Shown: positions 1-64,000 of the stretch, piece by piece
How positions within the stretch are numbered: position 1 is the stretch's first letter
How the letters are laid out: every line of letters starts with the position of its first letter
Source of the DNA: Deltaproteobacteria bacterium
Lineage (GTDB): Bacteria; Desulfobacterota; Binatia; HRBIN30
DNA: 64,000 nucleotides
Direction of reading: 5' to 3'
Assembly: GCA_016200585.1 (NCBI GenBank)
Contig: JACQEN010000195.1
Location: 3,939-67,938 of the forward strand
Program-made: the position numbers and the translations under genes
The notes under the pieces: generated by a model
Told to the model about the DNA's origin: nothing
Seen by the model: only the letters and a program-made list of their open reading frames with translations
The model's database searches: none

Positions 1-836
1 ACGATCGCCCCGGGGACCAGCGGGATCGTCGCCGGACGGAGGTTCAAGATGTAAGGCCCGTAGGTGCCGCCGGCTCCGCTGGCGCGCAACACGTAGGTGT
101 CGGTCGCGGGGAGCGTGAGATTTTGAATCAGAGCGTTCTTTCCCGGTCCGGCAGGCAGGTTGGAACCGCTGTCGTCGTCGACCGCGACGACAAAGCCCCG
201 TGAGTCTTGCAACTCGAGATACGGATCGAGCGTAGATGAACCGTCCTGCTGGTTCGGGATCCGACTCATAGCGATGCTGACAACCTGACCGGCGTTGCCT
301 GCGAAGTGCCAGAGGTCGGCGCCGCCGCCGGACATGATCGCCGGCGCGGCGTTGATCGGCGCGGCGCCTTGAGCCGAGCCAAACGAGGTCGTGACCGTCA
401 GTGGGACGGTGCTGGCGGCGAAATCAAAGACGGTGTCGAGCGAGCACGTGATCTGCGCGCACTGCGCTTGGCAGTTGCTCAACGTTGCTTGTGGAGTGCC
501 GGTTGAAACGCTGGCACCGAGCAGGCTGTTGCCTTCGAGCGTGACCAGACAAGTGGTGCCGGCGTAGCAGGTTGCCGACGTGACTTTGGTGATCGAGGGC
601 GCCTGCAGCGGGCAGGACGGTGCACCGCGTTCGATCGAAAGAATATTGCCGACGGCGTCGTAGTTGTAGGTGGCGGCGTTGCCTTGCGCGTCGATCACTT
701 GGTGCAAGCGGCCGAGATCGTCGTAGAGGTACCGGATGCTTTGTGCCTGCGCTGCGAAACCGCTGAGACCTATCACTAAGGCGGCCGCGGCGAACATCGA
801 CGTCCAGATGGCAGAACGCAATCGTCCTGTATCCAT
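1..836 (-). CDS. Secreted YD-repeat / PPC-like (pre-peptidase C-terminal type) domain protein; partial, 3' end runs off the window
   Basis: Absent from the ORF track because it is edge-truncated. My own minus-strand translation from the ATG at 836..834 gives MDTGRLRSAIWTSMFAAAALVIGLSGFAAQAQS (signal peptide). This is followed by IRYLYDDLGRLHQVIDAQGNAATYNYDAVGNILSIE (YD repeats) and then ADLWHFAGNAGQVVSIAMSR..DPYLELQDSRGFVVAVDDDSG..TDTYVLRASG (PPC-like pattern). The frame stays open to position 1. Confidence 0.7.
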   Translation of the reverse strand, partial: MDTGRLRSAIWTSMFAAAALVIGLSGFAAQAQSIRYLYDDLGRLHQVIDAQGNAATYNYDAVGNILSIERGAPSCPLQAPSITKVTSATCYAGTTCLVTLEGNSLLGASVSTGTPQATLSNCQAQCAQITCSLDTVFDFAASTVPLTVTTSFGSAQGAAPINAAPAIMSGGGADLWHFAGNAGQVVSIAMSRIPNQQDGSSTLDPYLELQDSRGFVVAVDDDSGSNLPAGPGKNALIQNLTLPATDTYVLRASGAGGTYGPYILNLRPATIPLVPGAI

Positions 837-969
837 TCGGGTGAGCATCCCGATCAGGGTCTGCAGATTCGACCGATCGAGATTTGTCCGTCCGCTGCCT
901 ATCGTTGTCGTCTGCATTCTCAAATTCTTTCAATTGCGGGATACAGAGCCCCGGCGAGAAATCTCCCGA

Positions 970-1461
970 TCATTGCTCTCCGGTCACCGCATGGACGTAG
1001 AGTGGTCGACCAATATCGATCGCCGAACCGATGATCTGTTGTACATAGAGCTCCTTTGCCTTCACCCCCCATGTGCGCGGGCTCGTCAGGGGGTTGAAGT
1101 TGTTTCCTCCAACAGGAACAGATGCCCCGACAACCTCGGTAGCTGTCTCGGCAACTTTGAAACCACCGAGCGCCGCCCCGGCGGCCGTATCGATGAGAAT
1201 GTCTTGGACGGTTTTGTGTCCCCCGAGGAGGTTCGCGGTGACGTCGTATGAGAGGCCTCCGGCAGCTCCGGATAGCGTCGGGCTCTTTGAAAAGACCGCG
1301 ACCGCAACCGACACCACAGCGCTTGCGGCCCCGGCAACCGCACCGCGCAGCACCGCTTGAGCAAAGGCGGCGTCAAACCGGTGACCGCACTTGTAGGCGT
1401 CGTAGCCCTCCGATATCGCACCCGCGATTGCCCCGATTCCGGCGACGATCAATAGCGGGTT
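970..1461 (-). other. Variable C-terminal (toxin) domain of the RHS protein: 163 aa after the DPSGQ core boundary, glycine-zipper/hydrophobic character
   Basis: The DPSGQ codons are at 1462..1476 (checked on the DNA). The tail is NPLLIVAGIGAIAGAISEG..LRGAVAGAASAVVSVAVAVF..SGAAGGLSYD..DTAAGAALGGF, with repeated small-xxx-small (G/A) spacing in hydrophobic stretches. Confidence 0.6.
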
Positions 1462-4400
1462 CTGTCCAGATGGGTCCGTCAGGTTGACCGGATTGTTCAA
1501 CGCGTAGCCGTAGAGATTGGCGCCTCCGCCAAGGAACCCGACTCGGTCTTCACTGATGAAGCGCCCCAGTGTCGGGGAGTAGAAACGAGTCCGGTTGAAG
1601 TACAGTCCGGTCTCGTCGTATTCGCGTCCTGTGAAGGCGAGTGCGTTGTCGGAGACCGACGGGCTGACTTGCGTCTCTCCGAATGGCCCGAAGGTATACT
1701 GTTCCTGAACAACACCCGTCCGATCGGCCAATCCGAGAGTACTGCCAAGCGCATCCGCAACGTAGTACTCGCTCCCACCACGGACCAAGGGTTCATCTGT
1801 AGCCGTACCTTGTAGGATTCCGACCGAGAGTCCGTTGCGGATTGTTTCGGAGATATCGATTCCGTCGTAGGCAAATTGTGTCGTGGTGCCGTTGATCGTC
1901 TTTTGCAGCCGGCGGCCGAGCGCATCATAAACAAACGACGCTTGGACTGTCCGGCTGGCGAAGCCGACGAGCCGGTCGCGGGCATCCCATGTCAGCGCGG
2001 TCTCACTAGCGGAGTCCCTGATCGACGTGAGATTGCCGTTGGCATCGAAGTCCATCATGTGATCGCCGAACTGGCGTTGTCGGTTCGCGTCATCGTACTT
2101 CGTCGAGGCGGCTGCGACTGGATCGGGGAGTGATGTGCGTGCGAAAGAACCGTCGATACCGACTCGATTCCCTGCCGCGTCGTAGCTGTAGCGCAGGTCG
2201 CCGAGCATGCTGTTACCGTTGCGGTAGGCCAGTTGCGTGAGCTGAGAAGCCGTATCGTAGGCATATTCCGCACTGATACCGTTCGGCAGCATCAGCATCC
2301 TGCGGCGGCCGAGAAGGTCGTATTCGAAGCCGACGAGCTGGTTGCCCTGGGCGATGCTGGTCACCCGCGAGTTGGTGTCGTAGCTGTACTGCACGGAGGG
2401 TTGACCGCTGGCGATCATTGTCGTGCGCCGGCCGGCGAGATCGTAAGCGTAGTCGACCACACCGCTCGGGCTCGCCTCTTCGACCAGGCGGTTGACCAGA
2501 TCGTAGCTGCGATGGATCACGCCGCCGGCAGAGTCGCCCGCCTGCACGAGCTGGCTGCGCGCGTCGTAAACGAAGCTGGTCGACGAGCCGTCGGCGAAAT
2601 TGGCTTGGATCAAGCGATTGAGCGCGTCGGCGGTAAAGGTGCTCTGTTGACCCTTGCGATCGACGCGTCGCACCAGGTTCGAGCTCTTGTCGTACTCGAA
2701 CGATTCCGTCGCTCCGAGCGCATCGGTGCGTTTCCTCAGGCGATTCGAGTTGTCGTACTCGTACGCCGTCTGATGCCCCAGGGCATCGACCAAGCTGACC
2801 AGGTTGCCGTTCGCATCGTAGCTGAACTGGGTTTTGCCGTTCGCCGCGTCGACCATCTCGCGAATGCGATCGAGATTGTCGTACGCAATCTGGGTGCTGC
2901 GTCCACGCGCGTCGGTGGCGGTGGTGACGCGTGCCACCGCGTCGTACGTCAAGGTGCTGGCATTTCCCAGCGGGTCGACGATGCTGGTGAGGTTGCCGAG
3001 ACCGTCGTAGCCGAACTGCCGGACGTTGCCGAGGGCGTCGGTCACCGAAGTCAGTAGCCCGGTCGCATCGTAGGCGAACGTCGTCGTTGCTCCGCCGGGA
3101 TCGGCAACGGTTTGCAAATTGCCGCGAGCGTCGTAGGCGAGTGTGCTGACGTGGCCGAGCGGATCGGTGATCGACGTCACTTTGTTGAAGATCGGATCGT
3201 AGGTGAACGAGGTCGTCGCGCCGAGGGCATCGGTTCTGGTCATCACGTTGCCAAAAGCATCGCGCGTGAACGTGACGTCTCCGGGGCCGGCGCCGCAGAC
3301 GTTGCAGGATGCGGTGCCGTGGATGGCCATCAACTGATTGGTCCCGGGCTCGCGTTCGAAGACCTGTGTCTGACCCAGCGCATCGGTTGCGTCGATCAGA
3401 AAGCCCTGCGGGTTGAAGTGGTAGACGGTGGTGTTGCCGCGGGGATCGGTCAGCTTGGTTTGCAAGATCGGGCTGACCGCCGCGGCGGCGGGATTGAGGA
3501 GGGTGTATTCGAAGTTGAGGGTGCCATCCGCCAGGGTTTGCTGACGGACGCGGCCGTTCTGGTCGTAGGTGTTCTGCTCCGTTGTGATTCCTCTGGGGTC
3601 GACGACCTGAGTGAGTCGGTTTTGGGTGTCGTAGGTATAGGTCGAGACGCCGCCGGCAGGATCGGTGACCGTCTTCAACGTGCCCTGGGAGTAGTAGGAG
3701 TACTGCACCTTTCTGCCGATGGGGTCGACGATCGAGGTGATGCGATTGGCGTTGTCGTAACTGAGCGTCAATGCCCGTCCGCTCGGATCGACGACCTGCG
3801 TGATCTGCGTCGCATCCGACCCATGCACCAGCGAAACGACGTTGCCATTCGCATCGGTGATCGAAACCAGTCCGGTGAGACGTCCGAAGGTCTGGAAGCC
3901 GAAGACCGTGCCGTCCTTCCAACGTAAACTGAACGTGCCGCCTCCACCGACGCTCAGAACCGCGCCGCGCAGCAAAGGTACGGTCGAATTGGTGTACGTT
4001 CCGTCTCCCTGTTGATTGAGCGGAAACTGATTGCCGTCGGGCATGACCAGCCCGACGACTCCTTGCGCCGGAGTAAACGGCACGACGATGTTCAGCTGGA
4101 AACCGTAGTTGTGGCTCGTTCCGATTCCGAACGGCCCAGCGTTGTTCGAGCCGCTGCCATAGCTTCGTTTGATCCCGATCGGTCCACGGCGGTCGTTGAT
4201 CGCTAGGTCGGTTGCCGTGATCACTTCCAGGCCGGAAGATAGATCGACTGGATTGCACGTCTTGGGGCCGTTCGGATCCGGGCTCGGATTGATTCCATTC
4301 GGCGGCGGTGCCGTCGGGCCGTGCCAGTCAAAGTGGGTCAGGCCGTATTTGTGCCCCGGATGCGCCGAGTCCGCATCGGGTAGGATCTGCGTGCCGTCGT

Positions 4401-6267
4401 TCGACACCTTTCCGGTGCCGTACGGGACCATCTGACCTTGCGTCGGATCGAGCGTGAAGAGCGTGATGCTCGTTCCAGGCGGCGAATTGAGCGAGTTCGG
4501 AAAGGTCACCGCAACCGGCTGGCTGGCGCTGGCGTTTGCCGGCTGGAAGGCCACGATGAACACGAGCAACTTGCTGCCACTCTGTGCCTGCGGTGAGAAT
4601 TCCTCGGGCAGACGATCGACCGGAACCTGCACCGCCGTAAGCGGAAATGGATCCGGTTGCGTGCCGTCTTGCAGGCTGAGGACGGTTCCCGCGTAGACTG
4701 TGAGGGAGAGGGAAGGGATCGTCTTGAAGGTGAAGGTTTGATCGATAGGGAAGTTCTGCTTCACCATCACCGTTTCCTGCCCTTCGATGCGCGGCAGGTG
4801 CACCAATACCGGCGACACGACCACTTGGTGCGGGACGATTTCGTAGACCAGATCGACGCCGGCGTGTTGGCCGGGTGGTGAGGTTGCGGTTGTACCGTCG
4901 TATCGGATGAGCTGCGGCCCGGCGCATTCGTCCGGAAGATTCGTAAACGCGAAGTTGCCGGCCGCATCGGAAACCGTTTGATAACCGACACAATCGGTGG
5001 CATGGCCATTCGGTGCCATTCCAAGGAAACGAATGGTGACACCCGCCAGCGGCGTTTCCATTGTGTCACCTTCGACGGTACGTCCGAGGAACGATGTCGT
5101 GACCGGTTGGACCGACAGCATCGCCACGGCCGACCGGGTCGTCATTGTGCCGAGGACACTGGCGGAAGCCGACACGGTGAAGTGCACGTTGCCCGTGGCC
5201 TGGCCGGCTGCGGCGGTAATCTTGACGATTGCAGTTTGACCGGCGGTCACTTGCGCCGGCGTGATGGTAGCGGTCAAGTCCGCCGGCAGATCCAGTACTT
5301 GAAGGCTTGCCAGCCGTGAAAAGCCGTCGCTGCTGATGAGCTTCACAGCATAGGCAGTCGACTGACCTTGAAGAACGGTGGCGTTCGCAGGAACCAAGCT
5401 GACTGAGAACGTCGACGGCGTCAGGACGCTAAACGAGCTCGACGAGACGAGATTCCCGGCGGGGGCGTTGATGGTAATGGGTCCGCTGGTGGCCCCGCTT
5501 GGAACGGTTGTCGTAATTTGATTTGGCGCGACAACCCGAAACGTTGTTGCCACTCCGTTGAACGATACTCCGGTGACCGCCGAAAAACCGGCGCCCGAGA
5601 TAGTTACTGTGGTGCCGGTCGGCCCACTCATTGGCGAGAACAGGCTCAGGATCGGAGGGCAGCTGCAGTTCTGGAGGCACTTCCCGGCACAGGCCGAGTC
5701 GGCGGGGGGATCGCATTCCTCGGGGCTGGTGAGAACCCCGTCGCCGCACCTGGCGGCGGCGGGTGTCGTCGGTGTCGGCACATTCGTCATTGTCGGCGAT
5801 ACGCTGCGCGTCAGCGTCGGCGTTGGCGTCGTGGATCGAGTGGGTGTCAGCGTCGACGTGGGCTTTGGTGTGGGCGAGACGGTTGCGCTGGCCGTCGCTG
5901 TTGCCGTACTCACGCTTGGGCAGGCGTTGAGCGCAAATCCGACGGCCTGAATGATTTCATCGATGGTAACGTCGCCGTCGCCATTCGCGTCCCCCGCCAG
6001 ACACGCGGCGACCGGAGTATTGCCGAGGGCGATGTTTACCATCGTGATCAGCTCATCGATGGCGACCTCCCCGTCTGTCGGGTTGCAGTCGCCGGTGCAA
6101 ACGGCCGCGGAGGGTGCCGGCGTGAACAGCAGTGAGAGGGTCAGTGTGGCGGTGGCTAGGATCCCGAGCGCCTGGCGCAAACAGGTCGCACGTCTGCTGG
6201 CTCCAAGACACTTTCCGCCCGACCCGATCACCGATATTGCCCCCTTCGAAACAGGTAGGGCGCTCAC
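970..6267 (-). CDS. Giant secreted RHS/YD-repeat polymorphic-toxin protein (1765 aa)
   Basis: ORF track. There are many YD repeats (e.g. YDANGNLVSLVDALGHQTAYEYDNSNRL, YSYDAAGNRV). The RHS core ends FTGREYDETGLYFNRTRFYSPTLGRFISEDRVGFLGGGANLYGYALNNPVNLTDPSGQ. The N-terminal leader is LGILATATLTLSLLFTPAPSAA. Following it are a dockerin-like module, a PT linker, a Cys-rich repeat (RCGDGVLTSPEECD), an IPT/TIG-like segment (PILSLFSPMSGPTGTTVTISGAGF) and a carboxypeptidase-regulatory-like segment (AGVTIRFLG..SDAAGNFAFTNLP). Confidence 0.93.
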   Translation of the reverse strand: MSALPVSKGAISVIGSGGKCLGASRRATCLRQALGILATATLTLSLLFTPAPSAAVCTGDCNPTDGEVAIDELITMVNIALGNTPVAACLAGDANGDGDVTIDEIIQAVGFALNACPSVSTATATASATVSPTPKPTSTLTPTRSTTPTPTLTRSVSPTMTNVPTPTTPAAARCGDGVLTSPEECDPPADSACAGKCLQNCSCPPILSLFSPMSGPTGTTVTISGAGFSAVTGVSFNGVATTFRVVAPNQITTTVPSGATSGPITINAPAGNLVSSSSFSVLTPSTFSVSLVPANATVLQGQSTAYAVKLISSDGFSRLASLQVLDLPADLTATITPAQVTAGQTAIVKITAAAGQATGNVHFTVSASASVLGTMTTRSAVAMLSVQPVTTSFLGRTVEGDTMETPLAGVTIRFLGMAPNGHATDCVGYQTVSDAAGNFAFTNLPDECAGPQLIRYDGTTATSPPGQHAGVDLVYEIVPHQVVVSPVLVHLPRIEGQETVMVKQNFPIDQTFTFKTIPSLSLTVYAGTVLSLQDGTQPDPFPLTAVQVPVDRLPEEFSPQAQSGSKLLVFIVAFQPANASASQPVAVTFPNSLNSPPGTSITLFTLDPTQGQMVPYGTGKVSNDGTQILPDADSAHPGHKYGLTHFDWHGPTAPPPNGINPSPDPNGPKTCNPVDLSSGLEVITATDLAINDRRGPIGIKRSYGSGSNNAGPFGIGTSHNYGFQLNIVVPFTPAQGVVGLVMPDGNQFPLNQQGDGTYTNSTVPLLRGAVLSVGGGGTFSLRWKDGTVFGFQTFGRLTGLVSITDANGNVVSLVHGSDATQITQVVDPSGRALTLSYDNANRITSIVDPIGRKVQYSYYSQGTLKTVTDPAGGVSTYTYDTQNRLTQVVDPRGITTEQNTYDQNGRVRQQTLADGTLNFEYTLLNPAAAAVSPILQTKLTDPRGNTTVYHFNPQGFLIDATDALGQTQVFEREPGTNQLMAIHGTASCNVCGAGPGDVTFTRDAFGNVMTRTDALGATTSFTYDPIFNKVTSITDPLGHVSTLAYDARGNLQTVADPGGATTTFAYDATGLLTSVTDALGNVRQFGYDGLGNLTSIVDPLGNASTLTYDAVARVTTATDARGRSTQIAYDNLDRIREMVDAANGKTQFSYDANGNLVSLVDALGHQTAYEYDNSNRLRKRTDALGATESFEYDKSSNLVRRVDRKGQQSTFTADALNRLIQANFADGSSTSFVYDARSQLVQAGDSAGGVIHRSYDLVNRLVEEASPSGVVDYAYDLAGRRTTMIASGQPSVQYSYDTNSRVTSIAQGNQLVGFEYDLLGRRRMLMLPNGISAEYAYDTASQLTQLAYRNGNSMLGDLRYSYDAAGNRVGIDGSFARTSLPDPVAAASTKYDDANRQRQFGDHMMDFDANGNLTSIRDSASETALTWDARDRLVGFASRTVQASFVYDALGRRLQKTINGTTTQFAYDGIDISETIRNGLSVGILQGTATDEPLVRGGSEYYVADALGSTLGLADRTGVVQEQYTFGPFGETQVSPSVSDNALAFTGREYDETGLYFNRTRFYSPTLGRFISEDRVGFLGGGANLYGYALNNPVNLTDPSGQNPLLIVAGIGAIAGAISEGYDAYKCGHRFDAAFAQAVLRGAVAGAASAVVSVAVAVFSKSPTLSGAAGGLSYDVTANLLGGHKTVQDILIDTAAGAALGGFKVAETATEVVGASVPVGGNNFNPLTSPRTWGVKAKELYVQQIIGSAIDIGRPLYVHAVTGEQ
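5752..5919 (-). repeat. Thr/Pro/Ser-rich linker within the RHS protein
   Basis: Residues 117-172: PSVSTATATASATVSPTPKPTSTLTPTRSTTPTPTLTRSVSPTMTNVPTPTTPA. Confidence 0.8.
5920..6099 (-). other. Dockerin-like double Ca-binding-loop module (RHS protein)
   Basis: CTGDCNPTDGEVAIDELITMVNIALGNTPVAACLAGDANGDGDVTIDEIIQAVGFALNACP. It has two D-x-[DN]-x-D-G..[IV]D[ED][LI]I segments framed by four Cys, directly after the signal peptide. Confidence 0.6.
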
Positions 6268-6353
6268 TAGTCTCGCTGGGTCGGGAAAGTCAACAAAAAA
6301 TCCTCATCCAGAATGCTAGTCACCGGGCAGGTTTCACATACATACTGCCGCTC

Positions 6354-7367
6354 ATGAAACTACGCACGCTCTTGTCACTGATCGGCAGCGGACGGCTGCC
6401 GGTGCTATTGCCGATGATGCGGCTGGTTCAATCGTACCATCGACTGGCATTTCTCGCTGCCGGTCTGGCGAGTGGAATCTTGCGTAGGCTGGCTGGCGGC
6501 AAGCACACGCTCGACGAGCTTACCGCCGCTCTCAACGCCGACCCGTCGATGCGCGATGGGCTGGCGGCCTGGCTTCAAGTTGGGACGGCGCTCGGGGAGT
6601 TGCGCTGCGAAGCGGACGGGTACTCGTTGCACGGCAAGCTGGCGCGGCAACTCGCCGACCCCGCGAACGAGGCCGCAGCAGCCTTCGTCGAAGAGGTGGC
6701 GTTCCTGCACAACCTGATCATCACGCAAACGCCGCAACGGCTCGGGCCGGCGCGACCGTTCTCCCTCAACGACCAGGACGACCGCATGATCGCGCAGTCG
6801 TCGCGCCTGGCCGAGCCGTTCATCTGTGAGGCGATTGATCAGGTCGTCCCGCGCGTCGGCGCGCTACGCTTGTTCGAGATCGGCTGCGGCACGGCCGCCT
6901 ACATTCGCTATGCGGCGAGTCGCAATCACGAGCTGACCGCGCTCGGTCTCGATCTGCAACCGGGCGCCGCCGCGTTGGCGACCCAGAACGTCAAGAGTTG
7001 GAATCTAGCCGCACGCGTCACGATCGAGACCGGAAATGTCTTGCAGCGCGATCCGCAGCCGACTTTCGACGTCGCGACGCTGCACCAGAATATCTACTAC
7101 TTTCCGCTCGAGCGTCGCGTCGATGTGTTGCGACACGTCGGCGGTTTCCTCAAACCGGGTGGCCGCCTGTTGCTGACGACCTTTTGCCAAGGCGGCGGGG
7201 TAGGCGGCGAAGTGCTCAATTTGTGGGGCGCGATGACCGAAGGCTGCGGTCGCCTGCCGACGGCGGAAGAGATGGTGGCCCAAATGCAGCAGGCCGGCTT
7301 CGTCGACGTCCGCAGCCGCAGCCTCATTCCGGGCGAAGGCTTCTACTCGTTCGTCGGGGTTCTTTAG
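6354..7367 (+). CDS. Class I SAM-dependent methyltransferase (O-methyltransferase-like, with an N-terminal helical/dimerisation-type region)
   Basis: The ORF track frame is 6132..7367. I place the start at ATG 6354 (MKLRTLLSLIG), because the upstream extension overlaps the divergent RHS start. The SAM-binding motif is LFEIGCGTAAYIRY, followed by FLKPGGRLLL. Confidence 0.8.
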   Translation: MKLRTLLSLIGSGRLPVLLPMMRLVQSYHRLAFLAAGLASGILRRLAGGKHTLDELTAALNADPSMRDGLAAWLQVGTALGELRCEADGYSLHGKLARQLADPANEAAAAFVEEVAFLHNLIITQTPQRLGPARPFSLNDQDDRMIAQSSRLAEPFICEAIDQVVPRVGALRLFEIGCGTAAYIRYAASRNHELTALGLDLQPGAAALATQNVKSWNLAARVTIETGNVLQRDPQPTFDVATLHQNIYYFPLERRVDVLRHVGGFLKPGGRLLLTTFCQGGGVGGEVLNLWGAMTEGCGRLPTAEEMVAQMQQAGFVDVRSRSLIPGEGFYSFVGVL

Positions 7368-7500
7368 CGCGCCTGCCAATTTGACATTGGTCGAGAGTCG
7401 ACAGTTCCAGGCCTGGCGCAAACTGTCGACGGTAGACTGTAGTGAACCATCGACCTGAAGCGCGGCTTCGCAGTATGATTTGTCATCGGAAGGATCGTTC

Positions 7501-9009
7501 ATGGTGATTGCCGCCGCACGCGATGCGCTCGAAACCTCACGCTTGACCGTTGTCGACCCGGCTCGGGGAACGATCGTCGACGAGTTGCCCATCGACGACG
7601 CGACGGCTGTGGCCGCGGCGGTGCAACGCGCACGGGCAGCGCAACCGGCTTGGGCGGCGCTCGGCGCGCGCCGGCGGGCTCGGCTTCTCAAGCGGGCGCG
7701 GCGCGAGATGGTGCGCGGGCGCGCGACGATCTTGGATCACCTCGAGCGTGAAACCGGCAAGGCGCGCTTCGACGTCGTCGGCGAGCTCATGGGCGTGTGC
7801 ATGAACCTCGGCTATCTGGTGCGCCGCGCGCCAGGCTGGTTGCGGCCGCAGAAAGTCAGCACGCGGCCGTTGTTCGGCAAACGCGGCCGCGTCGTGTTCA
7901 AACCGCACGGAATCGTCGGCGTCATCAGTCCGTGGAACGCACCGCTCAACCTGGCCCTCGGCGATGCCTTCCCGGCCCTGCTCGCGGGCAATGCCGTGCT
8001 CATCAAGCCGTCGGAGTTGACGCCGCTGGCCGTGCGGCTCGCCGTCGAGGCGCTGAATCGCGTCTTGCCCGCCGGCGTCCTGCAAGTTCTCATCGGCGCG
8101 GGCGACACCGGCGAAGCGCTCGTCGATCGCGTCGACCTGATCTGCGTGACCGGTTCGCCGCAAACCGGGCGTCGGGTGATGCAGCGCGCCAGTCAACGCC
8201 TGACGCCGGTGCTGCTCGAGCTCGGCGGCAAGGACCCGATGATCGTCCTGCGCGATGCCGACCTCGAGCGCGCCGCCAACGCCGCGGCGTGGGGCGGCTG
8301 CATGATGACCGGCCAGGTCTGCATGTCGGTGGAGCGCGTCTACGTCGAGGCGCCGGTCGCCCAGGCCTTCACCCAAAAGCTGGTCGAGCGCGTGCAAGCC
8401 TTGCGCACCGGGTTCAACGGTGCGGATGCCGACATCGACTTCGGACCCTTCACCAGCCCGCGCCAGATCGACATCGTCGAACGCCACCTTGCGGATGCTG
8501 TGGCAAAGGGCGCAAAGATTCTCACCGGCGGATCTCGCCGCGCCGGCGAGTCGGGGATTTTCTTCGAGCCGACCGTCGTCAGCAACGTCGATGATTCCAT
8601 GTTGCTCATGCAGGAAGAGACGTTCGGTCCGATCATTCCCGTGATGCCGGTGCGCGACGCCGACGAGGCGGTGCGCTACGCCAATCAAAGCGTCTATGGG
8701 CTCAGTGCCAGCGTCTGGACAGCCGACGTGCAACGCGGCATCGAGCTGGCGCAACGCCTCGACAGCGGCAACGCCTGCGTCAACGAATGCGTCGTCTCTG
8801 CCGGCATTCCGTCGCTGCCGTTCGGTGGTGTCAAACAGAGCGGCGTCGGCAGCCGGCACGGCGGCGCTGACGGTCTGCGCCAGTTCTGCATCCGTCAGGC
8901 CATCCTCATCGAGCCGCGCAAGCGCAAAACGGAGCCGAACTGGTTTCCGTACTCGAGTAGGCGGGCGCGGCAGATCGATCGCTTGATCGGATTGATGTTC
9001 GGCTGGTGA
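7501..9009 (+). CDS. NAD(P)-dependent aldehyde dehydrogenase family protein
   Basis: The ORF track frame is 7480..9009 with a TTG start. ATG 7501 is preceded by GGAAGGA. Family motifs are ELGGKDP, the catalytic-Cys region GQVCMSVERVYV, and EETFGP. Confidence 0.9.
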   Translation: MVIAAARDALETSRLTVVDPARGTIVDELPIDDATAVAAAVQRARAAQPAWAALGARRRARLLKRARREMVRGRATILDHLERETGKARFDVVGELMGVCMNLGYLVRRAPGWLRPQKVSTRPLFGKRGRVVFKPHGIVGVISPWNAPLNLALGDAFPALLAGNAVLIKPSELTPLAVRLAVEALNRVLPAGVLQVLIGAGDTGEALVDRVDLICVTGSPQTGRRVMQRASQRLTPVLLELGGKDPMIVLRDADLERAANAAAWGGCMMTGQVCMSVERVYVEAPVAQAFTQKLVERVQALRTGFNGADADIDFGPFTSPRQIDIVERHLADAVAKGAKILTGGSRRAGESGIFFEPTVVSNVDDSMLLMQEETFGPIIPVMPVRDADEAVRYANQSVYGLSASVWTADVQRGIELAQRLDSGNACVNECVVSAGIPSLPFGGVKQSGVGSRHGGADGLRQFCIRQAILIEPRKRKTEPNWFPYSSRRARQIDRLIGLMFGW

Positions 9010-9154
9010 GTGCCACTGTCCTACGGCGATTCGCAGGAAAGGTACGGTGGGGATTTGCCAGTCATGAGAAACCCGGGCCCGGCAGGGCCCATTCTCTGCG
9101 GATCGAACGGCGTGGCGGCACTGTTGCTGGCCAGGTGAAGGCGCGGAGGGAAGC

Positions 9155-10819
9155 ATGTCGGAACCACAACGGGAGCAGTGGGACGCGATCGTCATCGGGT
9201 CGGGTTTGGGAGGTCTGGCTTGTGCCGCTTACCTTTGCGCCGCCGGCAAGCGCACCTTGGTGCTGGAGGCGCACTACGTCGCCGGCGGCAACTCGCAGGT
9301 GTTTCGTCGCGGCAAACATGGGCGCAAGTACGAGTTCGACGTCGGCCTGCACTACATCGGCGAGTGCGGCAAGGAGGGTTCGATCACTCGAATCCTACGG
9401 ACCGCCGGCCTGGCCGATAGAGTCAGCTTCCGGCAGCTCGATCCCGCCGGCTATACGACGCTGATCTTTCCCGACTTCCAATTTCGCGTGCCGGCGGGAT
9501 GGGATCGCTACCGGGCGCGCCTGCTGGAAACCTTCCCCGCGGAAGCGGAGGTGCTGGGCCAGGTCGTCGACATTCTGTGCGAGGTTGCGGAAGGCGGTCG
9601 CCGCTTCCAGAACCGCGAGATCGACATGCAGGCTGTTGCCGCCGAAGCGCCGCGGTTCCTGCAATGGGGTTTGCGTCCGGTGACCGAGCTGTTCCATGAG
9701 TACGGAATTTCGCCGCAAGCCGCGGCGGTGCTGCTTGGCGAACAAGGTGACTACGCCGTGCGGCCTTCACGGACGCCGGTGGCGTTGGCGGCCGGCCTCA
9801 CGGATCACTATATGCGCGGCGCTTTCTATCCGCAGGGTGGCGGACAGATGATTGCTGCGCGCTTGATCGAGGCGATTCGCAGCTACGGCGGCGAAGTGCG
9901 CACACGCTCCCCGGTGTCGCGTGTACGGGTGGACAAGGGACGCGTCGTCGGCGTCGCGCTCGCTACGGGCGGCGAGATCGATGCGCCGGTGGTCGTCTCC
10001 AACGCTGATCTGAAACGCACGGTGACCGACCTGGTCGGAGAGCAGCACTTCTCGGCCGCCACGGTCGAACGGGTACGCGCTTTCCGAATGACGGTACCGC
10101 TATTCGTCGTTTACCTCGGCATCGACGTCGATCTCGTTGCCCAGGGCCTGCCCAACACGAACTACTTCGTCTGGGGCGACTACGATCTGGAAGCAATCTA
10201 CGACGAGCTCGAAGCGGGTCGCTTGCCGGAAAAAGAGTTCCTCTATGTGACGGTGGCTTCGTTGAAGGACCCGACCAGTCAACGCCTGGCGCCCCCGGGA
10301 TATACCAACTTGCAAATCATGACGTTGGTGCCGCGCGAGTACGGTCTGTGGAACGTCGGCGACGATGGTGCGCAAGAAGGCGCCTACCATCGCGACCCGG
10401 AGTATCGCCGCCGCAAGGAGGCGCTGGCCGAGCACTTGATCGCCTCGGCCGAACGCATCATTCCCGGCTTGTCCGATTTGCGTGCGCACATCGATTGGCA
10501 GGAGTCCGCCACACCCGTGACTCAAGAACGGTTCACCCACTCGACCGGCGGAACTTCGTACGGCATCGAGTTCGCTTGCGATCAGATGGGGCCGCTGCGG
10601 ATCGGTCCCGAAACCGAGATCGGCGGCTTGTTCCTGTGCGGTGCCAGCACACCTTCGGGTCATGGGATCGGCGGCGTCTTGCGCGGCGGCGTGATCACCG
10701 CGTCGGCCGTGCTCGGCAGCGATCTGATGTCGCGGGTCATCCGTGGCGACGTGCTGGGAGATCCGCAGCGCTTGCCGCCGCTGCACGACGACTGGGACCC
10801 GTGGCGTGAGAGCCACTGA
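9155..10819 (+). CDS. FAD-dependent oxidoreductase, phytoene-desaturase (CrtI/CrtISO/RetSat-like) family
   Basis: The N-terminal dinucleotide fold is WDAIVIGSGLGGLACAAYLCAAGKRTLVLEAHYVAGGN. The C-terminal family motif is IGGLFLCGASTPSGHGIGGV. Length is 554 aa. Confidence 0.85.
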   Translation: MSEPQREQWDAIVIGSGLGGLACAAYLCAAGKRTLVLEAHYVAGGNSQVFRRGKHGRKYEFDVGLHYIGECGKEGSITRILRTAGLADRVSFRQLDPAGYTTLIFPDFQFRVPAGWDRYRARLLETFPAEAEVLGQVVDILCEVAEGGRRFQNREIDMQAVAAEAPRFLQWGLRPVTELFHEYGISPQAAAVLLGEQGDYAVRPSRTPVALAAGLTDHYMRGAFYPQGGGQMIAARLIEAIRSYGGEVRTRSPVSRVRVDKGRVVGVALATGGEIDAPVVVSNADLKRTVTDLVGEQHFSAATVERVRAFRMTVPLFVVYLGIDVDLVAQGLPNTNYFVWGDYDLEAIYDELEAGRLPEKEFLYVTVASLKDPTSQRLAPPGYTNLQIMTLVPREYGLWNVGDDGAQEGAYHRDPEYRRRKEALAEHLIASAERIIPGLSDLRAHIDWQESATPVTQERFTHSTGGTSYGIEFACDQMGPLRIGPETEIGGLFLCGASTPSGHGIGGVLRGGVITASAVLGSDLMSRVIRGDVLGDPQRLPPLHDDWDPWRESH

Positions 10820-10918
10820 CTCGTTGGGGTGACCGGGCGTAGGGCGAAAGGAATCTGTCCGGGTTGCGAAGAGTCGGAACCTTTGTCCGACGTATCCTGG
10901 TCAGCGGGCGATTGCTGG

Positions 10919-12712
10919 TCAGTCCGCTGTCTTGATTGCCTTGACCGTGGTTTGTCCCGTCGCCGGCACGAGGGTGACGAGGATGATGCTGTCGGGCGGT
11001 GCTTGAATGTCCAGCTGTGCCGAGTGGTTTGCGACCGTCAGACTTGAAGCGCTGGTGGCAATGGCAGCGGAGTCGATCGGCTGGATGGCTGTGGTGCAAT
11101 CGACGCGTTGTTGCACGACCCGATAAGCGCCGTTGCCGAGGCCATCGAGGTCGAGTGTGGCACTGACGGCACGGCTGCCGTCGCAGTAGGGCGGCGCGGC
11201 CACAGCCGGATCGTAGGCGACGAAGTTGTAGAGCAGGATCGTCGCCCGCTGTGTGCTGCTGTCGATTGCGGCGACGAGATTCTGACCGTAGCGCGTTTGC
11301 GACGTCTGGTCGCGCTGTTGTGAATCGCTGTCCAAAAGCTCCACGGCGACGCGTGTCGCGGCCATCTCATGCCACAGCTTGGCGCTGAAGAACGCCGGGC
11401 GTACCTGGCCGTCGTTGGTGAACCAACCCCAGTTGCCGCCGGCGCCGTTACCAGCCGGAGCAGTATCCCACGTGAAGAAGCGTGCGGCGCGATCCAGTCG
11501 CGAATCCTGCATCGCATGCAAAGCCGCCGTGCTGCAGGCCGCAGCGTAGGCGGTGTCCATGCGCCCATCGTAAAAGGCGTTGACGTTCCACTCGTCGATC
11601 CACAGGAGCGGATGCAAATCAGCGCGCTGCGACAGGTAAGGCGCGATCCAATGGCGCACCGCTTCGGTGTCTTCGGCATAGGTGCCGGCGTGGAGCAGCG
11701 GGTCGGGCTGCTGGCCAAACGGGTTGTTGGCGTAGCGGTGCCACGAGATGAAGTCGACGCGCAGCGCCGGGTTCTTCACGGCGACGTTGAGCAGCGCGGT
11801 GACCCAGGATTGGTGCGGGACGAAGCTCGCCGGACCGCCCAGGTGCAAGGTTCCGGAAGGCAGGGCGAGCTGCTGCTCGGCTCGCAGCAACCGATCGTTG
11901 CAGACGCTGTAGAGGTCGAGATAGTTGCGCAAGGAGCCGGCGAAGAAGAAGCCGTCGGGTTCGTTCCACACTTCGAAATCGGTGACCCCGTAGCGGCTGT
12001 AGGTGTGAACGATCATGGCTTCGACGAGGTCGCCGTACTTTGTGCTGTCGGCCGGTGGACAGTGTTGCGCGCCGGTGCCGTTGCCGTTGGTCGCGGCGCA
12101 CGCCGGGGCGACCAACGCCAGCGGCGTATAGTCGATGATCAATTGCGGTGTGGCCCCGGCCGACTGTGCCAACGCCAATCGCTCATCGAGGCGGCAGTGA
12201 TTGAACGTGTTGGAAGCCGAGTCGTAGAGCGGACCGTGGACGCTGCCATCGGGGCAATCGTTGTCTTCGAAGCCGACGTCGATGCGCATGCGCAGCGGGC
12301 CGATCGCAGCGCGCACGAGCTGGTTCACTTGGGGCAGGGGAGAAGGCGTGTCGCTGCCGACGAGCTCCTGGTTGATGGGCTCGCGTGTCTGGTCGAAGCG
12401 TACACGGGCATGCAACGCCAGCACGTCGACGGGGCAGCTGCCGAGAGCGTTGCCGACGGCGCGGATGATTTCGTCGATGCGGATCATCCCATCGCCGTCG
12501 GCGTCGCCAGCCGCACAAGATGAAATTGCGGCCTGGCCCAGGGCGATGCGTACCATGGTGATGAGATCGTCGACGGCGACCGACCCGTGTCCGCCACAGT
12601 CGCCGACGCAGGAAGTGGACGATGCTGCCGAATACGTTGCCGGCACGAGCAACAACGCCGACGCCGTCGTCAACATGATGAAGCGAACGCCAAGGTACGA
12701 GTGCCGCAACAT
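10919..12712 (-). CDS. Secreted clan GH-A glycoside hydrolase (GH39-like) with an N-terminal dockerin-like module
   Basis: ORF track 10919..12748. The likely start is MLRHSYLG..LLLVPATYSAASS, which forms the signal peptide. The candidate acid/base motif is FEVWNEPDGFFF, with FISWHRY and the candidate nucleophile LLWIDEWN. The GH family assignment is by motif only. Confidence 0.7.
   Translation of the reverse strand: MLRHSYLGVRFIMLTTASALLLVPATYSAASSTSCVGDCGGHGSVAVDDLITMVRIALGQAAISSCAAGDADGDGMIRIDEIIRAVGNALGSCPVDVLALHARVRFDQTREPINQELVGSDTPSPLPQVNQLVRAAIGPLRMRIDVGFEDNDCPDGSVHGPLYDSASNTFNHCRLDERLALAQSAGATPQLIIDYTPLALVAPACAATNGNGTGAQHCPPADSTKYGDLVEAMIVHTYSRYGVTDFEVWNEPDGFFFAGSLRNYLDLYSVCNDRLLRAEQQLALPSGTLHLGGPASFVPHQSWVTALLNVAVKNPALRVDFISWHRYANNPFGQQPDPLLHAGTYAEDTEAVRHWIAPYLSQRADLHPLLWIDEWNVNAFYDGRMDTAYAAACSTAALHAMQDSRLDRAARFFTWDTAPAGNGAGGNWGWFTNDGQVRPAFFSAKLWHEMAATRVAVELLDSDSQQRDQTSQTRYGQNLVAAIDSSTQRATILLYNFVAYDPAVAAPPYCDGSRAVSATLDLDGLGNGAYRVVQQRVDCTTAIQPIDSAAIATSASSLTVANHSAQLDIQAPPDSIILVTLVPATGQTTVKAIKTAD
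12431..12610 (-). other. Dockerin-like double Ca-binding-loop module (glycoside hydrolase)
   Basis: CVGDCGGHGSVAVDDLITMVRIALGQAAISSCAAGDADGDGMIRIDEIIRAVGNALGSCP. It aligns residue-for-residue with the RHS module, including all four Cys. Confidence 0.6.
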
Positions 12713-12911
12713 GCGGGGAGCCGTACCAGAGCTACCGCATTGCCTCAAACCGGCGATTCCTCGAATTTGCTTCGCGGCTCAAGTCGGAGAGCGCGCTACC
12801 AGGCTTGAGAATCGTGGACGATCCCGGCTTACCTTGCGACGCTGGAACCCTTGTCCGTGAGGCTCGAAGCGCCTGGCGCATGATTCGCTACTGATTCGTT
12901 GCAGCCATGGA

Positions 12912-14531
12912 TTGGTGCGAGACATGCGCGACTACGACGCGATTGTAATCGGATCCGGATGTGGTGGCCTGACGGCGGCGCTGGCGCTGGCCCGTGCCGG
13001 GCGGCGCGTGGTTGTCTTCGAGCAACACTACCTTCCGGGTGGTTACAGCCAGTCGTTCACCTTGAAGGGTTTCCGTTTCAGCCCGGGCGTGCACTACGTT
13101 GGTGCGCTCGGCCCCGGCGGTGGACTGCGGCACATCTACGAGGGCCTCGGAGTTGCCAACGATCTGGTGTTCCTTGAGCTTAATCCTGACGGCTACGACA
13201 ACGCCGTCGTCGGCGACCAGCGCTTCGCCATCCCGAAGGGCAAGGATCGTTTCGCGGCGAAGCTGAAGCAACGGTTTCCGTCCGAAGCCGACGGCATCGA
13301 TCGCTACTTCGAAATCATCGGACGCATGGGTGCTGAGCTCGGATACGCCGCGCCGATTCACACCTTGAGTGATGCCGCCAAAGTGCCCCTGCACATGCCC
13401 ACGGTGCTGCTGCACGGTTTGCAGCCGCTCAGCCGTTTCCTCGACAGCTGTACGGCCGATCCGTTGCTGCGTGCCATCCTCTCGATCCAATCGGGAGACC
13501 ACGGCATGGCTCCGTCACGTGCGCCGGCGGCGCTGCACGCCGGCTTGCAAGGGTACTACTTCGACGGCGGGTGCTATCCGCGCGGTGGCGGCCACCATAT
13601 CGCCGACACCCTGGTGCGCCACATCCGTCAACACGGCGGTGAGGTGAAGTTGAGCAGCGCCGTCGGCCGCATCTTGATCGAGGACGGCCGGGTGCTCGGC
13701 GTTCAACTGGCGGATGGCAGCGACGTACGCGCCGACATTGTGGTGTCGAACGCCGATCCGGGTGTCACCTGGGGGCGTTTGATTGCGCCGGAACATCTCA
13801 CCTGGCGGCTACGCCGGCGCATCGAGAAGATGCACTATTCGGTTTCGACGATCAGCCTGTTCATGGCGGTCGACATGGATCTGCGCGCCGCTGGACTCGA
13901 CTCCGGGAACATCTGGTTCAGTCGCACGGCCGACGTCGATGCGGTCTACAAGTTTGCCGAACGCCGCGAGCTCTCCGGCAACGAGACGGTTCCCGGCCTT
14001 TTCTTCAACGTCACGACCTTGAAGGATCCATCGATGCGCCACGACGGCTTGCACACGGTCGAAGCCATGACGCTGTCCTGTGAAGACGCCTTTGCGCGCT
14101 GGAAGGCCTACGCACCTTCCGAGCGCTCATCTGACTACGCGCGACTGAAGGACGCTCTCGCCGAGCGCATCCTCGATGCGGTCGATTGCTTCGTGCCGGG
14201 GCTGCACGAGCGCACGGTCTTCCGTGCCGTCGGCACGCCGCTGACCAACGAGCACTTTCTGCAGGCGACCCGCGGCGCGATCTACGGCACCGAGAAGACG
14301 CTCGGCAATCTCGGGCCTTTCAGCTTCGCGGTCGACACGCACATCGGCGGTTTGTACCAGTGTGGCGCGAGTACGATTGCGCCGGGCATCAACGGCGTGA
14401 CCAACTCCGGCCTCAGTGCGGCAGCGGCGGCGCTCGGATGCAGCCGCGACGAGCTCCTGACGGCGACCGGGCAGTCGCTGCGCATCTACCCGTCCGATCA
14501 TCCGGAGGTTTGGCCGGAGGATCTCCGCTGA
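12912..14531 (+). CDS. FAD-dependent oxidoreductase, phytoene-desaturase (CrtI-like) family; paralog of 9155..10819
   Basis: YDAIVIGSGCGGLTAALALARAGRRVVVFEQHYLPGGY at the N-terminus and IGGLYQCGASTIAPGINGV at the C-terminus. It is collinear with the 9155 product (e.g. GG.YP.GG, VVSNADP). Confidence 0.85.
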   Translation: MVRDMRDYDAIVIGSGCGGLTAALALARAGRRVVVFEQHYLPGGYSQSFTLKGFRFSPGVHYVGALGPGGGLRHIYEGLGVANDLVFLELNPDGYDNAVVGDQRFAIPKGKDRFAAKLKQRFPSEADGIDRYFEIIGRMGAELGYAAPIHTLSDAAKVPLHMPTVLLHGLQPLSRFLDSCTADPLLRAILSIQSGDHGMAPSRAPAALHAGLQGYYFDGGCYPRGGGHHIADTLVRHIRQHGGEVKLSSAVGRILIEDGRVLGVQLADGSDVRADIVVSNADPGVTWGRLIAPEHLTWRLRRRIEKMHYSVSTISLFMAVDMDLRAAGLDSGNIWFSRTADVDAVYKFAERRELSGNETVPGLFFNVTTLKDPSMRHDGLHTVEAMTLSCEDAFARWKAYAPSERSSDYARLKDALAERILDAVDCFVPGLHERTVFRAVGTPLTNEHFLQATRGAIYGTEKTLGNLGPFSFAVDTHIGGLYQCGASTIAPGINGVTNSGLSAAAAALGCSRDELLTATGQSLRIYPSDHPEVWPEDLR

Positions 14532-14585
14532 GAGCGGCATGGGCGTGTCCGCGAGGCAATAGACATTCTTCAAAGGGAGGAAGCA

Positions 14586-15857
14586 ATGAACGATTTCATG
14601 CTCGACGAACAGGGAAGAGCGCTACAGGACAAGGCGCGCGAGTTCGTCAAGAACGATGTCGACTCGGAATATCTACGGCGGATGGACCGCGACGAAATTC
14701 GCTTCCCGCGCCAGCTTTACGAGGGGTACGCGAAGCATCATCTGCTCGGCCTGCGCTTTCCGATCGCCTACGGCGGCCAGGCGACGAGTTGGGTCAACGA
14801 ATGCGCCAGCATGGGGGAAGTCGGCGCTCTTGGGATGGCGGCGGGTTGTGCCTACGTGATGCCGTCGATCGTCGGCGAGGCGCTGAATGCCTTCGGAAGT
14901 GAAGAGCAGAAGCAGCGCTATCTGAAGCCGATGCTGGCCGGCAAGCTGGTGTCGGCGGAAGCGCTGACCGAGCCGCGCGGCGGTTCGGATTTCTTCGGCG
15001 CCAGCAGCCGCGCCGAGGACAAGGGCGACCATTTCGTCGTCCGTGGCATGAAGCGTTTCATCGTCGGGGCCGAAGGGGCCGACTATTTCCTCGCCTACGT
15101 CCGCACCAACCTCGCCGACGACGCGCCGGCGCAGCAGCGTATCAGCGCCATGATCATCGACCGCGGCCCCGGCGTCGAGGTGAAGTATCTCTACGGGTTG
15201 ATGGGGACGCGCGGCGGCGGCACTGGACGCGTCGTCTTCCGCGACGTCAAGGTTCCCAAGGCAAATCTCATCGGACCGTTGCACGGCGGCGCCATGGTCT
15301 TTCACACCATGATGATTCCCGAGCGTCTGTGCAGCGCCGCGCCGTGTACGGGAATGATGCAGGCGTGCATCGACGTTGCCATGAGCTACGCCGACCGTCG
15401 CAAGGCGTTCGGCGCGCCGATCCGCAAATTCCAGGCGGTGAGCTTCATGATCGCCAAGGCTCAAATGCTACTCGATGCCAGCCAGGCGATGATCTACCAG
15501 GCGGCGCGTGCCGCCGACTGCGGTGCTCCGAACGTGAGGCGCATCGTTTCGGAGACCAAGAAGTTCGTCACCGAAGCGGCGTGGGATGTCGCCAATCTCG
15601 CCATGCAGATCACCGGCGGCATCGGTTACACCGACGTCTACCCGATCGAACGGGCGGTGCGCGACACGCGTCTGGCGCAGATCTGGACCGGCACCAACGA
15701 AGTCATGAGCGCTATGATCCAGCACGATCTCTATCAAGAGTTTCGCGCCAGCCGCGGTCGCTACCGCGACTTCGAAGGCGACGCCATGCACGCCGACGAC
15801 AGCGAGAAGATCTTCGACGACGACGATATGTGGAAGGTCTACGACCTGCAGAAGTGA
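14586..15857 (+). CDS. Acyl-CoA dehydrogenase
   Basis: ALTEPRGGSDF and GGIGYTDVYPIERAVRDTRLAQIWTGTNEVM. Length is 423 aa. A GGAGG-type RBS (gggaggaag) lies upstream of ATG 14586. Confidence 0.9.
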   Translation: MNDFMLDEQGRALQDKAREFVKNDVDSEYLRRMDRDEIRFPRQLYEGYAKHHLLGLRFPIAYGGQATSWVNECASMGEVGALGMAAGCAYVMPSIVGEALNAFGSEEQKQRYLKPMLAGKLVSAEALTEPRGGSDFFGASSRAEDKGDHFVVRGMKRFIVGAEGADYFLAYVRTNLADDAPAQQRISAMIIDRGPGVEVKYLYGLMGTRGGGTGRVVFRDVKVPKANLIGPLHGGAMVFHTMMIPERLCSAAPCTGMMQACIDVAMSYADRRKAFGAPIRKFQAVSFMIAKAQMLLDASQAMIYQAARAADCGAPNVRRIVSETKKFVTEAAWDVANLAMQITGGIGYTDVYPIERAVRDTRLAQIWTGTNEVMSAMIQHDLYQEFRASRGRYRDFEGDAMHADDSEKIFDDDDMWKVYDLQK

Positions 15858-15927
15858 GCGCCAGCGGCGCTAGGCACCGCGAAAGCCTCGACATCCTCTC
15901 CGCAACGCGGCGCTTTACAGGCTTGCA

Positions 15928-17090
15928 TCAAAACAACTCCCCCGCAGTGAGGCGGGATGAAAAGTCTGCAAATGGTAGGATGAGGATGCCATCGTCGGTC
16001 TTGCGGGTTTCGGATTCGCGGCAAACCAGGATGCGGCGCTGCACGCGCGGATGATCCTGCACGAGCGAGCGCAGGCCCTTCAGGTGATCGGCGGTGGCTT
16101 TCGCCGTCGACTTGGCTTCGATGGCGACGCGCATATCGTCGATGATGAAGTCCACCTCGATGCCACTGGCAACCCGCCAATAGCTCAGACGGACATCGCT
16201 CTCCGAGTACGCGTCGTGCGCGCTCAACTCGTGAAAGACCCAGTTCTCGAAGGCGGCACCGAACAACTGCGAGCCGGCTTCCAACACTCCGCGACGTGCC
16301 AGGTGGTTCACCACACCGACATCCGAGAAATAGAACTTCGGGGCCTGGATCACCTTGCGCTTCGGTCGCTTTGTGTACGATGGCAGCCAACGTCCCAGCA
16401 GCGTGTCGGTGAGGATGTCAAAGTACCCCTTCACCGTGTGGCTGGATACGCCGCACTCGCGTGCCACGGTAGAGAAGTTCACCAGCCCGCCGTCCGACAG
16501 TCCGGCGACATTGAGGAACTCTGAGAACACCGGAAGGTTGCGCACCAACCCTTCGGCGGCAACCTCCTCTTTCAGGTAGTCGGCCACGTAGGCTGCCAGC
16601 AGTCGCCGCGGCCTGGCGGAGACATATACGTTGGGGAGGTAGCCGTGATTGAGGATTCGTTCGAGATCAAAGCTCTGCCTCAACTCCGACGCAGTGAGAC
16701 CATGCAGCTCGTGAGACCATGCAGCTCGTAGCGCACGGCACGTCCTCCGAGCAGGTTGGCGCGTCCGCGTTTCACCTTGCGAGCACTGGATCCACACAGC
16801 GCGAAGCGAATGCCGCGATTCTCGTGAAGCCAGTGCACCTCGTCGAGCAGCTGCGGCACCTTTTGCACTTCATCGATGACCACCATCGGCGCCGGCCGCG
16901 CCTCCAGTTCTTGGCGCAGACGTTCTGGGTTTTGCAGGTAACGGCGATACTCCTCGGCCTTGAGGAGATCGATCCATTTTGCGTCGGGATAGGCCTGTCG
17001 CAGGAGCGTCGTCTTGCCTGTCTGACGTGGTCCCCAGAGAAAGAACGTCTCCTCACCCGGAGGTGGGAGCCGTAATGACCTTTCGAACAT
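15928..17090 (-). pseudogene. AAA+ ATPase (AAA_14 + DUF4143-type) disrupted by a 17-bp tandem duplication
   Basis: The gene is split into ORFs 16680..17171(-) and 15928..16797(-). Walker A is GPRQTGKTTLL and Walker B is VVIDEVQ. Both fragments contain ELHGLT at the break. Removing one copy of the duplicated 17-mer restores ..GGRAVRYELHGLTASELRQSFDLERILNHGYLP.. in one frame. The likely start is MFERSL at 17090. Confidence 0.75.
16694..16727. repeat. Perfect 17-bp tandem duplication, gtgagaccatgcagctc x2
   Basis: Read directly: copy 1 is 16694..16710 and copy 2 is 16711..16727. Because 17 is not a multiple of 3, it causes a frameshift in the ATPase gene. Confidence 0.95.
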
Positions 17091-17382
17091 GTACTTCAAA
17101 CTATCATGATCAAATGAAGCCTCAAGGCCTGTTGGTGGCGTTATGAATGCGCCTGTCTTGTCCCGCACCACATAACACGCGGGTTCTGTCAGTCGTTCAC
17201 AACCCGAGGCGGACGTCCTCCCGCGAGCCCTCGGTTCCTTGGGTGCCGGGTATTCGGTTGTCGCTGTGCCACGCCGCTTGCATCATGATCCGCGTCACGC
17301 GGATTCCTGATCCAGATTCTCCGCAGCCTTCCGACCGTCCGGTAGGTAGACGGTGCGATCGCCAAATTCGTGCACTCTCGGT

Positions 17383-17391
17383 GGGAAGGAG
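17383..17391 (+). promoter_or_regulatory. Shine-Dalgarno (gggaaggag) for the molybdoenzyme beta subunit
   Basis: Lies 7 nt upstream of ATG 17399. Confidence 0.6.
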
Positions 17392-17398
17392 CAACGAC

Positions 17399-18436
17399 AT
17401 GGGAACGGTGGTGCCTTCAAAACGCCAACTGGCTTGGGCGTTTGATCTGAACAAGTGCATCGGTTGTCAAACTTGCTCCGTCGCTTGCAAGGTGCTGTGG
17501 CCGGGTGACGATCCGGGCACGGAGCAGATGTGGTGGATGACCGTCAACACCCAACCGGGGCGTGGTACGCCGCGCGACTGGGAGTCGATGGGTGGTGGCT
17601 ACGACGCCGACGACAAGCTGCAGCTCGGGCGCATCGCCACGGAAGAAGAAATCGGCGGCGGCTGGAACTTCAATTACGATGAAGTTCTGCACAGCGGCCG
17701 CGGCCGGGATGTGCACCTGGAAAAAGTCTCCGGCAGCAAGAGCTGGGGAATGAACTGGGATGAGGACGAAGGCGCCGGTTCGTTTCCCAACGCCTATTTT
17801 TTCTACCTGCCGCGCCTGTGCAACCACTGCACGCAACCCGCCTGCCTCGAAGCGTGTCCCAACGACGCGATCTTCAAACACGCCGATACCGGCCTGGTGC
17901 TGCGCGACGAGGAAAAATGCAAGGGCGCGCAAATGTGCCGCCGCGCTTGCCCGTACAAGAAGATCTACTTCAACAAGATGCGCAACGTCAGCCAACACTG
18001 CATCGGCTGCTTTCCGCGCATCGAGCAGGGCGTCGCACCGGCGTGCGTCCGCCAGTGTCCTGGACGTGCGGCGTTCGTCGGGTTCCTCGACGACGCTGGC
18101 AGCATCGTTCACAAGCTCGTCAGCAAGTGGAAGGTGGCGTTGCCGCTGCACCCGGAGTTCGGTACTCACCCCAACGTCTACTACGTGCCGCCTCTGTCGC
18201 CGGCGCCGCTGCACGAGGACGGCAGCTTCAACGCGGCGGGGCAGCGCATACCGCCCGACTATCTCGAGAAGCTCTTCGGGAGCGATGTCCATGGCGCGTT
18301 GGACGTCCTGCGCTCCGAGCTCGACAAGAAGCGGCGTGGGCAGGACTCCGACGTGATGGACGCACTCATTCTGTACCGCTGGAAGGACGCGCTCGGTCAC
18401 CTGACTCGCGACCCAGCCGAGATCGTGTGGAAGTGA
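17399..18436 (+). CDS. Four-cluster Fe-S (beta) subunit of a type-II DMSO-reductase-family molybdoenzyme (NarH/EbdB/DdhB/SerB-like)
   Basis: ORF track 17147..18436. The real start is MGTVVPSKRQLAWAFDLNKCIGCQTCSVACKVLW at 17399. Cys groups are CIGCQTCSVAC, CNHCTQPACLEACP, CKGAQMCRRACPY and CIGCFPRIEQGVAPACVRQCP. At about 345 aa it matches the short (non-NarH) beta subunits. Confidence 0.85.
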   Translation: MGTVVPSKRQLAWAFDLNKCIGCQTCSVACKVLWPGDDPGTEQMWWMTVNTQPGRGTPRDWESMGGGYDADDKLQLGRIATEEEIGGGWNFNYDEVLHSGRGRDVHLEKVSGSKSWGMNWDEDEGAGSFPNAYFFYLPRLCNHCTQPACLEACPNDAIFKHADTGLVLRDEEKCKGAQMCRRACPYKKIYFNKMRNVSQHCIGCFPRIEQGVAPACVRQCPGRAAFVGFLDDAGSIVHKLVSKWKVALPLHPEFGTHPNVYYVPPLSPAPLHEDGSFNAAGQRIPPDYLEKLFGSDVHGALDVLRSELDKKRRGQDSDVMDALILYRWKDALGHLTRDPAEIVWK

Positions 18437-18440
18437 GCCG

Positions 18441-18446
18441 AGGAGG
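18441..18446 (+). promoter_or_regulatory. Shine-Dalgarno (aggagg) for the molybdoenzyme alpha subunit
   Basis: Lies 7 nt upstream of ATG 18454 and just after the beta-subunit stop at 18436. Confidence 0.7.
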
Positions 18447-18453
18447 AATCGCC

Positions 18454-21222
18454 ATGGCACAGATCAAAGGGCAATGGGCTGACAGCTACCGGCAAAAGTG
18501 GACGTGGGATCGAGTGACCTGGGGAAGTCACTCCGTCGACTGTTACCCCGGCGGTTGTCCGTGGCGCGTCTACACCAAGGACGGCAAGGTCATCCGCGAG
18601 GAGCAAGCCGGAGTGTTCACGCCGATCGAGGCCGGCGTGCCCGACATGAACCCCATGGGTTGCCAGAAGGGCGCTTGCTGGAGCGAGCTGCTCGACGCGC
18701 CGGATCGCATCACCGAGCCGCTCAAGCGGGTCGGCAAACGCGGCGAGGGTAAGTTCGAGCCGGTCTCGTGGGACGTGGCGCTGAACGACATCGCCGACGC
18801 CATGCTCGATGCGATCAAGGATCAAGGCTCAGAGTCGATCATTACGCTGATGACCCCCGAGTTCGCCGCCGCCGGTGCCCGCTCCTTCAGCGACGCTTTG
18901 GGAACGCCGACGACCGACGGCAACGCCGAGTTCCAAGACTTTAGCCCCGGCTTTCATCTGACCTTCGGGTTGTACAACCCGGTGGCGTCGATGGACGATT
19001 GGTTCCTGGCCGAGCTGACGCTCATCTGGCACGCCAACCCGGTGTACACCAACATCCACTGGTACCACTACGTTGCCGAGTCGCGCTACAACGGCGGTGA
19101 GGTCGTCACCATCTCTCCCGACTACAGCCCGTCGGCGATCCATGCGGATTACCACGTTCCGGTTCGCATCGGCACCGATGCCGCGTTCTCCCTCGCCATG
19201 TGCAAGACGATCATCGACGCCGGCCTCTACAACAAGAAATTCGTCCAGGAGCAGACCGATCTACCGCTGCTCGTGCGCAAAGACAGCGGCCGCTTTCTGC
19301 GCGGCAACGATCTTGCCGACGACGATCGTGAAGATCAGTTCTTCTGGGCCGACGAAAATGGCGGCGTCGTGACGCCGGCGCCACGACACACGTTGGCGGC
19401 GGCAGGAGTGAGCCCGGCGCTCGAAGGCACGTACCAGGTCATGCTCAAGGACGGGAACACCGTCGAGGTGGAGCCGGTCTTCCAGCGGTTGCAGCGTCAG
19501 CTGGAGAACTTCACCCCGGAGAAGGCGAGCAAGATCTGTGAGGTTCACCCGGACAACATCCGCGAGCTGGCCCGCAAAGTCGCGACGCGCAAGACCAAGA
19601 TCTTCATCGGTTGGAATTCCGGGAAGTACTACCACGGCGACTTGATGGAGCGTTCGATGGCGCTGCTGCTGGCGCTCACCGGCAATTGGGGGAAGAAGGG
19701 GACCGGAACACGTTCGTGGGCGGCCGGCGGGTGGGACGGGATGGCGTTCATGGCGGACAAGGGGATGCCGGGACAAGACGCCGCTCGGATGGCGCACCAA
19801 GCGCGCACTCTCATGCGGCGCCTGATGACGATGGACGATCCGACGCGCACCTTGGAGCAGATCACCAACCACGTGTCGGCGATGAATCCCGAGCTCGGCG
19901 GTTTTGGCGCCATGATCCCACCGGCGTTCCTGTGGTACTACCAGTACGGCTACAAGGAACGCTGGAACAACCGCGAGAACAACGACCCGTCGATGAAACG
20001 CAGCTTCGACGAGTACGTCAACGAGGCGATCGACAAAGGATGGTTCGGTTCCTACTGCTCGGAGGCATATCGCGACGTCGAGCCGCGCGTTCTCTTCGAG
20101 TCGGGCGGCAACATGCTGCGGCGGCAGCGCGGTGGTCAGAAGTTGTTGCTCGACAAGCTGTGGCCGAAGCTCAAGATGATCGTCTCGGTGGACTTTCGTC
20201 TCAACACCACGGGCATGTACTCCGACTACGTTTTGCCCGCCGCCCAGCACTACGAAAAGCTCGGGCAGAGCATGCCGTCGGTGCATCACCTCAACTGGGT
20301 GCTCACCGACCGTGCCGTACCACCGCCGGGCAATGCGCTGAGCGAGCACGACATCGGCATCAAGATCCTCGAAGCGATTGAGCGCCGTGCCGCGGCGCGC
20401 GGTATGACCGACTTCACCGATCGCAAAGGGATGACGCGCGCGCTCACCGGTCTGGTGGCCAAGGCCACGCTCAACGGTGCGATGCGTGACGAAGAGAAGT
20501 TCTACGACGAGGCGGTGCGCGACAACGCCGTCTACGGCATCCTGCCGGAGGGTACGTCGCTCGCAACGTTGCGGGAGAAGGGTTACGTGCGCTGGACCGG
20601 CTGGGGCATGGCGGGCCATGGTGAATCGCAGGCGTCGACGATCAAGGCGGATGAAGTCCACAACCCGCTGCGCTGGCACACCGAAGACAAGCTGCCGTAC
20701 GCCACACTCGTGCGCCGGGCACAATTCTACATCGACCACGAATGGTTTCTCGAAGCCGGCGAGGAGCTACCGACGCACAAAGAGACGCCGCCGCACGGCG
20801 GTCGCAATCGGCGCTTTCAGATGACCAGCGGGCACAATCGTTGGAGCATTCATTCGATGAACATGACCAACCGCAACCTGCTCAACACCCATCGCGGCGA
20901 ACCCTTCGTGTTCATCAACGACAAGGATGCGGTGAGTCTCGACATCATCAACGGCGAGCACGTGAAGCTCGTCAGCGACGTCGGCGAAACCATCCTTCAA
21001 GCCAAGATCACACCGGCGTGCCGGCCGGGACAAGTGATCGTGTACAACGGCTTCGAGCCGTTCATGCACAAAAACTGGTATGGCCAAGCCGATATCGAAC
21101 CCGGCCACGTCAAGTGGCTCGGCCTCGCCGCCGGCTACGGACATCTCACCTACCGTCCGACGTCGTGGCAACCGATCCCGGCCGACCGGGCGGTGCGTGT
21201 TGATGTGCAGAAAGTTGCGTAG
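18454..21222 (+). CDS. Molybdopterin (bis-MGD) catalytic alpha subunit, type-II DMSO-reductase family, no Tat signal
   Basis: ORF track 17818..21222. The real start is MAQIKGQWADSYRQKWTWDRVTWGSHSVDCYPGGCPWRVYTKDGKVIREEQ, which is NarG-like N-terminal logic with an FS0-type His/Cys group. Length is 923 aa. There is no twin-arginine leader. Confidence 0.85.
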   Translation: MAQIKGQWADSYRQKWTWDRVTWGSHSVDCYPGGCPWRVYTKDGKVIREEQAGVFTPIEAGVPDMNPMGCQKGACWSELLDAPDRITEPLKRVGKRGEGKFEPVSWDVALNDIADAMLDAIKDQGSESIITLMTPEFAAAGARSFSDALGTPTTDGNAEFQDFSPGFHLTFGLYNPVASMDDWFLAELTLIWHANPVYTNIHWYHYVAESRYNGGEVVTISPDYSPSAIHADYHVPVRIGTDAAFSLAMCKTIIDAGLYNKKFVQEQTDLPLLVRKDSGRFLRGNDLADDDREDQFFWADENGGVVTPAPRHTLAAAGVSPALEGTYQVMLKDGNTVEVEPVFQRLQRQLENFTPEKASKICEVHPDNIRELARKVATRKTKIFIGWNSGKYYHGDLMERSMALLLALTGNWGKKGTGTRSWAAGGWDGMAFMADKGMPGQDAARMAHQARTLMRRLMTMDDPTRTLEQITNHVSAMNPELGGFGAMIPPAFLWYYQYGYKERWNNRENNDPSMKRSFDEYVNEAIDKGWFGSYCSEAYRDVEPRVLFESGGNMLRRQRGGQKLLLDKLWPKLKMIVSVDFRLNTTGMYSDYVLPAAQHYEKLGQSMPSVHHLNWVLTDRAVPPPGNALSEHDIGIKILEAIERRAAARGMTDFTDRKGMTRALTGLVAKATLNGAMRDEEKFYDEAVRDNAVYGILPEGTSLATLREKGYVRWTGWGMAGHGESQASTIKADEVHNPLRWHTEDKLPYATLVRRAQFYIDHEWFLEAGEELPTHKETPPHGGRNRRFQMTSGHNRWSIHSMNMTNRNLLNTHRGEPFVFINDKDAVSLDIINGEHVKLVSDVGETILQAKITPACRPGQVIVYNGFEPFMHKNWYGQADIEPGHVKWLGLAAGYGHLTYRPTSWQPIPADRAVRVDVQKVA

Positions 21223-21345
21223 GGCTAGCCCCCGGGCTAGCCCCGGAACTACGTCTGGGCCGATCCGTTGCAGAGGCCCCTTCTCGATCGACGTTCCCGA
21301 GTCTTGCGGTGCGAACTGAGCGAGTGCGAATGTTCTGGCGCTGGC

Positions 21346-22164
21346 TCACTCGCTTCCCCGGTTGAACCGTGGCCTTCTTTTCTCGAGGAACGCCATCATC
21401 CCCTCCCGCTGGTCCGGCGTCCCCATTGTCGCGAGGACCGCGCGGCGTTCCTCGGCAATGCCCTCCGCGAGCGGCTTGTCACCGGCGCCGACGATGCATC
21501 GGAGCATTCCGGCGACAGCGATTCTCGGCATATCCGCCAACTCGCGCGCCAGCGCCTGGGCGCGCTCAAACAACTCCGCGATCGGCCAGACTTCATTGAC
21601 TAGACCGATCCGCAACGCTTCGGGACCCGAGATCTTCTTCGCGCGCAGGATCATATCGAGGGCATGATCCCGTCCGACGCAACGCGTGAGGCGCGCGCTC
21701 CCGCCCCACGCGGGGACGGTGCCGAGATCCAGCTCGGGAAGCCCTATCTTGCAGCCTTCCGCCGCCGCGAGGCGGAAGTGACAGGCGAGCGGCAGCTCGA
21801 GACCGCCGCCGAGGCAATAGCCATACAACACGGCGACCACTGGCTTCGGGAGGTTTTCGATCGCGTCGAGGACACGCAGGCGTTGGTCGAACAGGGCCTC
21901 TATGCTTCCCTTTCGGTTGACTCCCTCCGGGAGCTGTTTCAGGTCCATTCCGACCGAGAAGTTCTCGGTTCCCGCGCCGCGAATAACAATGGCAAGCACG
22001 CCGGGGTCGTCCGCGACGCGTGCGACCGCGGCTTCGAGCGCGTCCATGAAGTCGAGGCTCATGCGGTTCCGCGGGTAATCGTTGATTACCAACGTCTCGA
22101 CCGGTCCGTTGTGTTCGATGAGCAACGGAGCCTCGGTCGCATTTCCGTCTGCGGACATCGGCAT
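21346..22164 (-). CDS. Enoyl-CoA hydratase/isomerase (crotonase) family protein
   Basis: ORF track 21346..22221 (GTG start). ATG 22164 (MPMSADG) is more likely. Crotonase motifs are GAGTENFSVGMDL and YGYCLGGGLELPLACHFRL. Confidence 0.85.
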   Translation of the reverse strand: MPMSADGNATEAPLLIEHNGPVETLVINDYPRNRMSLDFMDALEAAVARVADDPGVLAIVIRGAGTENFSVGMDLKQLPEGVNRKGSIEALFDQRLRVLDAIENLPKPVVAVLYGYCLGGGLELPLACHFRLAAAEGCKIGLPELDLGTVPAWGGSARLTRCVGRDHALDMILRAKKISGPEALRIGLVNEVWPIAELFERAQALARELADMPRIAVAGMLRCIVGAGDKPLAEGIAEERRAVLATMGTPDQREGMMAFLEKRRPRFNRGSE

Positions 22165-22433
22165 ACGCTTTACTACACGGTCGGCGTCGATAGCGCCAAC
22201 CCGGCCCGGCCAGGCGCGCACTGACGACTACCTGTGGACCTTTCCCAAGTAAGAGGACCGGCAGGCGTCACCGGCGAGAATTGACGATCCACCGAGCCCT
22301 CGAGTCTCCTTCTGTGGCAAGCCGTCGCAGCGCACGACCGGGCAAACGGCGCGTGATGGCGTTCTGATAGTTGCGCAACAGCGCTTCGATCCACTCGTCG
22401 CTCATAGGTGTGCCCCGATTTCGCTATCGTCGT

Positions 22434-23249
22434 TCACGCGACGCGACCTCCTGGGATGGGCGGTCCGCCGGCGTAGACGCTGTGTACGTGGATCGTTCCG
22501 GTCTTGCCGGCTTGCTCCCATCGGACTTTGGCTTGGTACGAGATTGCCTCGGCGGTCAGAACGTTGGCGGCGACGCGCCCGCCGATCACCGGGGTGGTCG
22601 GCTGTGGGCAGTGACCCAGATGCTGATCCAAGCAAACGGCCAACTGCCACTCCCCTTTCGGTTGCAGCGACAGCGCCGGGACGACGAACGGGTAGCCGTC
22701 GGTGCCGATCCAGGACATCACTTTGATCGCCGCCATGCGTCCGAACTCGCGGCGTGCTGCTGCTGGCACGCGTGCTTCAGCCCCGTCGTGCACCGCGTCG
22801 CGCAGCGCCGACAAGCGAGCCGAGGCGAAATCTCTGGCTACTTGCAGGCGCGTTAGCGAGAACGTGGCTTCGACGGTTCGTGCGCGCAGCAGGCCGGCGT
22901 TGCGAATGCCGGTGTAGGCATTGTAGCGCAGCATCTTGGCGCTGTTCTGACGTTCGACGTACGAACCGGAGCGCTGAAACTCCAGAAAGTCGGCGGTCAG
23001 AATCCAACCGTGGAGCTCAGGCGTCATCACCAGGATGCCGACACGCGGATCGGACTCGAGGTTCCTGACGCTCTTGCGCAACAGGAAATTACCGAAGAAT
23101 AGGAGGTCGCTTTCATCGCTGTCGGGCATCAGCGAGAGGCAAGGGACGACGTTCGGTTCCCATGCCGGTCCACGGGTGGCGAGGAATTTCGGTGTACGCT
23201 CGCCGCGTAGTGCCTCGAGGAGTCCTGGCGTGTCTGCGAGTAGGGACAT
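22434..23249 (-). CDS. Tandem PNPOx-like (FMN-binding split-barrel) domain protein, putative
   Basis: The two halves each have the PNPOx-like pattern (NVVPCLSLMP..LLFFGNFLLRKSVRNLESDPRVGILV and DGYPFVVPALSLQP..). This is a weak by-eye assignment. The gene sits 36 nt downstream of the GRE activase. Confidence 0.45.
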   Translation of the reverse strand: MSLLADTPGLLEALRGERTPKFLATRGPAWEPNVVPCLSLMPDSDESDLLFFGNFLLRKSVRNLESDPRVGILVMTPELHGWILTADFLEFQRSGSYVERQNSAKMLRYNAYTGIRNAGLLRARTVEATFSLTRLQVARDFASARLSALRDAVHDGAEARVPAAARREFGRMAAIKVMSWIGTDGYPFVVPALSLQPKGEWQLAVCLDQHLGHCPQPTTPVIGGRVAANVLTAEAISYQAKVRWEQAGKTGTIHVHSVYAGGPPIPGGRVA

Positions 23250-23284
23250 GGCTCGACCTTACGCTGACGGGCTCGTTGCTCTTC

Positions 23285-24265
23285 TCAACACGTCGCCCCC
23301 GACCATTGCGCTTGCGGAACGAGCTCGACCGCGACGCGCCATAGCGCTTCCATGTCACCGCGAGTGAGCAGCGCCGCGTCCTCGAGGGCGTAGGGCCGAT
23401 CGAGACGATGATACTTGGGGCGCCCGAGGTTGGTGTAGGCCAGCAGATCCCAGCGTTGTACGCTCGGCAAACAATTGCGGATGAAGTCGGCGATGGCGCG
23501 GATGTTGTCTGCATTGGCCGTGTAGCCGGGGACGAGCGGCGTACGAATCCACAGCGGCGTACCGTGCTCGGCCAGCAAACGAGCATTGTCGAGGATCAAT
23601 TCGTTGGACACGCCGGTGGCGGCTTTGCTTGCGGCTGCGTCCATGACCTTGAGGTCGTAGAGCACCAGGTCGATCCACGGCAGCACGCGACGCAAACGGT
23701 CGCTGGCGACGGCGCCGCAGGTGTCGAGGGCCACCTGCAGACCGGCGGCTTTGCACAGCGGCAGGACCTCACTCAGAAAGTCGATTTGCGTGAGAGGTTC
23801 GCCGCCGCTGAAGGTGACGCCCCCTCCCGAGGTTTCGTAGAACACTTGATCCTTGAGCAACTCGTCGAGCAGCTCTTCGGCTGTCCACTGCTTGCCGATG
23901 AGCTCGAACGCTGCCGAGGGGCAAGCACGAACGCATTTGCCGCACAGGGTGCAGCGAGCGCGGTCGATCTGCATGCCGCTCTGCGACAACGCCAGCGCCT
24001 GTTCCGGGCAGATGGAGAGACACTCGCGGGCCGCAATACAGCGCACGTCGTACCACATCAGATCGGGGGCAACGCGCATGCCCTCGGGATTGTGACACCA
24101 GGCGCAGCGCAACGGACAGCCTTTGAGGAATACCGTGGTCCGAATGCCCGGGCCGTCTTCGGTGCTGAACTGTTGGATATTGAAAGTGGTGCCGGTGACG
24201 CTGAGGTTGCGGAGCAGCGGCGCGCTTGCAGCCGCGGTTGCTGCGGCGGTTGAACTAGAGTCCAT
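23285..24265 (-). CDS. Glycyl-radical enzyme activating enzyme (radical SAM, with a ferredoxin-like two-cluster insert)
   Basis: The radical-SAM motif is GCPLRCAWCHNPEG, preceded by FSTEDGPGIRTTVFLKG. Extra clusters are CIAARECLSICP and CTLCGKCVRACP. The start MDSSST is at 24265 and overlaps the GRE stop by 11 nt; the longer ORF-track start is an extension into the GRE. Confidence 0.9.
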   Translation of the reverse strand: MDSSSTAAATAAASAPLLRNLSVTGTTFNIQQFSTEDGPGIRTTVFLKGCPLRCAWCHNPEGMRVAPDLMWYDVRCIAARECLSICPEQALALSQSGMQIDRARCTLCGKCVRACPSAAFELIGKQWTAEELLDELLKDQVFYETSGGGVTFSGGEPLTQIDFLSEVLPLCKAAGLQVALDTCGAVASDRLRRVLPWIDLVLYDLKVMDAAASKAATGVSNELILDNARLLAEHGTPLWIRTPLVPGYTANADNIRAIADFIRNCLPSVQRWDLLAYTNLGRPKYHRLDRPYALEDAALLTRGDMEALWRVAVELVPQAQWSGATC

Positions 24266-26693
24266 GTGACTCGCGGGCGATGATCTCGTCTTGAATCTCT
24301 TTGCCCAAGCCGGCGAAGTAGGCGTTGTAGCCGGTGACGCGGACCAGAAGATTGCGGTACTCGTCGGGATGTTTCTGGGCGGCGCGCAGCGTCGCCGCAT
24401 CGATGACGTTGATCTGCAAACACGTGCCGCCGACCTTGTCGTAGGCGCGCAGCAACCCTTTGAGCTTGGCACGCTGCTCGGGGTTGCGCAGCAGTGATGG
24501 GCTGAAGGACATCGTATGGCTGGCGCCGTTGGGAGCGCTGGCGAGATGGAGGTGTCCGACGCTCTTGATGACCGCCGTCGGGCCCTTGCGATCGGCGCCG
24601 TTCACCGGGCACACGGCGTTCGACAGGTACTGGCCGCGCTTGCGGCCGTCGGGTGTTGCGGCGGTCGTCGGCGCGTAGGCAATCCAGTAGTTCCACGAAA
24701 GATAGCCGCCGCGGTAGCGTTTGCCGGTGGGTGACGTGTGCTGAAACACCGCTTCGGTCCAGCAGCGACTGATGTCGCGCGCCAAGGCGTCGACGGCGGC
24801 GTCATCATTTCCGTACTTCGGGGCCTTGTGCAGCAACGTTTGTCGCAGTGGCTCGTGGCCGTCGAAGTTGGCACGCAGCGCGTCGAGCAGCTGCGGCATC
24901 TCGATCTGGTGTTCTTCGAATACCAACCTCTTCACCGCCGCGAGGCTGTCCGCCGCCGTTGCCAGCGCGATCCCTTCGACGGTGAGGAAGTTGAATCGGG
25001 CGCCACCGGCATTGCTGTCGCGGCCGCTCTGCAGGCAGCCATCGACGACGGCGCTCATGTAGGGGACGGGCTCCCAACGGCCGCGCCCGGCGTCGGCCAT
25101 GTCGTTGACGCGGATGATCCAGTCGGCGAGATGCAAGAGCTGGGCGCGGAAGGCGTGCCACAGGTCATCGAACGATTCGAAGTCGGACGCCAAACCGGTT
25201 TGCGGTCCGATCTGCTTGCCCGTCGCCGGATCGCGGCCGTCGTTCAACGCCAGCTCGATGGCTTTGGCGAGATTGAGGTTGACGTCGACCGTTCCCGAGC
25301 GGTCACAGCCGGCCAGGGTATTCTCGAGGCAGCCGACGGGGGCATAGTCCCACAGTTGCTCTTCCGGCAAACCCTGCCATCGCAGGCCGGCCATCGATGC
25401 TTCATCGAAGTTGAGCAAGAACGGCGAGCCCTGGGCTCGCGCCAGCGAGTCGACAATACGGTCGAGCAGCGGCTCCGGTGTCTTGGCGTGCAGGCGAATG
25501 TTGGGTTTCGGCTCGAGCAAGTTGATCTCGTCGATGACGTCGAGCATCAGATGGGTCAGCTCGTTTGACGCGTCGGAACCGTCGGCTTTGATGCCGCCGA
25601 GGGTGATCAGCTGTCCGAACGATGCGTTGATCCCCTGGTTCGTTCCGGTCCAGCCCTGATAGTCATAGACGTAGTTGTGCTTGATCCACCAACACTCCAG
25701 CCATTCTTTGGCGGTGTCGCGGGTCAATCGTCCGGCGGCGATGTCGGCTTCGTAGTAGGGCAGAAGGTACTGGTCGACGCGTCCCGGCGACACGCCCGGT
25801 CCGGGATAGCTCTCCGCCGCCATCAACAACATGTGCGTCGTCCACAGCGCCTGCAGCGCTTCGGGGAATGTTTCCGGCGGATTCCAGGGGACCTTACCGG
25901 CGATGCGAGCGATCTCCTGCAGCTCGGCAATCCGTGTCGGATCGTTTCCCTGCCCCGACAGCCGTCGCGCCTCGGCGGCGTTGCGGCGCATGTAGTCGCG
26001 CACGCCGTCGGCGCAAATCATCACCGCGCGGGCGAGGTCGCGTTGCGCTGCCGTCGCGTCCGGCGCTTCGGCGATGTCTCGTGCTTCATAGTAGAGCCCA
26101 CTCCAGCCGACGCGCAGCGCTTTGCGGTAGTCGGGCACCAGGTGGCCCGGAACCGCGGCACAGTTGCCGACGCCGCTGTCGTTGAGCTGGTGCCATTCGG
26201 CGAGGAAATCTCGTTCGGCATGGTCGCGCTCGCGTGCTTCACGCTTGTTCAGGCAGCGCGACAGTGCGGTGTTTAAGTGCGAACCGACGATCAATTCACC
26301 CTCGAGAATCTCGACCGGCAAGTACTGGCGCAGGACTTCACGGAAAAAGAGGGCTCGACGGACGACGAGTGGCTCTCGCCAAAAGTGATGCGGCAGTTCT
26401 ACCCGGGTCGCTGCGGCCAGCAGGTACGAACGGAACCCCGGCAGGAAAAGCGCGGTTTCCGGAACATTGGTCCACGACCACATCGAGTACACCGTGTCCC
26501 ATGCCGTGCCGGTGGTGAAGGCGCGCACCTCGTTGGTGTAGGTGCGGTCGTAGAACGACCAATACTGATCGCGCAAATGCTGGATGCGTGGCGATAGGGT
26601 CGATGCGGCTGCCCATAGATCGCCCGGGGAGAGCCCCCCCCGCGACTCGCTGACCGCCATTGTTCCGCCCCCTGGGCCGTACGAATCGAGCAT
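24255..26693 (-). CDS. Glycyl radical enzyme (PFL-family, non-PFL C-x-E type), substrate unknown
   Basis: The glycine-radical motif is LLVRVTGYNAYFAG, with the Gly codon at 24330..24332. The thiyl loop is APVGCLENT, with the Cys codon at 25329..25331, 333 residues upstream of the Gly. The start is uncertain (26693 MLDSYG or 26660 MAVSE); the ORF track extends to 26801. Confidence 0.9.
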   Translation of the reverse strand: MLDSYGPGGGTMAVSESRGGLSPGDLWAAASTLSPRIQHLRDQYWSFYDRTYTNEVRAFTTGTAWDTVYSMWSWTNVPETALFLPGFRSYLLAAATRVELPHHFWREPLVVRRALFFREVLRQYLPVEILEGELIVGSHLNTALSRCLNKREARERDHAERDFLAEWHQLNDSGVGNCAAVPGHLVPDYRKALRVGWSGLYYEARDIAEAPDATAAQRDLARAVMICADGVRDYMRRNAAEARRLSGQGNDPTRIAELQEIARIAGKVPWNPPETFPEALQALWTTHMLLMAAESYPGPGVSPGRVDQYLLPYYEADIAAGRLTRDTAKEWLECWWIKHNYVYDYQGWTGTNQGINASFGQLITLGGIKADGSDASNELTHLMLDVIDEINLLEPKPNIRLHAKTPEPLLDRIVDSLARAQGSPFLLNFDEASMAGLRWQGLPEEQLWDYAPVGCLENTLAGCDRSGTVDVNLNLAKAIELALNDGRDPATGKQIGPQTGLASDFESFDDLWHAFRAQLLHLADWIIRVNDMADAGRGRWEPVPYMSAVVDGCLQSGRDSNAGGARFNFLTVEGIALATAADSLAAVKRLVFEEHQIEMPQLLDALRANFDGHEPLRQTLLHKAPKYGNDDAAVDALARDISRCWTEAVFQHTSPTGKRYRGGYLSWNYWIAYAPTTAATPDGRKRGQYLSNAVCPVNGADRKGPTAVIKSVGHLHLASAPNGASHTMSFSPSLLRNPEQRAKLKGLLRAYDKVGGTCLQINVIDAATLRAAQKHPDEYRNLLVRVTGYNAYFAGLGKEIQDEIIARESHGL

Positions 26694-26987
26694 CGATTTA
26701 ACCCAGGTGCAAATTGAGAGCCGTCGCCGCGGTTCAAAGAGTCTGAGAAACTTCTTGAAGGAATTTCCGGATCGTGGGAGAGGCGGAAGCTTGCGAAACA
26801 TGAGTCTGTTCGCGCACTCTGGGATTCGTAGATTGGGTCGACAGCAAATTTCTCCAACTTCTCCGATGGTCAGAGTTGTTAGTTTCGTGTTCAGGCGAGT
26901 CCGTAGCGAGCAGCGCCGGTCGATTCACCAATATCCATTTGCGACCTGGCGTCGTGACGTGAAATAGTTTTGCTCGAGGACGAATCG

Positions 26988-27538
26988 ATGCCCGCGCCAC
27001 CCACAACCTTGCCGTTCGATCTCGCCGCAGCGACTCAGTGCCTGAGCGAAAACGATGCCTGTCTGAAACGTTTGATCGCCGAGCTGCCGGCCTTCGAAAT
27101 CGATCTCAAGGAAGCGGTGTCGCCCTACGAAGCGCTGCTCGAAGCGATTGCCTATCAATCGATTTCCGGCAAGGCCGCGGCCACGATCTTCGGGCGTGTC
27201 AAAGCTCTGAGCGGCGGCGACCGCGTGACGACCTCGTCGAACGGATCGTTTCGGTGCGCGGCATCGGCGCGTGGACGGTCGAGATGTTCTTGATCTTCCG
27301 CCTCGGGCGTCCCGACGTGCTGCCGATTCACGACCTCGGCGTCAAGAAGGGATGGTCGATCGCCTACGGCAAGAAACACATGCCGAAGCCGAGAGAGTTG
27401 CTCGCGTTCGGCGAACGGTGGCGACCCTATCGAACCGTCGCCAGTTGGTACATGTGGCGTGCCTTCGAACGTGCTGGGTACGCCGCTACCAACCGGATCC
27501 GGGCGGCCAAGACGCGTGCGCTGCGCAAGGCTGAGTAG
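26988..27538 (+). pseudogene. HhH-GPD DNA-3-methyladenine glycosylase II (AlkA/Mag-like) with an internal deletion and frameshift
   Basis: The N-terminal part is in the frame of 26970..27293 (..SPYEALLEAIAYQSISGKAAATIFGRVKALSGG). The C-terminal part is in another frame, 27038..27538 (DDLVERIVSVRGIGAWTVEMFLIFRLGRPDVLPIHDLGV..). The junction is at about 27210..27227. The region normally found between these two parts appears to be missing. Confidence 0.6.
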
Positions 27539-27733
27539 ATCTGCATCGTCGGCAGATGGCTCCATTTCACAAGACCTGCTTGAGCTCGCAAAATCTCTGG
27601 TCAATGGCTCGGAGGTCGTGGTAAGGGCCTCTCCTCAAAGAGCCGTATTGATTCCGGGATCTGCCGCCCGGAGCCGAGGACGGGGGATTTTGGGTCTCGA
27701 CTCGCGGCTGGTTCGGTCTTGAGAGGGGGCGAT

Positions 27734-30700
27734 GTGCCGCGATTGCACGCGAGAGTGTTTTTCGCCGTCAGCCTGATTGCGACGGCTGCGAGTGCCAGTT
27801 TCACGACGTTTGAAAGCGGGCAGGTTCGTCCGTTGGCGCTGTCGCCCGACGGGACCAAACTGTTTGCCGTCAACACACCCGACAATCGGCTCGAGATCTT
27901 TTCGATTGGCGGCGGCACGCTGGTTCACACGTCGTCGGTGCCGGTGGGTCTCGAACCTGTCGCCGTGGCGGCTCGCGGCAACTCCGAAGTCTGGGTCGTC
28001 AACCACCTCTCCGACAGCGTCAGTATCGTCGACGTCGCTGCCAATCCGCCGCAGGTGAAACGCACGTTGCTCGTCGGAGATGAGCCGCGCGATCTGGTGT
28101 TTGCCGGCAGCAGCGGAAACCGTGCCTTCATTACTTGTGCCCACCGTGGTCAAAACAATCCAACCGATCCGCAGCTGACGACGCCCGGCGTCGGCCGTGC
28201 CGACGTTTGGGTGTTCGACGCCAACAATCTCGGGACCTCGCTCGGTGGGACGCGCCTGACGGTGGTCACTCTGTTCGCCGATACGCCGCGCGCTTTGGCG
28301 GTTGCGCCGGGAGGCGGCACCGTTTACGCGGCCGCCTTCCATTCGGGCAACCGCACAACCGCAGTTAATGAACAGCTCGTCTGCGACGGCGGCGCCAGTG
28401 CCGGCTCCTGCGTGGTGAGCGGGACGACCTACCCAGGCGGCCTGCCGGCGCCCAATGCCAACATTCCCGAGGGCATCGCCGGTCCCGAAACCGGGTTGAT
28501 CGTAAAGTACAACGGTTCGCACTGGGTCGATACCCTGGGACGCAGCTGGGACAACGCGGTGCGCTTCAGCCTTCCCGACAAGGACGTGTTTGCGATCAAC
28601 GCCAACGCCAATCCCCCGGTTCAGCTGTCTGGCACCTCGGGGTTCTTTAGCGGCGTCGGTACGGTTCTCTTCAACATGGCCGTCAACCCGGTCAGCGGTA
28701 AGATCTATGTCAGCAACACCGACGCGAAAAACGAGGTGCGCTTCGAGGGACCGGGCGGCGGCGGCAGTACGGTTCGCGGCCATCTCGCCGAATCGCGCAT
28801 CACGGTGATCAATCCGAGCGCGCCAAGTGTTACCTCACGCCATCTCAACAAGCATATCAACTACAGCACGGTTCCGAGTCCCGCCGGCACCAGTGACGCG
28901 AGCCTGGCGACGCCGACGGGTGTCGCCGTCAGCGGCAACGGCCAGACGCTCTACGTTGCGGCGTTTGGATCGAGCAAGATCGGCGTCTTTGACACCGCGC
29001 AGCTGGAGAACAACACGTTCACACCGAGCCCAGCGAATCATATTTCGGTCAGCGGCGGCGGTCCGAACGGTCTGGTGCTCGATGAGGCACACCAGCGTTT
29101 GTACGCGCTGACGCGCTTCGACAACGGCGTTGCCGTCATCGACACGACTTCGACAGCCTGGCGTGGGATCTCGGCAACCCGGACGATACGGTGTTGAACA
29201 ATCCCAATCCGTTCCGCATTGGGCCGCTCGGCGACCCCAACTTCCATCCGCTGAAGGGTCCGATGACGACGCAGAGCTTGCGCGGCATGTCGACGCATGG
29301 CCCGATGCACTGGCGCGGCGATCGCACCGGCGGCAACGATCCCGGCGGGGATGCGCTCGACGAGGTGGCGGCTTTCAATAAATTCAACGTCGCGTTCGTC
29401 GGTCTGATCGGGCGCAGCGCTCAGCTGTCGACGTCGGAGATGCAGGCGTTCACGGATTTCATTCTGCAGGTGCAGTACCCGCCGAATCCGATTCGTGCGC
29501 TCGACAACAGCCTGACGGCGGACCAGAGCGCCGGCCGCACGCTGTACTTCAACTCCAAGCTCGACGGCGGCTTGGTGCCGTGCAACACCTGTCACGTGCT
29601 CGATCCGTTGCAAGGATCGTTCGGTGCCGACGGTTTCTCGAGCTTCGAAGGCGAGACGCAGCACTTCAAGATCGCCCATCTGCGGAACGTCTACCAGAAG
29701 GTCGGAATGTTCGGCATGCCGGCTTCGCCCGGCATCTCCGGCGGCGGCAGCAATTCCAACCTCGGGGATCAAATCCGCGGCTTTGGATTTCTGCATGATG
29801 GTTCGGTGGACACCGTGTTTCGGTTTCTCAGCGCTTCGGTATTTCAGTTCGCGAACACGACGCAGAAGCGCCAGGTCGAGAGCTTCGTCCTCGCTTTCGA
29901 CTCGAACCTGGCGCCGATCGTTGGGCAACAGATCACGCTCAACGATACCAATGCCGCCGTGGTCGGCCCGCGTATCGACCTGCTGCTGGCGCGTGCCACA
30001 GCGGGCGAGTGCGACGTGGTGGTGAAGGGTACGGCGAGCGGCCTGGCGCGCGGCTGGTATCGCACGGCTACGGGCGTCTTCCAAAGCGATCGCTTCAGCG
30101 AAGCGCCGCTCAGCGATGCCGGCTTGCGCGCGCTGGCGGCGACACCCGGGCAGCCTCTGACGTACACATGCGCTCCTCCCGGGTCGGCGCTGCGTATGGG
30201 GGTCGATCGTGACGAAGACGGTTTCTTCGATCGCGACGAGCTCGACTTCGGGAGCGACCCAAGCGATCCCAACAGCGCGCCACCCACCAGCCCGACGCCG
30301 ACTCGAACCGCGACGAGCACCCCCACCAATACCGCGACGGTAACCAATACCATGACGCCGTCCTGGACGTGGACGCCAACCGTAACGCCGCCGCCGACCG
30401 CGACAGAAACTTCTACCAGCACGTTGACGGCCACGGTGACGCCAACTTCCACCCTGACGCCGACCCCGAGCGCAACGCCGACGTCGACGCTCCCTCCTGG
30501 CGTGCCGACGTATACGCCGACGGAAACTCCGACGGTGACGCCAACCGAGACGGCGCTTGCGTCGCTGACGCCGACGCCAGCTCCTACCGTATTCTGCGTC
30601 GGTGGTGGTTCGATCGATCGGCCGAAGCTGCGCGTCACCCGTAACCTCGATCCGGCGGGTGACGAGAATCTGAGCATCAGTGGGCGGTGGGTGTTGACGT

Positions 30701-31128
30701 CGTTTCCAGTCAATCCCGCCATGAACGGATTCCGGTTTGCGGTCTACAGCCTCAACGGAGGCTTGCTCTTCGAACGCGTCATCCCCGGCGGAGTAGCGCC
30801 GGTAGCCGGGCAGCCGGGTTGGTTCGTTGGGCGTGGCGGTTCGACGGTGAAGTTCATCGACAAAGCGGGAACGACCGCTGGTGGCGTCACGCGTGTGGTC
30901 GTACGCACATCGACGCGGACCCCTGGCTTGTACTCGTTCTCCCTCAGCGGCAAGAACAGCGATTTTCAAGTTGCGGTGGCGGAAACGCCGGTGCAGGTCA
31001 CGATCGTGCTGGGTGGGCAGGAGCAGGCAAGTATCGGTCAATGTGCTGTCATATCTTTCCAGCCAAGCAGCGGTGTTCGGCCGCGCTGCATGATGTCGCC
31101 GACCGGAGGCAGCCTGACCTGCCGCTGA
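27734..31128 (+). pseudogene. Secreted beta-propeller + haem-c (CxxCH) peroxidase-like + PT linker + C-terminal domain protein, interrupted by a frameshift near 29145
   Basis: ORFs 27719..29197 and 29191..31128 are in different frames. The first has signal [21 protein letters not shown] (GTG 27734 after gagaggggg) and repeated blades ([61 protein letters not shown]). The second frame is open from 29086 and reads ..[39 protein letters not shown]. Confidence 0.6.
30277..30590 (+). repeat. Thr/Pro-rich linker (about 105 aa)
   Basis: [90 protein letters not shown].. Confidence 0.8.
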
Positions 31129-31236
31129 CCTCGACCGCCGTAGCCGCGCCGGTCGGGTGGTGCCGTTAGCCATTGACGAAATCCTTGTCGCGATGATCTA
31201 CCGGAGGGCCAAGCAAACCGGGAGAGGGGAGCGATC

Positions 31237-32334
31237 GTGAGTCTGGAGCAACCGCAAGCCGTTTTGTCGTATCTGGTATCGCCGGTTTTCGACGGAGTCG
31301 AACAGCTGCGCCTGCGGTTGGGGCGTGAGGTCGTGTCTTTGGTTTCGACCGACCCCGAGCCCGACATGCGAGCGTTCGCCGTGCCAGCGGGAGACCCGGG
31401 CTTGTTCGCACCCGACAGCCCAGCTTGGGAAGTGCACGCCGACGCGTCGATGTTCGTCGGCGGCATCCGAGCCTTGCTGCTCCAAGCCATGCATCCTTTG
31501 GCGATGGCCGGTGTAGCGGAACACTCCGACTACAAGCGACAACCTTTGCGCCGCTTGCAGCGCACCGCCGAGTTCATCCGCGATACGACCTATGGCAACC
31601 GGCGCCAGGTCAGAGAGGCGACTCGTCGAGTTCGGCAGATTCATAAGCACGTGAAGGGAATCGCGCCCGACGGGCGGCGCTACTCGGCGTCGGACCCGGA
31701 GCTGTTGCGTTGGGTGCACGCGGCCGAAGTCGACTCGTTCCTCACCGCCTACGAGCGCTACGGTGCAAAGCCGATCACGCGTGCGCGGGCCGATCGCTAT
31801 CTCGACGAAATGGCGGAGGTGGCGATCCTGCTTGGGGCCGACTGGGTGCCGCGCAGCCAGCGCGAATTGAAGAAGTACCTACGCGACGTGCGGCCTGATC
31901 TGGTGGCCGGCGAACAAGCACGCGAGACGGCGGAATGGTTGCTGCGAACTCCGGCTCATGCCCGCGGCTGGCTACCGCAGATGATTCTCAACGTCGCTGC
32001 CATTGGCTTGTTGCCGGCGTGGGTGCGGCGCGAGCTCGGCCTGGTTCCGGTGCCGTTCGTCGATCCGTTGCTCGTGGTCGACCCATTGATCGTACGCCCC
32101 ACTGCGACCGCTCTGGTGCGTACCTTGGGTTGGGCGTTGGCACCGAACATCGTACGCGAAGCAGCGCAGCAACGTTGGAAGCGCAAGACGAAGGTGCGAC
32201 GCACCAAGACGCCGCGTGCCAAGGCACCGCGTGCCAAGGCACCGCGTGCTGGAGCGAAGGTCGCGAATGCGTCGGGGGGCAGGGAGCGGCGTGCGAAGAT
32301 CGCGTCGACCTCGCCGGCGCTGAGCCTGGCGTAA
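31237..32334 (+). CDS. Oxygenase MpaB-family / DUF2236 protein
   Basis: FAPDSPAWEVHADASMFVGGIRALLLQAMHPLAMAGVAEHSDY..RLQRTAEFI..TYG..VRQIHKHVKG..YSASDPELLRWVH. The GTG start at 31237 follows gggagagggga. Confidence 0.75.
   Translation: MSLEQPQAVLSYLVSPVFDGVEQLRLRLGREVVSLVSTDPEPDMRAFAVPAGDPGLFAPDSPAWEVHADASMFVGGIRALLLQAMHPLAMAGVAEHSDYKRQPLRRLQRTAEFIRDTTYGNRRQVREATRRVRQIHKHVKGIAPDGRRYSASDPELLRWVHAAEVDSFLTAYERYGAKPITRARADRYLDEMAEVAILLGADWVPRSQRELKKYLRDVRPDLVAGEQARETAEWLLRTPAHARGWLPQMILNVAAIGLLPAWVRRELGLVPVPFVDPLLVVDPLIVRPTATALVRTLGWALAPNIVREAAQQRWKRKTKVRRTKTPRAKAPRAKAPRAGAKVANASGGRERRAKIASTSPALSLA
32212..32249 (+). repeat. 15-bp tandem repeat (ccgcgtgccaaggca, about 2.5 copies) encoding a PRAKAPRAKAPRA tail
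   Basis: Read directly: copies at 32212..32226 and 32227..32241, plus a partial copy at 32242..32249. Confidence 0.9.
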
Positions 32335-32374
32335 ACCGACGGCGACACACCGGCGACCGACGCGCGTCGCGGCT

Positions 32375-33727
32375 TCAGACCCGGTTGTCGGGCGGGTTTT
32401 CCGATTCGTGCCGGTGGCTGCCGGCGATGGCATAGAAGGCGGCGCAGCCGAGCACGGCAGCGAGGGTGGAGCCCGTCAGGATGCCGATCTTGGCGGCGTC
32501 GAGAGTTTCACGCGCGAGACCGAGATTGGCGACGAACAGCGACATGGTGAACCCGATGCCGCAGAGAATGCCGCCGGCGACGACTTGGGCCCACGACACC
32601 GTCCGCGGCAAGCGGGCAATGCCCAGACGAGTTGCCAACCAGCTCAACGTCACTACGCCCACCGGCTTACCGACGAGCAGGCTGACGGCAATGCCGACGG
32701 CTACGCGATCAACGACATCGGCGAAGCTCAAGTGGACGCCGGCGTTGGCAAGGGCGAACACCGGCATGATTACGAAGCTCACCCAGGGATGAAGCTCATT
32801 TTCGAGGTACTCGAGTGGCGACACGGCCTCGCGTGCCGTACGGCGAAGGTTGTTCAGTCGCTGCGCCTTATCGGCGGCTTCTGCCTCGCTTTGGCCCTTC
32901 AGCCAATCGGCGACCCGTTCCAAAAGCTGGGCGGCGGCGCCCTCGCTGACGTCCGCTCGGGTCGGCGTCATCAACCCCAGAATGACGCCGGCGATGGTTG
33001 CGTGGACGCCCGATTTCAGCACCGCCAGCCATACCAGAGCCCCCAAGGCCCAGTAGACGCGCAGATAACGAACGCCCAACCGCGACATCAAGACGATCAG
33101 CGCGATTACACCCGCACCCAGCGTCAGCGGTACGAGCGAAATACCTGAGCTGTAACCGACCGCGATGACGAGAATGGCGCCGATGTCGTCGGCAATCGCC
33201 AGTGTGAGCAGCATCACCCGCAACGGTGCCGGGACCCTGTGTCCGAGGACGGCGACGCAGCCGACGACGAAAGCGATGTCGGTGGCCATAGGGACTCCCC
33301 AGCCATGCGCCGCCGGCGTGTGGCCGAGCAACGAAATGTAGATGCCCGCGGGGACCACCATGCCGCCGATTGCGCCCATGATCGGTAGCATCGCGGCGCG
33401 TGGATCACGCAGATCGCCGAACACCAGCTCGCGTTTCACTTCCAGGCCGACGAGGAAGAAAAACAATGCCATGAGCCCGTCGTTGACCCAGAACTCGAGC
33501 GAATGCACGAAGGAGAAGGAGCCGATCCGTAAGCCGAGCTCGGTTTGCCAGAAGTGGTGGTAGGCGTCTGCGCAGGGCGAGTTGGCAATGGCGAGGGCAA
33601 CGATCGTGCAGGCGAGCAGTACGATGCCTCCCGCCGCTTCGACGTGTAGAAAGCGCTCGAGCGGCGCGATCAAGCGATCGATGGGTCTGGACGGTCGAGG
33701 GAAGACCGGATCGTGAAGCGGGCTCAT
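32375..33727 (-). CDS. nhaA: Na+/H+ antiporter NhaA
   Basis: The start MSPLHDPVF is at 33727; the ORF track extends to 33961, overlapping acyP. It is polytopic, with FLHVEAAGGIVLL, WVNDGLMALFFFLVGLEVKRE and TLAIADDIGAILVIA. Confidence 0.9.
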   Translation of the reverse strand: MSPLHDPVFPRPSRPIDRLIAPLERFLHVEAAGGIVLLACTIVALAIANSPCADAYHHFWQTELGLRIGSFSFVHSLEFWVNDGLMALFFFLVGLEVKRELVFGDLRDPRAAMLPIMGAIGGMVVPAGIYISLLGHTPAAHGWGVPMATDIAFVVGCVAVLGHRVPAPLRVMLLTLAIADDIGAILVIAVGYSSGISLVPLTLGAGVIALIVLMSRLGVRYLRVYWALGALVWLAVLKSGVHATIAGVILGLMTPTRADVSEGAAAQLLERVADWLKGQSEAEAADKAQRLNNLRRTAREAVSPLEYLENELHPWVSFVIMPVFALANAGVHLSFADVVDRVAVGIAVSLLVGKPVGVVTLSWLATRLGIARLPRTVSWAQVVAGGILCGIGFTMSLFVANLGLARETLDAAKIGILTGSTLAAVLGCAAFYAIAGSHRHESENPPDNRV

Positions 33728-33750
33728 AGTCTCGGATACGCGGTTGCGAT

Positions 33751-34029
33751 CTAGCGACGGATTTCGAAGCGGTCGAGATCGCCGGCAGCCTCGAGCCAGC
33801 GCTCGTCGATGGCGACGACCCGTGCGCCCGGCGGACCCGAGCGCGACCACTCCAGCAGGCGGTGCAGCTGATCCTCGCCGCCTTCGGCGAGCAACTCGAC
33901 GTCGCCAGAATCCGTGTTGCGTACCCAGCCGCGCAGACCCAGTCGACGCGCTTGCTCGCAAGCCGAGTAGCGGTAGCCGACACCTTGAACGCGGCCGCGG
34001 ATGCGCAGCTCGATGCGTTTTTGAGTCAT
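33751..34029 (-). CDS. acyP: Acylphosphatase
   Basis: 92 aa, with IRGRVQGVGYRYS and GWVRNTDSGDVELLAEG. Confidence 0.9.
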   Translation of the reverse strand: MTQKRIELRIRGRVQGVGYRYSACEQARRLGLRGWVRNTDSGDVELLAEGGEDQLHRLLEWSRSGPPGARVVAIDERWLEAAGDLDRFEIRR

Positions 34030-34041
34030 GGCCGCATCGTC

Positions 34042-36072
<2,031 letters not shown>

Positions 36073-36255
36073 TTATACAGCCCATGGCGGCTTCGGCAAT
36101 TGGCGCAAGGGCCTTGCGGCGGTTTCTTGTGGGTGGGGGGCGAGAGGCTCACGAGCTCAGGGCTCGGCAAAATGGAAATTGACATTCGCGCGGTTGTCAC
36201 GGAAGCTACCGCTCCACCGCTGGTGAACGGAACACGATACGTGCTGAGTCGGTTG

Positions 36256-38982
36256 ATGGTCAAAGAAGCGCTGCAGCTCCTGCTGGCTGTAGCGGTGGGG
36301 TTGGCCGGGGTACGCCTCGGTTACGCCCAGTCCATTTGTCTCGGGGACGTGGACGGCAACAATCGAATCAACGTTGCTGATGCCGTTGCTCTGGAGTCGA
36401 TTCTTTTTCTCGACCAAGCCGATCAGATTGCCAATCCACGGGCCGATGCCAACGCCGACGGATCCGCAACGGTTGCGGATCTGACCGCGATTGTGATGAT
36501 GAACGGAGAGCCTTGTTCGTTTCCATCGTCGACGCCGACGCGCTCCCGGACTGCGACGCGCACCCCCACGGCTACGCTCACCTCTACCGTCACGCGCACA
36601 GCCACGTTCACGATAAGCCCCACCGTCCCCCCCGGCAGCACGGCCACAGCGACGCCTACGCCGACACGGCCTACGGCAACCCCGTCCATCACGCCCACGC
36701 CGACGATTTCCGCGACCTTGACGGCGACGCTGACGCCGACGGCTGTTTGCGCCGTCCAGCAGGTCGGCTTGGGCACGTTCAACGGATCGCTCGATGCGAA
36801 CGATTGTAGCCGGTCATCCGGCGGCGAGGTTCGATTCACCGACGTCTACCAAATCGTTGCTGCGCCGGGGCAGGCGATCAAGGTGGACGTTCAGCCCACC
36901 GGCGATTCCGCCATCTTGCCCTTCGTCAGCGTGATCGACGGTAACGGCCAGTTCGACCACGTCAGCGGCTACCCACCCGCAGAGTTTGTCGTGAGTGGAT
37001 CATCGCCATATCAAATTTACGTAACGACTGCCCCTCTCTCGGCGCAGATGTTGGGGGCCTACCGGCTGACGATCAGCGCTCGTCCCTGCCCAACGCCGCG
37101 GGTCATCAACTCCGCCGTCAGTTTGGCAGCGACGCTGAGCGACAGTGACTGCCCCGAGCCGAGCACGGTGTCGACAAGCGGTGCTTCCGATCCGGCCGAT
37201 ATCTACACGTTCACCGTGACGCAGGTGCCGACGCAGATCGACATCGCGATGCGCCAACAGCTCGGAGACGACGAGATCGATCCGGCGTTCGCGGTCCTCG
37301 GGCCGGATGGCTACGAGGTGATCACTACCGACCAGCTCGACGACACCGTTGGCGGCCAGTTTGGAACCGACGCCGGCGGGCGCTTCATGGCGTTGCAGAC
37401 CGGGACGTACACGATCATCGCACAGGGCGGCATCGGTCACTACATTTTGCAGGTGCTGTTTCCCGCCTGCAATCCAAAGCGCAATCTGACCAACATACCT
37501 TCCGACCGTCCGTTGGTGTGTCCTGGCCAGCCGGGCCCCGGATGCACCGGAACCTTGTACGGCGATCGAGCCTTCGGCACGTGTGGGGCGCCCTTGGCCT
37601 TACCGAACTCGATGGATGAGGTGCCGGAACCCAGTGCCGGTGCCGACCTGTATACGTTTACGGGGCAGGCCGGTGACGTGGTAAGCGTCGAATTGACCGT
37701 CCCCGACGACGACGCCTATCTCTTCCTCATCGGACCGAGCCCGGGGAACGCGGTGATCGCCTTCGACAACGATAGCGGTCCGCTCGGTTTGGTCCCTGAC
37801 GCGCAATTGGCCGCCACCCTTCCGCTGAGCGGTACGTACACGATCATTGCGTCGAATACGTCGACGCTCATGCCGCCCGACCCCCAAGACCCAAGCGTCG
37901 TTGGCGACGTGTTGCCGTACACGATGTATGTGCAAAAGTGTCCGGTTGCGGGCATCCTCGACGCAGTTTCAGGTACGCCAACCAACAGCTCGTTTTCGGT
38001 TTCGAACTGCATTGGCTTTGGTGGGGTTCCGTTCCGTAGCTACGCGGTGGCGGGCTCGGCCGGCCAGTTCCTCACGCTGACGATGCATTCCGACGCTCCA
38101 GAGATCGATCCATTCGTACGCCTCATCGGACCGGACGGCAGCGTTTCCAACAACGACAACGACCTCTTCTCGCCCGACGGACGCGACGCACGCGTCAACC
38201 GCTTCTTGCCTGCCGACGGAACCTATTTCCTCGAAGTTTCGAGTGCGTTGGCGGGCGGTAGCGTCGACACTGTGGGAAGGCCGGCTTATACGGTGCGAGC
38301 ACAGCGCTGCGCCGTCTCGTCGGTGGTTCCGGGAACCATCACCAACACCGTCGTAAACGGGATACTGCAGGACGGCGACTGTGCCCTGGACGATGGCCGC
38401 AGACTCGATGCAATTGCGGTAGCCGCGCCGACGCCAATGCGGGTTGTCAGTATCAAGCCACCGGACAACACCTGCGTCGTGGGTCTGCTCAGCAACGGAG
38501 AGAACGTGCTTGGAGACCGCTGCACCGCAGATATCGTTGATCTCCCAATGACGGCGCCTGGGACCTATGGATTTGTGATTGCCAGCAGCAGCCCGACATT
38601 CCGTGGGGCATACGCAGCGAAGCTCAACACCTGCCCGATCACCCCTTTGACCTATGGCGCTGCGCTTGACGCCTCGCTGTCCAGTTCGTCCTGTGTCGGT
38701 GTCGATGGCGTTGCCGCAGACTGGTATTTCGTTCGCGGCCCTTCGGGTTTGATACAGTTCAACGAAGGCATCAGCGGAATCGTCAGAAGTACCTTTCCCT
38801 TTGCAGGAACCTTGGTTGATCACTTCGGCCGCACGTCGCTTCACGACATCTTCTACGACGATCCAGGTAGCTTGTTCGACGACGGCACGAACCTCGGCGT
38901 TCTCGTCAAGGTGGCGAGTGATTCGCCGAACGCAACGGGCGCTTACTCCATTGCGGTCGATCAGGCTGTCTTCCGGCAGTAG
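36256..38982 (+). CDS. Secreted protein: dockerin-like module, PT linker, six tandem Cys-delimited PPC-like modules
   Basis: The start MVKEALQLLLAVAVGLAGVRLGYAQS is at 36256; the ORF-track start 35905 overlaps ligA. Modules carry the PPC-like pattern, e.g. TDVYQIVAAPGQAIKVDVQP..VSVIDGNGQ..GAYRLTISARPC; ADIYTFTVTQVPTQIDIAM..AVLGPDGYEV..GTYTIIAQ; ADLYTFTGQAGDVVSVEL..GTYTIIAS; FRSYAVAGSAGQFLTLTM..RLIGPDGSV..GTYFLEVS. Confidence 0.75.
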   Translation: MVKEALQLLLAVAVGLAGVRLGYAQSICLGDVDGNNRINVADAVALESILFLDQADQIANPRADANADGSATVADLTAIVMMNGEPCSFPSSTPTRSRTATRTPTATLTSTVTRTATFTISPTVPPGSTATATPTPTRPTATPSITPTPTISATLTATLTPTAVCAVQQVGLGTFNGSLDANDCSRSSGGEVRFTDVYQIVAAPGQAIKVDVQPTGDSAILPFVSVIDGNGQFDHVSGYPPAEFVVSGSSPYQIYVTTAPLSAQMLGAYRLTISARPCPTPRVINSAVSLAATLSDSDCPEPSTVSTSGASDPADIYTFTVTQVPTQIDIAMRQQLGDDEIDPAFAVLGPDGYEVITTDQLDDTVGGQFGTDAGGRFMALQTGTYTIIAQGGIGHYILQVLFPACNPKRNLTNIPSDRPLVCPGQPGPGCTGTLYGDRAFGTCGAPLALPNSMDEVPEPSAGADLYTFTGQAGDVVSVELTVPDDDAYLFLIGPSPGNAVIAFDNDSGPLGLVPDAQLAATLPLSGTYTIIASNTSTLMPPDPQDPSVVGDVLPYTMYVQKCPVAGILDAVSGTPTNSSFSVSNCIGFGGVPFRSYAVAGSAGQFLTLTMHSDAPEIDPFVRLIGPDGSVSNNDNDLFSPDGRDARVNRFLPADGTYFLEVSSALAGGSVDTVGRPAYTVRAQRCAVSSVVPGTITNTVVNGILQDGDCALDDGRRLDAIAVAAPTPMRVVSIKPPDNTCVVGLLSNGENVLGDRCTADIVDLPMTAPGTYGFVIASSSPTFRGAYAAKLNTCPITPLTYGAALDASLSSSSCVGVDGVAADWYFVRGPSGLIQFNEGISGIVRSTFPFAGTLVDHFGRTSLHDIFYDDPGSLFDDGTNLGVLVKVASDSPNATGAYSIAVDQAVFRQ
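36337..36516 (+). other. Dockerin-like double Ca-binding-loop module (PPC protein)
   Basis: CLGDVDGNNRINVADAVALESILFLDQADQIANPRADANADGSATVADLTAIVMMNGEPC. Confidence 0.55.
36526..36745 (+). repeat. Thr/Pro-rich linker (about 73 aa)
   Basis: STPTRSRTATRTPTATLTSTVTRTATFTISPTVPPGSTATATPTPTRPTATPSITPTPTISATLTATLTPT. Confidence 0.8.
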
Positions 38983-39092
38983 ATCACCCCGAGTCGACCG
39001 CGACCTGCGTCGCCGTTCGCCGTCGGTATTTGGCTTGACGCAGCGTTTCACCGTGGTGTATTGCGACCCTTGTCTTGGGCTGACAGGAGGGT

Positions 39093-42000
39093 GTGGTGCG
39101 GTCGTCGACAAATTCACAATTTCCGAAGCTGAGAGCCCTGCGATGGCAGACAGCTTCTGTGGTGGTTTCAATTGTGGGTTTGCTAAGCGGCTGTGGTGGG
39201 GGTGGGAGCGGCAGCACAACGAATGCTCCGGGCGGCTTGGCGCTTAGGGCTCTTTGGGAGCGATCTTCCACGGCGCATTCGTTGTTTCGGCCGAAAGCCT
39301 TCCAGGGCGGCTCGGAGCTTCCAGCCAGTGTATCGACGATCGTTGTGCGAGTCGGAGCTACGCAACGCGTCGTCGATCCGCATTGCGAAGCCGTGAACGG
39401 CGACTTCCCGTGTCGGCACGTCGAGATCGACGGATTGCAGCCAGGGCCGACGACCGTCCAGGTTGTCGGCTACGACGTGCCATTCGCAGCGGCAAGCACC
39501 ATCGATCAATTTGATCTTGCGCCTTCGTTCCGCAGCGATCGGCTCGATGTGATGATCCATGCCGGACAGGTGGCGGATGTGGAAGTTGATGTATTGGCTC
39601 AGCCGTTTGTTGCCTCGATCGACCCGTCTCCAGGCGCTACCGGGGTCTTCCGATCGACCCCGTTGAGCTTCCTTGTCGTCACCGCCGCCAACAGCATCAA
39701 CCTCAGTTCGATTCAAGTCGATGTCAATGGTTCTCGGGTCGTCGACGCCGGCGACCCGACGGATGGGGCACTGCTTGCCGATTGCAACGACTTGGATCCA
39801 GAAGCCCAACCGTGTACGCCCGGCGGCGCAAAGGGTGTGAGCGGCTTCTTGATCACCTACCAGCCGCTGGATGCATTTCCATCGACGACCCCGGTGACGG
39901 TTCGAGTGCAAGCGAGCGATTTGAACAGTCCGGCCCGCTCTGTCGACTTCTCGTATGCCTTTACGACCGGCACGCTTGCCGCAAGTCCGACACCGACGTG
40001 GACGCCGAGCTTGACTGCGACCCCGACCGCGACGCCGACGCGAACGGAAACGCCAACGCAGACACCGACGCCGACGGTTACGCCATCGAATACGCCGACC
40101 CCTTCCTTTACGGCGACGAGCACGGCTACAGAAGTACCGTCGGCGACGCCAACCAGCACGTCGACATTCACGCCGACGCAAACGGCTAGCCCGTCGGTGA
40201 CGCAAACGCCGACGGACACGCCCACCGACACACCGACCGAAACGCCGACGTTGACTCAGACGGCGACGGCGACGCCGACGGATACGCCGACCGCGACATC
40301 GACGGAGACGCCGACGTCTACAGCGACGAGCACGCCGACGGCGACCGCGACGTTGACCGAGACACCGGTCGCTTCGTTCACGCCGTCATCGACCGCGACG
40401 GAGACTGCGACGGCGACGGTGACCGATACCGCGACTGAAACCGCCACGCCGACGCCTTCGCAAACGCCGTCGTCGACGCCGACCAGCAGCGACACGCCGA
40501 CCGACACGCCGACGCCGACCAACACGGAAACACCGACGGAGACGCCGACCGTCACCGATACGCCGACCTTGACGGCGACCGAGACTCCGACGGAAACCCC
40601 GACGCAAACCGCGACGCCGACGGATACACCGACACCCACCGAAACATCGACGGCGACGGTGACGGCGACGCCAACCGAGACGCCAACGCCGACCGAAACC
40701 GCGACCGAAACGGCTACGCCGACTCAGACCGCGACCCCCAGCGACACACCGACGGTTACCGAAACACCCACGGAAACGGCGACGCCGACGGTGACCGACA
40801 CGCCGACCGAGACGCCCACCCCAAGTGAGACGCCGACGGCAACCGATACTGAGACAGTCACCGAAACACCGACCGAAACGGCAACACCGACACAGACGCC
40901 GACGGCAAGCGATACGCCTACGGCGACTCAGACATCCACCGATAGTCCCACGCCATCGGTGACGGCGACGGCGACGGAAACACCGACGGAGACGGCTACA
41001 GCGAGCGCCTCCGAAAGTCCGACCGCTACGCCAACCGAGACAGCGACGGAAACGCCGACCGACACCGCGACGGAGACGCCGACCGAGACCGTTACCGAGA
41101 CGCCGACAGAAACCGCTACGGAAACTGCGACGCCTACGGAAACGCCGACGGTCACGGCTACCGCAACGGCCACCGAAACCGCCACGGAGACGCCCACACC
41201 GACGATCACGGATACGCCCACCGAGACAGCGACCCCGAGCGTAACGGCAACGCCGACGGAGACGGCCACGCCGTCAGCGACGTCGACCGCAACGTCTACG
41301 GCCACGCCGACGGTGATCCCGCGCGCCTATGTAAGTAACGCCGGCAGCAACAGCGTGTCGGTAATCGATACGACCTCGAACACGGTGGTCAGCACCATTC
41401 CGGTTGGTACGAGCCCGTTCGGCGTTGCCGTAAGCGGTCAGGGGACGCGTGTCTATGTGACCAATCAATCCAGCAACAGTATGTCGATCATCGATGCCGG
41501 GGTGAACGCCGTCATCAATACGGTTGGCGTCGGACGCGGTCCAGTCGGATTGGCGGTGATGGCCACGGGAGACAAGGTGTACGTTGTGAACAAGATCGAC
41601 GCCAACGTGTCGGTTTACGACGTCAACAACGGGATCCTCGGCAATATCGCGGTCGGTAACTCGCCCGTCGGCATTGCGGTGAACCCAATTCAGGCAAGGG
41701 CCTATGTCGCCAACCAATTGAGTAACTCGATTTCGGTCATCGATACCAACTTCGATGTTGTCGTCGATACCTTGTCGATTGCCAGCCAGCCCTTCGGCAT
41801 CGCTGTCAGTCGCGACGGCGGTCGCTTCTACTTTACCAACCTCGGTAACAACAGCGTTGTCGAAGTGGAAACGACGACCAATACGGTTGTTCGCACCTAT
41901 CTGCTCGGCAACAACACGCGACCGTTTGGTGTTACGGTAAGCCCGGATGGAACACATGTGTACGCTGCTAATGTCCAGGGTAACTCGGTATCGGTTATCA

Positions 42001-42251
42001 ACACGGTGACGCACGCGCTGACCACGGTATCCCTCGGCACCGGTAGTGCTCCGTTCGGCGTTTCGGTGAATCCGGAAGGCACCTTGCTCTACGTTGCCAA
42101 CTCGAATCGAGGGAACGTGTCGGTGATCGACGCTTTGACGAACGCAGTCGTGCGCACGATTGCGGTTCAGTCGATGCCGACTGCGTTTGGCCAGTTCATT
42201 GAACCCGCAGCGGCCCAGTCGGGCGGTACGGGTTCGCTCATTGTGCCGTAA
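39093..42251 (+). CDS. Giant lipoprotein: lipobox, Ig-like region, about 440-aa acidic Thr/Pro stalk, C-terminal YVTN-type beta-propeller
   Basis: The signal and lipobox are [23 protein letters not shown] starts at 39093/39096 follow aggagg. Propeller repeats are [71 protein letters not shown] and [17 protein letters not shown]. The C-terminal end is MPTAFGQFI. Confidence 0.8.
39984..41313 (+). repeat. About 443-aa acidic Thr/Pro/Glu/Asp low-complexity stalk (degenerate [ED]TPT / TATPT units)
   Basis: e.g. [54 protein letters not shown]...[52 protein letters not shown]. The DNA is dominated by acg/acc-ccg-acN-gaN codon strings. Confidence 0.9.
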
Positions 42252-42268
42252 GGGTGGGGAGACCAGAC

Positions 42269-43807
42269 GTGAGGCTGCGGGTTATTCGGCGCTTCTTGGT
42301 AAGCGGTATCGTGGTGCTTGCACTATCCGCGGCGGCGCGTGCCAACGTTCGATCACAAGCTTTGTACGCGCGCGGGCTGATTCCATTTAATGCCGGCCGC
42401 TGGGCCGAATCGTTTCAATTGTTCAACCAAGCGGTGGAAGCAGACGCAAACGATGCTTTGGCTTGGTACTACCGTGGACTGACCTCGGCGCGCCAGGGCA
42501 TGACCGATGAGGCGGCGCATGACATTGAAAAGGCGCTGCAGATTTCACCCAACCTGCCGCACGCCACCCTCGATCTGGGCATCGCCTACTTCAGTGCAGG
42601 CAAGCACGCCGATGCCAAACGTACGCTGCAGAAGGCAGCGGAGCAGGGATATGAGCCGCGTACCGTTGCGTTCTTTCTTGGACTCGTCTCGTATCGGCTG
42701 GGTGAGGACAGCGAAGCGGCAAACTACTTCAAGGATGCCAAGGCTGACCCGGAGCTTCGCGGCGCCGCTCAATACTACTTGGCGTTGGTCGAAGTGAAAC
42801 AGGGCGATACGGAAGCGGCTCGATCGGAGCTCGCGGGTACGGCTCACGACCTGTCGCAGTCCGAGATCGGTCGCGCGGCGCAAGATTATATCGCCAACGG
42901 CGGTGCTGCGCCGACTCGTCCGGCGACTCGGTGGTCCCTCTACGGAGACCTGCACTTCGAGTACGACAGTAATGTTACCATCGGCCCGTCGAGCACTTTT
43001 GCCAACACTCGCGACATCAGCGGTCGATCCGATGAGCGTGTCGTCATCGGAGCCGGGGGGCGTTACAGCTTCCTCGATTCGGATGTCTGGTCGCTCGTTG
43101 GGACCTATGATTTTTCACAGAGCGTCCATTTCGATTTGACGCAGTACGACCTGCAGGGGCACCGGCTGGGTTTGGAACTGGCTTCGCACCGTGGCATCCT
43201 GCGTTATGGCATCGCCGGCAACTACGATTTCTTTGCGCTCAACTATCAGAGCTTCTATCAAGAGGGATTGGCGACCCCGTGGCTGACCTTTGATGAAGGT
43301 GGGGTCGCCGCAACCCAGCTTTACTATCGTTTGCGCGGCCGCGATTTTTTCCGAGCGCCGTACGATCCCGGGCGTGACGCGATCAATCACGCCTTCGGGC
43401 TGCGCCAATTCCTGGAGCTGGGCGATCCTGAACGCGTTTTGTTTGCCGGATACCAATTCGATATCGAAGACACCGTGTCGAATGGGCCGCAGGGAAAAAC
43501 ATTCCAGTACGAAGGTCACCAATTTGAAGTAGGGTTGATGTTGCCGATTTCCGATTCGGCTCATTCGGATGCTGCCTACCTGTTCCGGCACGACGACTAC
43601 GACTCGGTGAACAGCGGCTTCGGAAAGAAGCGCCGAGACGACGAGCACCAGGTGGTGGTCGGCCTTGGTTACACGCTTAATGCCAACTGGGCCTTCGATG
43701 TTCATTACATAGGAACCTTCAACGACTCGAACATTCGCCAGCAAAGCGTTTCGTTCTTCGACTACGACCGGCATATCGTATCGTTCGGCGCCAGGTTCAC
43801 CTACTGA
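42269..43807 (+). CDS. Outer-membrane protein with an N-terminal TPR domain and a C-terminal beta-barrel of about 14 strands (Slam/DUF560-like architecture)
   Basis: The ORF track start is 42254; GTG 42269 after ggggaga gives the signal MRLRVIRRFLVSGIVVLALSAAARA. The TPR-like helices are AESFQLFNQAVEADANDALAWYYRGLTSARQGMTDEAAHDIEKALQISPN.. I count about 13-14 alternating amphipathic strands by eye (WSLYGDLHFEYDSN .. RHIVSFGARFTY), with a terminal aromatic residue. The gene starts 2-17 nt after the lipoprotein stop. Confidence 0.7.
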   Translation: MRLRVIRRFLVSGIVVLALSAAARANVRSQALYARGLIPFNAGRWAESFQLFNQAVEADANDALAWYYRGLTSARQGMTDEAAHDIEKALQISPNLPHATLDLGIAYFSAGKHADAKRTLQKAAEQGYEPRTVAFFLGLVSYRLGEDSEAANYFKDAKADPELRGAAQYYLALVEVKQGDTEAARSELAGTAHDLSQSEIGRAAQDYIANGGAAPTRPATRWSLYGDLHFEYDSNVTIGPSSTFANTRDISGRSDERVVIGAGGRYSFLDSDVWSLVGTYDFSQSVHFDLTQYDLQGHRLGLELASHRGILRYGIAGNYDFFALNYQSFYQEGLATPWLTFDEGGVAATQLYYRLRGRDFFRAPYDPGRDAINHAFGLRQFLELGDPERVLFAGYQFDIEDTVSNGPQGKTFQYEGHQFEVGLMLPISDSAHSDAAYLFRHDDYDSVNSGFGKKRRDDEHQVVVGLGYTLNANWAFDVHYIGTFNDSNIRQQSVSFFDYDRHIVSFGARFTY

Positions 43808-43815
43808 GGCTGATT

Positions 43816-44712
43816 ATGCGGAAACCTACGAAGCGAGTTGTGGCAGTTGGTGCGGCAGTGGTGGTCGTGGTGCTCGCTCGGCAACTGCAGGCGCAAGGCG
43901 AGGCCGGTGTCTTCGCCGCCGTACAAGGCAAGGTCGAGGTTCAGCGTCGAGGTGCGTGGCAAGATGCGACCATCGGCACTCCGTTCCAGGTTGGCGACCG
44001 AATGCGGACCGGAGCGGGGGATCGCGCCAAGCTGGTGCTGCGCGACGACAGCGTTCTCGACATGGCGCCCGGATCCGAGATCGTCGTCGATGACATGGTA
44101 ACGGATCCGGCGCAGCAAAAGGTCCAGTCGGCGCTGCGGTTGTTTCAGGGGCGAGTCCGCGCCTGGGTCAGCGAAGCCTATCATCAGCCGCGGGCTCACT
44201 ATGAGATCGAGACACCGACCGCGGTTGCCGGTGTGCGCGGCACGGAGTTCATTGCGGCGTATGATATCGACACGGAGGCGACCGAAATCATAGGGTTGGT
44301 CGAGGACGTCGACGTCGTCGGCAAGATCGCGGCAATGAGCGGCGGACGCGTGAGGATCGGCCCGAATATGACCACGCGGATTCTCAAAGGACGCCTACCA
44401 ACCGTCCCGGCACGCGTAGACGAAGGCCACTTGCGCCAATACCTCGACAGCTTTGATCTCATCGGTACCGGCCGACGGGATGGACTCAATGTGTTTCATC
44501 CCGTCCTTGCGGGCCGACTCATCGAGCCCGGAGATGTTCCGGGAGGAGCCGAGGAAGCGCCGCAGGAGGCACTGCTTGGTGGCAAATCTCCCGATCTTCC
44601 CCTGGCCGATCGCCTGTCGCTTGATTCGTCCACGAACTCACAACCGCTTCAGGGATTTCGCGCCAGTCCGCCAGGGCAGGGGTCGACCGGTGGTGTCCGC
44701 GTGAATTTTTGA
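43816..44712 (+). CDS. FecR-domain periplasmic/envelope protein
   Basis: The signal is VVAVGAAVVVVVLARQLQAQG. The FecR-type core is GKVEVQRRGAWQDATIGTPFQVGDRMRTGAGDRAKLVLRDDSVLDMAPGSEIVV..YEIETPTAVAGVRGTEF. It starts 9 nt after the preceding stop. Confidence 0.8.
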   Translation: MRKPTKRVVAVGAAVVVVVLARQLQAQGEAGVFAAVQGKVEVQRRGAWQDATIGTPFQVGDRMRTGAGDRAKLVLRDDSVLDMAPGSEIVVDDMVTDPAQQKVQSALRLFQGRVRAWVSEAYHQPRAHYEIETPTAVAGVRGTEFIAAYDIDTEATEIIGLVEDVDVVGKIAAMSGGRVRIGPNMTTRILKGRLPTVPARVDEGHLRQYLDSFDLIGTGRRDGLNVFHPVLAGRLIEPGDVPGGAEEAPQEALLGGKSPDLPLADRLSLDSSTNSQPLQGFRASPPGQGSTGGVRVNF

Positions 44713-44865
44713 GAAGGATCCGGGTTTTCCTAGGTCCTAACGGTGATCGTTTCAGGTCGTGCTGACCTGCGATTGTAGTCCGAGCGGACTTGCGAGCAGG
44801 GGGCTTTTGTGCCATGAAGCATTCATACGCCATACAAGAACAGGTTGTAGGAAGGAGATAATCTT

Positions 44866-45114
44866 ATGGCAAGAGTGCGGGGTGCAGGGATCGTGGGGAT
44901 GTTGTTGCTCGCGGGTCTGGTTGCGGGTTGCGGGGCACGCAAGCCACTGATTGATCCGGACGCGGTATCTCGAATCGAAGCTGCGGCAAGCAAGGCTGAA
45001 GCGGCTGCCACCAAGGCAGAAACCGCTGCCAAGAGTGCAGCGGACGCTGCGGCACGAGCCGAAGCCGCTGCCGCCAAGGCTCAGAGCCGTTTCACCAAAG
45101 GACTCAAGAAGTAG
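44866..45114 (+). CDS. Small alanine-zipper outer-membrane lipoprotein (OprI/Lpp-like), C-terminal Lys
   Basis: 82 aa. The lipobox is LLLAGLVAGCG. The Ala-rich coiled coil is RIEAAASKAEAAATKAETAAKSAADAAARAEAAAAKAQ. The protein ends ..GLKK. The RBS gaaggaga is at 44851..44858. Confidence 0.7.
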   Translation: MARVRGAGIVGMLLLAGLVAGCGARKPLIDPDAVSRIEAAASKAEAAATKAETAAKSAADAAARAEAAAAKAQSRFTKGLKK

Positions 45115-45191
45115 GATTTTGCAAGTTAGCGCAGCGCCACTCTGCGTGGCGGTCAGGCACAAATTGGTCTCAAGGAGAAGGAGGTGACGAC

Positions 45192-45452
45192 ATGCAGTTC
45201 GGTATGAAGATGAAGGCGGCAACGGCAGTCGCAGCAGCGTTGGTTCTAGCCGGTGCCACTTCGGGGTGCGCTTGCAAGTCCAGCGCAGAAGACCAAGCCG
45301 CGGTTCAGCGAGTTGAAGCGGCGGCCAGTAAGGCCGAAATGGCAGCGAACAAGGCTGAGGCAGCCGCGAGAAGCGCTGGCGATGCCGCGCAGCGTGCTGA
45401 AGCCGCAGCGCAGAAGGCGGAAGCGATCTTCCAGAAGCACATGCGGAAGTAA
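45192..45452 (+). CDS. Small alanine-zipper outer-membrane lipoprotein (OprI/Lpp-like), tandem paralog
   Basis: 86 aa. The lipobox is LVLAGATSGCA. The coiled coil is RVEAAASKAEMAANKAEAAARSAGDAAQRAEAAAQKAEA. The protein ends ..HMRK. A strong RBS, aaggagaaggagg, is at 45172..45184. Confidence 0.7.
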   Translation: MQFGMKMKAATAVAAALVLAGATSGCACKSSAEDQAAVQRVEAAASKAEMAANKAEAAARSAGDAAQRAEAAAQKAEAIFQKHMRK

Positions 45453-45475
45453 TCTCCTTCTACGGTACGTTAACG

Positions 45476-45510
45476 ATGGGCGACTCGAGATGAGTCGCCC
45501 ATTTCTTTTG
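45476..45510 (+). terminator. Rho-independent terminator: 11-bp perfect stem, 5-nt loop, T-rich tail
   Basis: atgggcgactc (45476..45486), loop gagat, gagtcgcccat (45492..45502), then ttcttttg. It sits between convergent genes. Confidence 0.75.
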
Positions 45511-45546
45511 CGGCGAGCAAATGACGCGTCGGGCCTAGCTTCACCT

Positions 45547-46575
45547 TTACTTCGCAAAGGTGACCATGGTCTTGATGGCGCTGCGATCTTCTGCGGCAGT
45601 TCGGTAAGCCTCGGCCGCCTGCTCGAGGGCGAAACGGTGCGTTACAAGATGGCGCGCACTCACCACGCCCGATCCGATGTATTCGAGCGCCGCGCGCGTT
45701 TCTGTCGGGCCGCAGGAGTAGCTCGGAACCAGCTTGATCTCTCTGAAATAGAGGTCGTTGGTCGACACGTTCAAGCTCGTTCCGGGCGGCGTTCCCATGA
45801 ATTGAACGACCGTTGCTCCCTTCGCTGCGCAGCAAATTCCCAGCTCGATTGCGTCGACGGTGGCCGGTCCGACGATGACTACCTCGGCCCCCTCGCCGGC
45901 GGTCACTTCGGCAACGCTTTGGACCAAGTCGTGTGTCGACGCGTTGATCGTCGCATCGGCGCCGAGTTGGCGCGCATGATCACATCGCGATGCGATGAGA
46001 TCCGCCGCGATGATCTGCCGCGCTCCGCGGTGCTTGGCGAGCAGCACGTGTGTCTGGCCCATCACGCCCAAGCCAATGATCAGCACCGATGCGCCGGCAA
46101 CGTCGCCGGCACGGTTGAGAGACTTCACCACGCAAGCCGTGGGTTCGACCAGCGCCCCGTCTTCGTTGCTGACATGGTCCGGCAGCAGCAGGGTGTCGGC
46201 GAATAAATTGGTCTCCTGGACAAGGAAATATTCCGCCATCCCGCCTGGGACGATCTGGCTGGCGCGCCAAATTGGGCACTGAACAAATTCGCCCCGACGA
46301 CATGCCCTGCAATTGAGACACGGAGCGTGGTGGTGGACGAAGACGCGGTCGCCCGGTCGTAGGTGCTCGACCTCGGCGCCTACTTCAACGATCTCGCCGG
46401 CCGGTTCGTGGCCGAATACCAAAGGCGCCTTCTTGCGTATGTACCAAGCAACGACATCACCCGAGCAGATTCCGCACGCTTGGGTTCGTACCAGAGCCTC
46501 GCGAGGTCCCGGCCTCGGTACTGGATCTTCCTCGATGCGCACATCCAGGAAGTCGTAGAGACGCGCCACTTTCAT
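45547..46575 (-). CDS. Zn-dependent alcohol dehydrogenase (MDR superfamily)
   Basis: GICSGD, GHEPAGEIVEVG and the structural-Zn Cys cluster CLNCRACRRGEFVQC. The Rossmann motif is VLIIGLGVMGQ. Confidence 0.9.
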   Translation of the reverse strand: MKVARLYDFLDVRIEEDPVPRPGPREALVRTQACGICSGDVVAWYIRKKAPLVFGHEPAGEIVEVGAEVEHLRPGDRVFVHHHAPCLNCRACRRGEFVQCPIWRASQIVPGGMAEYFLVQETNLFADTLLLPDHVSNEDGALVEPTACVVKSLNRAGDVAGASVLIIGLGVMGQTHVLLAKHRGARQIIAADLIASRCDHARQLGADATINASTHDLVQSVAEVTAGEGAEVVIVGPATVDAIELGICCAAKGATVVQFMGTPPGTSLNVSTNDLYFREIKLVPSYSCGPTETRAALEYIGSGVVSARHLVTHRFALEQAAEAYRTAAEDRSAIKTMVTFAK

Positions 46576-46577
46576 GT

Positions 46578-47603
46578 CTACGGATGGATGACGAACTTGA
46601 TGCCGAGGCCCAGGCGGTGAGCCTCCAAAGCTGCCGGCAACTCCGGCAGCGGATAGGCTCCCGTGATGAGCGCGTCACCCGGCAGTTTGCCGCTGCAAAG
46701 CAACTCGTAGGCGCGGCGAACGGCCCGCGGTGTGGAATGGAACGGGCTGTAGACGCGCAACTCGTCGTAGTGCAAACGCTGCGTATCCAAACGTACGTCG
46801 GTTCCTGGCGCGCAGCCGCCGAACAGAACGACCGTTCCGCCGCGCCGCGCCAGCGATGGCGCGGCCTCCCATACCGGGACTTGGCCGGTGCACTCGATGA
46901 CGACGTCGGCGCCGCGTCCATCGGTGTAGTCGCGAACCGAAGCGGCCGCCGCTTCAACGCCACCGATGAAGACCTTTTCAGCGCCCAGACGCCGCGCGTG
47001 AGCGGCGCGCTCGGGGGAACGTCCGAGGACGGCGATACGCTGGGTGCCCAGGGCGCGCAAGGCAAGGAGATGCAGTAGACTGATCGCACCTGCGCCGATG
47101 AGAATCACCGTGTCGTCGGGCTCCAACGGGAGAGTTTCGAGCCCGTGCATGACGCACGACAGCGGTTCCAGCAATGCGGCCGCCGCAAAGGACAATTCCG
47201 GCGGCTTGGCGTAAAGGTTGTTCTTGACGACACGCTCCGGGAGCTTGATGTACTCGGCGTAAGCCCCGAGCGTGATCGTTTCCATCACCGTGTCGCAAAG
47301 GTTTTCCTGGCGACGTCGGCAGTGGTAGCAGCTGCCGCACGGCCCGGTCGGGGTGGCCATGACCGCGTCGCCGGCCCGCACTCCTTTGACCTGTGCGCCA
47401 ACTTCGGCGACCTCGCCCGCGAACTCGTGCCCGAACGGCGTCGGCATCGGGAACTTGGGGTGACCGCGTAGAAAAGCCTTTACATCGGTACCGCACGTGA
47501 GAGCGGCCCGGATACGTAAGACAACCTCACCCGGGCCGGGCGAAGGACGTAACAGCTCGCGCAATTCGATACGACCAGGTTCCACAAGAACATGAGCCAG
47601 CAT
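46578..47603 (-). CDS. Zn-dependent alcohol dehydrogenase (MDR superfamily), second copy
   Basis: The start MLAHVLVEPG is at 47603; the ORF track extends to 47687. Motifs are LTCGTDVK, GHEFAGEVAEVG and CGSCYHCRRRQENLC. The Rossmann motif is VILIGAGAISLL. The gap to the downstream ADH is 2 nt. Confidence 0.85.
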   Translation of the reverse strand: MLAHVLVEPGRIELRELLRPSPGPGEVVLRIRAALTCGTDVKAFLRGHPKFPMPTPFGHEFAGEVAEVGAQVKGVRAGDAVMATPTGPCGSCYHCRRRQENLCDTVMETITLGAYAEYIKLPERVVKNNLYAKPPELSFAAAALLEPLSCVMHGLETLPLEPDDTVILIGAGAISLLHLLALRALGTQRIAVLGRSPERAAHARRLGAEKVFIGGVEAAAASVRDYTDGRGADVVIECTGQVPVWEAAPSLARRGGTVVLFGGCAPGTDVRLDTQRLHYDELRVYSPFHSTPRAVRRAYELLCSGKLPGDALITGAYPLPELPAALEAHRLGLGIKFVIHP

Positions 47604-47749
47604 CGAAGAGCGTGTGCCGATCGTGGCGATGGCTGTGGAGGAGCGATGCATATCGGTAGGGGTATCGGTGGGTATTTGGCTTGTCAATCGTCACAGCCAA
47701 TGGCGTCACGGTCGGTGACTTCGGGCGCGCCTGTCGCTAGACTGGTTCG

Positions 47750-49162
47750 ATGAGGTCGGATGCCGCCGCTCGCGGACGCCAAGCTGAGATCGACGCCCTG
47801 CTTCAGACCGCCGCGGCCGGGAAATACAAGCCGATCTATCTCTTCACCGGCGAGCCCTTTCACACCGCGGCAGCGGCCAAGGCCGTCGTCGACGTGTTGG
47901 TCCCGGCAGCGTCACGCGACTTCAACTTCGAAAGCTACGACGGGCGCGCAACGGCGATCGGCAACGTGCTGGACAGCCTGCGGATGCGCGGATTCCTTTC
48001 GGGCGTCAAAGTCGTCTGGTTGCGCGAGGCCACGCTGTTCCTGTCAGGCGAGAAGCGCGGCGATGTGGCCAAGGCGTTGTTCCAAGAGCTGGCGGAAGGG
48101 CACGAACGAGACGCCGCCGAGAAGCTCCTCAGTCTGGTGGCCTTGGCAGGCTGGTCGCAGGAGCAATTCGCCGCTGCCGCTCGGTGGTCGGGGCTATCGA
48201 AAACACGCATCAAGGACGTTTTCGGCGACGAGCTCGATGGCCAGCAGCTGGCGTCGCTCGATGGGCTGCATCAGTTCTGCCTGGCGCGCGATCTGTTGGT
48301 TGGCGCTTACCGTGACGACAGTGGCACGTTGCTGGACTTTCTTGATGCCGGGGTGACCGAAGGCTCGGTGCTGGTGATCACGGCATCGACCGTCGACACG
48401 CGCAAGAAGCTTTTCAAGAAGGTCCAAGAGGTCGGGGCTGTGGTGGATCTCAGCGCCGAGCGCGAGCGCAGCGGCGCGCTCAGCCGTGAGAGCGTCGACG
48501 AGTTGCTGTCGCGCGTGCTCCAGTCCCACCGTAAACGAATGGCTCCGTCGGCGCACGAAATGCTCTTGCGGCGCGCCGGCGGCGATCCCGCGTTGCTCGC
48601 TGCGGAGTTGGAAAAGCTCTGCATCGCCGTCGGCGAACGCAATACGATTGATGAGGCGGACGTCGGTCGCAACGTGCTCGACATGGCAGAGTCGTGGATC
48701 TTCGACTTTACTGCCGCCCTGACGGCGCGCCAAGTGACACGGGCGCTACCGCTATTGCACGGCTTATTCGAGCAGGGAGAACCACCGCTGCGTCTTCTAG
48801 CAATGATTGTTCGCGAGGTGCGTTTGCTGCTGGTGGCGCGCGAATGTCTCGATTCTGCTCTACGCGGTACGTGGCGGGCGGATCTTCCGTACAATGCCTT
48901 TCAAAGCCGAGTGCTGCCGCAGATCGATGCGGAATCGAGCGCGGCGTTCGGCAAGTCACACCCTTTCGTGCTCTACCGGCGCTTTCAGGATGCGGCCCGA
49001 ATGTCGGCTCGGGATCTGCGTACGGCGATGATCGATCTGGCGGCCATTGACGCGCGGCTCAAGTCTTCGCGCACCGATCCGGCGTTCTTGCTCGAAGCGT
49101 TCGTCATCGGCTGGTGTCGGGGCAATGCTACGATCCGCAATCCGCCGATGGCGCGGGTCTGA
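47750..49162 (+). CDS. holA: DNA polymerase III delta subunit-like protein
   Basis: The N-terminal pattern is YKPIYLFTGEPFHTAAAAKAVVDVL..DFNFESYDG..LDSLRMRGFLSGVKVVWLRE. At 470 aa it is longer than typical HolA, so the call is moderate. Confidence 0.65.
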   Translation: MRSDAAARGRQAEIDALLQTAAAGKYKPIYLFTGEPFHTAAAAKAVVDVLVPAASRDFNFESYDGRATAIGNVLDSLRMRGFLSGVKVVWLREATLFLSGEKRGDVAKALFQELAEGHERDAAEKLLSLVALAGWSQEQFAAAARWSGLSKTRIKDVFGDELDGQQLASLDGLHQFCLARDLLVGAYRDDSGTLLDFLDAGVTEGSVLVITASTVDTRKKLFKKVQEVGAVVDLSAERERSGALSRESVDELLSRVLQSHRKRMAPSAHEMLLRRAGGDPALLAAELEKLCIAVGERNTIDEADVGRNVLDMAESWIFDFTAALTARQVTRALPLLHGLFEQGEPPLRLLAMIVREVRLLLVARECLDSALRGTWRADLPYNAFQSRVLPQIDAESSAAFGKSHPFVLYRRFQDAARMSARDLRTAMIDLAAIDARLKSSRTDPAFLLEAFVIGWCRGNATIRNPPMARV

Positions 49163-49207
49163 GACAACAGCGCGGCGAATTACGTCGGCGTACGCAGCCG
49201 ACTTTGC

Positions 49208-51562
49208 CTATGCGATCACGGCCGCGGCACGCCACGCCCCCAATTCGTCGTCCGAAACATCGAGGAGCCGCTTCAATACGTCGTCGGTGTGCTCGCCGAT
49301 CGTCGGTTCCAGGGCGCACGGTGGGCGCTGCCCTTGGTTGCGCCGCCATTCCAATTGAGGGTCTCTGCCGCAAAGATCGACGGCGGTTGCGACGACGCCT
49401 GCAGGAACTGCGGCTCGTTGTAGAGTGTTCATGACATCCGTCGGGTTTCGTTGTCGTGTCCACGCCTCGACATTTTTCGCCAAGGCGACGCGATGGCGTG
49501 CGCGGCTGGCAACCGATGCGAAGCGTTGGTCCCCTGTCCACTCTGGATGGCCGAGCGCTTCACAGAGGCGTCGCCAATCGGCCTCGTCGCGGATATCGAT
49601 GGCGCACCAGCGGTCGGCCGCCGGATCGTCGTCGTTTTCCCCCAAACAGCGAAATACACCGGAGAAGCCGTCGTTCCGCAACGACGGGTGATCAGACGGG
49701 CTTCGGCAGCCCGGCGCTTCCTCGGTTTGCGCTGGGGGGTTGAGAGCGACCATGATCTCGGCGCCGTGCAGGCTCACCAGGTTTTCGAATTGCGACAGGT
49801 CGACGAGCTGCCCCTCGCCGGTGGCTTGCCGGTGGCGAAGAGCGAGAAGGACGGCAAAGGCGCCACTCCAACCCGCCAACATGTCGGAGTAGGCGAAGCC
49901 CCAGCCAACCGGTGTGCCGGACGAGTCATGCATCAGAGAATTGAAGCCGGCTGCCGCTTGAAGGTTGGGGCCGAAGGCGACCGCGTCGCGGAGCGGGCCG
50001 TCGAGGCCGTAGGCCGACATCTTCACGCAAATGATCTCAGGGCAGATGCGGTTGAGCTGAGTGTAGTCGAACCCCCAATTCGACATCACACGCGGACTGA
50101 AGTTGTCGATGACCACGTCGGCCACGGCGACAAGCCGGCGCAGAAGCTCGCGGCCAGCGGCGTGATCGAGATCGATGGCGACACTCTGCTTGCCACGGTT
50201 CAAACCGCCGAGCCGGCTGCGCTGTCGCTGCCCGGCGGGTGCCGACTTGGGGTGCTCGATCTTGATCACTTCCGCTCCGAAGTCGGCCAACCATCTGGTG
50301 GCGACCGGGCCGGCGACGTTCCAAGTGAGATCGACGATTCGCAGACCCTTCAATCCATTGCTTGCGATCCCGGCTCTGGGATTGCTTTCTGCACGCGGCG
50401 GCTGCCCGGCGGTTGCGTTCAAGAGCTCTCGGCTGTGCTCGCCCAAAAGCGGTGGCCGGTGAACGATGCGCCAAGGGCTGCGACTAAACCGGTACGGCGC
50501 GCCGGGATATCTCAGTGCGCTACCGAGATCGTCGTGAAATACCGGTACGAAGAATTGGCGGGCCAGCAGTTGCGGATCTCCTACCAGGTGTCGGAGCGGG
50601 CGAACCGCGGCTACGGGGAGACGGCGCAGTTGCGCTGCCGCAACCAGCTCGTCAACGCGCTGCTTGCTCGTCCAAGCTTCCAACCGGTCGAACAATTCGT
50701 TGGCGTGCGCACGCCGGTAGTCCGGACTGCGCCACCGCGGGTGCTTCAGATCCGTGCCGGGATCAAGCTCCGATACCCATTCCGACCAGGTTGTCCAATC
50801 GCCAAGGCTGCTCAGCATGAGATGGCCGTCGGCTGCGCGTGCGACGCGAAAATCACGTGACCAGTGCAGGCTTCCCTGCCTTTGTGCCACGACACCTTCG
50901 CGTCGGAACAGCGTTGTCACGTGCTCGACGCTGGCAGCGACGCACTCTTGGATCGATACGTCGATGAATCGGTCCGAGGTGCCCACGTCTGCTCCGAGCA
51001 GTCGCGCCAGCGCCGCAATCGCCGCTTGCAGCCCGGCGCAGTGGAACGCTTGCGGTCCAGGACCCCGCAACGGCGGTTCGTTGGGATTTCCGTTCAACCC
51101 GGTCATCCCACCCAATGCCTGGCACACCAACTCGCTGCCGTGAAAATTTCGATAAGGGCCGCTGCGGCCGAACGGCGTGATGGAGATCCACACGAGGTCG
51201 CGATTGCTCTTCCGCACATCCGCGTAGTCGAGGTTGCGATCGGCGAGATGACCCGGTGGAAATGTTTCGATGACGAGATCACTCGAGCCCATCAGCTCGC
51301 GGAGCTGTCGGCGTGCGGTGCTGTTGTCGAGGTCGAGCACGACGCTGCGTTTGTTGGTGTTGTCGTGGGCGAACATCAGCGATTGTTCGGTCGTCGATCG
51401 ATTGCTCCAAAACGGACCTTGCCGGCGCAGCTCCGACCCGGCGGGTGGCTCAATCAGAATGACGTCGGCGCCCATATCGGCGAAGAGCTTACCGCAGTAG
51501 GCACCGGAGGCGTCGCTCAGATCGATTACACGCAAACCGGCTAGGGCGCTGGGGAGCGACAT
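49208..51562 (-). CDS. Fused tandem family-III (CaiB/BaiF/BbsEF-type) CoA-transferase, 784 aa
   Basis: There are two complete N-terminal signatures: LAGLRVIDLSDASGAYCGKLFADMGADVILIEPPAG and LKGLRIVDLTWNVAGPVATRWLADFGAEVIKIEHPKS. The start MSLPSALAG is at 51562; the ORF track extends to 51664. Confidence 0.85.
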   Translation of the reverse strand: MSLPSALAGLRVIDLSDASGAYCGKLFADMGADVILIEPPAGSELRRQGPFWSNRSTTEQSLMFAHDNTNKRSVVLDLDNSTARRQLRELMGSSDLVIETFPPGHLADRNLDYADVRKSNRDLVWISITPFGRSGPYRNFHGSELVCQALGGMTGLNGNPNEPPLRGPGPQAFHCAGLQAAIAALARLLGADVGTSDRFIDVSIQECVAASVEHVTTLFRREGVVAQRQGSLHWSRDFRVARAADGHLMLSSLGDWTTWSEWVSELDPGTDLKHPRWRSPDYRRAHANELFDRLEAWTSKQRVDELVAAAQLRRLPVAAVRPLRHLVGDPQLLARQFFVPVFHDDLGSALRYPGAPYRFSRSPWRIVHRPPLLGEHSRELLNATAGQPPRAESNPRAGIASNGLKGLRIVDLTWNVAGPVATRWLADFGAEVIKIEHPKSAPAGQRQRSRLGGLNRGKQSVAIDLDHAAGRELLRRLVAVADVVIDNFSPRVMSNWGFDYTQLNRICPEIICVKMSAYGLDGPLRDAVAFGPNLQAAAGFNSLMHDSSGTPVGWGFAYSDMLAGWSGAFAVLLALRHRQATGEGQLVDLSQFENLVSLHGAEIMVALNPPAQTEEAPGCRSPSDHPSLRNDGFSGVFRCLGENDDDPAADRWCAIDIRDEADWRRLCEALGHPEWTGDQRFASVASRARHRVALAKNVEAWTRQRNPTDVMNTLQRAAVPAGVVATAVDLCGRDPQLEWRRNQGQRPPCALEPTIGEHTDDVLKRLLDVSDDELGAWRAAAVIA

Positions 51563-51638
51563 CGTTCCCTTTTTGCGAAACAAACGAATGCGACGCAATC
51601 CCTTGGGTTTCACGCGGCGTTTCGGTAGGAGTCGACGC

Positions 51639-52469
51639 ATGCCGCGGGTTCGAGTGAGCGACATCGAGTTGAATCACGAAATCGCCGGTGAAGGCACAGC
51701 GCTGGTTCTGCTGCACGGACTGGGTGGCGATCTGCACGTTTGGGACGAAGATGTGGCGGTGTTTTCCAGGCATCATCGTGTGTTGAGACCCGACCTGCGG
51801 GGGTTCGGGGCTTCCGACAAGCCGCCGGGTCCGTATTCGCCTTCGAAGTTTGCCGCCGACCTTGCCGCCTTGCTCGATCACTGCGCCATCGACACGGCGC
51901 ACGTCTTGGGGATCTCGATGGGCGGTGTGATCGCCCAGCGCTTTGCCCTGGATCACCCGGCCCGTGTCCGTTCCCTGGTCTTGGTGAGTACATCAAGCGA
52001 GGTCGGGGCCAATGCGATTGCGGCGTGGCAGCGCCTGGCTGACAAGATTGAGCGCGAAGGCTTCGACAGCCGCACGGCCGACGCCCGACGATCGGTTTCC
52101 CCTGTTTTCGCTCAACAGCATCCCGAGGTTGTAGCGGAGCTTGGCAGACGCAACGCCTCCTGCGATCCACATGGTTATGCGGCAGCCGCCCGAGCGGTGG
52201 CCGATTACAACTGGACAGCGGAATTAGCGACAGTGACTGTCCCGGTGCTGATCCTGCAAGGTTTGGACGATCAGCTGACCCCACCCGGAGGATCGGTCAA
52301 GATGAGCCGGGTACTTCCGCAGGCGCGGCTGTTGATGGTTGCCGCAGCTGGACACAATTTACCGCTCGAGCAACCTGAGATCTTCCGCAATAGCGTCCTG
52401 GCGTTTCTTGGCGGCGTCGATATGACCTTGACCGGCGTGATTCGCGACCTCAGGCGCGTTCGCCGGTGA
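51639..52469 (+). CDS. Alpha/beta-fold hydrolase (3-oxoadipate enol-lactonase-like)
   Basis: The start is MPRVRVSDIELNHEIAGEG. Motifs are LLHGLGGD and the nucleophile elbow VLGISMGG. Confidence 0.85.
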   Translation: MPRVRVSDIELNHEIAGEGTALVLLHGLGGDLHVWDEDVAVFSRHHRVLRPDLRGFGASDKPPGPYSPSKFAADLAALLDHCAIDTAHVLGISMGGVIAQRFALDHPARVRSLVLVSTSSEVGANAIAAWQRLADKIEREGFDSRTADARRSVSPVFAQQHPEVVAELGRRNASCDPHGYAAAARAVADYNWTAELATVTVPVLILQGLDDQLTPPGGSVKMSRVLPQARLLMVAAAGHNLPLEQPEIFRNSVLAFLGGVDMTLTGVIRDLRRVRR

Positions 52470-52543
52470 AGCCTCCGTCGACGCTGCGTATTGCGGAACA
52501 AGGCTTGTTTTCAAAAGGACAGAGCTCGGCTTGAGAGGAAAAG

Positions 52544-53002
52544 ATGAAGCGACGAAATCTCATTGAAATGACCGAAGACGAACGCCGCGTGTTTCTGGCG
52601 GACGCCCGTACCATTACTTTGTCGACCATCGATCCGCGTGGCTACCCGCACTCGGTCGCTATGTGGTACGTGATGGACGGCGATTGTACGCTGATGACGA
52701 CCTACGCAAAGTCGCAGAAGACGAGAAACATCGAGCGCAATTCAAAGGTAGGGTTGATGGCCGAAACCGGGACGACCTACGATACGTTGAAGGGGGTGTT
52801 GATTCGAGGTCGCGCCGAGCTGATCCGCGAAGAAGAGAAATGCCTGGAAGTCCTCAAACGAGTACATGCAAAGATGCTGGGCTCGTTTCCCGAAGGGATC
52901 GATGAGGCGCTCCGAGCCCAGGCCCGCAAACGGGTTGTCGTCCGCGTGGTACCCGAACGCATCAGCAGCTGGGACCATTCAAAGCTAGGCGGAGTCTACT
53001 GA
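52544..53002 (+). CDS. Pyridoxamine 5'-phosphate oxidase-family (PPOX class, possibly F420/FMN-dependent) protein
   Basis: 152 aa. LADARTITLSTIDPRGYPHSVAMWY..KTRNIERNSKVGLM..VLIRGRAELI. Confidence 0.75.
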   Translation: MKRRNLIEMTEDERRVFLADARTITLSTIDPRGYPHSVAMWYVMDGDCTLMTTYAKSQKTRNIERNSKVGLMAETGTTYDTLKGVLIRGRAELIREEEKCLEVLKRVHAKMLGSFPEGIDEALRAQARKRVVVRVVPERISSWDHSKLGGVY

Positions 53003-53084
53003 GGAAGGTTCCGGCTGGCGGCGAAAACTTGCGTCGGTAATTTTCTGCGGTTTTTCCGGTCGGGAATTGAGCGAGGAACCTGGA

Positions 53085-53113
53085 TTGCAATTGCGCACCT
53101 GCCGGCGCATACA
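53085..53113 (+). promoter_or_regulatory. Candidate sigma70-type promoter, TTGCAA-N17-CATACA (weak -10)
   Basis: Read directly, about 50 nt upstream of the first stalk gene. The -10 matches only 3 of 6 positions, so confidence is low. Confidence 0.2.
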
Positions 53114-53162
53114 CGGTCGCGCGGTGTGTCGAGAAGGCGCAACGCACGGAGCCGTGGGCGTT

Positions 53163-55451
53163 GTGACAGCGAAAAGAGTAGGAATGGTACTCAGCATTGC
53201 GCTCGGCGCGGTGCTCACTCTGACCGGGGCAGGGTTGGCGTTGCAAGGCGATGCCGACTGCAACGGCACGGTCGATAGCAGCGATATCGCGGCCACGGTT
53301 GTGGCAATCTTCGAGGGATCGAGTTGTGCCGGTGGCGATGCCAACCTCGATGGTGCGCTGACGGCTGCCGATGTGAGCGCTGCGATTCGGATGGTCGGTT
53401 CGTCGCGGGCCACTGCTACGCCGACCGAGACGCCAACAGACACTCCACGCACCGAAGAGTCGCCAAGTCCGAGTGTCTCAGAAACTCCAGGTCCGTCGAC
53501 GACCGCCTCGGCGACTCCGAGCAGCAGCGCCACTGGCACCAAGGATTCAACCCAAACGCTGACCGCCACTGCGTCGCGTACGCCGACGATCGTTCCGACG
53601 ATCACTGCAACCGCTTCGAGCTCGGCCACGGCAAGTTCGACGCCCACCCTGGTGTCGTCCGCGACGCCGACGCAGTCGCCAAGTCCTTCTCCAACCGAGA
53701 GTCCGACGGATACCCCTAGTGCAACGGAATCGATACCGCCATCTGCTTCGCCAACCACTACCGCCACAGTGCCACCGACACAGAGTTCGACGGCAACTGT
53801 TTCGCCGAGTTTCACGCCGACCATTACCGTTACGTTTACGGCGAGCCGGACCGCGACGGTCACGAGAACCCTGACTTCGTCGCTGACCCCCACCGTTACC
53901 GGAACGCCTTCGTATACGATACCGCCGACGCGTACTCGCACGGAGACGCCGACGAAATCACCGACGCGTACGTGGAGCGCGACAACCACGGCGACAGGCA
54001 CGGCCACGCAGAGCCCGACCGAAACGGGGACTGCGACACGAACCGGAACGGCGACTCAAACACCGACGCGGACCGGCACTCCGACCAAAACGGCGACCCC
54101 GACGATGACGGTGACGCGCACGGCGACAGGCTCGCCAACGGAGACGGCAACCAGCACCCAGACGTCAACGCGCACGCCAACGGCAACCGAGACACCGTCA
54201 AGCACGCCGACCGTGACGACAACACCCAGTCCGACGCGGACGGTGACGGCGAGTCGGACGCCAACGTCGACTGCGACGTCGCCCGGATCTCCCACGGCGA
54301 CCGGTACACGTACGCCTACTTCGACTGGGACAGCAAGTGCCTCCCCGACGGCATCCTCAACCGCCACCCGTTCGTATACTCCGTCGCCGACTTTCACCGG
54401 CACGGCGACGGTTCCGGCGACGCGCACCGCCACCTTGACACGGTCGCCAACGCTGACTGGGACGCCGACGCGCACGGCAACGGCAAGCTCGACGCTGCAG
54501 CCGACGCTGACCGCGACGGTGACGCAAACCCCGACCGGAAGCCGCACTCCAACGGGTACTCAGACCGCCACGCCGTCACGGACAGCGACGCGCACGCCGA
54601 CGTCATCGCCCACGCTCAGCGCGACGCCAAGCTTTACGGGAACAGGAACCCGCACCCCGACGCGGACGGCGACCTTGACGGCGACCGCAACGGCAACGTT
54701 CACAACAACGCCGAGTGCTACGCTGACGCGAACCCCGACGCCGACGCCGACGCCGACACCCTCGCCGACGAAGACCGCCACACGTACCGCGACCGCTACG
54801 GCAACGGCGACGCAACCGGCGATTGGGCCGCACGTGCTGACGCTAGCGGTTGTCACCAGTTTCGATGGCTGCGTGTTCTGTTGTGAACAGAGTTGCGCGC
54901 GTACTCCTACACCAACTCCGGCCTTCGACGGACTGGGGCGGCGAATTTTCACGACGGCGAGCGGGCAGTTCGTACTCGTCGTTGAAGGTGTGGCGGGGGC
55001 TAGCGCGCGGGCGCCCGGGACGTCGCTGCAGCCGTCCTCATCCGACAACCGCCCCGATCTGTGGATCGAGAGTACCAGACCGTTGGGAAATGGCAGCACG
55101 CAAGTTTGCGATACGGGGCCGCCCTCTGCCGGTGGTGGCGGAGTTCCCGCCGTCAGCCCGCCGAGCTTTTCGTCGGGCATCCAGAGCGTTACCGACGCGC
55201 TCAACGATTTTGCCTGCCGCTTCGACCCGTCGGTCGGCGCGGCTGCTCCGTGTACGGTTTTGGATTCCACACGCGAGCCGCGGTTGATCAACTCGTCTGC
55301 TAGCGTGCAATTCTGTGACTTCGTGGCAACCACGGCGACGTTCCCGCTGGGTGACAGTGTGGTCTCGGTGGCGCTGAGAGACGTTGCCGGCAATATCGGT
55401 CCGACAGCGCAGGTGGTGGTGCACGTTGTGACGCCGACGCCCAAGCCGTGA
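53163..55451 (+). CDS. Secreted 'dockerin-like anchor / about 470-aa Thr-Pro stalk / Cys-rich head' protein, paralog A
   Basis: ORF track 53067..55451. The likely start is GTG 53163 (MTAKRVGMVLSIALGAVLTLTGAGLALQ) or ATG 53184. See the module, stalk and head sub-features. Confidence 0.8.
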   Translation: MTAKRVGMVLSIALGAVLTLTGAGLALQGDADCNGTVDSSDIAATVVAIFEGSSCAGGDANLDGALTAADVSAAIRMVGSSRATATPTETPTDTPRTEESPSPSVSETPGPSTTASATPSSSATGTKDSTQTLTATASRTPTIVPTITATASSSATASSTPTLVSSATPTQSPSPSPTESPTDTPSATESIPPSASPTTTATVPPTQSSTATVSPSFTPTITVTFTASRTATVTRTLTSSLTPTVTGTPSYTIPPTRTRTETPTKSPTRTWSATTTATGTATQSPTETGTATRTGTATQTPTRTGTPTKTATPTMTVTRTATGSPTETATSTQTSTRTPTATETPSSTPTVTTTPSPTRTVTASRTPTSTATSPGSPTATGTRTPTSTGTASASPTASSTATRSYTPSPTFTGTATVPATRTATLTRSPTLTGTPTRTATASSTLQPTLTATVTQTPTGSRTPTGTQTATPSRTATRTPTSSPTLSATPSFTGTGTRTPTRTATLTATATATFTTTPSATLTRTPTPTPTPTPSPTKTATRTATATATATQPAIGPHVLTLAVVTSFDGCVFCCEQSCARTPTPTPAFDGLGRRIFTTASGQFVLVVEGVAGASARAPGTSLQPSSSDNRPDLWIESTRPLGNGSTQVCDTGPPSAGGGGVPAVSPPSFSSGIQSVTDALNDFACRFDPSVGAAAPCTVLDSTREPRLINSSASVQFCDFVATTATFPLGDSVVSVALRDVAGNIGPTAQVVVHVVTPTPKP
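53247..53396 (+). other. Dockerin-like module (paralog A)
   Basis: GDADCNGTVDSSDIAATVVAIFEGSSCAGGDANLDGALTAADVSAAIRMV. Confidence 0.55.
53409..54817 (+). repeat. About 470-aa Thr/Pro/Ser/Ala/Arg low-complexity stalk (paralog A)
   Basis: e.g. [84 protein letters not shown]. Confidence 0.9.
54818..55448 (+). other. Conserved Cys-rich C-terminal head domain (paralog A), unrecognised family
   Basis: AIGPHVLTLAVVTSFDGCVFCCEQSC..GRRIFTTASGQFVLVVEG..RPDLWIESTRPLGNGSTQVCDTGPPSAGGGGVPAVSPPSFS..TDALNDFACRFDP..PCTVLDSTREPRL..QFCDF..FPLGDSVVSVALRDVAGNIGPTAQVVVHV. Confidence 0.7.
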
Positions 55452-58054
55452 ATCGCTCGCCTTTCAGACTCCTGACGGTCGGGATCGCACTGACGGCATT
55501 GCTGGCATCGGCTTGTCGCGCTCAGGCGGCGATTTCCGCGGATCTCAACTGCGATGGTGTAGTGGACAGCGCCGACCTAGCTGTTGCGGTTGCTGCGCTA
55601 TTTGAACCCACGGTAGGCGGTTGTGTCTCCACCGACGTCAACCTTGATGAGCGCCTCAGTGCGGCCGACGTGATATCGTTGATCCGTTCCGCATCTTTTC
55701 TTGCGCCAACTGCGACCGCCACGGATCTACCGTCGCCGACGTTGAGCCTGACTCCATCCCCCGAGGCGACTCGTACATCCGAGCCCACCGATAGCCCGAC
55801 GCCGAGTGTCACGATCTCCCCGACACCCTCGCCACTGCCGAGCTTGTCCCCGTCGGCCACCGTGACCTTCACGGCATCGTTGACCAAGCCGGCGACTCGT
55901 TCACCCACCTCAACGAGAACCTCGGCCGAGGTCCTCGCCAGTCCAACATTCACCGCCGAAGAGATCCCGTCCTCACCTTCGGTGACGCCGTCGGAGGTCG
56001 GCGGCACGGCTACTCCGTCGACCGAGCCCAGTGCCGAAACCACGTCGACCCCTTCGCCGACGGGTACGGAGTCGCCGAGTGCGACCGCCGTGGAAACGGA
56101 AACCGCGACGGCGACACCTTCCCTTTCGCCGCCCCCGACTGCAACCGCAACGGTGACCTCGAGCTGGTCGGCGACCCCGGCGCCAACCGATACGGCTACG
56201 CCGACGCCGTCCATGACCCTGAGCCCGACAATGAGCCCGACAATGAGTCCGACTGCGTCGACCTCCGCGACGCCTTCCCCGATTTTGTCTCCGACACCGT
56301 CGGGCACACCTTCGCGCACGCCATCCAAAACCAGGTCAATGACTCCTACGTCGAGTTTCACGCACACGCCGTCTGCGACGCCGACAACGTCCGCGACTCG
56401 GACATCGACGGCGACCAGCAGTCCGACGGTGACACGAACCCCGACCGAGACCCCGACGTCTACGCTCACGGCGACGCCGACAAGCACGGAAACGCCGTCG
56501 CCAACGTACAGTCCGACACGCACGGCCTCTCCCTCGCGCACACCGACTTCGAGTGCTTCGCCGAGCCACACCCCACTGCCGACGATGACTCCGACCCCGA
56601 GCTCGACCGAAACCGGCACTCGAACCGCGACGCGGACGCCAACCGCGAGCCTGACGCCGACGAGCACGATCACTCGCACCCCGACGCGCACGCCGCTGCC
56701 GAGCTTCACGCCGACGCCGACGGCCACACCGACATGGAGCCCCAGTCCGACCGTTACACCTACAGGGACGCGGTTGCCAAGTCGAACCCCGAGCCCGAGC
56801 CCGACGGGAACCGCGAGCGTCACTCCCACGGCGACGGTGACGGCTACTTCGACGCCGACTCCCTCCGCTACTTCCACACCCACGGTGTCGCCGACTCCAA
56901 CAAACACGCCAACGTTCACGGCCACGCCGACAATCACGGCGACGGCCACGCTGACTGCGACGCCGACCGTAACCCCGACGATTACGATTACGCCAACGGC
57001 GACTCCAACATCGACGGTGACCGCTACGGATTCGCCGACGGCGACCGCGACGGAAACTCCAACGCTGACTCCGTCGCCGACGGAAACCGCTACAGCGACG
57101 CAGACCCCCTCGAGAACAGGTACGTCAACCGCAACGGGATCGCCGACAAGAACGCCGACGCGAACGGCGACGGCCACCTTCACGCCGACGCTGACGCCAA
57201 CGAACACCGCCTCGTTTACCCCTACGGCTACTCGGACGCCGACTCGAACTGGCACGCCGACTCCGACCGGGACGTCCACACCCACGGCGACGACGACATT
57301 CACCCCGACCATCACGCCCACTCCGACCGGTACCCGGAGCGCCACCCCGACTCCTAGTGTGACGCCCAGCGCAACAGCGTCGTCGACGCCGACCGCCTCG
57401 GCGACGACGACGCCAACCGGACAGGGACCGCAAGTTACGTTCTTGGGCGTGCTGACTCGTTTCGACGGATGCGCGTTTTGTTGCGAGGCGAGTTGTGTCA
57501 ACGCGCCAACGCCGATCCCGGAATACGATGCTGAAGGTAGGCGCGTTTACTACGCGTTGTCGGGGCAATTCGTGGTCGTGGTGGAAGCGCGCCCAGGCCT
57601 CAGCGGTGCGGCGGTGGCGACATCACTGCAAGCGGTCCCGCCGGACTACCGACCGGACATTTGGATCGAGAGCTCGCGCGATCTGGGCAACGGCAGTGCG
57701 AAGGTTTGTGATACCGGACCGGCGAATTCGGGCGGTGGCGGCGTGCCCGGAGTCGATCCACCGAATTTCTCCCTCGACCTGCCCGCCGTGACGAATGCCT
57801 TGGTTGATTTCGGCTGCCGCTTCAATCCAGGTATCAGCGCCGCCAGTCCCTGCACCATCGTTGACGCCACCCGTGAGCCGCGGCTGCTTACGGCCGCGAC
57901 GGCTCAATTCTGTGACTTCGTTTCCAGCACGAGCACCTTCCCAAGCGGAGAATCCGTTCTGACGGTCGCCTTGCGCGATACGGTGGGAAATATCGGACCC
58001 ACGGCGCAGATCGTTGTGCGCGTCGCCACACCGACAGCCACACCGACACCCTGA
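55448..58054 (+). CDS. Secreted 'dockerin-like anchor / about 570-aa Thr-Pro stalk / Cys-rich head' protein, paralog B
   Basis: The GTG start overlaps the paralog A stop (GTGA, 55448..55451). The signal is MNRSPFRLLTVGIALTALLASACRAQA. Whether it is cut by SPase I or is a non-canonical lipobox is unclear. Confidence 0.8.
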   Translation: MNRSPFRLLTVGIALTALLASACRAQAAISADLNCDGVVDSADLAVAVAALFEPTVGGCVSTDVNLDERLSAADVISLIRSASFLAPTATATDLPSPTLSLTPSPEATRTSEPTDSPTPSVTISPTPSPLPSLSPSATVTFTASLTKPATRSPTSTRTSAEVLASPTFTAEEIPSSPSVTPSEVGGTATPSTEPSAETTSTPSPTGTESPSATAVETETATATPSLSPPPTATATVTSSWSATPAPTDTATPTPSMTLSPTMSPTMSPTASTSATPSPILSPTPSGTPSRTPSKTRSMTPTSSFTHTPSATPTTSATRTSTATSSPTVTRTPTETPTSTLTATPTSTETPSPTYSPTRTASPSRTPTSSASPSHTPLPTMTPTPSSTETGTRTATRTPTASLTPTSTITRTPTRTPLPSFTPTPTATPTWSPSPTVTPTGTRLPSRTPSPSPTGTASVTPTATVTATSTPTPSATSTPTVSPTPTNTPTFTATPTITATATLTATPTVTPTITITPTATPTSTVTATDSPTATATETPTLTPSPTETATATQTPSRTGTSTATGSPTRTPTRTATATFTPTLTPTNTASFTPTATRTPTRTGTPTPTGTSTPTATTTFTPTITPTPTGTRSATPTPSVTPSATASSTPTASATTTPTGQGPQVTFLGVLTRFDGCAFCCEASCVNAPTPIPEYDAEGRRVYYALSGQFVVVVEARPGLSGAAVATSLQAVPPDYRPDIWIESSRDLGNGSAKVCDTGPANSGGGGVPGVDPPNFSLDLPAVTNALVDFGCRFNPGISAASPCTIVDATREPRLLTAATAQFCDFVSSTSTFPSGESVLTVALRDTVGNIGPTAQIVVRVATPTATPTP
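55538..55690 (+). other. Dockerin-like module (paralog B)
   Basis: ADLNCDGVVDSADLAVAVAALFEPTVGGCVSTDVNLDERLSAADVISLIRS. Confidence 0.55.
55705..57417 (+). repeat. About 570-aa Thr/Pro/Ser low-complexity stalk (paralog B)
   Basis: e.g. TPSATPTTSATRTSTATSSPTVTRTPTETPTSTLTATPTSTETPSPTYSPTRTASPSRTPTSSASPSHTPLPTMTPTPSSTETGTRTATRTPTASLTPTSTITRTPTRTP. Confidence 0.9.
57418..58051 (+). other. Conserved Cys-rich C-terminal head domain (paralog B)
   Basis: GQGPQVTFLGVLTRFDGCAFCCEASC..GRRVYYALSGQFVVVVEA..RPDIWIESSRDLGNGSAKVCDTGPANSGGGGVPGVDPPNFS..TNALVDFGCRFNP..PCTIVDATREPRL..QFCDF..FPSGESVLTVALRDTVGNIGPTAQIVVRV. Confidence 0.7.
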
Positions 58055-58185
58055 ACCTTCCATCAACGATTGCGAAAATCGCGGCTAAAATTGCAAATTC
58101 TGGTTGTTGCAAACAGAAGAACCGGCAGGCATTGAAGGACGCGATCTCAACGCACCACAATCGCAGTCAGGTCCAAACCTATCGC

Positions 58186-61113
58186 ATGAGCTGCCGCCTA
58201 CGATCGCTGAGGATGCTCTATCTCTCGTTCGCCGTATTGGTGGTGTGCGCACTAGCGCGAGGCGGCTTCGCGCAACCGCTTCCCGGCGATGCCAACTGCG
58301 ATGGCTCGATCGATGTGGCGGACGCTGAAGCGGCGGCTCTGGCGATCTTTGAAGGATCAAACTGTGGGGCAAGCGACGCCAACGCAGATGGGAGTGCGAG
58401 TGCCGCGGATGTCGTTGCCGTGTTGCGATTGTTCGTATCGGCGCCAACTCCTACATCGACACTCGCGCTGCCGACGGCATCGGAAAGTCCAATTTCGAGC
58501 TCGACGCCGACGCTCCCGCCACCGTCACCCACGGCGACCCTACAGATTGATCCAATCGAATCGCCGTCAAGCACCATGACGCCAACGATCGTCCCCTCGG
58601 ACACGCCCACGGCGACTCCCGTGGTCACAACCGTGGTACCGAGAACCAGCACGCCGTCCTCAAGCCCGGGGTTGACCGAGACGAAGCCGCCAACTGCTTT
58701 GCCGTCTGCGACCACGACCGCGACAGCCGATTCGACCCCAATCTCGACGCCGGAAACAACCGCGAGCGCAACATCGACGGTGCCAATTCCGACAGCAACT
58801 GCAGACGAGACTCCGACGACCGAGGGGTCGGCAACCAGCACGCCGACGGTCGCGTCGCCGTCGGCAACCGAAACGCCGTTCCCCTCGCCAACACTAGCCG
58901 AATCGGCGTCGCCTTCGGTAACGTCCAGTGAGACCTCGACGCCGACGGGCACCGAGAGTCAGCGCCCGACCGCGACAAGCTCTCCGACAGCGAGCGCGCC
59001 AACCCGAACGACATCGGTTACGCGGGCGGCAACGCTGACCGCTACGGCGACGGTGACGCCATCCGAGAGTGCCAGTCCGACGCTGAGCCGCACCTCGACG
59101 AACACCGCTACTCCGACTCGATCACCCTCACCGAGCTTCACCCTGCCGCCACCGCGAACGATGACGCCGACGCGTTCTCCCAGTGCGACTGCCACCGAGA
59201 GCCCATCGCCGACTGAGTCGCCATCGGCAACAGAAACATCGACGGGGACGCCGACTCCCTCGCCGACACCGAGCCGCTCGCCGACTCATACGACAACGGA
59301 ATCCCCCACGGCGACGGAGACCACGACGGGGACGCCGACACTGACTTGGACGATTCTTCCAAGTGTGTCGCCCACGAGAACCCTGACGGCGACGCAATCT
59401 TCGACTCCTGCGCCGTCGGGAACGTCCACGCCTTCGTCTACCGCGACGACGAGCAGCACCCGAACTGCCAGTGCCACGCGCACGGGGACCTTGCCACCGA
59501 GCGCGACGCCGACCAGAACTTCGACGAACACGTCGACGAGCACGCCGACCTCGACGTCAACGCGGACGATACCCCCGACACGCAGCGCCACTCCCAGCCG
59601 CACGCCAACGGAAACCGCCACTGCGAGCGCGACACGGACGCAGTCCTCGACGCCCACGCAGACCGCCTTAGCGACGGATACGGCAAGTGCGACGCCGACA
59701 CGCACGCCAACCGGCACGCCTACCGATAGGCCGAGTGCGACGTGGACGCCGACCAGCTCTGCGACTCGTACGCCGACTGATTCACCCAGCTCTACACCGT
59801 CTCGGAGCCCGACGATCTCGCCGACCGCGTCGCCTACGTTGCAACCGTCCTCGACGACAACATCCAGCCTTACGCCAACCGACACGGCGACGGAAACCCC
59901 TTCACGCAGTCCGTCTGCGACGGCGACGGCGACTTCCTCGCCGTCGCAAACGAGCACCCAAACGCCGAAGCCGACGGCGACACCTTCGAGATCACCCACG
60001 GTGACACCAACCGAGACGTGGACCCGAACTCCCTCGGTTACTCCCAGTGAGACGCCCACGGGCACCAGTACCGCGACGCAGACAGCGACGCGAACGCCGA
60101 CAGCAAGCTCCTCGCAAACTTCAACGAGGACAGCGACGCTGACGCCGACGGAGACGGCGACGCCAACCGATACGCCGACTTGGACTCCTACTCGCACGCC
60201 GACGGCGACGCCGACCTATACTTCGACGCGAACAGCGACACTGACGCCGTCGCCGTCGGCGACGCCTACGGATGTCCCGACGCAGACGCCGACGCGTACA
60301 CCTACGTCGACGCCCACCGAAACTCCGACGCGTACCGCGGCGGCGACAGGGACGCCGACGCGGACACCCACGGAAACGCCGTCACCGACTTCGACGGCAA
60401 GTCCAACGCTGTCGCGGACGGCGACGTTTACGCCGAATGCGACGCCGACCCGTACACCCACCTCTTCGGCGATTGGTCCTCAGGTCGCCTTCTTTGGCAT
60501 CGTTCCCGCGGATGGATGTTATGCATGCAACGATCCCGGTTGCTTGTGCGGAACAACGCCGACTCCGACGCCGATGCTCGATGGCAATGGGAGGCCGGTG
60601 TTCCTCACCGCCAATGCCGGCGGTTTTTTGCTCGTGCTCGAGGCACGACCGGGTACGAATGGCGCTTCGGTGGGCACATCGGTTCCGCCACCAACACCAG
60701 GGCAAGGTGTGCGTCCAGATCTGCAGATCCAAGCATCGAGCGCCCTGGGAAACGGAAGCGCTACGATTTGTGACACGCAGCGCATCGTCGATGGCGGTGG
60801 CGGCGTTCCTGGGTTCGATCCACCGGATTTCAGTTCGTTGTCTTCGATTACCGATGCGTTGATCGATTTCGCATGCCGTTTTGATCCGCACTCGCCGTCG
60901 GTGCCGTGTACTCTCTCTGGTGATGGCAATGACGGTACAATTACAGCGAATCTTCCGATTGGTTCCGAACAGTTTTGCTACCGCACAGAGATCAACACGG
61001 CCTTCCCGTACGGCGACACTGTCTTGACGGCGCAGGTGCGTGATTCGAGTGCGGCGCACAACATCGGACCCACTGCGCAGATCGTTATCCGTCGTGTAAC
61101 GCCGCATCCATAG
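58186..61113 (+). CDS. Secreted 'dockerin-like anchor / about 675-aa Thr-Pro-Ser stalk / Cys-rich head' protein, paralog C
   Basis: ORF track 58132..61113. ATG 58186 gives MSCRLRSLRMLYLSFAVLVVCALARGGFAQP. Confidence 0.8.
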   Translation: MSCRLRSLRMLYLSFAVLVVCALARGGFAQPLPGDANCDGSIDVADAEAAALAIFEGSNCGASDANADGSASAADVVAVLRLFVSAPTPTSTLALPTASESPISSSTPTLPPPSPTATLQIDPIESPSSTMTPTIVPSDTPTATPVVTTVVPRTSTPSSSPGLTETKPPTALPSATTTATADSTPISTPETTASATSTVPIPTATADETPTTEGSATSTPTVASPSATETPFPSPTLAESASPSVTSSETSTPTGTESQRPTATSSPTASAPTRTTSVTRAATLTATATVTPSESASPTLSRTSTNTATPTRSPSPSFTLPPPRTMTPTRSPSATATESPSPTESPSATETSTGTPTPSPTPSRSPTHTTTESPTATETTTGTPTLTWTILPSVSPTRTLTATQSSTPAPSGTSTPSSTATTSSTRTASATRTGTLPPSATPTRTSTNTSTSTPTSTSTRTIPPTRSATPSRTPTETATASATRTQSSTPTQTALATDTASATPTRTPTGTPTDRPSATWTPTSSATRTPTDSPSSTPSRSPTISPTASPTLQPSSTTTSSLTPTDTATETPSRSPSATATATSSPSQTSTQTPKPTATPSRSPTVTPTETWTRTPSVTPSETPTGTSTATQTATRTPTASSSQTSTRTATLTPTETATPTDTPTWTPTRTPTATPTYTSTRTATLTPSPSATPTDVPTQTPTRTPTSTPTETPTRTAAATGTPTRTPTETPSPTSTASPTLSRTATFTPNATPTRTPTSSAIGPQVAFFGIVPADGCYACNDPGCLCGTTPTPTPMLDGNGRPVFLTANAGGFLLVLEARPGTNGASVGTSVPPPTPGQGVRPDLQIQASSALGNGSATICDTQRIVDGGGGVPGFDPPDFSSLSSITDALIDFACRFDPHSPSVPCTLSGDGNDGTITANLPIGSEQFCYRTEINTAFPYGDTVLTAQVRDSSAAHNIGPTAQIVIRRVTPHP
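58286..58434 (+). other. Dockerin-like module (paralog C)
   Basis: GDANCDGSIDVADAEAAALAIFEGSNCGASDANADGSASAADVVAVLRLF. Confidence 0.55.
58438..60462 (+). repeat. About 675-aa Thr/Pro/Ser low-complexity stalk (paralog C)
   Basis: e.g. SPSPTESPSATETSTGTPTPSPTPSRSPTHTTTESPTATETTTGTPTLTW...TRTPTATPTYTSTRTATLTPSPSATPTDVPTQTPTRTPTSTPTETPTRTAAATGTPTRTPTETPSPTSTASPT. Confidence 0.9.
60463..61110 (+). other. Conserved Cys-rich C-terminal head domain (paralog C, most divergent)
   Basis: AIGPQVAFFGIVPADGCYACNDPGCLC..GRPVFLTANAGGFLLVLEA..RPDLQIQASSALGNGSATICDT..DGGGGVPGFDPPDFS..TDALIDFACRFDP..PCTLSGDG..EQFCYR..FPYGDTVLTAQVRDSSAAHNIGPTAQIVIRRV. Confidence 0.7.
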
Positions 61114-61148
61114 TAGGCGTAATCAAGCCACAAATCTTGCGTTTCTGC

Positions 61149-61177
61149 TTGACTGGATAGGCCTTCTGCGGCATAGA
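61149..61177 (+). promoter_or_regulatory. Candidate sigma70-type promoter, TTGACT-N17-CATAGA (weak -10)
   Basis: Read directly, about 80 nt upstream of ATG 61258. It has the same TTGnnn-N17-CATAnA layout as 53085..53113. Confidence 0.2.
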
Positions 61178-61244
61178 TGGCGCGCGTCCTGCCCGGAGTC
61201 GTGTATGGTGCGGCTCAGCGTGAGCGAGACGCTTGAGTTACCGA

Positions 61245-61251
61245 AAGGAGG
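61245..61251 (+). promoter_or_regulatory. Shine-Dalgarno (aaggagg)
   Basis: Lies 6 nt upstream of ATG 61258. Confidence 0.7.
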
Positions 61252-61257
61252 CGTGCG

Positions 61258-62547
61258 ATGCGAGAGTTGATGCGGAGTCCTTGGCTGCCCGTGCTGGGGG
61301 TGCTGCTGGCAGCGACCGGGATCGTTGGGGTCGCGGGGCAGGCTAGGGCCGATGTGACGACGGACGACGCCGGGTCGATTGTAATCTACCCGAAGGTGGT
61401 GTCGGATGGCACGCGGGACACGTTGATTCAACTGAGCAACCGTTCGAACATGCCGGTGTTTGTGCACTGCTTCTACGTGAACACGGCCGGTCGATGCAGT
61501 GCGACGACGGAGCAACGATGCCGACTCGATGGCGACTGTCCCTCGGGTGAATCCTGCGCGCGCACCTGTGACGCAAACGACTTTGATGTCCTTCTGACTG
61601 CGCAGCAGCCAACCATGTGGCGTGCATCCACTGGTCGCTTGGCGTCATTGACGCCGGGGCCCTGCCGAATCGGGCAAACTTGTGGTTGCTCCATCGACGT
61701 GGCAAGTGGCCAGCAAATTTGCCCGGGGCTTGAAGCCGCACCAAGCAACTCACCGTACACGCCTGCGGTTGGCGGCGAATTCGAGGGCGAACTGAAATGC
61801 TACCAGACCGATGTCAACGGTTTTCCGATTCCCGGCAACGCAATAAAGGGCACGGCGATTCTTGAGAACGTTTCGAATGGTCAGATCAGCGAATACAACG
61901 CTCTGACCGTTTCGGCGAACGCCGATCCAGTTGTTGGCGTCAACCAGGGGCAAGATCTGCAGCTCAACTATTCTGGGGGCGGAGCGGGCGAATACAACTA
62001 TTGTCCGTCGAACCTGGTGTTCACACACTATGGCGACCAGGCGGTCGATGCATTTACGAACGCGACGGTTAGCACAGAGATCACACTGGTCCCGTGTACG
62101 GAGTTGATCGAAGAACGCGCCCCGACGCCGGTGACAGTGAGTTTTCTGGGCTTCAATGAATTCGAACAGCGCTTCAGCGCCGATGCGATCTCCTTCGATT
62201 GTTACTTCAGCCGCAGTTTGGCGGATATCCCGAGTGAGGGGCAGCCGTTGTTCGTCGCTGGTGCTGGACAATGGTGGAAAACGCGAATTACGCCGTCGGC
62301 TTCGAACATTTGTTTGACGGGAAGCAGTCGCGGTCTAACATGTGCGTCCGACGCGGATTGTCCAGGGTTCTTGACTAGTCCCGAAAACAACAGTCTGGGA
62401 TGCCGGCCTGCACCGGGAGTGCTCGGGGTTGTGGAGGAGTTCCACGCAATCGGCGGGCTCGCGGTTGGCACGGCAGCGAACAACATGCACGTCGAAGGTC
62501 AGCGGAGCGGATTCGGGGACGTCATTGTGGTGCCGTCGCTCCAATAG
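61258..62547 (+). CDS. Secreted Cys-rich protein, unrecognised family ('PKV / HCFY / FNEFEQRFS' family), paralog 1
   Basis: The signal is LPVLGVLLAATGIVGVAGQARA. Then come GSIVIYPKVVSDGTRDTLIQLSNRSNMPVFVHCFYVN and the Cys-rich inserts CSATTEQRCRLDGDCPSGESCARTC and CLTGSSRGLTCASDADCPG. Other conserved segments are ITLVPC and FLGFNEFEQRFS. Length is 429 aa. Confidence 0.75.
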   Translation: MRELMRSPWLPVLGVLLAATGIVGVAGQARADVTTDDAGSIVIYPKVVSDGTRDTLIQLSNRSNMPVFVHCFYVNTAGRCSATTEQRCRLDGDCPSGESCARTCDANDFDVLLTAQQPTMWRASTGRLASLTPGPCRIGQTCGCSIDVASGQQICPGLEAAPSNSPYTPAVGGEFEGELKCYQTDVNGFPIPGNAIKGTAILENVSNGQISEYNALTVSANADPVVGVNQGQDLQLNYSGGGAGEYNYCPSNLVFTHYGDQAVDAFTNATVSTEITLVPCTELIEERAPTPVTVSFLGFNEFEQRFSADAISFDCYFSRSLADIPSEGQPLFVAGAGQWWKTRITPSASNICLTGSSRGLTCASDADCPGFLTSPENNSLGCRPAPGVLGVVEEFHAIGGLAVGTAANNMHVEGQRSGFGDVIVVPSLQ

Positions 62548-62564
62548 TCGAGGGGACGGGAGTC

Positions 62565-63812
62565 ATGGCGACAATGAAGAGTAGGGAAAGGAGTCGGACC
62601 ATGGTGCAGACGAGACGAGTTGCCGCAGCGGTTGTGGCAGCAGTGGCAATGGCGTCGAGTGCCCAGGCGATCAGCACGAGTGACAGGCCAGCGGCAATTC
62701 AGGTTTGGCCAAAGGTCGTGGTGGATTCCGCGGGTCGATTTACGCAGGGGGTGCCCGTCAACACGCTCATCACGCTCAGTAACACGGATCATCGTGGCGA
62801 GAAGCGGGCCCATTGCTTTTACACCAACGCGAATGGGCACTGCGCCAACAACTCTGCTCAGGTCTGTCGTAGCGCAACTGACTGCACGGCCTCGGAATGT
62901 ACTCCGGGCTGGGCCGAGATGGATTTTGACGTCTATCTAACACTTGAGCAACCGCTTGGTTGGTACGCCAGTGATGGCCTCTCGCGTGGCGCGTTTCCAA
63001 AGGAAGGTCCATTCTTCTGCAACGCGCCGCTCACCCAGGTTCCGTGTACGACCGACGCGGTCTGCGGCGGCCTCGGGTGCAATGTTGGACAGAGCAATCT
63101 TGGGAGCGGTATTCCTCCGGTTCCTGAGGACCCATTTATTGGGACCCTGACTTGTATTCAGTTCACGATTGGGAGCCAGTCGAGTCCGGACCAGACGGTT
63201 GACCGCAATCGCCTCTACGGAGAGGCGACGATTCTCCAAGGGGGGCCGGTAATCGGCGCCGCCCCATTGCCTGTTGACGTAGCGAAATACAATGCCGTTG
63301 GTTTCAGGGGCCAGGGTGTAAATTTTGATCCGACAAATACCTTCCAGCTCGGCGGCGCCGGTGCTGAATACGACGGTTGTGCCTCGACCCTGATTCTCAG
63401 TCATCTGTTCGACGGTGCCATTGATCCAATATCGAACACCCGCCCGGCTTCGACAGATCTAACGCTTGTTCCGTGTGGCAACAATTTCTCGAGCCAGATC
63501 CCAGGTCGAACGACAGCCCAATTTCTGGTGTTCAATGAGTTCGAGCAAAGGTTTTCGACGAGCCGCTCCATTGATTGCCTGTTTGATGGTGCAATTTCGA
63601 CAATCGATACGCGCAACACGGCACGATCGATCTTCAGCGCTGGCGTTGCAGGTACGATTTCTGGTCAAACTCGGATTCGTGGCGTTGGTGGAAACGCAAC
63701 GGGTTATGGTTTGATCGGTACCGCGCAACTTTCCCTTGGATCGGGTTCGAGCGCCGCCTACAATCTGCACCAGCAAGGGGTTGGCGGCACGGACTTCATC
63801 ATCATTCCCTGA
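62565..63812 (+). CDS. Secreted Cys-rich protein, same unrecognised family, paralog 2
   Basis: ORF track 62400..63812. ATG 62565 after gaggggacgggag gives MATMKSRERSRTMVQTRRVAAAVVAAVAMASSAQA. Then come AAIQVWPKVVVDS..NTLITLSNTDHRGEKRAHCFYTN, HCANNSAQVCRSATDCTASEC, LTLVPC and FLVFNEFEQRFS. Confidence 0.75.
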   Translation: MATMKSRERSRTMVQTRRVAAAVVAAVAMASSAQAISTSDRPAAIQVWPKVVVDSAGRFTQGVPVNTLITLSNTDHRGEKRAHCFYTNANGHCANNSAQVCRSATDCTASECTPGWAEMDFDVYLTLEQPLGWYASDGLSRGAFPKEGPFFCNAPLTQVPCTTDAVCGGLGCNVGQSNLGSGIPPVPEDPFIGTLTCIQFTIGSQSSPDQTVDRNRLYGEATILQGGPVIGAAPLPVDVAKYNAVGFRGQGVNFDPTNTFQLGGAGAEYDGCASTLILSHLFDGAIDPISNTRPASTDLTLVPCGNNFSSQIPGRTTAQFLVFNEFEQRFSTSRSIDCLFDGAISTIDTRNTARSIFSAGVAGTISGQTRIRGVGGNATGYGLIGTAQLSLGSGSSAAYNLHQQGVGGTDFIIIP

Positions 63813-63861
63813 CGTAGCAAGCAGGATCGAATCACAAGGTTTTCTTCGAACCTGCGTAACC

Positions 63862-63869
63862 GAAGGAGG
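63862..63869 (+). promoter_or_regulatory. Shine-Dalgarno (gaaggagg)
   Basis: Lies 5 nt upstream of ATG 63875. Confidence 0.7.
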
Positions 63870-63874
63870 CAGAC

Positions 63875-64000
63875 ATGAGGGCGAGACAGGGCGGCTGGCT
63901 CTTAGCGGTCGGAATAGGAAGTTTGCTGCTGAGTGCTGTAACGGCACGAGCAGACGTAGGTGGGGACCGGCCGGGGTCGATCCTGATCTTTCCGAAGGTT
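63875..64000 (+). CDS. Secreted protein, third paralog of the 'PKV' family; partial, continues beyond the window
   Basis: My own translation gives MRARQGGWLLAVGIGSLLLSAVTARADVGGDRPGSILIFPKV. This has the same signal + GSI[VL]I[YF]PKV opening as paralog 1. Confidence 0.6.
   Translation, partial: MRARQGGWLLAVGIGSLLLSAVTARADVGGDRPGSILIFPKV

Follow-up and report, generated by a model that had tools for sequence, protein, structure and literature searches.

A conserved Binatia gene cassette of two undescribed secreted protein families suggests a cell-surface or envelope assembly

Cohesin-dockerin systems are known from cellulosomes, and non-cellulosomal cohesin and dockerin modules are widespread in bacteria and archaea. 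The SlaA/SlaB proteins of the Sulfolobales form a two-component surface layer, with a stalk and a canopy. Binatia (UBP10) are uncultured bacteria of global distribution, known from genomes alone, and their published analysis concerns metabolism. One genomic survey of Binatia does not mention envelope or secreted proteins (PMC8262859). Here we describe, in a 64,000-nucleotide stretch of Binatia DNA (hereafter the window), a gene cassette that resembles both kinds of system in part, and that suggests a so far undescribed assembly at the cell surface or in the envelope.

The open reading frames (ORFs) at 53.1-64.0 kb comprise six co-oriented genes on the + strand, three of the HEAD family (H1, H2 and H3) and three of the PKV family (K1, K2 and K3), as stated in the original prediction. 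The intergenic distances from H1 to K3 (-4, 131, 144, 17 and 62 nt) were reproduced, plausible Sec signal peptides could be read at the N-termini of all six products, which had been proposed to be secreted, and inside the window no enzyme, transporter or regulator gene lies between the HEAD and PKV genes (Table 1). The start of H1 is uncertain, the ORF being open from 53067; it is likely GTG 53164 or ATG 53185, and not necessarily 53085. The two families had been regarded as unrelated, novel and each amplified three times in tandem. They are indeed undescribed (see below) and mutually unrelated (hhalign probability of 0.2% for PKV versus HEAD), but a recent amplification was not borne out, nor was the three-member PKV array, which has four members in relatives. 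The C-terminal domains of the HEAD paralogues are 46-61% identical (alignment A2) and their N-terminal dockerin-like regions 47% identical; K1 shares 34% identity with K2, and the GSIxIxPKV motif is also present in the K3 N-terminus. Upstream, both the alpha/beta-hydrolase gene (in about 18 loci) and the PNPOx-family gene (syntenic in about 16 loci) are conserved neighbours of the H1/H2-type HEAD genes. Downstream of K3, a PKV-D gene and then a CheY-like regulator gene are expected by synteny, because PKV arrays in related loci always count four genes, after which a response-regulator gene (CheY-like; Response_reg, PF00072) usually stands.

Table 1. Coordinates of the features in the 64,000-nt window
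Feature	Position	Strand	Description
RHS protein	970-6267	-	dockerin-like module
GH39-like protein	10919-12748	-	dockerin-like module
PPC protein	35905-38982	+	dockerin-like module; 23.4 bits, Dockerin_1
Alpha/beta-hydrolase	51639..52424 (tblastn-matched region; ORF 51573-52469)	+	64% identity to L066 Abhydrolase_1
PNPOx-family gene	52544..53002	+	70% identity to L066 PNPOx_N gene
H1	53164..55451	+	signal peptide; dockerin-like pair ~53250-53400; HEAD domain 54837-55451
H2	55448..58054	+	HEAD domain 57428-58054; start overlaps H1 stop by 4 nt
H3	58186..61113	+	HEAD domain 60475-61113; PKV-adjacent orthologue type ("up1")
Promoter-like element	61147..61175	+	sigma-70-like GCTTGACT-N16-GCATA; H3-K1 spacer
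Leader (~85 nt)	61176..61257	+	conserved; small hairpin; GAAAGGAGG ribosome-binding site
K1 (PKV-A)	61258..62547	+	alpha type; array position 1; position-1 clade; secreted, all-beta, Cys-rich
4-Cys insertion in K1	62305..62409 (~aa 350-384)	+	specific to HEAD-linked PKV-A
K2 (PKV-B)	62565..63812	+	beta type; array position 2
K3 (PKV-C), N-terminus	63875..64000 (runs past window end)	+	alpha' type; array position 3

The HEAD proteins consist, in this order, of a signal peptide, a dockerin-like pair of Ca-binding loops, a Thr/Pro/Ser linker of 480-690 amino acids (about 480 in H1 and about 690 in H3) and a C-terminal domain of about 190 amino acids, and their family has 638 cluster representatives at 50% identity. 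In some relatives the N-terminus bears a lipobox or dockerin/EF-hand modules of other types, with the same head at the C-terminus, and this exchange of one end with constancy of the other suggests that the N-terminus is an anchor and the head the functional part. The PKV family (at least 874 homologues) is rich in cysteines (7-19 per protein, at conserved positions), its invariant polar residues include Q117, W121, E303 and D421, and no anchor, polymerisation motif or S-layer/pilin signature was recognisable in it.

Neither the HEAD domain nor the PKV proteins significantly matched Pfam-A, NCBIfam, PHROGs, PADLOC or the PDB sequences; apart from sub-threshold noise from Cys-rich mini-domains (WAP, Dickkopf, nodulin), the only matches were to EF-hand or dockerin, in the N-terminal modules. 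The AF2 models, both all-beta, were confident for the H2 head (pLDDT 92.9, pTM 0.89) and for K1 (pLDDT 89.2, pTM 0.87). When compared to the PDB with Foldseek, the H2 head gave no convincing fold match (generic beta-sandwich noise), and the whole-protein TM-score of K1 against 350,542 PDB chains did not exceed 0.22 among the 50 matches listed; against BFVD, K1 returned only generic beta-sandwich noise. With neither a sequence-family match nor a convincing fold match, both families are undescribed, as had been claimed.

The co-occurrence of the two families extends to other genomes, as predicted. About 30 assemblies supply 31 non-redundant loci, i.e. every long-type array with upstream sequence, in which a co-oriented HEAD gene of the H3 type ends 132-509 nt before the first PKV gene. 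Phylogenetic trees show that the HEAD clades are position-specific orthologous groups, H1 falling within the H1/H2-type clade and H3 clustering with the HEAD genes that immediately precede PKV-A at other loci. At least 10 loci show the complete layout (alpha/beta-hydrolase, PNPOx, H1/H2, H3, PKV), and the H3-PKV-A adjacency persists while the flanks vary (PTE, luciferase-like, abhydrolase/PNPOx) and PKV-A identity drops to about 33%. The carriers of the cassette are mainly metagenome-assembled genomes labelled Binatia, nearly all loci belong to one lineage, and the synteny, limited to one bacterial class, may partly reflect shared descent. In the PKV tree, the odd and even array positions form two deep clades in an alpha-beta-alpha'-beta' order, in both array classes, as expected from the duplication of an ancestral alpha/beta pair. 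The PKV paralogues are thus ancient orthologous groups kept in a fixed order, and not the products of a recent amplification.

The view of the six genes as one contiguous locus was not supported. In several genomes the H1/H2-type genes lie apart from the H3-PKV pair (L066, L071 and L074; a fourth locus, L087, also has H1/H2-type HEAD genes without PKV nearby), and a conserved promoter-like element parts H3 from K1. Its motif has one match in the window, versus none expected, and each of 11 non-redundant related loci contains it once, without exception between HEAD and PKV-A. This conserved element makes it probable that the PKV array is transcribed on its own, and co-expression of the HEAD and PKV genes is not required. 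Covariation in the leader hairpin is weak (-0.44 kcal/mol; compensatory changes in 5 of the 16 pairs), an Rfam search of the region, leader included, returned no family, and the terminator-like sites are at chance level (10 found, 10.7 expected).

Within the PKV arrays the genes are closely spaced (median gaps of 42, 57 and 47 nt), and at least 12 assemblies possess more than one array. The same genomes harbor a second class of arrays (class II), which have no HEAD neighbour and sit among housekeeping genes (dprA, topA, trmFO, glnE and dnaG). These surroundings and the multiplicity of arrays fit a core, constitutive component; as a clue to function the class II flanks were rejected, being either such housekeeping genes, together with an aminotransferase gene, or antisense shadow ORFs. 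No HEAD gene occurs within the available flank of about 29 PKV arrays, of which a single one lies near a dockerin-like match. The 4-Cys insertion correlates with HEAD adjacency: an insertion with at least four cysteines (4, 8 or 12) occurs in 29 of the 31 HEAD-adjacent PKV-A proteins (the exceptions being L020 and L025) and in none of the first genes of 16 HEAD-less arrays, the loci in this correlation being phylogenetically non-independent.

Our best explanation, which we put forward tentatively, is that the cassette encodes a disulfide-rich heteromeric assembly of the envelope or the extracellular space, specific to the lineage and equipped with a stalked HEAD accessory, the mechanism being inferred. 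The region is the local copy of a mainly Binatia cassette made of two juxtaposed modules: the H1/H2-type stalked proteins, encoded after the alpha/beta-hydrolase and PNPOx genes, and the gene of the H3-type stalked protein followed by a four-PKV operon that probably has its own promoter, after which the CheY-like gene stands in relatives. The PKV proteins would be exported via Sec, fold as disulfide-rich tandem beta-sandwiches, and pair up in alpha/beta heteromers that build an abundant structure, core to the lineage, in the envelope or outside the cell. The HEAD proteins would be tethered through their N-terminus (by the dockerin-like Ca module, or by a lipobox in some relatives), with the beta-sandwich head of about 190 amino acids placed at the tip of a Thr/Pro/Ser stalk that is long and probably extended. 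The H3-type protein would serve the HEAD-linked PKV array as a dedicated accessory, and may touch the 4-Cys insertion that is found only in the PKV-A of that array.

Other readings were weighed against this assembly model. The Thr/Pro/Ser ORFs might be spurious products of GC-rich low-complexity DNA in which the true genes are short head genes alone, as could be thought from the NCBI annotation of H2 (231 amino acids only) and from the antisense frames that are open across the linkers too. This is extremely improbable, for a single frame of 440-1060 codons runs from the signal peptide and dockerin-like motif to the head in about 45 orthologues, through a linker of 150-700 amino acids composed of 56-69% Thr/Pro/Ser; full-length database homologues share the HEAD architecture; and the DNA has only short degenerate tandem repeats, which makes an assembly collapse unlikely. 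On the frame-keeping orthologues and the nature of the repeats we rejected spurious ORFs and assembly artefacts, and by this sequence conservation the long ORFs are genuine single genes. It is less unlikely, though we would still not expect it, that the HEAD and PKV products are independent secreted proteins whose genes share an inherited adjacency, and perhaps regulation, with the PKV arrays acting alone, like those of class II. The HEAD-less arrays, the H1/H2-type genes devoid of nearby PKV in four loci, the promoter-like element between H3 and K1 and the origin of nearly all loci from one lineage are all consistent with mere synteny; what argues for a partnership is that the H3-type gene stays directly upstream of PKV-A despite deep divergence and changing flanks, and that the 4-Cys insertion tracks HEAD adjacency. 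The PKV proteins might also be soluble periplasmic or extracellular proteins with a binding, chaperone or enzymatic role (ligand or metal sequestration for instance), instead of subunits of a structure. Judging from the models, a binding or enzymatic role would be equally compatible with the beta-sandwich fold, and the two-sandwich architecture with its weak Foldseek matches to transglutaminase and arrestin chains, the many conserved cysteines and invariant polar residues, and the lack of an anchor or polymerisation motif would suit it. We nevertheless consider it unlikely, as no catalytic family signature was found in Pfam, NCBIfam or PDB, and as four paralogues in a fixed alpha/beta order, with several copies per genome, are more in keeping with a multi-subunit structure than with an enzyme.

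A last reading stems from the idea that the PKV proteins are the missing cohesins of the dockerin-like modules present on six proteins of the window. These six modules do exist, in H1, H2, H3 and the RHS, GH39-like and PPC proteins. Those of the HEAD proteins follow the dockerin pattern, i.e. about 60-70 amino acids with two 12-residue Ca-binding loops (DxNxDGxxxxxD), each with a helix; the loop pair reads DADCNGTVDSSD...DANLDGALTAAD in H1, and the pattern is kept in all three paralogues. According to this reading, the PKV proteins would be non-canonical cohesin-like receptors that bind the modules of the HEAD, RHS, PPC and GH39-like proteins and scaffold them at the cell surface. In its favour, both PKV arrays and dockerin-like modules are abundant in the lineage, the H3 gene, which encodes such a module, always abuts PKV-A, and the lipobox that replaces the module in some HEAD relatives suggests an anchor role. 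Yet Cohesin (PF00963) matched neither K1 nor K2 at E<=1 and none of 81 PKV members at E<=0.01, the 50 PDB matches that Foldseek listed for K1 included no cohesin (a nine-stranded jelly-roll of about 140 amino acids), the H1, H2 and H3 modules (11.5, 18.9 and 17.1 bits) are below the Dockerin_1 (PF00404) gathering score of 22.9 bits, and the class II arrays have no dockerin-bearing neighbours. Conventional partners are hinted at by metagenomic HEAD relatives, some of which exceed the Dockerin_1 cut-off (24.7-28.9 bits) and also have a weak canonical Cohesin-like C-terminal domain (17.1 bits in P0293); a homologue search with the P0293 C-terminus gave one match, a tblastn of the segment against all fetched loci detected no cohesin-like domain, and a literature search on Binatia and dockerin found no papers. 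The cohesin idea is thus unsupported, rather than refuted, by sequence and fold, and we rate the receptor reading as very unlikely. A variant of our assembly model, in which PKV alpha/beta heteromers would form a Binatia-specific surface lattice or fibre of a kind not known before, and this would serve as a cohesin-independent docking platform for the many dockerin-like/HEAD proteins of these genomes, with H3 bound at the 4-Cys insertion, seems to us just as improbable.

The cassette defines two large orphan families, the confident predicted folds of which are unmatched in the PDB, and its fixed organisation recurs widely within the Binatia lineage. A surface structure, if the PKV array builds one, would be a new component of the envelope and could explain how the many dockerin-like proteins of the lineage are displayed. 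The analysis also corrects a systematic mis-annotation of genes with Thr/Pro/Ser linkers, and provides targets for structural and metaproteomic work, namely the alpha/beta pairs, the 4-Cys insertion and the H3 head.

Compared to known systems, the PKV proteins are like other tandem beta-sandwich proteins (transglutaminase chains, arrestins and Thermotoga TM1070, PDB 1nc7) in being all-beta. TM1070 superposes on one PKV domain (TM-score normalised to the target 0.71, probability 1.0), whereas over the whole protein the matches listed have a TM-score of at most 0.22, an rmsd of about 20 Å for the long alignments and at most 10% identity; in the models this likeness is that of generic beta-sandwiches, with no sign of homology or shared function. 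With cohesin-dockerin systems, the HEAD proteins share an N-terminal DxNxDG-type loop pair with helices, a Pro/Thr-rich linker and a globular module, and several unrelated proteins of the window carry similar modules. They differ in that the HEAD modules are N-terminal, possess a conserved Cys pair and score below the Pfam cut-off, and in that neither a cohesin nor a scaffoldin with repeated cohesins was found in the locus. As compared to SlaA/SlaB, which it is not known to resemble in sequence or fold, the cassette has four PKV subunits of about 400 amino acids instead of one large canopy protein, and no transmembrane or SLH anchor, in a host that is probably a diderm bacterium. The likeness, purely architectural, is that in both cases secreted beta-sandwich-rich proteins appear to be encoded beside a long Ser/Thr-rich stalk protein, by lineage-specific core genes endowed with a strong ribosome-binding site and a leader.

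Six successive genes lie on the plus strand between 53.1 and 64.0 kb, as seen from both ORF listing and direct reading of the sequence, and the intergenic gaps given in the original prediction (−4, 131, 144, 17 and 62 nt) were confirmed. From the N-terminus, the products of H1, H2 and H3 (the HEAD genes) have in common a Sec-type signal peptide, a module of about 50 aa in which two DxNxDG-type Ca-binding loops are accompanied by a pair of conserved Cys, a linker of 480–690 aa (65–68% Thr/Pro/Ser), and the C-terminal HEAD domain of about 190 aa, which is 46–61% identical across the three proteins. K1, K2 and K3 (PKV-A, PKV-B and PKV-C) belong to a second, separate secreted family; they share a GSIxIxPKV strand after the signal peptide, and K1 and K2 are 34% identical. 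Homologues of the window proteins carry the name Candidatus Binatia; the metagenome-assembled genome (MAG) of the window is entered at NCBI as "Deltaproteobacteria bacterium" (locus tags HY270_…).

Table. HEAD and PKV genes of the locus (window positions).
Gene	Start	End	Strand
H1	GTG 53164 or ATG 53185 (likely); ORF open from 53067	55451	+
H2	55448	58054	+
H3	58186	61113	+
K1 (PKV)	61258	62547	+
K2 (PKV)	62565	63812	+
K3 (PKV)	63875	past window end	+

Public annotation shortens H1, H2 and H3: the NCBI entry gives H2 only 231 aa, starting within the linker. That the finding is an artefact of misread low-complexity DNA is nevertheless a negligible prospect: about 45 orthologues in related loci are each one uninterrupted ORF of 440–1060 codons, which encodes an N-terminal dockerin-like motif, a linker of 150–700 aa (56–69% Thr/Pro/Ser) and the head; in full-length database members, a signal peptide and either a dockerin/EF-hand module or a lipobox precede the linker and head; and the repeats in the DNA are only short and degenerate. 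The long H1–H3 ORFs are genuine genes, and the VGV-rich antisense ORFs are merely their shadows. Thr/Pro/Ser-rich linkers appear to cause a systematic failure of gene callers, which produces these antisense ORFs. Many database homologues are shortened calls that begin in the linker or head ("~200 aa" fragments starting with V). Elsewhere in the window, the ORF at 39093–42251 (+), encoding a YNCE/NHL beta-propeller protein, shows, above all at 40001–42000, a strong AT skew (+0.35) and a negative GC skew; the HEAD linkers have a similar skew, so this may be another long low-complexity linker.

Using HMMs on six-frame ORFs to locate both families, we compared 59 PKV loci from species-representative genomes, several long contigs and 23 metagenomic HEAD loci. 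The PKV arrays fall into two classes. In class I, which starts with a long-type, K1-like gene, a HEAD gene on the same strand ends 132–509 nt upstream of the first PKV gene in all 31 non-redundant loci with upstream sequence, a count that leaves out three arrays without upstream flank, two of them long-type; the gene-neighbourhood check thus bears out the co-occurrence of the two families. Complete class I arrays comprise exactly four genes (about 425, 410, 350 and 415 aa), and in 26 loci they are followed by a gene for a CheY-like response regulator (PF00072), often with a gene for DUF1232 or a second HEAD gene behind it. From these relatives, the window would show only the first 2.1 genes of its array, with the regulator just past the edge. 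Class II (about 29 loci, 2–6 PKV genes) has no HEAD gene in the available flank (up to 10 kb) and is surrounded by housekeeping genes (dprA, topA, trmFO, glnE, aminotransferase, dnaG). In L038–L065 the conserved class II order is dprA, topA, trmFO, glnE, class IV aminotransferase, PKV genes, dnaG; the arrays of L042, L053, L057 and L061 have expanded to six genes. At least 12 assemblies hold both classes.

The PKV genes had been read as amplified three times in tandem. The PKV tree shows that the array is no recent amplification: in both array classes it has two deep clades, positions 1 and 3 versus 2 and 4, which indicates that an ancestral alpha/beta pair was duplicated to an alpha-beta-alpha'-beta' order, kept across the lineage. 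The median gaps within arrays are 42, 57 and 47 nt. Ten PKV-array loci (L010, L025, L031, L032, L035, L051, L054, L058, L063, L064) belong to MAGs filed under Myxococcales, Margulisiibacteriota, Thermodesulfobacteriota, Desulfurellales, Desulfosarcina, Patescibacteria, Gemmatimonadota or Terriglobales, and four of them (L010, L025, L031, L035) show full class I synteny; mislabelling or mis-binning is the probable cause in all ten.

The HEAD tree has three groups. The "up1" group, to which H3 belongs, is always immediately upstream of PKV-A; members of the H1/H2-type clade lie at a greater distance upstream or in another part of the genome, and share synteny with genes for an alpha/beta-hydrolase and a PNPOx protein; the third is a "downstream" clade. 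The H1/H2 module and the H3-PKV block are contiguous in the window and in 10 or more further loci (among them L012, L015, L016, L020, L021, L025, L067, L069, L080 and L081), and stand on different contigs in some genomes, such as that of L066 or, as a second example, FWPU01 (L074 on one contig, L002/L090 on another). In L066 (10950–15314), the H1/H2-type genes are followed by four unannotated genes (333, 416, 109 and 460 aa; the second product, of 416 aa, weakly matches DUF4785_3rd), conserved in the close relative L071 only.

The H3–K1 spacer contains the conserved promoter-like element GCTTGACT-N16-GCATA (61147–61175), which can be read as a −35 TTGACT, a 17 nt spacer and a −10 CATAGA/CATACA. 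It occurs once in the window (100 shuffles gave 0 matches) and once per locus, always in the HEAD-to-PKV-A spacer, in 11 non-redundant related loci. A simple promoter scan did not pick it up, and terminator-like sites were at chance frequency. The PKV array therefore probably has its own promoter, and there is no need to assume one transcript of 11 kb. Downstream, a leader of about 85 nt (to 61257) has a small hairpin with weak covariation and an GAAAGGAGG ribosome-binding site; 61147–61257 had no Rfam match. The leader could be mRNA-stabilising or regulatory.

K1 carries at aa ~350–384 a Cys-rich insertion (C-x9-C-x5-C-x13-C) typical of HEAD-linked PKV-A: 29 of the 31 HEAD-adjacent PKV-A have it, with a Cys count of 4, 8 or 12 (the exceptions are L020 and L025), versus none of the 16 scorable HEAD-less first genes, the loci being phylogenetically non-independent. 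The insertion is an obvious candidate for a contact site. It looks like a small disulfide module that can be repeated, and its pattern is similar to that of another insertion close to the K1 N-terminus (aa 80–100, C-x7-C-x5-C-x6-C); its Cys come in multiples of four in L016, L021, L027, L029, L031 and L036.

We tentatively favour, as one possible explanation, a lineage-specific assembly in which the PKV proteins would form a disulfide-stabilised heteromer, either in the envelope or extracellular, with the stalked H3-type HEAD protein as its dedicated accessory, HEAD proteins generally being N-terminally tethered display proteins. That the HEAD/PKV adjacency is simply inherited, with no physical partnership, is less probable, though it keeps some weight given the shared descent of the loci compared. 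A soluble role of PKV, binding or enzymatic, seems unlikely. The proposal that PKV proteins are the cohesin-like receptors of the dockerin-like modules fares worse and looks quite improbable: of two defining features of cohesins, the PKV proteins show neither the profile match nor the fold (no cohesin among the 50 Foldseek matches listed for K1), and no dockerin-bearing genes neighbour the class II arrays (one array has a dockerin-like match nearby). There are hints that conventional partners may occur in related organisms: the metagenomic HEAD relatives P0293, P0309 and P0342 have an alternative architecture, which comprises in order a signal peptide, HEAD, a Thr/Pro linker, CarboxypepD_reg, Dockerin_1 (28.9 bits in P0293) and a C-terminal domain; that of P0293 has a weak Cohesin match (17.1 bits, under the cut-off).

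Dockerin-like tethering is used by unrelated secreted proteins of this genome, as indicated by the PPC (pre-peptidase C-terminal) protein at 35905–38982 (+; Dockerin_1, 23.4 bits, over the Pfam cut-off) and the GH39-like protein at 10919–12748 (−), which has an N-terminal dockerin-like module. The 1765 aa RHS-repeat/YD-shell protein at 970–6267 (−; DUF6531 and TIG) likewise has a dockerin-like module at its N-terminus, together with a Thr/Pro/Ser linker; it may be a polymorphic toxin with the same tethering module. A glycyl-radical enzyme (24255–26801, −; PFL-like and Gly_radical) and a large molybdopterin oxidoreductase (17818–21222, +) are apparently unrelated to the finding.

Both families are sizeable, with at least 874 PKV homologues among 8,000 scored candidates; clustered at 50% identity, HEAD yields 638 representatives, of which 370 reach E ≤ 1e-30. 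Some proteins have 2–4 HEAD domains (tandem examples, P0218–P0222); P0311 is a HEAD relative fused to a beta-helix/PMP repeat. PKV and HEAD show no relationship to each other, and gave no significant match in Pfam-A (window proteins plus 81 and 59 family members), NCBIfam, PHROGs, PADLOC or, by profile, PDB sequences. The AF2 models built on family alignments are of high confidence, and are all-beta for K1 (pLDDT 89.2, pTM 0.87), and a beta-sandwich plus one helix for the H2 head (pLDDT 92.9, pTM 0.89). Foldseek returned no convincing match for K1: the long alignments (rmsd ~20 Å, query-normalised TM-score ≤0.22) are to transglutaminase and arrestin chains, i.e., multi-domain beta-sandwich proteins, and a single domain is similar to the Thermotoga protein TM1070 (1nc7), whose PDB entry carries its locus name only. 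Nor was there one for the H2 head (best, p53 core; E = 3e-3, TM 0.27), and the viral structure library yielded nothing further. The literature searched held no account of PKV, HEAD or the cassette. Uncultured lineages often have conserved gene clusters for hypothetical secreted proteins; neither these two families nor their cassette fits a known family or system, and the locus is new at the level of both its protein families and its gene organisation.

Follow-up and report, generated by a model that had tools for sequence, protein, structure and literature searches.

Do three adjacent reading frames, each with a very long Thr/Pro-rich tract, encode real proteins, and what would such proteins do? 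The question is raised by positions 53163 to 61113 of the window, the whole 64,000-nt stretch of DNA that we analysed. A sequence-only reading had described here three consecutive co-oriented genes for secreted proteins with a dockerin-like anchor, a Thr/Pro stalk and a Cys-rich head. We confirm that A, B and C are co-oriented real genes; their secreted products are paralogs, and the host is an uncultured bacterium of Candidatus Binatia. The ORFs and their translations reproduce the coordinates, all on the plus strand. The B start overlaps the A stop by GTGA (55448-55451), and a gap of 131 nt separates B from C (58055-58185).

Gene A (53163..55451) encodes 762 aa from GTG 53163, with an alternative start at ATG 53184; its longest ORF begins at 53067. 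The product consists of a signal peptide (aa 1-28), a dockerin-like module (aa 29-81, nt 53247-53405), a (T-X)n stalk (aa 86-552, nt 53418-54818) and a head (aa 553-762, nt 54819-55448). Gene B (55448..58054) encodes 868 aa in the same layout: signal peptide (aa 1-27), module (aa 28-82, nt 55529-55693), stalk (aa 86-657, nt 55703-57418) and head (aa 658-868, nt 57419-58051). Gene C (58186..61113), of the 'C-type' clade, encodes 975 aa from ATG 58186 (longest ORF from 58132). It presents a signal peptide (aa 1-29), a module (aa 30-82, nt 58273-58431), a stalk (aa 86-761, nt 58441-60468) and a head (aa 762-975, nt 60469-61110). The signal peptides were read by eye, as a basic stretch, then a hydrophobic stretch, then an A-x-A-like site. 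Scans for promoters and terminators gave results at chance level only.

Public annotation differs. The heads could be independent genes of ~200 aa, and the T/P-rich DNA could be a collapsed repeat, could be non-coding or could have its genes on the opposite strand. NCBI calls at the heads are indeed products of 189-231 aa (P0001, P0002, P0004). Long V/G-rich ORFs also run antisense: one of 659 aa lies opposite the B stalk on the minus strand (55522..57501), and further ones are at 52985-54007, 58218-58952 and 59286-60197. GC3 does not discriminate between the strands. It is equal in the sense frame and in the antisense frame at 55522..57501, because the V/G frame shares its third positions with the sense frame. 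However, the docking module and the head share one stop-free frame in all ~37 ORFs examined (three in the window plus ~34 others, drawn from 25 loci), whereas a non-coding spacer would give this in one third by chance. The public versions begin inside the conserved domain and cut invariant residues; P0002, for example, starts 'MFCCEQSC'. Taken alone, the heads lack both a start codon and a signal peptide, despite their 8 Cys. Moreover, full-length homologs with short linkers join the signal peptide and docking module straight to the head (P0019, 310 aa; P0024, 353 aa). The antisense ORFs were rejected as genes and attributed to ACN/CCN codon bias. Their equivalents in the public records of L001, L024, L025, L026 and L027 have no Pfam matches.

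Misassembly by repeat collapse was also rejected. In the stalk DNA, TRF finds only short degenerate arrays (period 6-102 nt, 58-100% matches, every period a multiple of 6 nt). A repeat search gives composition-driven families 60-88% identical, of which the top (~88%) extend over only 32-39 nt. The lack of long identical repeats counts against misassembly. Recurrence in independent assemblies makes it unlikely too: the anchor-stalk-head layout is kept across ~25 independent loci, the gene order of the window is repeated in L003, L009 and L027, and the single-gene layout is also present on a 4.77 Mb contig (L022). An artefact has next to no probability, and we consider it effectively refuted. 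Judged from its continuous frame, each of A, B and C is a single polypeptide. Gene callers systematically break these genes, with V/G-rich antisense ORFs and cut heads, so that surveys of the Binatia secretome, adhesins and pangenome miss them. Other high-GC lineages whose linkers are rich in T/P may be affected by the same annotation failure.

The docking module of ~53 aa stands right after the signal peptide, close to the ~50 aa first proposed. It has two D-x-[DN]-x-[DN]-G...D loops and 2 Cys, besides the 8 Cys of each head. In an alignment of 17 modules, both 12-residue Ca2+ loops keep the ligand positions 1, 3, 5 and 12. More precisely, D4, D33 and D37 are invariant and N35 is conserved in at least 90%. 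Gene B shows a different amino acid at loop-2 position 6, E in place of G. Of the conserved Cys pair, one residue occupies position 4 of loop 1 and the other directly precedes loop 2. Compared with PDB sequences, the module profile matches the solved dockerins 4fl4_A (E 8.8e-7) and 2ccl_B (1e-5) over its full length. It also matches 1daq, 2mte, 2vn6 and 1ohz at E <=2.4e-4, covering profile positions 2-52. PF00404 is matched by 14 of the 17 isolated modules (best E 4e-10). In the full proteins, the matches fall below the Pfam gathering threshold of 22.9 bits: 11.6 bits in A (aa 29-77), 18.9 bits in B (aa 31-80, E 0.0017) and 17.1 bits in C (aa 33-79). Two relatives exceed it, P0122 (25.3 bits) and the window protein at 35905 (23.4 bits). 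By profile comparison, then, type I dockerins (PF00404) are homologs of this N-terminal module. Like cellulosomal type I dockerins, it has a duplicated Ca2+-binding loop-helix motif in ~50-55 aa. It differs from them in its N-terminal position, conserved Cys pair, non-cellulolytic cargo and sub-threshold scores.

The module is not restricted to these three proteins. In the same window, a signal peptide, dockerin and T/P linker also precede an RHS toxin (970-6267) and a PPC-domain protein (35905-38982). At L001, other secreted proteins end with dockerin-like modules. Conversely, the head proteins P0109, P0124 and P0166 carry a lipoprotein N-terminus in place of the docking module. This exchange argues for tethering. 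We identified no cohesin or other receptor, and the one candidate neighbour modelled, the first Cys-rich protein downstream of C, gave no cohesin-like Foldseek match. A literature search on Binatia surface proteins or dockerins found nothing.

Two other roles for the module have to be considered here. In the first, dockerins would connect varied cargo, A-C included, to a scaffold of cohesin type. This would be a machine for polymer degradation, in which the heads do the catalysis or bind the substrate and the T/P tracts are ordinary PT linkers like those of cellulases. Such a cellulosome-like complex has in its favour the true dockerin homology, the many different dockerin-tagged proteins in the same genome region and a GH39-like gene at 10919-12748. 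Linkers of PT type are also typical of secreted glycoside hydrolases. Nevertheless, no cohesin was found, the head has no CAZyme or CBM match by sequence or fold, and linkers of 450-680 aa are ~10x the usual enzyme linkers. The dockerins are N-terminal here, and one of the cargo proteins is an RHS toxin, not a degradative enzyme. We regard this complex as unlikely. In the second, the proteins would be freely secreted and untethered; they could be toxins, bacteriocin-like effectors or scavengers of nutrients. The module would do no more than assist folding or stability in a Ca2+-dependent way, with the low-complexity region as a protease-resistant spacer. Peer et al. are said to have reported in 2009 that many organisms lacking known cohesins possess dockerin-like modules. 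The lack of an identified receptor and the same tag on the RHS toxin agree with this. Yet the lipoprotein anchor replaces the module in relatives, a conserved operon-like link joins these genes to four further secreted proteins, and very long stalks are hard to explain in a diffusible effector. Free secretion thus seems distinctly unlikely.

The heads of A, B and C have 210, 211 and 214 aa, with 8 Cys each. Head A shares 60% identity with head B and 47% with head C, and the mean column identity is 70%. GGGGVP, LGNGS, DF.CRF, PCT, QFC and NIGPTAQ, blocks named in the sequence-only reading, are invariant columns across the three, which bears out its shared C-terminal domain of ~200 aa. Chance likeness is excluded by the match to the family profile (A, E 4e-97; B, E 3e-97; C, E 8e-79). 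Clustered at 50% identity, the family has 630 representatives, and Candidatus Binatia is the source of nearly all of them. The family is marked by a length of ~210 aa, an invariant E56 and the motifs RPDLQI, LGNGS, GGGVP, DF.CRF, PCT, QFC and GN.GP, every one of them present in the three heads. Among 217 domains, the core Cys at head-B positions 97, 133, 145 and 165 are 94-100% conserved, and a 4-Cys N-terminal cluster is gained or lost as a unit. Besides the window's own record, the nearest relatives found have at most ~66% head identity.

The head had been called unassignable to any named family, and it still is. Pfam and NCBIfam searches with the full A-C proteins and 85 family heads gave only the sub-threshold dockerin and chance matches. 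Nothing below E 0.29 appeared in a PDB sequence search with two head profiles. Foldseek found no significant structural match in PDB and BFVD for the head B AlphaFold model (pLDDT 95.2, pTM 0.91). The best PDB candidate, the p53 DNA-binding domain, was rejected (TM 0.26-0.30, rmsd ~13 A, E >=2e-3). So were the viral proteins of BFVD (E >=0.012), and the SrpA binding region (5eq4_B, E 0.0097, TM 0.24) is non-significant. We infer a C-terminal, disulfide-stabilised, beta-rich domain of an undescribed family. Enzyme assignment was rejected for want of any evidence. A binding role is supported by the absence of a catalytic-family signal and by tandem heads, 2-5 copies with PT linkers between them (P0121, P0122). 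The invariant Glu and the conserved Asp, Arg and Gln of the family could equally mark a catalytic site.

The stalks of A, B and C measure 467, 572 and 676 aa by our domain boundaries, in agreement with the ~470, 570 and 675 aa proposed before. Their composition is T 34-38%, P 14-19%, S 14-18% and A 10-11%. Every second position is Thr, and this alternation runs unbroken for 200-560 aa. Thr autocorrelates at ~+0.5 for even lags and at ~-0.5 for odd ones, up to lag 160-300. This two-residue register is present in all 33 stalks examined. The X positions are Pro in 19-29%, alongside A, R, G and S. The sequence-only reading had seen no conserved length or sequence in this middle part. This holds in part: there is indeed little positional homology, but the Thr register is kept strictly over hundreds of residues, and linker lengths ascend along 7 of 8 tandem arrays. 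Compared with their L003 orthologs, the stalks have similar lengths (window/L003: 457/485, 562/561 and 665/595 aa). In single-head proteins of different species, a linker of 224 to 663 aa separates the docking module and the head.

Length variation mediated by repeats had been expected as well. The TRF periods, all multiples of 6 nt, fit growth in two-residue units and lend weak support, so the stalks may change length in two-residue (6-nt) steps. The long high-identity repeats of Periscope type are absent. The proposed reach of 100-200 nm corresponds to the contour length and so holds as an upper bound. By polymer scaling, we estimate that an unmodified random coil would span ~20 nm. O-glycosylation of the stalk is probable within the mechanism proposed below and is unsupported by gene content: the scanned parts of the window contain no glycosyltransferase. 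The PT-box linkers of secreted glycoside hydrolases such as Cellulomonas fimi CenA/Cex and mucin-like domains have a T/P-dominated two-residue repeat, are presumed to be extended and are O-glycosylated in several systems. The A-C stalks resemble PT-box linkers in this composition and repeat. They differ in being 10-30 times longer, in holding the register over hundreds of residues and in having Pro at only 19-29% of X positions.

So strict a dipeptide register may be the mark of an ordered structure rather than a passive spacer. Under this alternative, the (Thr-X)n tracts would be the functional part. A two-residue-periodic structure (beta-ribbon, silk- or amyloid-like sheet, Thr-ladder surface) would build a fibre, sheath or matrix, with dockerin and head as end caps or cross-linkers, possibly together with the Cys-rich proteins. 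The unbroken register in every stalk examined, the ascending linkers and the similar ortholog lengths suggest a constraint beyond any flexible spacer. However, Pro accounts for 14-19% of all stalk residues, besides its share of the X positions, and such a content disfavours regular beta-sheets. A YVTN beta-propeller lipoprotein, unrelated to A-C, has the same Thr register in its linker (lag-2 value +0.83). The register therefore looks like a phylum-wide linker style, which 6-nt slippage could generate. Relatives with short linkers and with several heads exist too. This alternative seems improbable to us.

Downstream of C lies a further group of co-oriented genes. The first (61258..62547, plus strand) encodes a secreted all-beta protein of 429 aa with 18 Cys and has a clear Shine-Dalgarno GGAGG. 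The second (62565..63812, plus strand) encodes a secreted protein of 415 aa with 13 Cys, 34% identical to the first. The third starts at 63875 on the plus strand (MRARQGGWLLAVGIGSLLLSAVTARADVGGDRPGSILIFPKV...) and runs beyond the window end at 64000; its translation matches the N-termini of third paralogs in L003, L009, L010, L011 and L013. The complete array consists of four paralogous Cys-rich all-beta secreted proteins. In all 10 array-bearing loci, a co-oriented dock-stalk-head gene stands immediately upstream. The gene in this position is of C-type, and head C clusters with the heads preceding the arrays in L003, L010 and L013. Paralog 1 has at least 874 homologs, all hypothetical. Pfam and NCBIfam searches with 63 Cys-rich members gave only chance WAP, defensin and nodulin matches, and the PDB sequence search with their profile gave nothing below E 0.29. 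By hhalign, the head and Cys-rich profiles are unrelated. Foldseek candidates in PDB for the paralog 1 model (pLDDT 86.4), a transglutaminase, arrestin or toxin, were rejected at TM ~0.1. One local match, 1nc7 (TM1070; prob 1.0, target TM 0.7, E 0.013), is retained as a lead only. It is an ASRT-type beta-sandwich for which sugar binding is predicted (PMC2739507).

Our best reading, held with about even confidence, is a tethered, stalked binding protein built of signal peptide, dockerin-like module, (Thr-X)n stalk and orphan head. The module would tether the protein non-covalently and in a Ca2+-dependent manner to a cell-surface or matrix receptor. This anchor role is supported by the signal peptide, dockerin and T/P linker on unrelated cargo, by the dockerin-like modules at the ends of other secreted proteins in L001 and by the lipoprotein N-terminus that substitutes for the module in some head proteins. 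The Thr/Pro-rich stalk, probably O-glycosylated, would serve as a spacer that extends for tens of nm and reaches ~200 nm at most. The head would be a binding module and no enzyme. The C-type protein would act together with the four Cys-rich proteins, a partnership supported by the adjacency in 10/10 arrays; these might provide a platform on which it docks, assemble with it into one structure or be its ligand.

We would thus expect surface display of A, B and C. Binatia are presumably diderm, and we know of no cultured member. A Sec signal peptide alone leaves the passage across the outer membrane unexplained, and among the window proteins scanned no secretion system adjoins the A-C genes. A bolder version, which we consider a long shot, supposes a display system specific to the phylum and independent of cohesins. 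A disulfide-clamped dockerin tag with a (Thr-X)n linker would address many cargoes to the surface, and the four Cys-rich paralogs would form a heteromeric docking platform or fibre. A, B and C would stand on it at graded heights, as a brush in layers that is probably glycosylated. In that case the strict register would be due not to drift but to a defined structure of the stalk or a code of glycosylation.

The tethered reading invites comparison with known adhesins. The SRRP adhesins of Gram-positive bacteria (GspB, Fap1, SrpA, PsrP) also join, in a single chain, an anchor, a very long stalk of hydroxy-amino acids and a globular binding region. Their stalk length varies widely between species and their binding regions have diverse folds. 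The SRRP stalk is a two-residue repeat, with Ser alternating with A, V or T (PMC6973325). Its periodicity is analogous to that of A-C, with Ser-X (SRR1, SRR2) there and Thr-X here. The polarity is inverted, with an N-terminal anchor and a C-terminal head in A-C. The SRRP anchor is LPXTG instead of a dockerin-like Ca2+ module; A-C end with the head (...VTPTPKP, ...TPTATPTP, ...RRVTPHP) and have no C-terminal LPXTG. The SRRP signal peptide has ~90 aa with an AST domain, compared with ~27-29 aa and no AST here. Pfam scans of 20 flanking window proteins detected no accessory Sec (SecA2/SecY2/Asp) or Gtf genes. Finally, the host here belongs to an uncultured, presumably diderm phylum, and stalk glycosylation is only presumed.

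Fibrillar adhesins and Periscope proteins (SasG, Aap, Rib, Sgo0707) likewise have a stalk that projects a terminal functional domain and differs in length between relatives (PMC9704523, PMC9210967). Periscope stalks are arrays of highly identical, independently folding repeats (PMC9704523), whereas the A-C stalk is a degenerate low-complexity (T-X)n tract with no high-identity DNA repeats. Head and anchor also fall outside known adhesin and anchor families. Monzon and Bateman define fibrillar adhesins by a known adhesive domain, a stalk of repeated folded stalk domains and an anchor; Pfam shows no adhesive or stalk domain in A-C, nor in 85 family heads. With fibrillar adhesins, A-C have only the general three-part plan in common. 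A-C therefore appear to resemble fibrillar or serine-rich-repeat adhesins without belonging to those families.

If the tethered reading is true, an abundant phylum of uncultured soil, sediment and sponge-associated bacteria builds its cell-surface interface from parts absent from databases. These parts would be wired together by a dockerin-type tag, which was earlier tied mainly to cellulosomes. The head, which forms 630 clusters when grouped at 50% identity, and the Cys-rich proteins, with at least 874 homologs, are two large orphan families with confident predicted folds and no solved relatives. The two-residue register bears on the origin of very long low-complexity linkers by 6-nt slippage, and on their structural constraint. 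The four-gene Cys-rich array, the multi-head and lipoprotein relatives, the docking tag on unrelated cargo and the truncation of these genes in public records lie beyond what the sequence-only reading had described.

The genes A (53163-55451; possible starts GTG 53163 and ATG 53184), B (55448-58054), and C (58186-61113) are co-oriented on the plus strand of the window. The stop of A overlaps the start of B in GTGA, and 131 nt separate the end of B from the start of C. According to ORFs and translations, each product consists of four parts. Judged by eye, the N-terminus resembles a Sec signal peptide. It is followed by a docking module of ~53 aa with two D-x-[DN]-x-[DN]-G...D loops and by a T/P/S/A tract, the stalk, of 467, 572, and 676 aa, respectively (T 34-38%, P 14-19%, S 14-18%, A 10-11%). 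The C-terminal domain, or head, has 210-214 aa and 8 Cys in each protein. The three heads can be aligned from end to end, with 60% identity between A and B and 47% between A and C. ORFs, translation, and head alignment confirm in detail the three-gene layout of anchor, stalk, and head proposed by the sequence-only reading. Likewise, all the conserved head blocks it listed are invariant columns in the alignment of the three heads.

The window is part of a 67,939-bp NCBI MAG contig labelled 'Deltaproteobacteria bacterium' (locus tags HY270_14755, 14770, 14795, and 14800). The NCBI proteins for the three heads have only 192, 231, and 189 aa and start at internal codons. Among them, P0002 ('MFCCEQSC') and P0004 ('MCGTTPTP') begin within the conserved head domain. 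Because of the stalk codons ACN, CCN, TCN, and GCN, long V/G-rich reading frames remain open on the other strand. Four such V/G/A-rich ORFs, of 244-659 aa, lie on the minus strand opposite the window stalks (52985-54007, 55522-57501, 58218-58952, and 59286-60197). The one at 55522-57501 reaches 659 aa, and its third-position GC equals that of the sense frame. For these reasons, gene callers err on stalk genes. In the public records of related loci (L001, L024-L027), strings of minus-strand 'genes' without Pfam matches cover the stalk DNA, and a truncated head comes after them. The gene-calling error is systematic for T/P-rich stalk genes of high-GC genomes.

Several observations argue that each gene encodes a single polypeptide. 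One stop-free frame joins docking module and head in the three window genes and in ~34 further ORFs taken from ~25 loci. The heads have no start codon or signal peptide of their own, despite 8 Cys. Moreover, some homologs are complete but have a short linker: P0019 (310 aa) and P0024 (353 aa), the latter ordered as signal peptide, docking module, ~70-aa T/P linker, and head. Neither Pfam nor NCBIfam contains the head family, so they offer no rival domain boundary. Misassembly is unlikely, since TRF detects nothing beyond short, degenerate periodicities in the stalks, and the best copies in a repeat search have at most ~88% identity over merely 32-39 nt. The gene order is also repeated in independent assemblies, as triads (L003, L009, L027) or doublets (L001, L004, L005, L007), and one relative (L022) sits on a 4.77 Mb contig.

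The head is a folded domain of an orphan family. Its AlphaFold2 model, built from 85 input sequences, has a pLDDT of 95.2 and a pTM of 0.91, and is mainly beta, comprising eight strands and a single helix. A Foldseek search with this model gives no significant match in either the PDB, where the p53 DNA-binding domain ranks first (TM 0.26-0.30, rmsd ~13 A), or BFVD. Sequence profiles of the head have no match in PDB, Pfam, or NCBIfam. An exhaustive profile search gives 630 representatives at 50% identity. The named sources, and 21 loci from species-representative genomes, are nearly all Candidatus Binatia. Four core Cys are 94-100% conserved, and the four Cys of an N-terminal cluster occur together or not at all (phi 0.6-0.93). 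Among other residues, E56 never varies, and conservation reaches 92% or more at D130, R134, Q163, and D187.

Some relatives carry several heads (L012 2399-4963, L017 8390-10531, P0121, P0122, and P0124). They have 2-5 heads, with short PT tracts as inter-head linkers (P0121, P0122), and often lack the N-terminal four-Cys cluster. This tandem repetition, the disulfide richness, and the lack of a catalytic signature suggest that the head would be a binding domain for a putative ligand.

The docking module is the sole module with demonstrable family membership, as a dockerin-like tag. Pfam Dockerin_1 scores A, B, and C at 11.6, 18.9, and 17.1 bits, all below the threshold of 22.9. A profile built from 17 modules aligns, along its whole length, with type I dockerins of solved structure (4fl4_A 8.8e-7; 2ccl_B 1e-5). 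Numerous further cellulosomal dockerins rank next, and EF-hand proteins after them. PF00404 is matched by 14 of the 17 modules, with a best value of 4e-10. In their alignment, the ligand positions of both Ca2+ loops are preserved. Two Cys are invariant, one at position 4 of loop 1 and the other just ahead of loop 2, and this pair probably forms a disulfide clamp. At the level of sequence, homology to dockerins is supported. It could point to a cellulosome-like complex; a cohesin partner for the module is not supported. We give about even chances to A-C being tethered stalked binders, and the cellulosome-like arrangement shares the other half with two further rivals.

Within the window, two more secreted proteins combine a signal peptide, a dockerin-like module, a T/P linker, and cargo. 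The first is an RHS/YD-repeat toxin-like protein of 1765 aa (970-6267, minus strand; domains assigned by eye). At its N-terminus, a signal peptide leads into the 4-Cys dockerin-like variant TGDCNPTDGEVAIDELITMVNIALG...GDANGDGDVTIDEIIQAV and then a short T/P linker. The second (35905-38982, plus strand) has an N-terminal dockerin (PF00404, 23.4 bits, above threshold), a ~90-aa T/P linker, and domains of the PPC (pre-peptidase C-terminal) type (PF04151, E 8.5e-15). In L001, a PMP-repeat protein and an RCC1-like protein both end in dockerin-like modules. Both dockerin-like tags and long T/P linkers are common across the Binatia lineage. Three head-family proteins (P0109, P0124, and P0166) have a lipoprotein N-terminus instead of the docking module. 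Being common to unrelated cargo and replaceable by a lipid anchor, the dockerin-like module would serve as an address or anchor tag. Untethered secretion of A-C is another rival; the replacement by a lipid anchor in relatives speaks for tethering.

The composition of the stalk by itself would suggest a free-running, disordered linker. Thr is, in fact, every second residue, with an autocorrelation of about +0.5 at even lags and -0.5 at odd lags, out to lags of 160-300 (shuffled control 0.00 +/- 0.04). This register is unbroken over 200-560 aa, with just 0-2 shifts, in 33/33 stalks (window plus 20 loci). The alternate position is chiefly A, P, R, G, or S. All the TRF periods (6, 12, 18, 24, and 102 nt) are multiples of 6. 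Orthologous stalks have 46-49% identity compared with 37-45% in register-preserving shuffles, indicating little positional homology. In single-head relatives, the linker from docking module to head has 224-663 aa. Its length rises along 7/8 contiguous arrays, which are phylogenetically non-independent.

The stalk may act as an extended spacer. The sequence-only reading gave it a possible reach of 100-200 nm. The contour, 140-200 nm at ~0.3 nm/residue, is only an upper bound. Standard denatured-chain scaling puts the end-to-end span of an unmodified random coil of this length (470-680 residues) at an estimated ~20 nm. The true span would lie between coil and contour, given Pro content, glycosylation, or brush crowding. 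Within the portion left to the rivals of a tethered binder, the regular (T-X)n tract could itself be ordered or fibre-forming. The same register occurs on other cargo, in a lipoprotein-like protein of 1052 aa (LSGCGGG; 39093-42251, plus strand). It consists of an N-terminal Ig-like region, an acidic (T-X)n stalk of ~440 aa (TPTETPT...), and a YVTN beta-propeller (TIGR02276, 7 repeats, E 5.5e-45). This unrelated stalk has a stronger register than A-C (lag-2 autocorrelation +0.83), which shows that the stalk style is not specific to the head family; it looks phylum-wide. Over the three stalks (54000-60000), strand composition is strongly asymmetric: GC skew lies between -0.09 and -0.16, and AT skew between +0.09 and +0.24. 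The YVTN stalk shows a similar AT-skew spike of +0.35 at 40-42 kb. Such spikes offer a quick flag for T/P-stalk genes.

The chief new finding is a conserved Cys-rich array downstream of C. In the window, paralog 1 (61258-62547) and paralog 2 (62565-63812) are secreted ORFs, and the translation of paralog 3 starts at 63875, all on the plus strand. These proteins are secreted and all-beta, with ~420 aa and 13-18 Cys. In all ten array-bearing loci (window, L003, L009, L010, L011, L013, L024-L027), four paralogs keep a fixed order, with a co-oriented dock-stalk-head gene directly upstream. By head clustering in eight of the ten loci (L026 and L027 apart), this gene belongs to the clade of C or to more distant equivalents. 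In three loci, the fourth paralog is immediately followed by a receiver gene of the response-regulator type that stands alone (PF00072, 131-134 aa; L024 15223-15627; L025 15205-15606; L026 15085-15480). A second dock-stalk-head gene lies past the array in L024, L025, and L011. Upstream synteny, with an alpha/beta hydrolase and a PNPOx-like gene, is common to the window, L001, L003, L004, L005, L007, L008, and L027.

The Cys-rich family has 874 homologs, every one hypothetical, and no match in Pfam. A profile comparison finds it unrelated to the head. Its model (pLDDT 86) has no real Foldseek match in the PDB. A weak lead is the local match of one beta-sandwich in the paralog 1 model to Thermotoga TM1070 (1nc7; prob 1.0, target TM 0.7, E 0.013). 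TM1070 belongs to the ASRT superfamily of predicted sugar binders (PMC2739507). The four Cys-rich proteins may be functional partners of the dock-stalk-head proteins.

The closest functional analogues of A-C are the serine-rich repeat adhesins of Gram-positive bacteria, which have an anchor, a long glycosylated (Ser-X)n stalk, and a globular binding region (PMC6973325). The likeness lies in the anchor, the long dipeptide stalk, and the globular end region. However, A-C lack LPXTG and the AST domain, and Pfam scans of 20 flanking window proteins show no accessory Sec or Gtf genes; their stalk residue is Thr instead of Ser, and their polarity is inverted. Fibrillar adhesins and Periscope proteins (PMC9704523) are near in concept, but TRF and the repeat search find no highly identical folded repeats in A-C. 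Membership fails for both groups. The system is real, conserved, and uncharacterised, a variation on the 'anchor-stalk-head' theme of surface proteins, which an uncultured phylum makes from two orphan families and a dockerin-type tag. The sequence-only reading rated it as more extraordinary than it is, because T/P linkers and dockerin-like tags occur lineage-wide and its function is putative. The orphan fold, the invariant tie to four Cys-rich paralogs, the long dipeptide register, and the systematic misannotation deserve follow-up.

Elsewhere in the window, we observed a glycyl-radical enzyme of the pyruvate formate-lyase type (24255-26801, minus strand; PF02901 8e-138 plus Gly_radical). There is also a protein with an MpaB/Lcp-type (rubber-oxygenase-like) catalytic domain (31237-32334, plus strand; PF09995 4e-63). 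Both genes may be linked to hydrocarbon metabolism, which has been proposed for Binatota (PMC8262859).

Follow-up and report, generated by a model that had tools for sequence, protein, structure and literature searches.

A tandem array of exported, disulfide-rich proteins with alternating subunits, probably part of a cell-surface assembly of Binatia

The 64,000-nucleotide stretch of DNA analysed here (the window) ends in an array of genes that matches, by sequence comparison with related loci, the first genes of a conserved cassette of four, alpha1-beta1-alpha2-beta2. The family is confined to the uncultured class Binatia. Because it is restricted to that class, paired and linked to mucin-like stalks, it is probably part of an undescribed cell-surface assembly. 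More specifically, we propose tentatively, with a little less than even confidence, that the cassette encodes Sec-exported, disulfide-stapled, two-lobed all-beta proteins that form a hetero-oligomer in a surface apparatus together with the stalks.

The alpha1 subunit gene (61258..62547, + strand) is an open reading frame whose 429-residue translation is 100% identical to NCBI HY270_14800. Its signal peptide comprises residues 1-31 (…QARA|DVTTD), and the Shine-Dalgarno sequence AAGGAGG (61245..61251, + strand) can be read 6 nt 5' of the ATG. The beta1 subunit gene (62601..63812, + strand) encodes 403 residues; an in-frame alternative ATG at 62565 would give 415. We consider 62601 the better start: AAGGAG lies 7 nt upstream of it at 62588-62593, the signal peptide predicted from it reads MVQTRRVAAAVVAAVAMASSAQA|IS, and NCBI HY270_14805 (P0260, 403 residues, 100% identical to beta1) begins at the same ATG. 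Of the alpha2 subunit gene (63875..>64000, + strand) the window holds the first 42 codons, MRARQGGWLLAVGIGSLLLSAVTARA|DVGGDRPGSILIFPKV, before its edge cuts the rest; the Shine-Dalgarno sequence is GAAGGAGG at 63862-63869. Of the strong ribosome-binding sites first described for all three genes, those of the first and third stand; for gene 2 we prefer 62601, served by AAGGAG, over the less likely 62565. The C-termini of alpha1 and beta1 are ...GDVIVVPSLQ and ...TDFIIIP, respectively.

The original prediction described these genes as tandem paralogs of an unrecognised, cysteine-rich secreted family, and apart from corrections of detail this description is borne out. The BLASTP alignment of alpha1 with beta1 spans 341 columns at 30% identity, far above chance similarity (E 3e-33), and the 42-residue alpha2 fragment matches family members with E down to 1e-11. 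Each gene starts with a Sec-type signal peptide, with IVIYPKV, IQVWPKV or ILIFPKV right behind the AxA cleavage site; in the structure models, the signal peptides are modelled with low confidence at the N-terminus, that of alpha1 as a helix. Regular-expression searches located the shared blocks TLIQLSN/TLITLSN, HCFYVN/HCFYTN and ITLVPC/LTLVPC in genes 1 and 2, respectively, and FNEFEQRFS is identical in both. The AEY..C block is AEYDGC in gene 2 and GEYNYC, with GEY instead of AEY, in gene 1. The cysteine insert is present in both (CSATTEQRCRLDGDCPSGESC and CANNSAQVCRSATDCTASEC), its last spacing in gene 2 being Cx4C and not Cx5C. The mature chains are all-beta and disulfide-rich; the predicted minimum of 14 cysteines each is exceeded by alpha1, which has 18 including a 'cap' at C104, and narrowly missed by beta1, which has 13.

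Comparison with 80 related loci reveals a strict grammar. In all 80, family genes form same-strand tandem arrays of 2, 3, 4 or 6, and the alignments show two subfamilies that always alternate as (alpha-beta)n, with n = 1-3. Orthology is position-specific: genes at the first of four positions best match other first-position genes, and likewise for the other positions. Within a locus, bit scores are 188 for positions 1 versus 3 and 198 for 2 versus 4, as against 133 for 1 versus 2 and 103 for 3 versus 4. Two-gene arrays map onto odd and even positions, and the median distances between neighbouring genes are 52 and 70 nt. In the window, the closest matches of alpha1 are position-1 genes of four-gene arrays, those of beta1 are position-2 genes, and the top BLAST matches of the alpha2 fragment are position-3 genes of orthologous arrays (L001_3of4, 62% identity, E 1e-11). 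Further copies had been expected beyond the window edge; all 27 orthologous loci that are complete downstream have four genes, a count taken from those loci and not from the window contig, and the cut third gene fits position 3. One locus (L035) has four genes of which the third is broken by frameshifts, and two others (L013 and L015) end at the contig end. As for the window contig, a search with the 42-residue alpha2 fragment yielded no candidate for its continuation, and it may end at the window edge. Pairing can also be covalent: P0160 is a single-chain alpha-beta fusion without an internal signal peptide, and P0251, P0257 and P0197 probably are as well.

The family is large, with 1775 clusters at 50% identity reaching E <= 1e-3 and 549 reaching 1e-30. 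All named sources of its members are Binatia-type MAGs; a genome carries up to 13 family genes, conservation across the class extends down to about 30% identity, and relatives of the window proteins in a collection of species-representative genomes have at most 59% identity. No viral relatives were found among 2.9 million IMG/VR contigs. Members of the class Binatia (Binatota) occur worldwide, in soil, sediment, sponges and hot springs; we know of no cultured representative, and their cell surface is, to our knowledge, undescribed. A literature search returned no paper combining 'Binatia' with 'dockerin' and no report on Binatia surface structures. Arrays of types other than that of the window adjoin housekeeping genes (such as topA, glnE, gshB, prmA and dnaG), a setting that we take to reflect synteny, not function. 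Two-gene arrays adjoin a UDP-glucose dehydrogenase gene, and a PD40-dockerin protein and a true cohesin protein (L064:5886-8120, cohesin score 53.7 bits) are encoded nearby. The window itself also holds, elsewhere, an RHS-repeat toxin-like gene.

Directly upstream of the window array lie three stalk genes on the same strand. Stalk gene 1 (53067..55451, +; start codon uncertain) encodes a signal peptide, a dockerin-like pair of Ca-loops, a linker of about 500 residues that is 66% Thr/Ser/Pro, and a cysteine-containing C-terminal head of about 230 residues. Stalk gene 2 (55448..58054, +) overlaps it by 4 nt and encodes a Thr/Ser/Pro linker and a head domain, with a weak Dockerin_1 match at residues 31-80 (E 0.0017). 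Stalk gene 3 (58132..61113, +) has a dockerin-like N-terminus (Dockerin_1 E 0.0068), a Thr/Ser/Pro linker and a head. The 144 nt from its end to alpha1 are without a terminator-like site, an uninformative result given that promoter and terminator scan counts were no different from shuffled expectation. Since a GC3-based gene caller chose reverse-strand artefacts in the Thr/Pro/Ser-repeat genes, stop-to-stop open reading frames and HMMs were used instead.

Homologs that never co-occur with stalk/head genes elsewhere would, it had been stated, refute the original prediction; this refutation fails. With the head HMM, a head-domain open reading frame is found -100 to +380 nt upstream of the array in 28 related loci and the window, on the same strand and across divergence as far as 33% identity, and at 0 of about 50 paralogous arrays. 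By gene order, the cassette orthologous to that of the window is shown always to follow dockerin/mucin-like-linker/head stalk genes. The link is limited to a single array type, of roughly four that a genome carries, and most arrays elsewhere in the same genomes are without stalk genes. In P0160 the connection is covalent: one called gene of 951 residues runs alpha-beta-dockerin-like-PT linker-head, its head matching the head HMM at E 5e-52 and being 32% identical to that of window stalk gene 2. This type of stalk fusion was seen in one protein among about 650 examined. Two other proteins add to the surface context: P0145 carries a TPS linker and an internal MYXO-CTERM-like tail, and P0225 is a lipoprotein in which Vgb-lyase-like beta-propellers and PT linkers are fused to the family domain. 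The idea that the head is itself a diverged family member was rejected (hhalign probability 0.05).

AF2 models of alpha1 (pLDDT 91, pTM 0.87) and beta1 (pLDDT 91, pTM 0.88) are all-beta. Direct coupling analysis (DCA) places the N-terminal strand among the strands of the C-terminal lobe, an intertwined layout, and brings K46, E274, S318 and the 313-318 turn mutually close, with L113 near F313. Invariant positions are occupied by Cys, Gly, Pro, aromatics and Asn/Asp/Glu/Gln, without a conserved His, a pattern that suggests a non-catalytic protein. The claim that the family is unrecognised is upheld across the resources searched. Against Pfam-A 2025 at E <= 1, alpha1 gave only sub-threshold noise (Nodulin_late, defensin-like and WAP on the four-cysteine insert, 14-15 bits) and beta1 gave no match. 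NCBIfam r20 and PADLOC 2.0 gave no match, the best PHROGs v4 hit had E 0.34, and a 113-sequence profile reached E 1.3 at best against PDB sequences. Foldseek searches of both models against PDB and BFVD were unconvincing, with a best whole-chain E of 1.8e-4 and TM 0.08-0.2. Beyond the Sec signal peptide, no secretion or anchoring signals were found in the window proteins: their signal peptides are without a lipobox Cys, and no C-terminal sorting tail (MYXO-CTERM, PEP-CTERM) is terminal in 278 locus open reading frames and 375 database proteins.

The cysteines offer a finer constraint. Family proteins have 9-25 of them, five being invariant in the family alignment. Two core disulfides, C71-C181 and C249-C280 (alpha1 numbering), are kept by each member, and the remaining invariant cysteine, C315, is present in 98% of members. 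By parity, C315 would be unpaired unless a second cysteine is present at position 104: the cysteine count is odd without C104 and even with it, with zero exceptions in 66 arrays, and C104 covaries with D314, Y316 and P289. Among stalk-linked cassettes, C315 is paired with C104 in 16 of 28 alpha1 and 15 of 28 alpha2 subunits, and in a few other members; the fused P0160 lacks both C315 equivalents. In beta1 the equivalent of C315 is C326. With 13 cysteines, one in beta1 must be unpaired, and because alpha1 is capped (18) and beta1 is not, a simple alpha1-beta1 disulfide is impossible in the window. Of 66 arrays, 20 have an odd number of free-cysteine subunits. Stalk heads were considered as disulfide partners of the free cysteine; this is unsupported, as most heads have an even cysteine count (30 of 50 heads have 8, the three window heads among them, with 2 further cysteines in the dockerin).

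Taken together, we hypothesize that alpha and beta form a 1:1 hetero-oligomer outside the cytoplasm, that C315 thiols may link subunits in many members, and that the complex would have a structural or binding, non-catalytic role in an apparatus of the cell envelope or surface, acting physically together with the stalk proteins of its cassette. At the dockerin end of the stalk, the complex may serve as base or partner; P0160 joins the dockerin-linker-head module directly to the alpha-beta C-terminus. An extended form, in which C315-cross-linked heterodimers tile into an envelope layer or socket array with dockerin-tipped mucin-like stalks planted on top, we regard as improbable.

Several other readings were weighed against a stalk-associated surface complex. 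The family could be lectin- or CBM-like soluble binders, periplasmic or extracellular and independent of the stalks, whose adjacency is inherited synteny only. One lobe resembles the CBM4-2-related TM1070/ASRT sandwich, conserved residues are aromatic or Asn/Asp/Glu/Gln, two-gene arrays sit beside UDP-glucose dehydrogenase, and most arrays have no stalk neighbour. Against this, stalk genes in the same orientation directly precede the cassette in 28 related loci diverged to 33% identity, and P0160 covalently unites family pair and stalk module; we think this reading rather unlikely. A conserved Cys accompanied by Glu, Lys and Gln residues might just as well indicate an active site. In that case the proteins would be secreted enzymes of a new class, with C315 as nucleophile or redox centre, aided by the conserved acid, base and polar residues K46, E274, E301, E303, S307 and Q117, and with alpha and beta as catalytic and regulatory subunits. 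This reading would account for a near-universal, mostly unpaired C315 and for the residues that DCA gathers around it, and P0225 joins the domain to Vgb-lyase-like propellers. Yet C104 ties up C315 in about half of stalk-linked alphas, P0160 lacks C315 in both halves, there is no conserved His and no match to catalytic families, and a set of as many as 13 paralogs in one genome, in fixed pairs, would be unusual for enzymes; we give the idea a low probability.

Two further explanations appear very unlikely. Tandem two-component genes recall a binary toxin, pore-former or defence effector, Foldseek lists iota-toxin Ib and CDTb (E 1.5e-3 to 4e-3, prob 0.06-0.08), and an RHS-repeat toxin-like gene is present in the window; the Foldseek matches are very weak, with TM-scores of about 0.08, PADLOC is empty, the arrays are core and syntenic, some amid housekeeping genes, and no immunity-like small gene, mobile-element context or viral-contig relative accompanies them. 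Equally slight is the chance that these are virus-derived, jelly-roll, capsid-like proteins building a shell or lattice. Norovirus and plant-virus capsid proteins are among the Foldseek hits of beta1 (best E 1.4e-3, prob 0.2), and 'SEITLVPC' locally resembles a picornavirus-type VP1 strand (E 1.3), but all these matches are insignificant (TM 0.13-0.15), IMG/VR gave no relatives and PHROGs no hit, and Sec signal peptides and disulfides suggest that the proteins lie outside the cytoplasm.

Copy number, fixed grammar, class-wide conservation, export and a fold without a PDB relative point to a lineage-defining extracytoplasmic component and not an accessory gene. If the physical link to dockerin/mucin-like stalks is true, it would constitute a new surface-display system; a C315-linked layer, if true, would be a new bacterial surface architecture built on a fold without known relatives. 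The family is a specific Binatia marker for metagenomes and metaproteomes, and the alpha/beta pair, one cysteine and the natural fusion P0160, which shows which partners belong together, offer handles on it.

Among known systems, the only structural match at domain level is to ASRT/ASRAH (TM1070, PDB 1NC7, DUF1362), whose eight-stranded sandwich superposes on one beta1 lobe (Foldseek prob 1.0, about 144 columns, rmsd 3.7-5.1 A, TM 0.66-0.69 as normalised to the 117-residue target). This superfamily is a predicted sugar or small-molecule binder related to CBM4-2 by circular permutation, with a Trp conserved where strand 1 begins and a conserved His and Cys in the ligand pocket (PMC2739507). Identity to beta1 is 4-6% (E 8e-3), Pfam gives no match at E <= 1, and the sandwich is absent from the alpha1 Foldseek top 50. 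ASRT proteins are small, mostly cytoplasmic single domains, whereas our family consists of exported two-lobed chains of about 400 residues. The top whole-chain Foldseek matches, namely arrestins, transglutaminase C-terminal barrels and the Gram-positive pilins SpaD/AspA, share tandem beta-sandwich lobes but are weak (E 1e-4 or worse, prob <=0.75, TM 0.08-0.16, rmsd >19 A).

Internal cross-links of known kinds were also considered. Isopeptide domains have a first-strand Lys bonded to a last-strand Asn/Asp with a catalytic Glu/Asp; a Lys46-Asp421 bond of this type (SpyCatcher-like, CnaA/CnaB) was rejected on its DCA register, in which I41 pairs with I423 and K46 lies apart from D421. A Cys-Gln thioester was likewise rejected, the family motifs FDC[YL]F and LTxxQPxxW differing from the TED motifs [YFL]C-psi-[DE] and TQxA-psi-W.

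The arrays also invite comparison with cellulosome-type cohesin-dockerin systems, in that dockerin-bearing modular proteins with long Thr/Pro/Ser linkers adjoin them and the family pair of P0160 directly precedes a dockerin-like module. Unlike cellulosomes, the arrays have no associated glycoside-hydrolase cargo. The family as a cohesin, a nine-stranded jelly-roll that binds dockerin, was rejected (no PF00963 match at E <= 1, none in the Foldseek top 50), and since true cohesins exist in Binatia genomes, the analogy to a missing cohesin is weakened. Finally, chlamydial OmcA/OmcB and planctomycete YTV proteins are lineage-specific, exported, Cys-rich and tandem, and are thought to stiffen the envelope via intermolecular disulfides. 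They have no sequence similarity to our family (the Pfam scan is empty), and neither its fold nor the alpha/beta alternation is described there; they do provide an analogy for the unpaired C315.

Three same-strand open reading frames occupy the final 2.7 kb of the window: gene 1 (61258..62547, +, 429 aa), gene 2 (62565..63812, +, 415 aa, or 403 aa from ATG 62601) and gene 3 (63875..>64000, +, 42 codons before the window edge). Homology of genes 1 and 2 (30% identity over 341 columns, E 3e-33) agrees with the original prediction of tandem paralogs, and all of the motifs it listed were found in the array. The FNEFEQRFS 9-mer is the same in both genes without a difference, and a strand of the form [IV]x[IV][YWF]PKV starts each mature chain, immediately past the AxA cleavage site. 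The proposed minimum of 14 Cys per gene holds for gene 1 (18 Cys) and has to be lowered for gene 2 (13 Cys). For gene 2 we prefer the start at ATG 62601 because it combines an AAGGAG 7 nt upstream with a canonical signal peptide (MVQTRRVAAAVVAAVAMASSAQA|IS); NCBI places the start of this protein (P0260, HY270_14805, 403 aa) at the same ATG. HY270_14800, from a 'Deltaproteobacteria bacterium' MAG, is 100% identical to gene 1.

To define the organization of the family, a family HMM was run on all ORFs of 80 related loci. Family genes always occur in same-strand tandem arrays of 2, 3, 4 or 6. Best matches between loci keep their position (first of four with first of four, second with second, and so on), and similarity inside each locus is higher among odd positions and among even positions, with mean bit scores of 188 (1v3) and 198 (2v4) compared with 133 (1v2) and 103 (3v4); in pair arrays, one gene falls into the odd and one into the even class. 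The family therefore comprises two subfamilies, alpha (odd) and beta (even), encoded in an obligate (alpha-beta)n order, with estimated median intergenic gaps of 52 nt (alpha to beta) and 70 nt (beta to alpha). By best match, gene 1 is alpha1 and gene 2 is beta1, and the 42-aa fragment of gene 3 is closest to position-3 (alpha2) genes (62% identity to L001_3of4, E 1e-11). The number of genes is exactly four at all orthologous loci whose downstream side is complete (424, 427, 344 and 422 aa in the annotated locus L081), and we therefore predict one further gene, beta2, beyond the cut gene 3.

The alpha1 signal peptide (residues 1-31, window 61258-61350; Mr.lKR.PWL.gLGvlLA....) is more conserved among orthologs than the mature chain, with 35% compared with 18% of columns at least 90% conserved (alignment A2), an unusual pattern for a Sec signal. 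In beta1 the order is reversed, the mature part being better conserved than the signal peptide.

Upstream of the array lie three stalk genes (53067..55451, 55448..58054 and 58132..61113), each encoding in order a signal peptide, a dockerin-like Ca-loop pair (Dockerin_1 matches are weak), a linker of 500-700 aa that is 66-70% Thr/Ser/Pro, and a head domain of ~230 aa with 8 Cys. A search with a head-domain HMM placed head-domain genes at -100 to +380 nt upstream of the array in 28 related loci. These loci account for every alpha1-type cassette with upstream sequence present, and a second copy often lies ~0.4-1.4 kb downstream; 0 of ~50 other arrays has such a gene. The original prediction had named, as grounds for refuting it, a failure of homologs to accompany stalk/head genes elsewhere; co-occurrence is in fact kept down to 33% identity, and this cassette and the stalk genes are thus linked in a conserved way.

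Several further features of this neighbourhood were recorded. The head was ruled out as a relative of the family (hhalign probability 0.05). The stalk 2 signal peptide (window 55448-55530) ends in ...TALLASAC|RAQ and matches the PROSITE lipobox pattern, so stalk 2 may be lipid-anchored just ahead of the dockerin-like module. No lipobox is present in stalks 1 and 3. The 4-nt overlap between the stalk 1 stop and the stalk 2 start (55448-55451) suggests translational coupling. Long minus-strand ORFs antisense to the linkers (window 53000-61100; for example 55522..57501, 659 aa, and 52985..54007, 340 aa) are composition artefacts, and gene callers err in such regions, as in L081 at 7204-9850. Downstream of the four-gene cassette and on the same strand (L001:5312-5701 and equivalents, such as L081:15085-16225) are a stand-alone response-regulator receiver gene (28 loci) and a DUF1232 gene (21 loci), which could be regulatory partners or syntenic neighbours only.

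Gene fusions bring the same components together. P0160 (951 aa, called as one gene on an NCBI contig of 7.7 kb) consists of a signal peptide, an alpha copy, a beta copy, a dockerin-like module, a short PT linker and a head domain (HMM E 5e-52; 32% identity to the stalk 2 head), with no internal signal peptides. This single case in ~650 sequences examined is a Rosetta-stone fusion of exactly the parts that the window encodes in separate genes. P0251, P0257 and P0197 likewise carry a pair of family copies on a single chain. In P0145 (864 aa), residues ~385-500 carry a family domain, a TPS linker and a Gly-Cys/hydrophobic/RRRR tail resembling MYXO-CTERM (...GSSGCSAAPL..AATIGIAVALLWARRRRP), after which comes another family copy that carries a separate signal peptide, so that two genes have probably been merged in the called protein. 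P0225 (1443 aa) is a lipoprotein in which three Vgb-lyase/NHL-like beta-propeller regions and PT linkers are combined with one partial and one full family copy at the C-terminus. Architectures of all these types argue for an extracytoplasmic, modular role, probably at the surface.

Among 264 array members, invariant positions (alpha1 numbering) are P45-K46, D54-T55, N61, C71, Y73, D108-F109, L113-T114, Q117-P118, W121, G126, FxGxLxC(175-181), N194, G198, Y213-N214-A215, Y246, C249-P250, P279-C280, E301-F302-E303, S307, C315 and D421; no His is conserved. All other Cys reside in 4-Cys loop inserts and are gained or lost jointly (r 0.87-0.98). Mean-field DCA (575 sequences, Meff 328) gave sensible strand ladders, covariation of C249 with C280, and coupling of C104 to P289, D314 and Y316; contacts of the N-terminal strand 41-49 with 216-218, 274-278, 389 and 423 show that the two lobes are intertwined. 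In 66/66 complete arrays the Cys count is even if and only if C104 is present and otherwise odd. It follows that one conserved Cys, C315, lacks a partner in most members, nearly all beta subunits among them, while C104 caps it in about half of alpha subunits (stalk-linked cassettes). In the window, alpha1 is capped and beta1 is free; in the covalent fusion P0160 both C315 equivalents are missing.

Gene alternation and the single-chain fusions lead us to infer that alpha and beta would form a 1:1 hetero-oligomer. A binary toxin is a rival account of the same two-component arrangement, and a capsid-like lattice is another; a search of IMG/VR gave no relatives. The conservation pattern, a CBM/ASRT-like lobe and the copy number point to a structural or binding rather than catalytic role, the rival here being an enzyme that uses the invariant C315, in a family with no conserved His. 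C315 may form intersubunit disulfides, for which a simple alpha-beta rule cannot apply because the window pairs a capped alpha1 with a free beta1 and 20/66 arrays have an odd number of free thiols.

The operon-like arrangement and P0160 suggest that the complex of this cassette would be a physical working partner of the stalk proteins, perhaps at the dockerin end. The rival reading is one of independent lectin-like binders to which the stalks are only syntenic; the ~50 arrays that have no head-domain gene speak for it. Overall, we tentatively favour a structural or binding alpha/beta hetero-oligomer working with the stalks in this cassette, and give this reading slightly less than an even chance.

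In an exhaustive profile search, 1775 clusters built at 50% identity reached E <= 1e-3, and 549 of them reached E <= 1e-30. Named matches are all Candidatus Binatia or MAGs with older or loose labels ('Deltaproteobacteria', HR30, 'Myxococcales', 'Margulisiibacteriota'), the latter showing the same multi-array pattern. Species-representative genomes carry, in the loci fetched, 2-4 arrays per MAG and up to 13 full-length genes. The family is a class-wide, high-copy, confidently folded orphan system, plausibly linked to an undescribed surface structure of an uncultured lineage and with clear openings for experiment.

Other four-gene arrays show housekeeping synteny (topA, aminotransferase IV and glnE upstream; gshB, rsmE-like, prmA and dnaG downstream). 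Two-gene arrays are preceded by a PD40-DUF7107-dockerin protein, a true cohesin protein (53.7 bits) and UDP-glucose dehydrogenase; thus Binatia have genuine cohesins. In L064, the PD40 beta-propeller/DUF7107/C-terminal Dockerin_1 gene (3215-5878) adjoins the Cohesin (PF00963) gene (5886-8120), whose product has Dickkopf-like Cys-rich modules; these genes lie 1.5-3.8 kb upstream of two-gene arrays, recur in L041 and L067, and form a bona fide Binatia cohesin-dockerin pair without an obvious glycoside hydrolase. Elsewhere the window encodes an RHS-repeat/YD-shell protein with TIG and DUF6531 domains (970-6267, -, 1765 aa), a molybdopterin oxidoreductase (17818-21222, +), a glycyl-radical (PFL-like) enzyme (24255-26801, -), a PPC-domain protein (35905-38982, +) and a YNCE-like beta-propeller protein (39093-42251, +); Rfam gave no RNA family across the whole window.

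Searches for known relatives bear out the description of the family as unrecognised. Pfam (models to 2025), NCBIfam r20, PADLOC and PHROGs gave no match at E <= 1, the sole exception being sub-threshold noise over the small 4-Cys insert, and a 113-sequence family profile found nothing among PDB sequences (best E 1.3). The likeness of the strand T.(E/D)LTLVPC (alpha1 residues 239-283) to the picornavirus-type VP1 strand DSEITLVPC (PDB 8ay4/8ay5, E 1.3) was judged to be chance. No curated family, solved structure or literature covering the family was found, database sequences are labelled 'hypothetical protein' only, and by the Pfam scan and Foldseek of both models the family is not a cohesin. 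We regard both the protein family and its gene architecture as new, and the role proposed for it as putative.

AlphaFold2 models of gene 1 (pLDDT 91, pTM 0.87; 113-sequence alignment) and gene 2 (pLDDT 91, pTM 0.88; 117-sequence alignment) are both all-beta, with ~25 strands. Together with the signal peptide and Cys content, they uphold the view of a real, exported, disulfide-rich family. Foldseek against PDB and BFVD returned generic tandem-sandwich proteins alone, such as arrestins, transglutaminase barrels and norovirus VP1 (E 1e-4 or worse, TM ~0.1, rmsd > 19 A). The sole domain-level match, to one lobe of gene 2, is Thermotoga TM1070 (1NC7; prob 1.0, TM 0.66-0.69 on a 117-residue target, E 8e-3), an ASRT/ASRAH eight-stranded sandwich with a topological relationship to CBM4-2 and a predicted ability to bind small molecules or sugars (PMC2739507). 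Identity is 4-6%, and we read the likeness to TM1070 as a fold-class resemblance rather than family membership.
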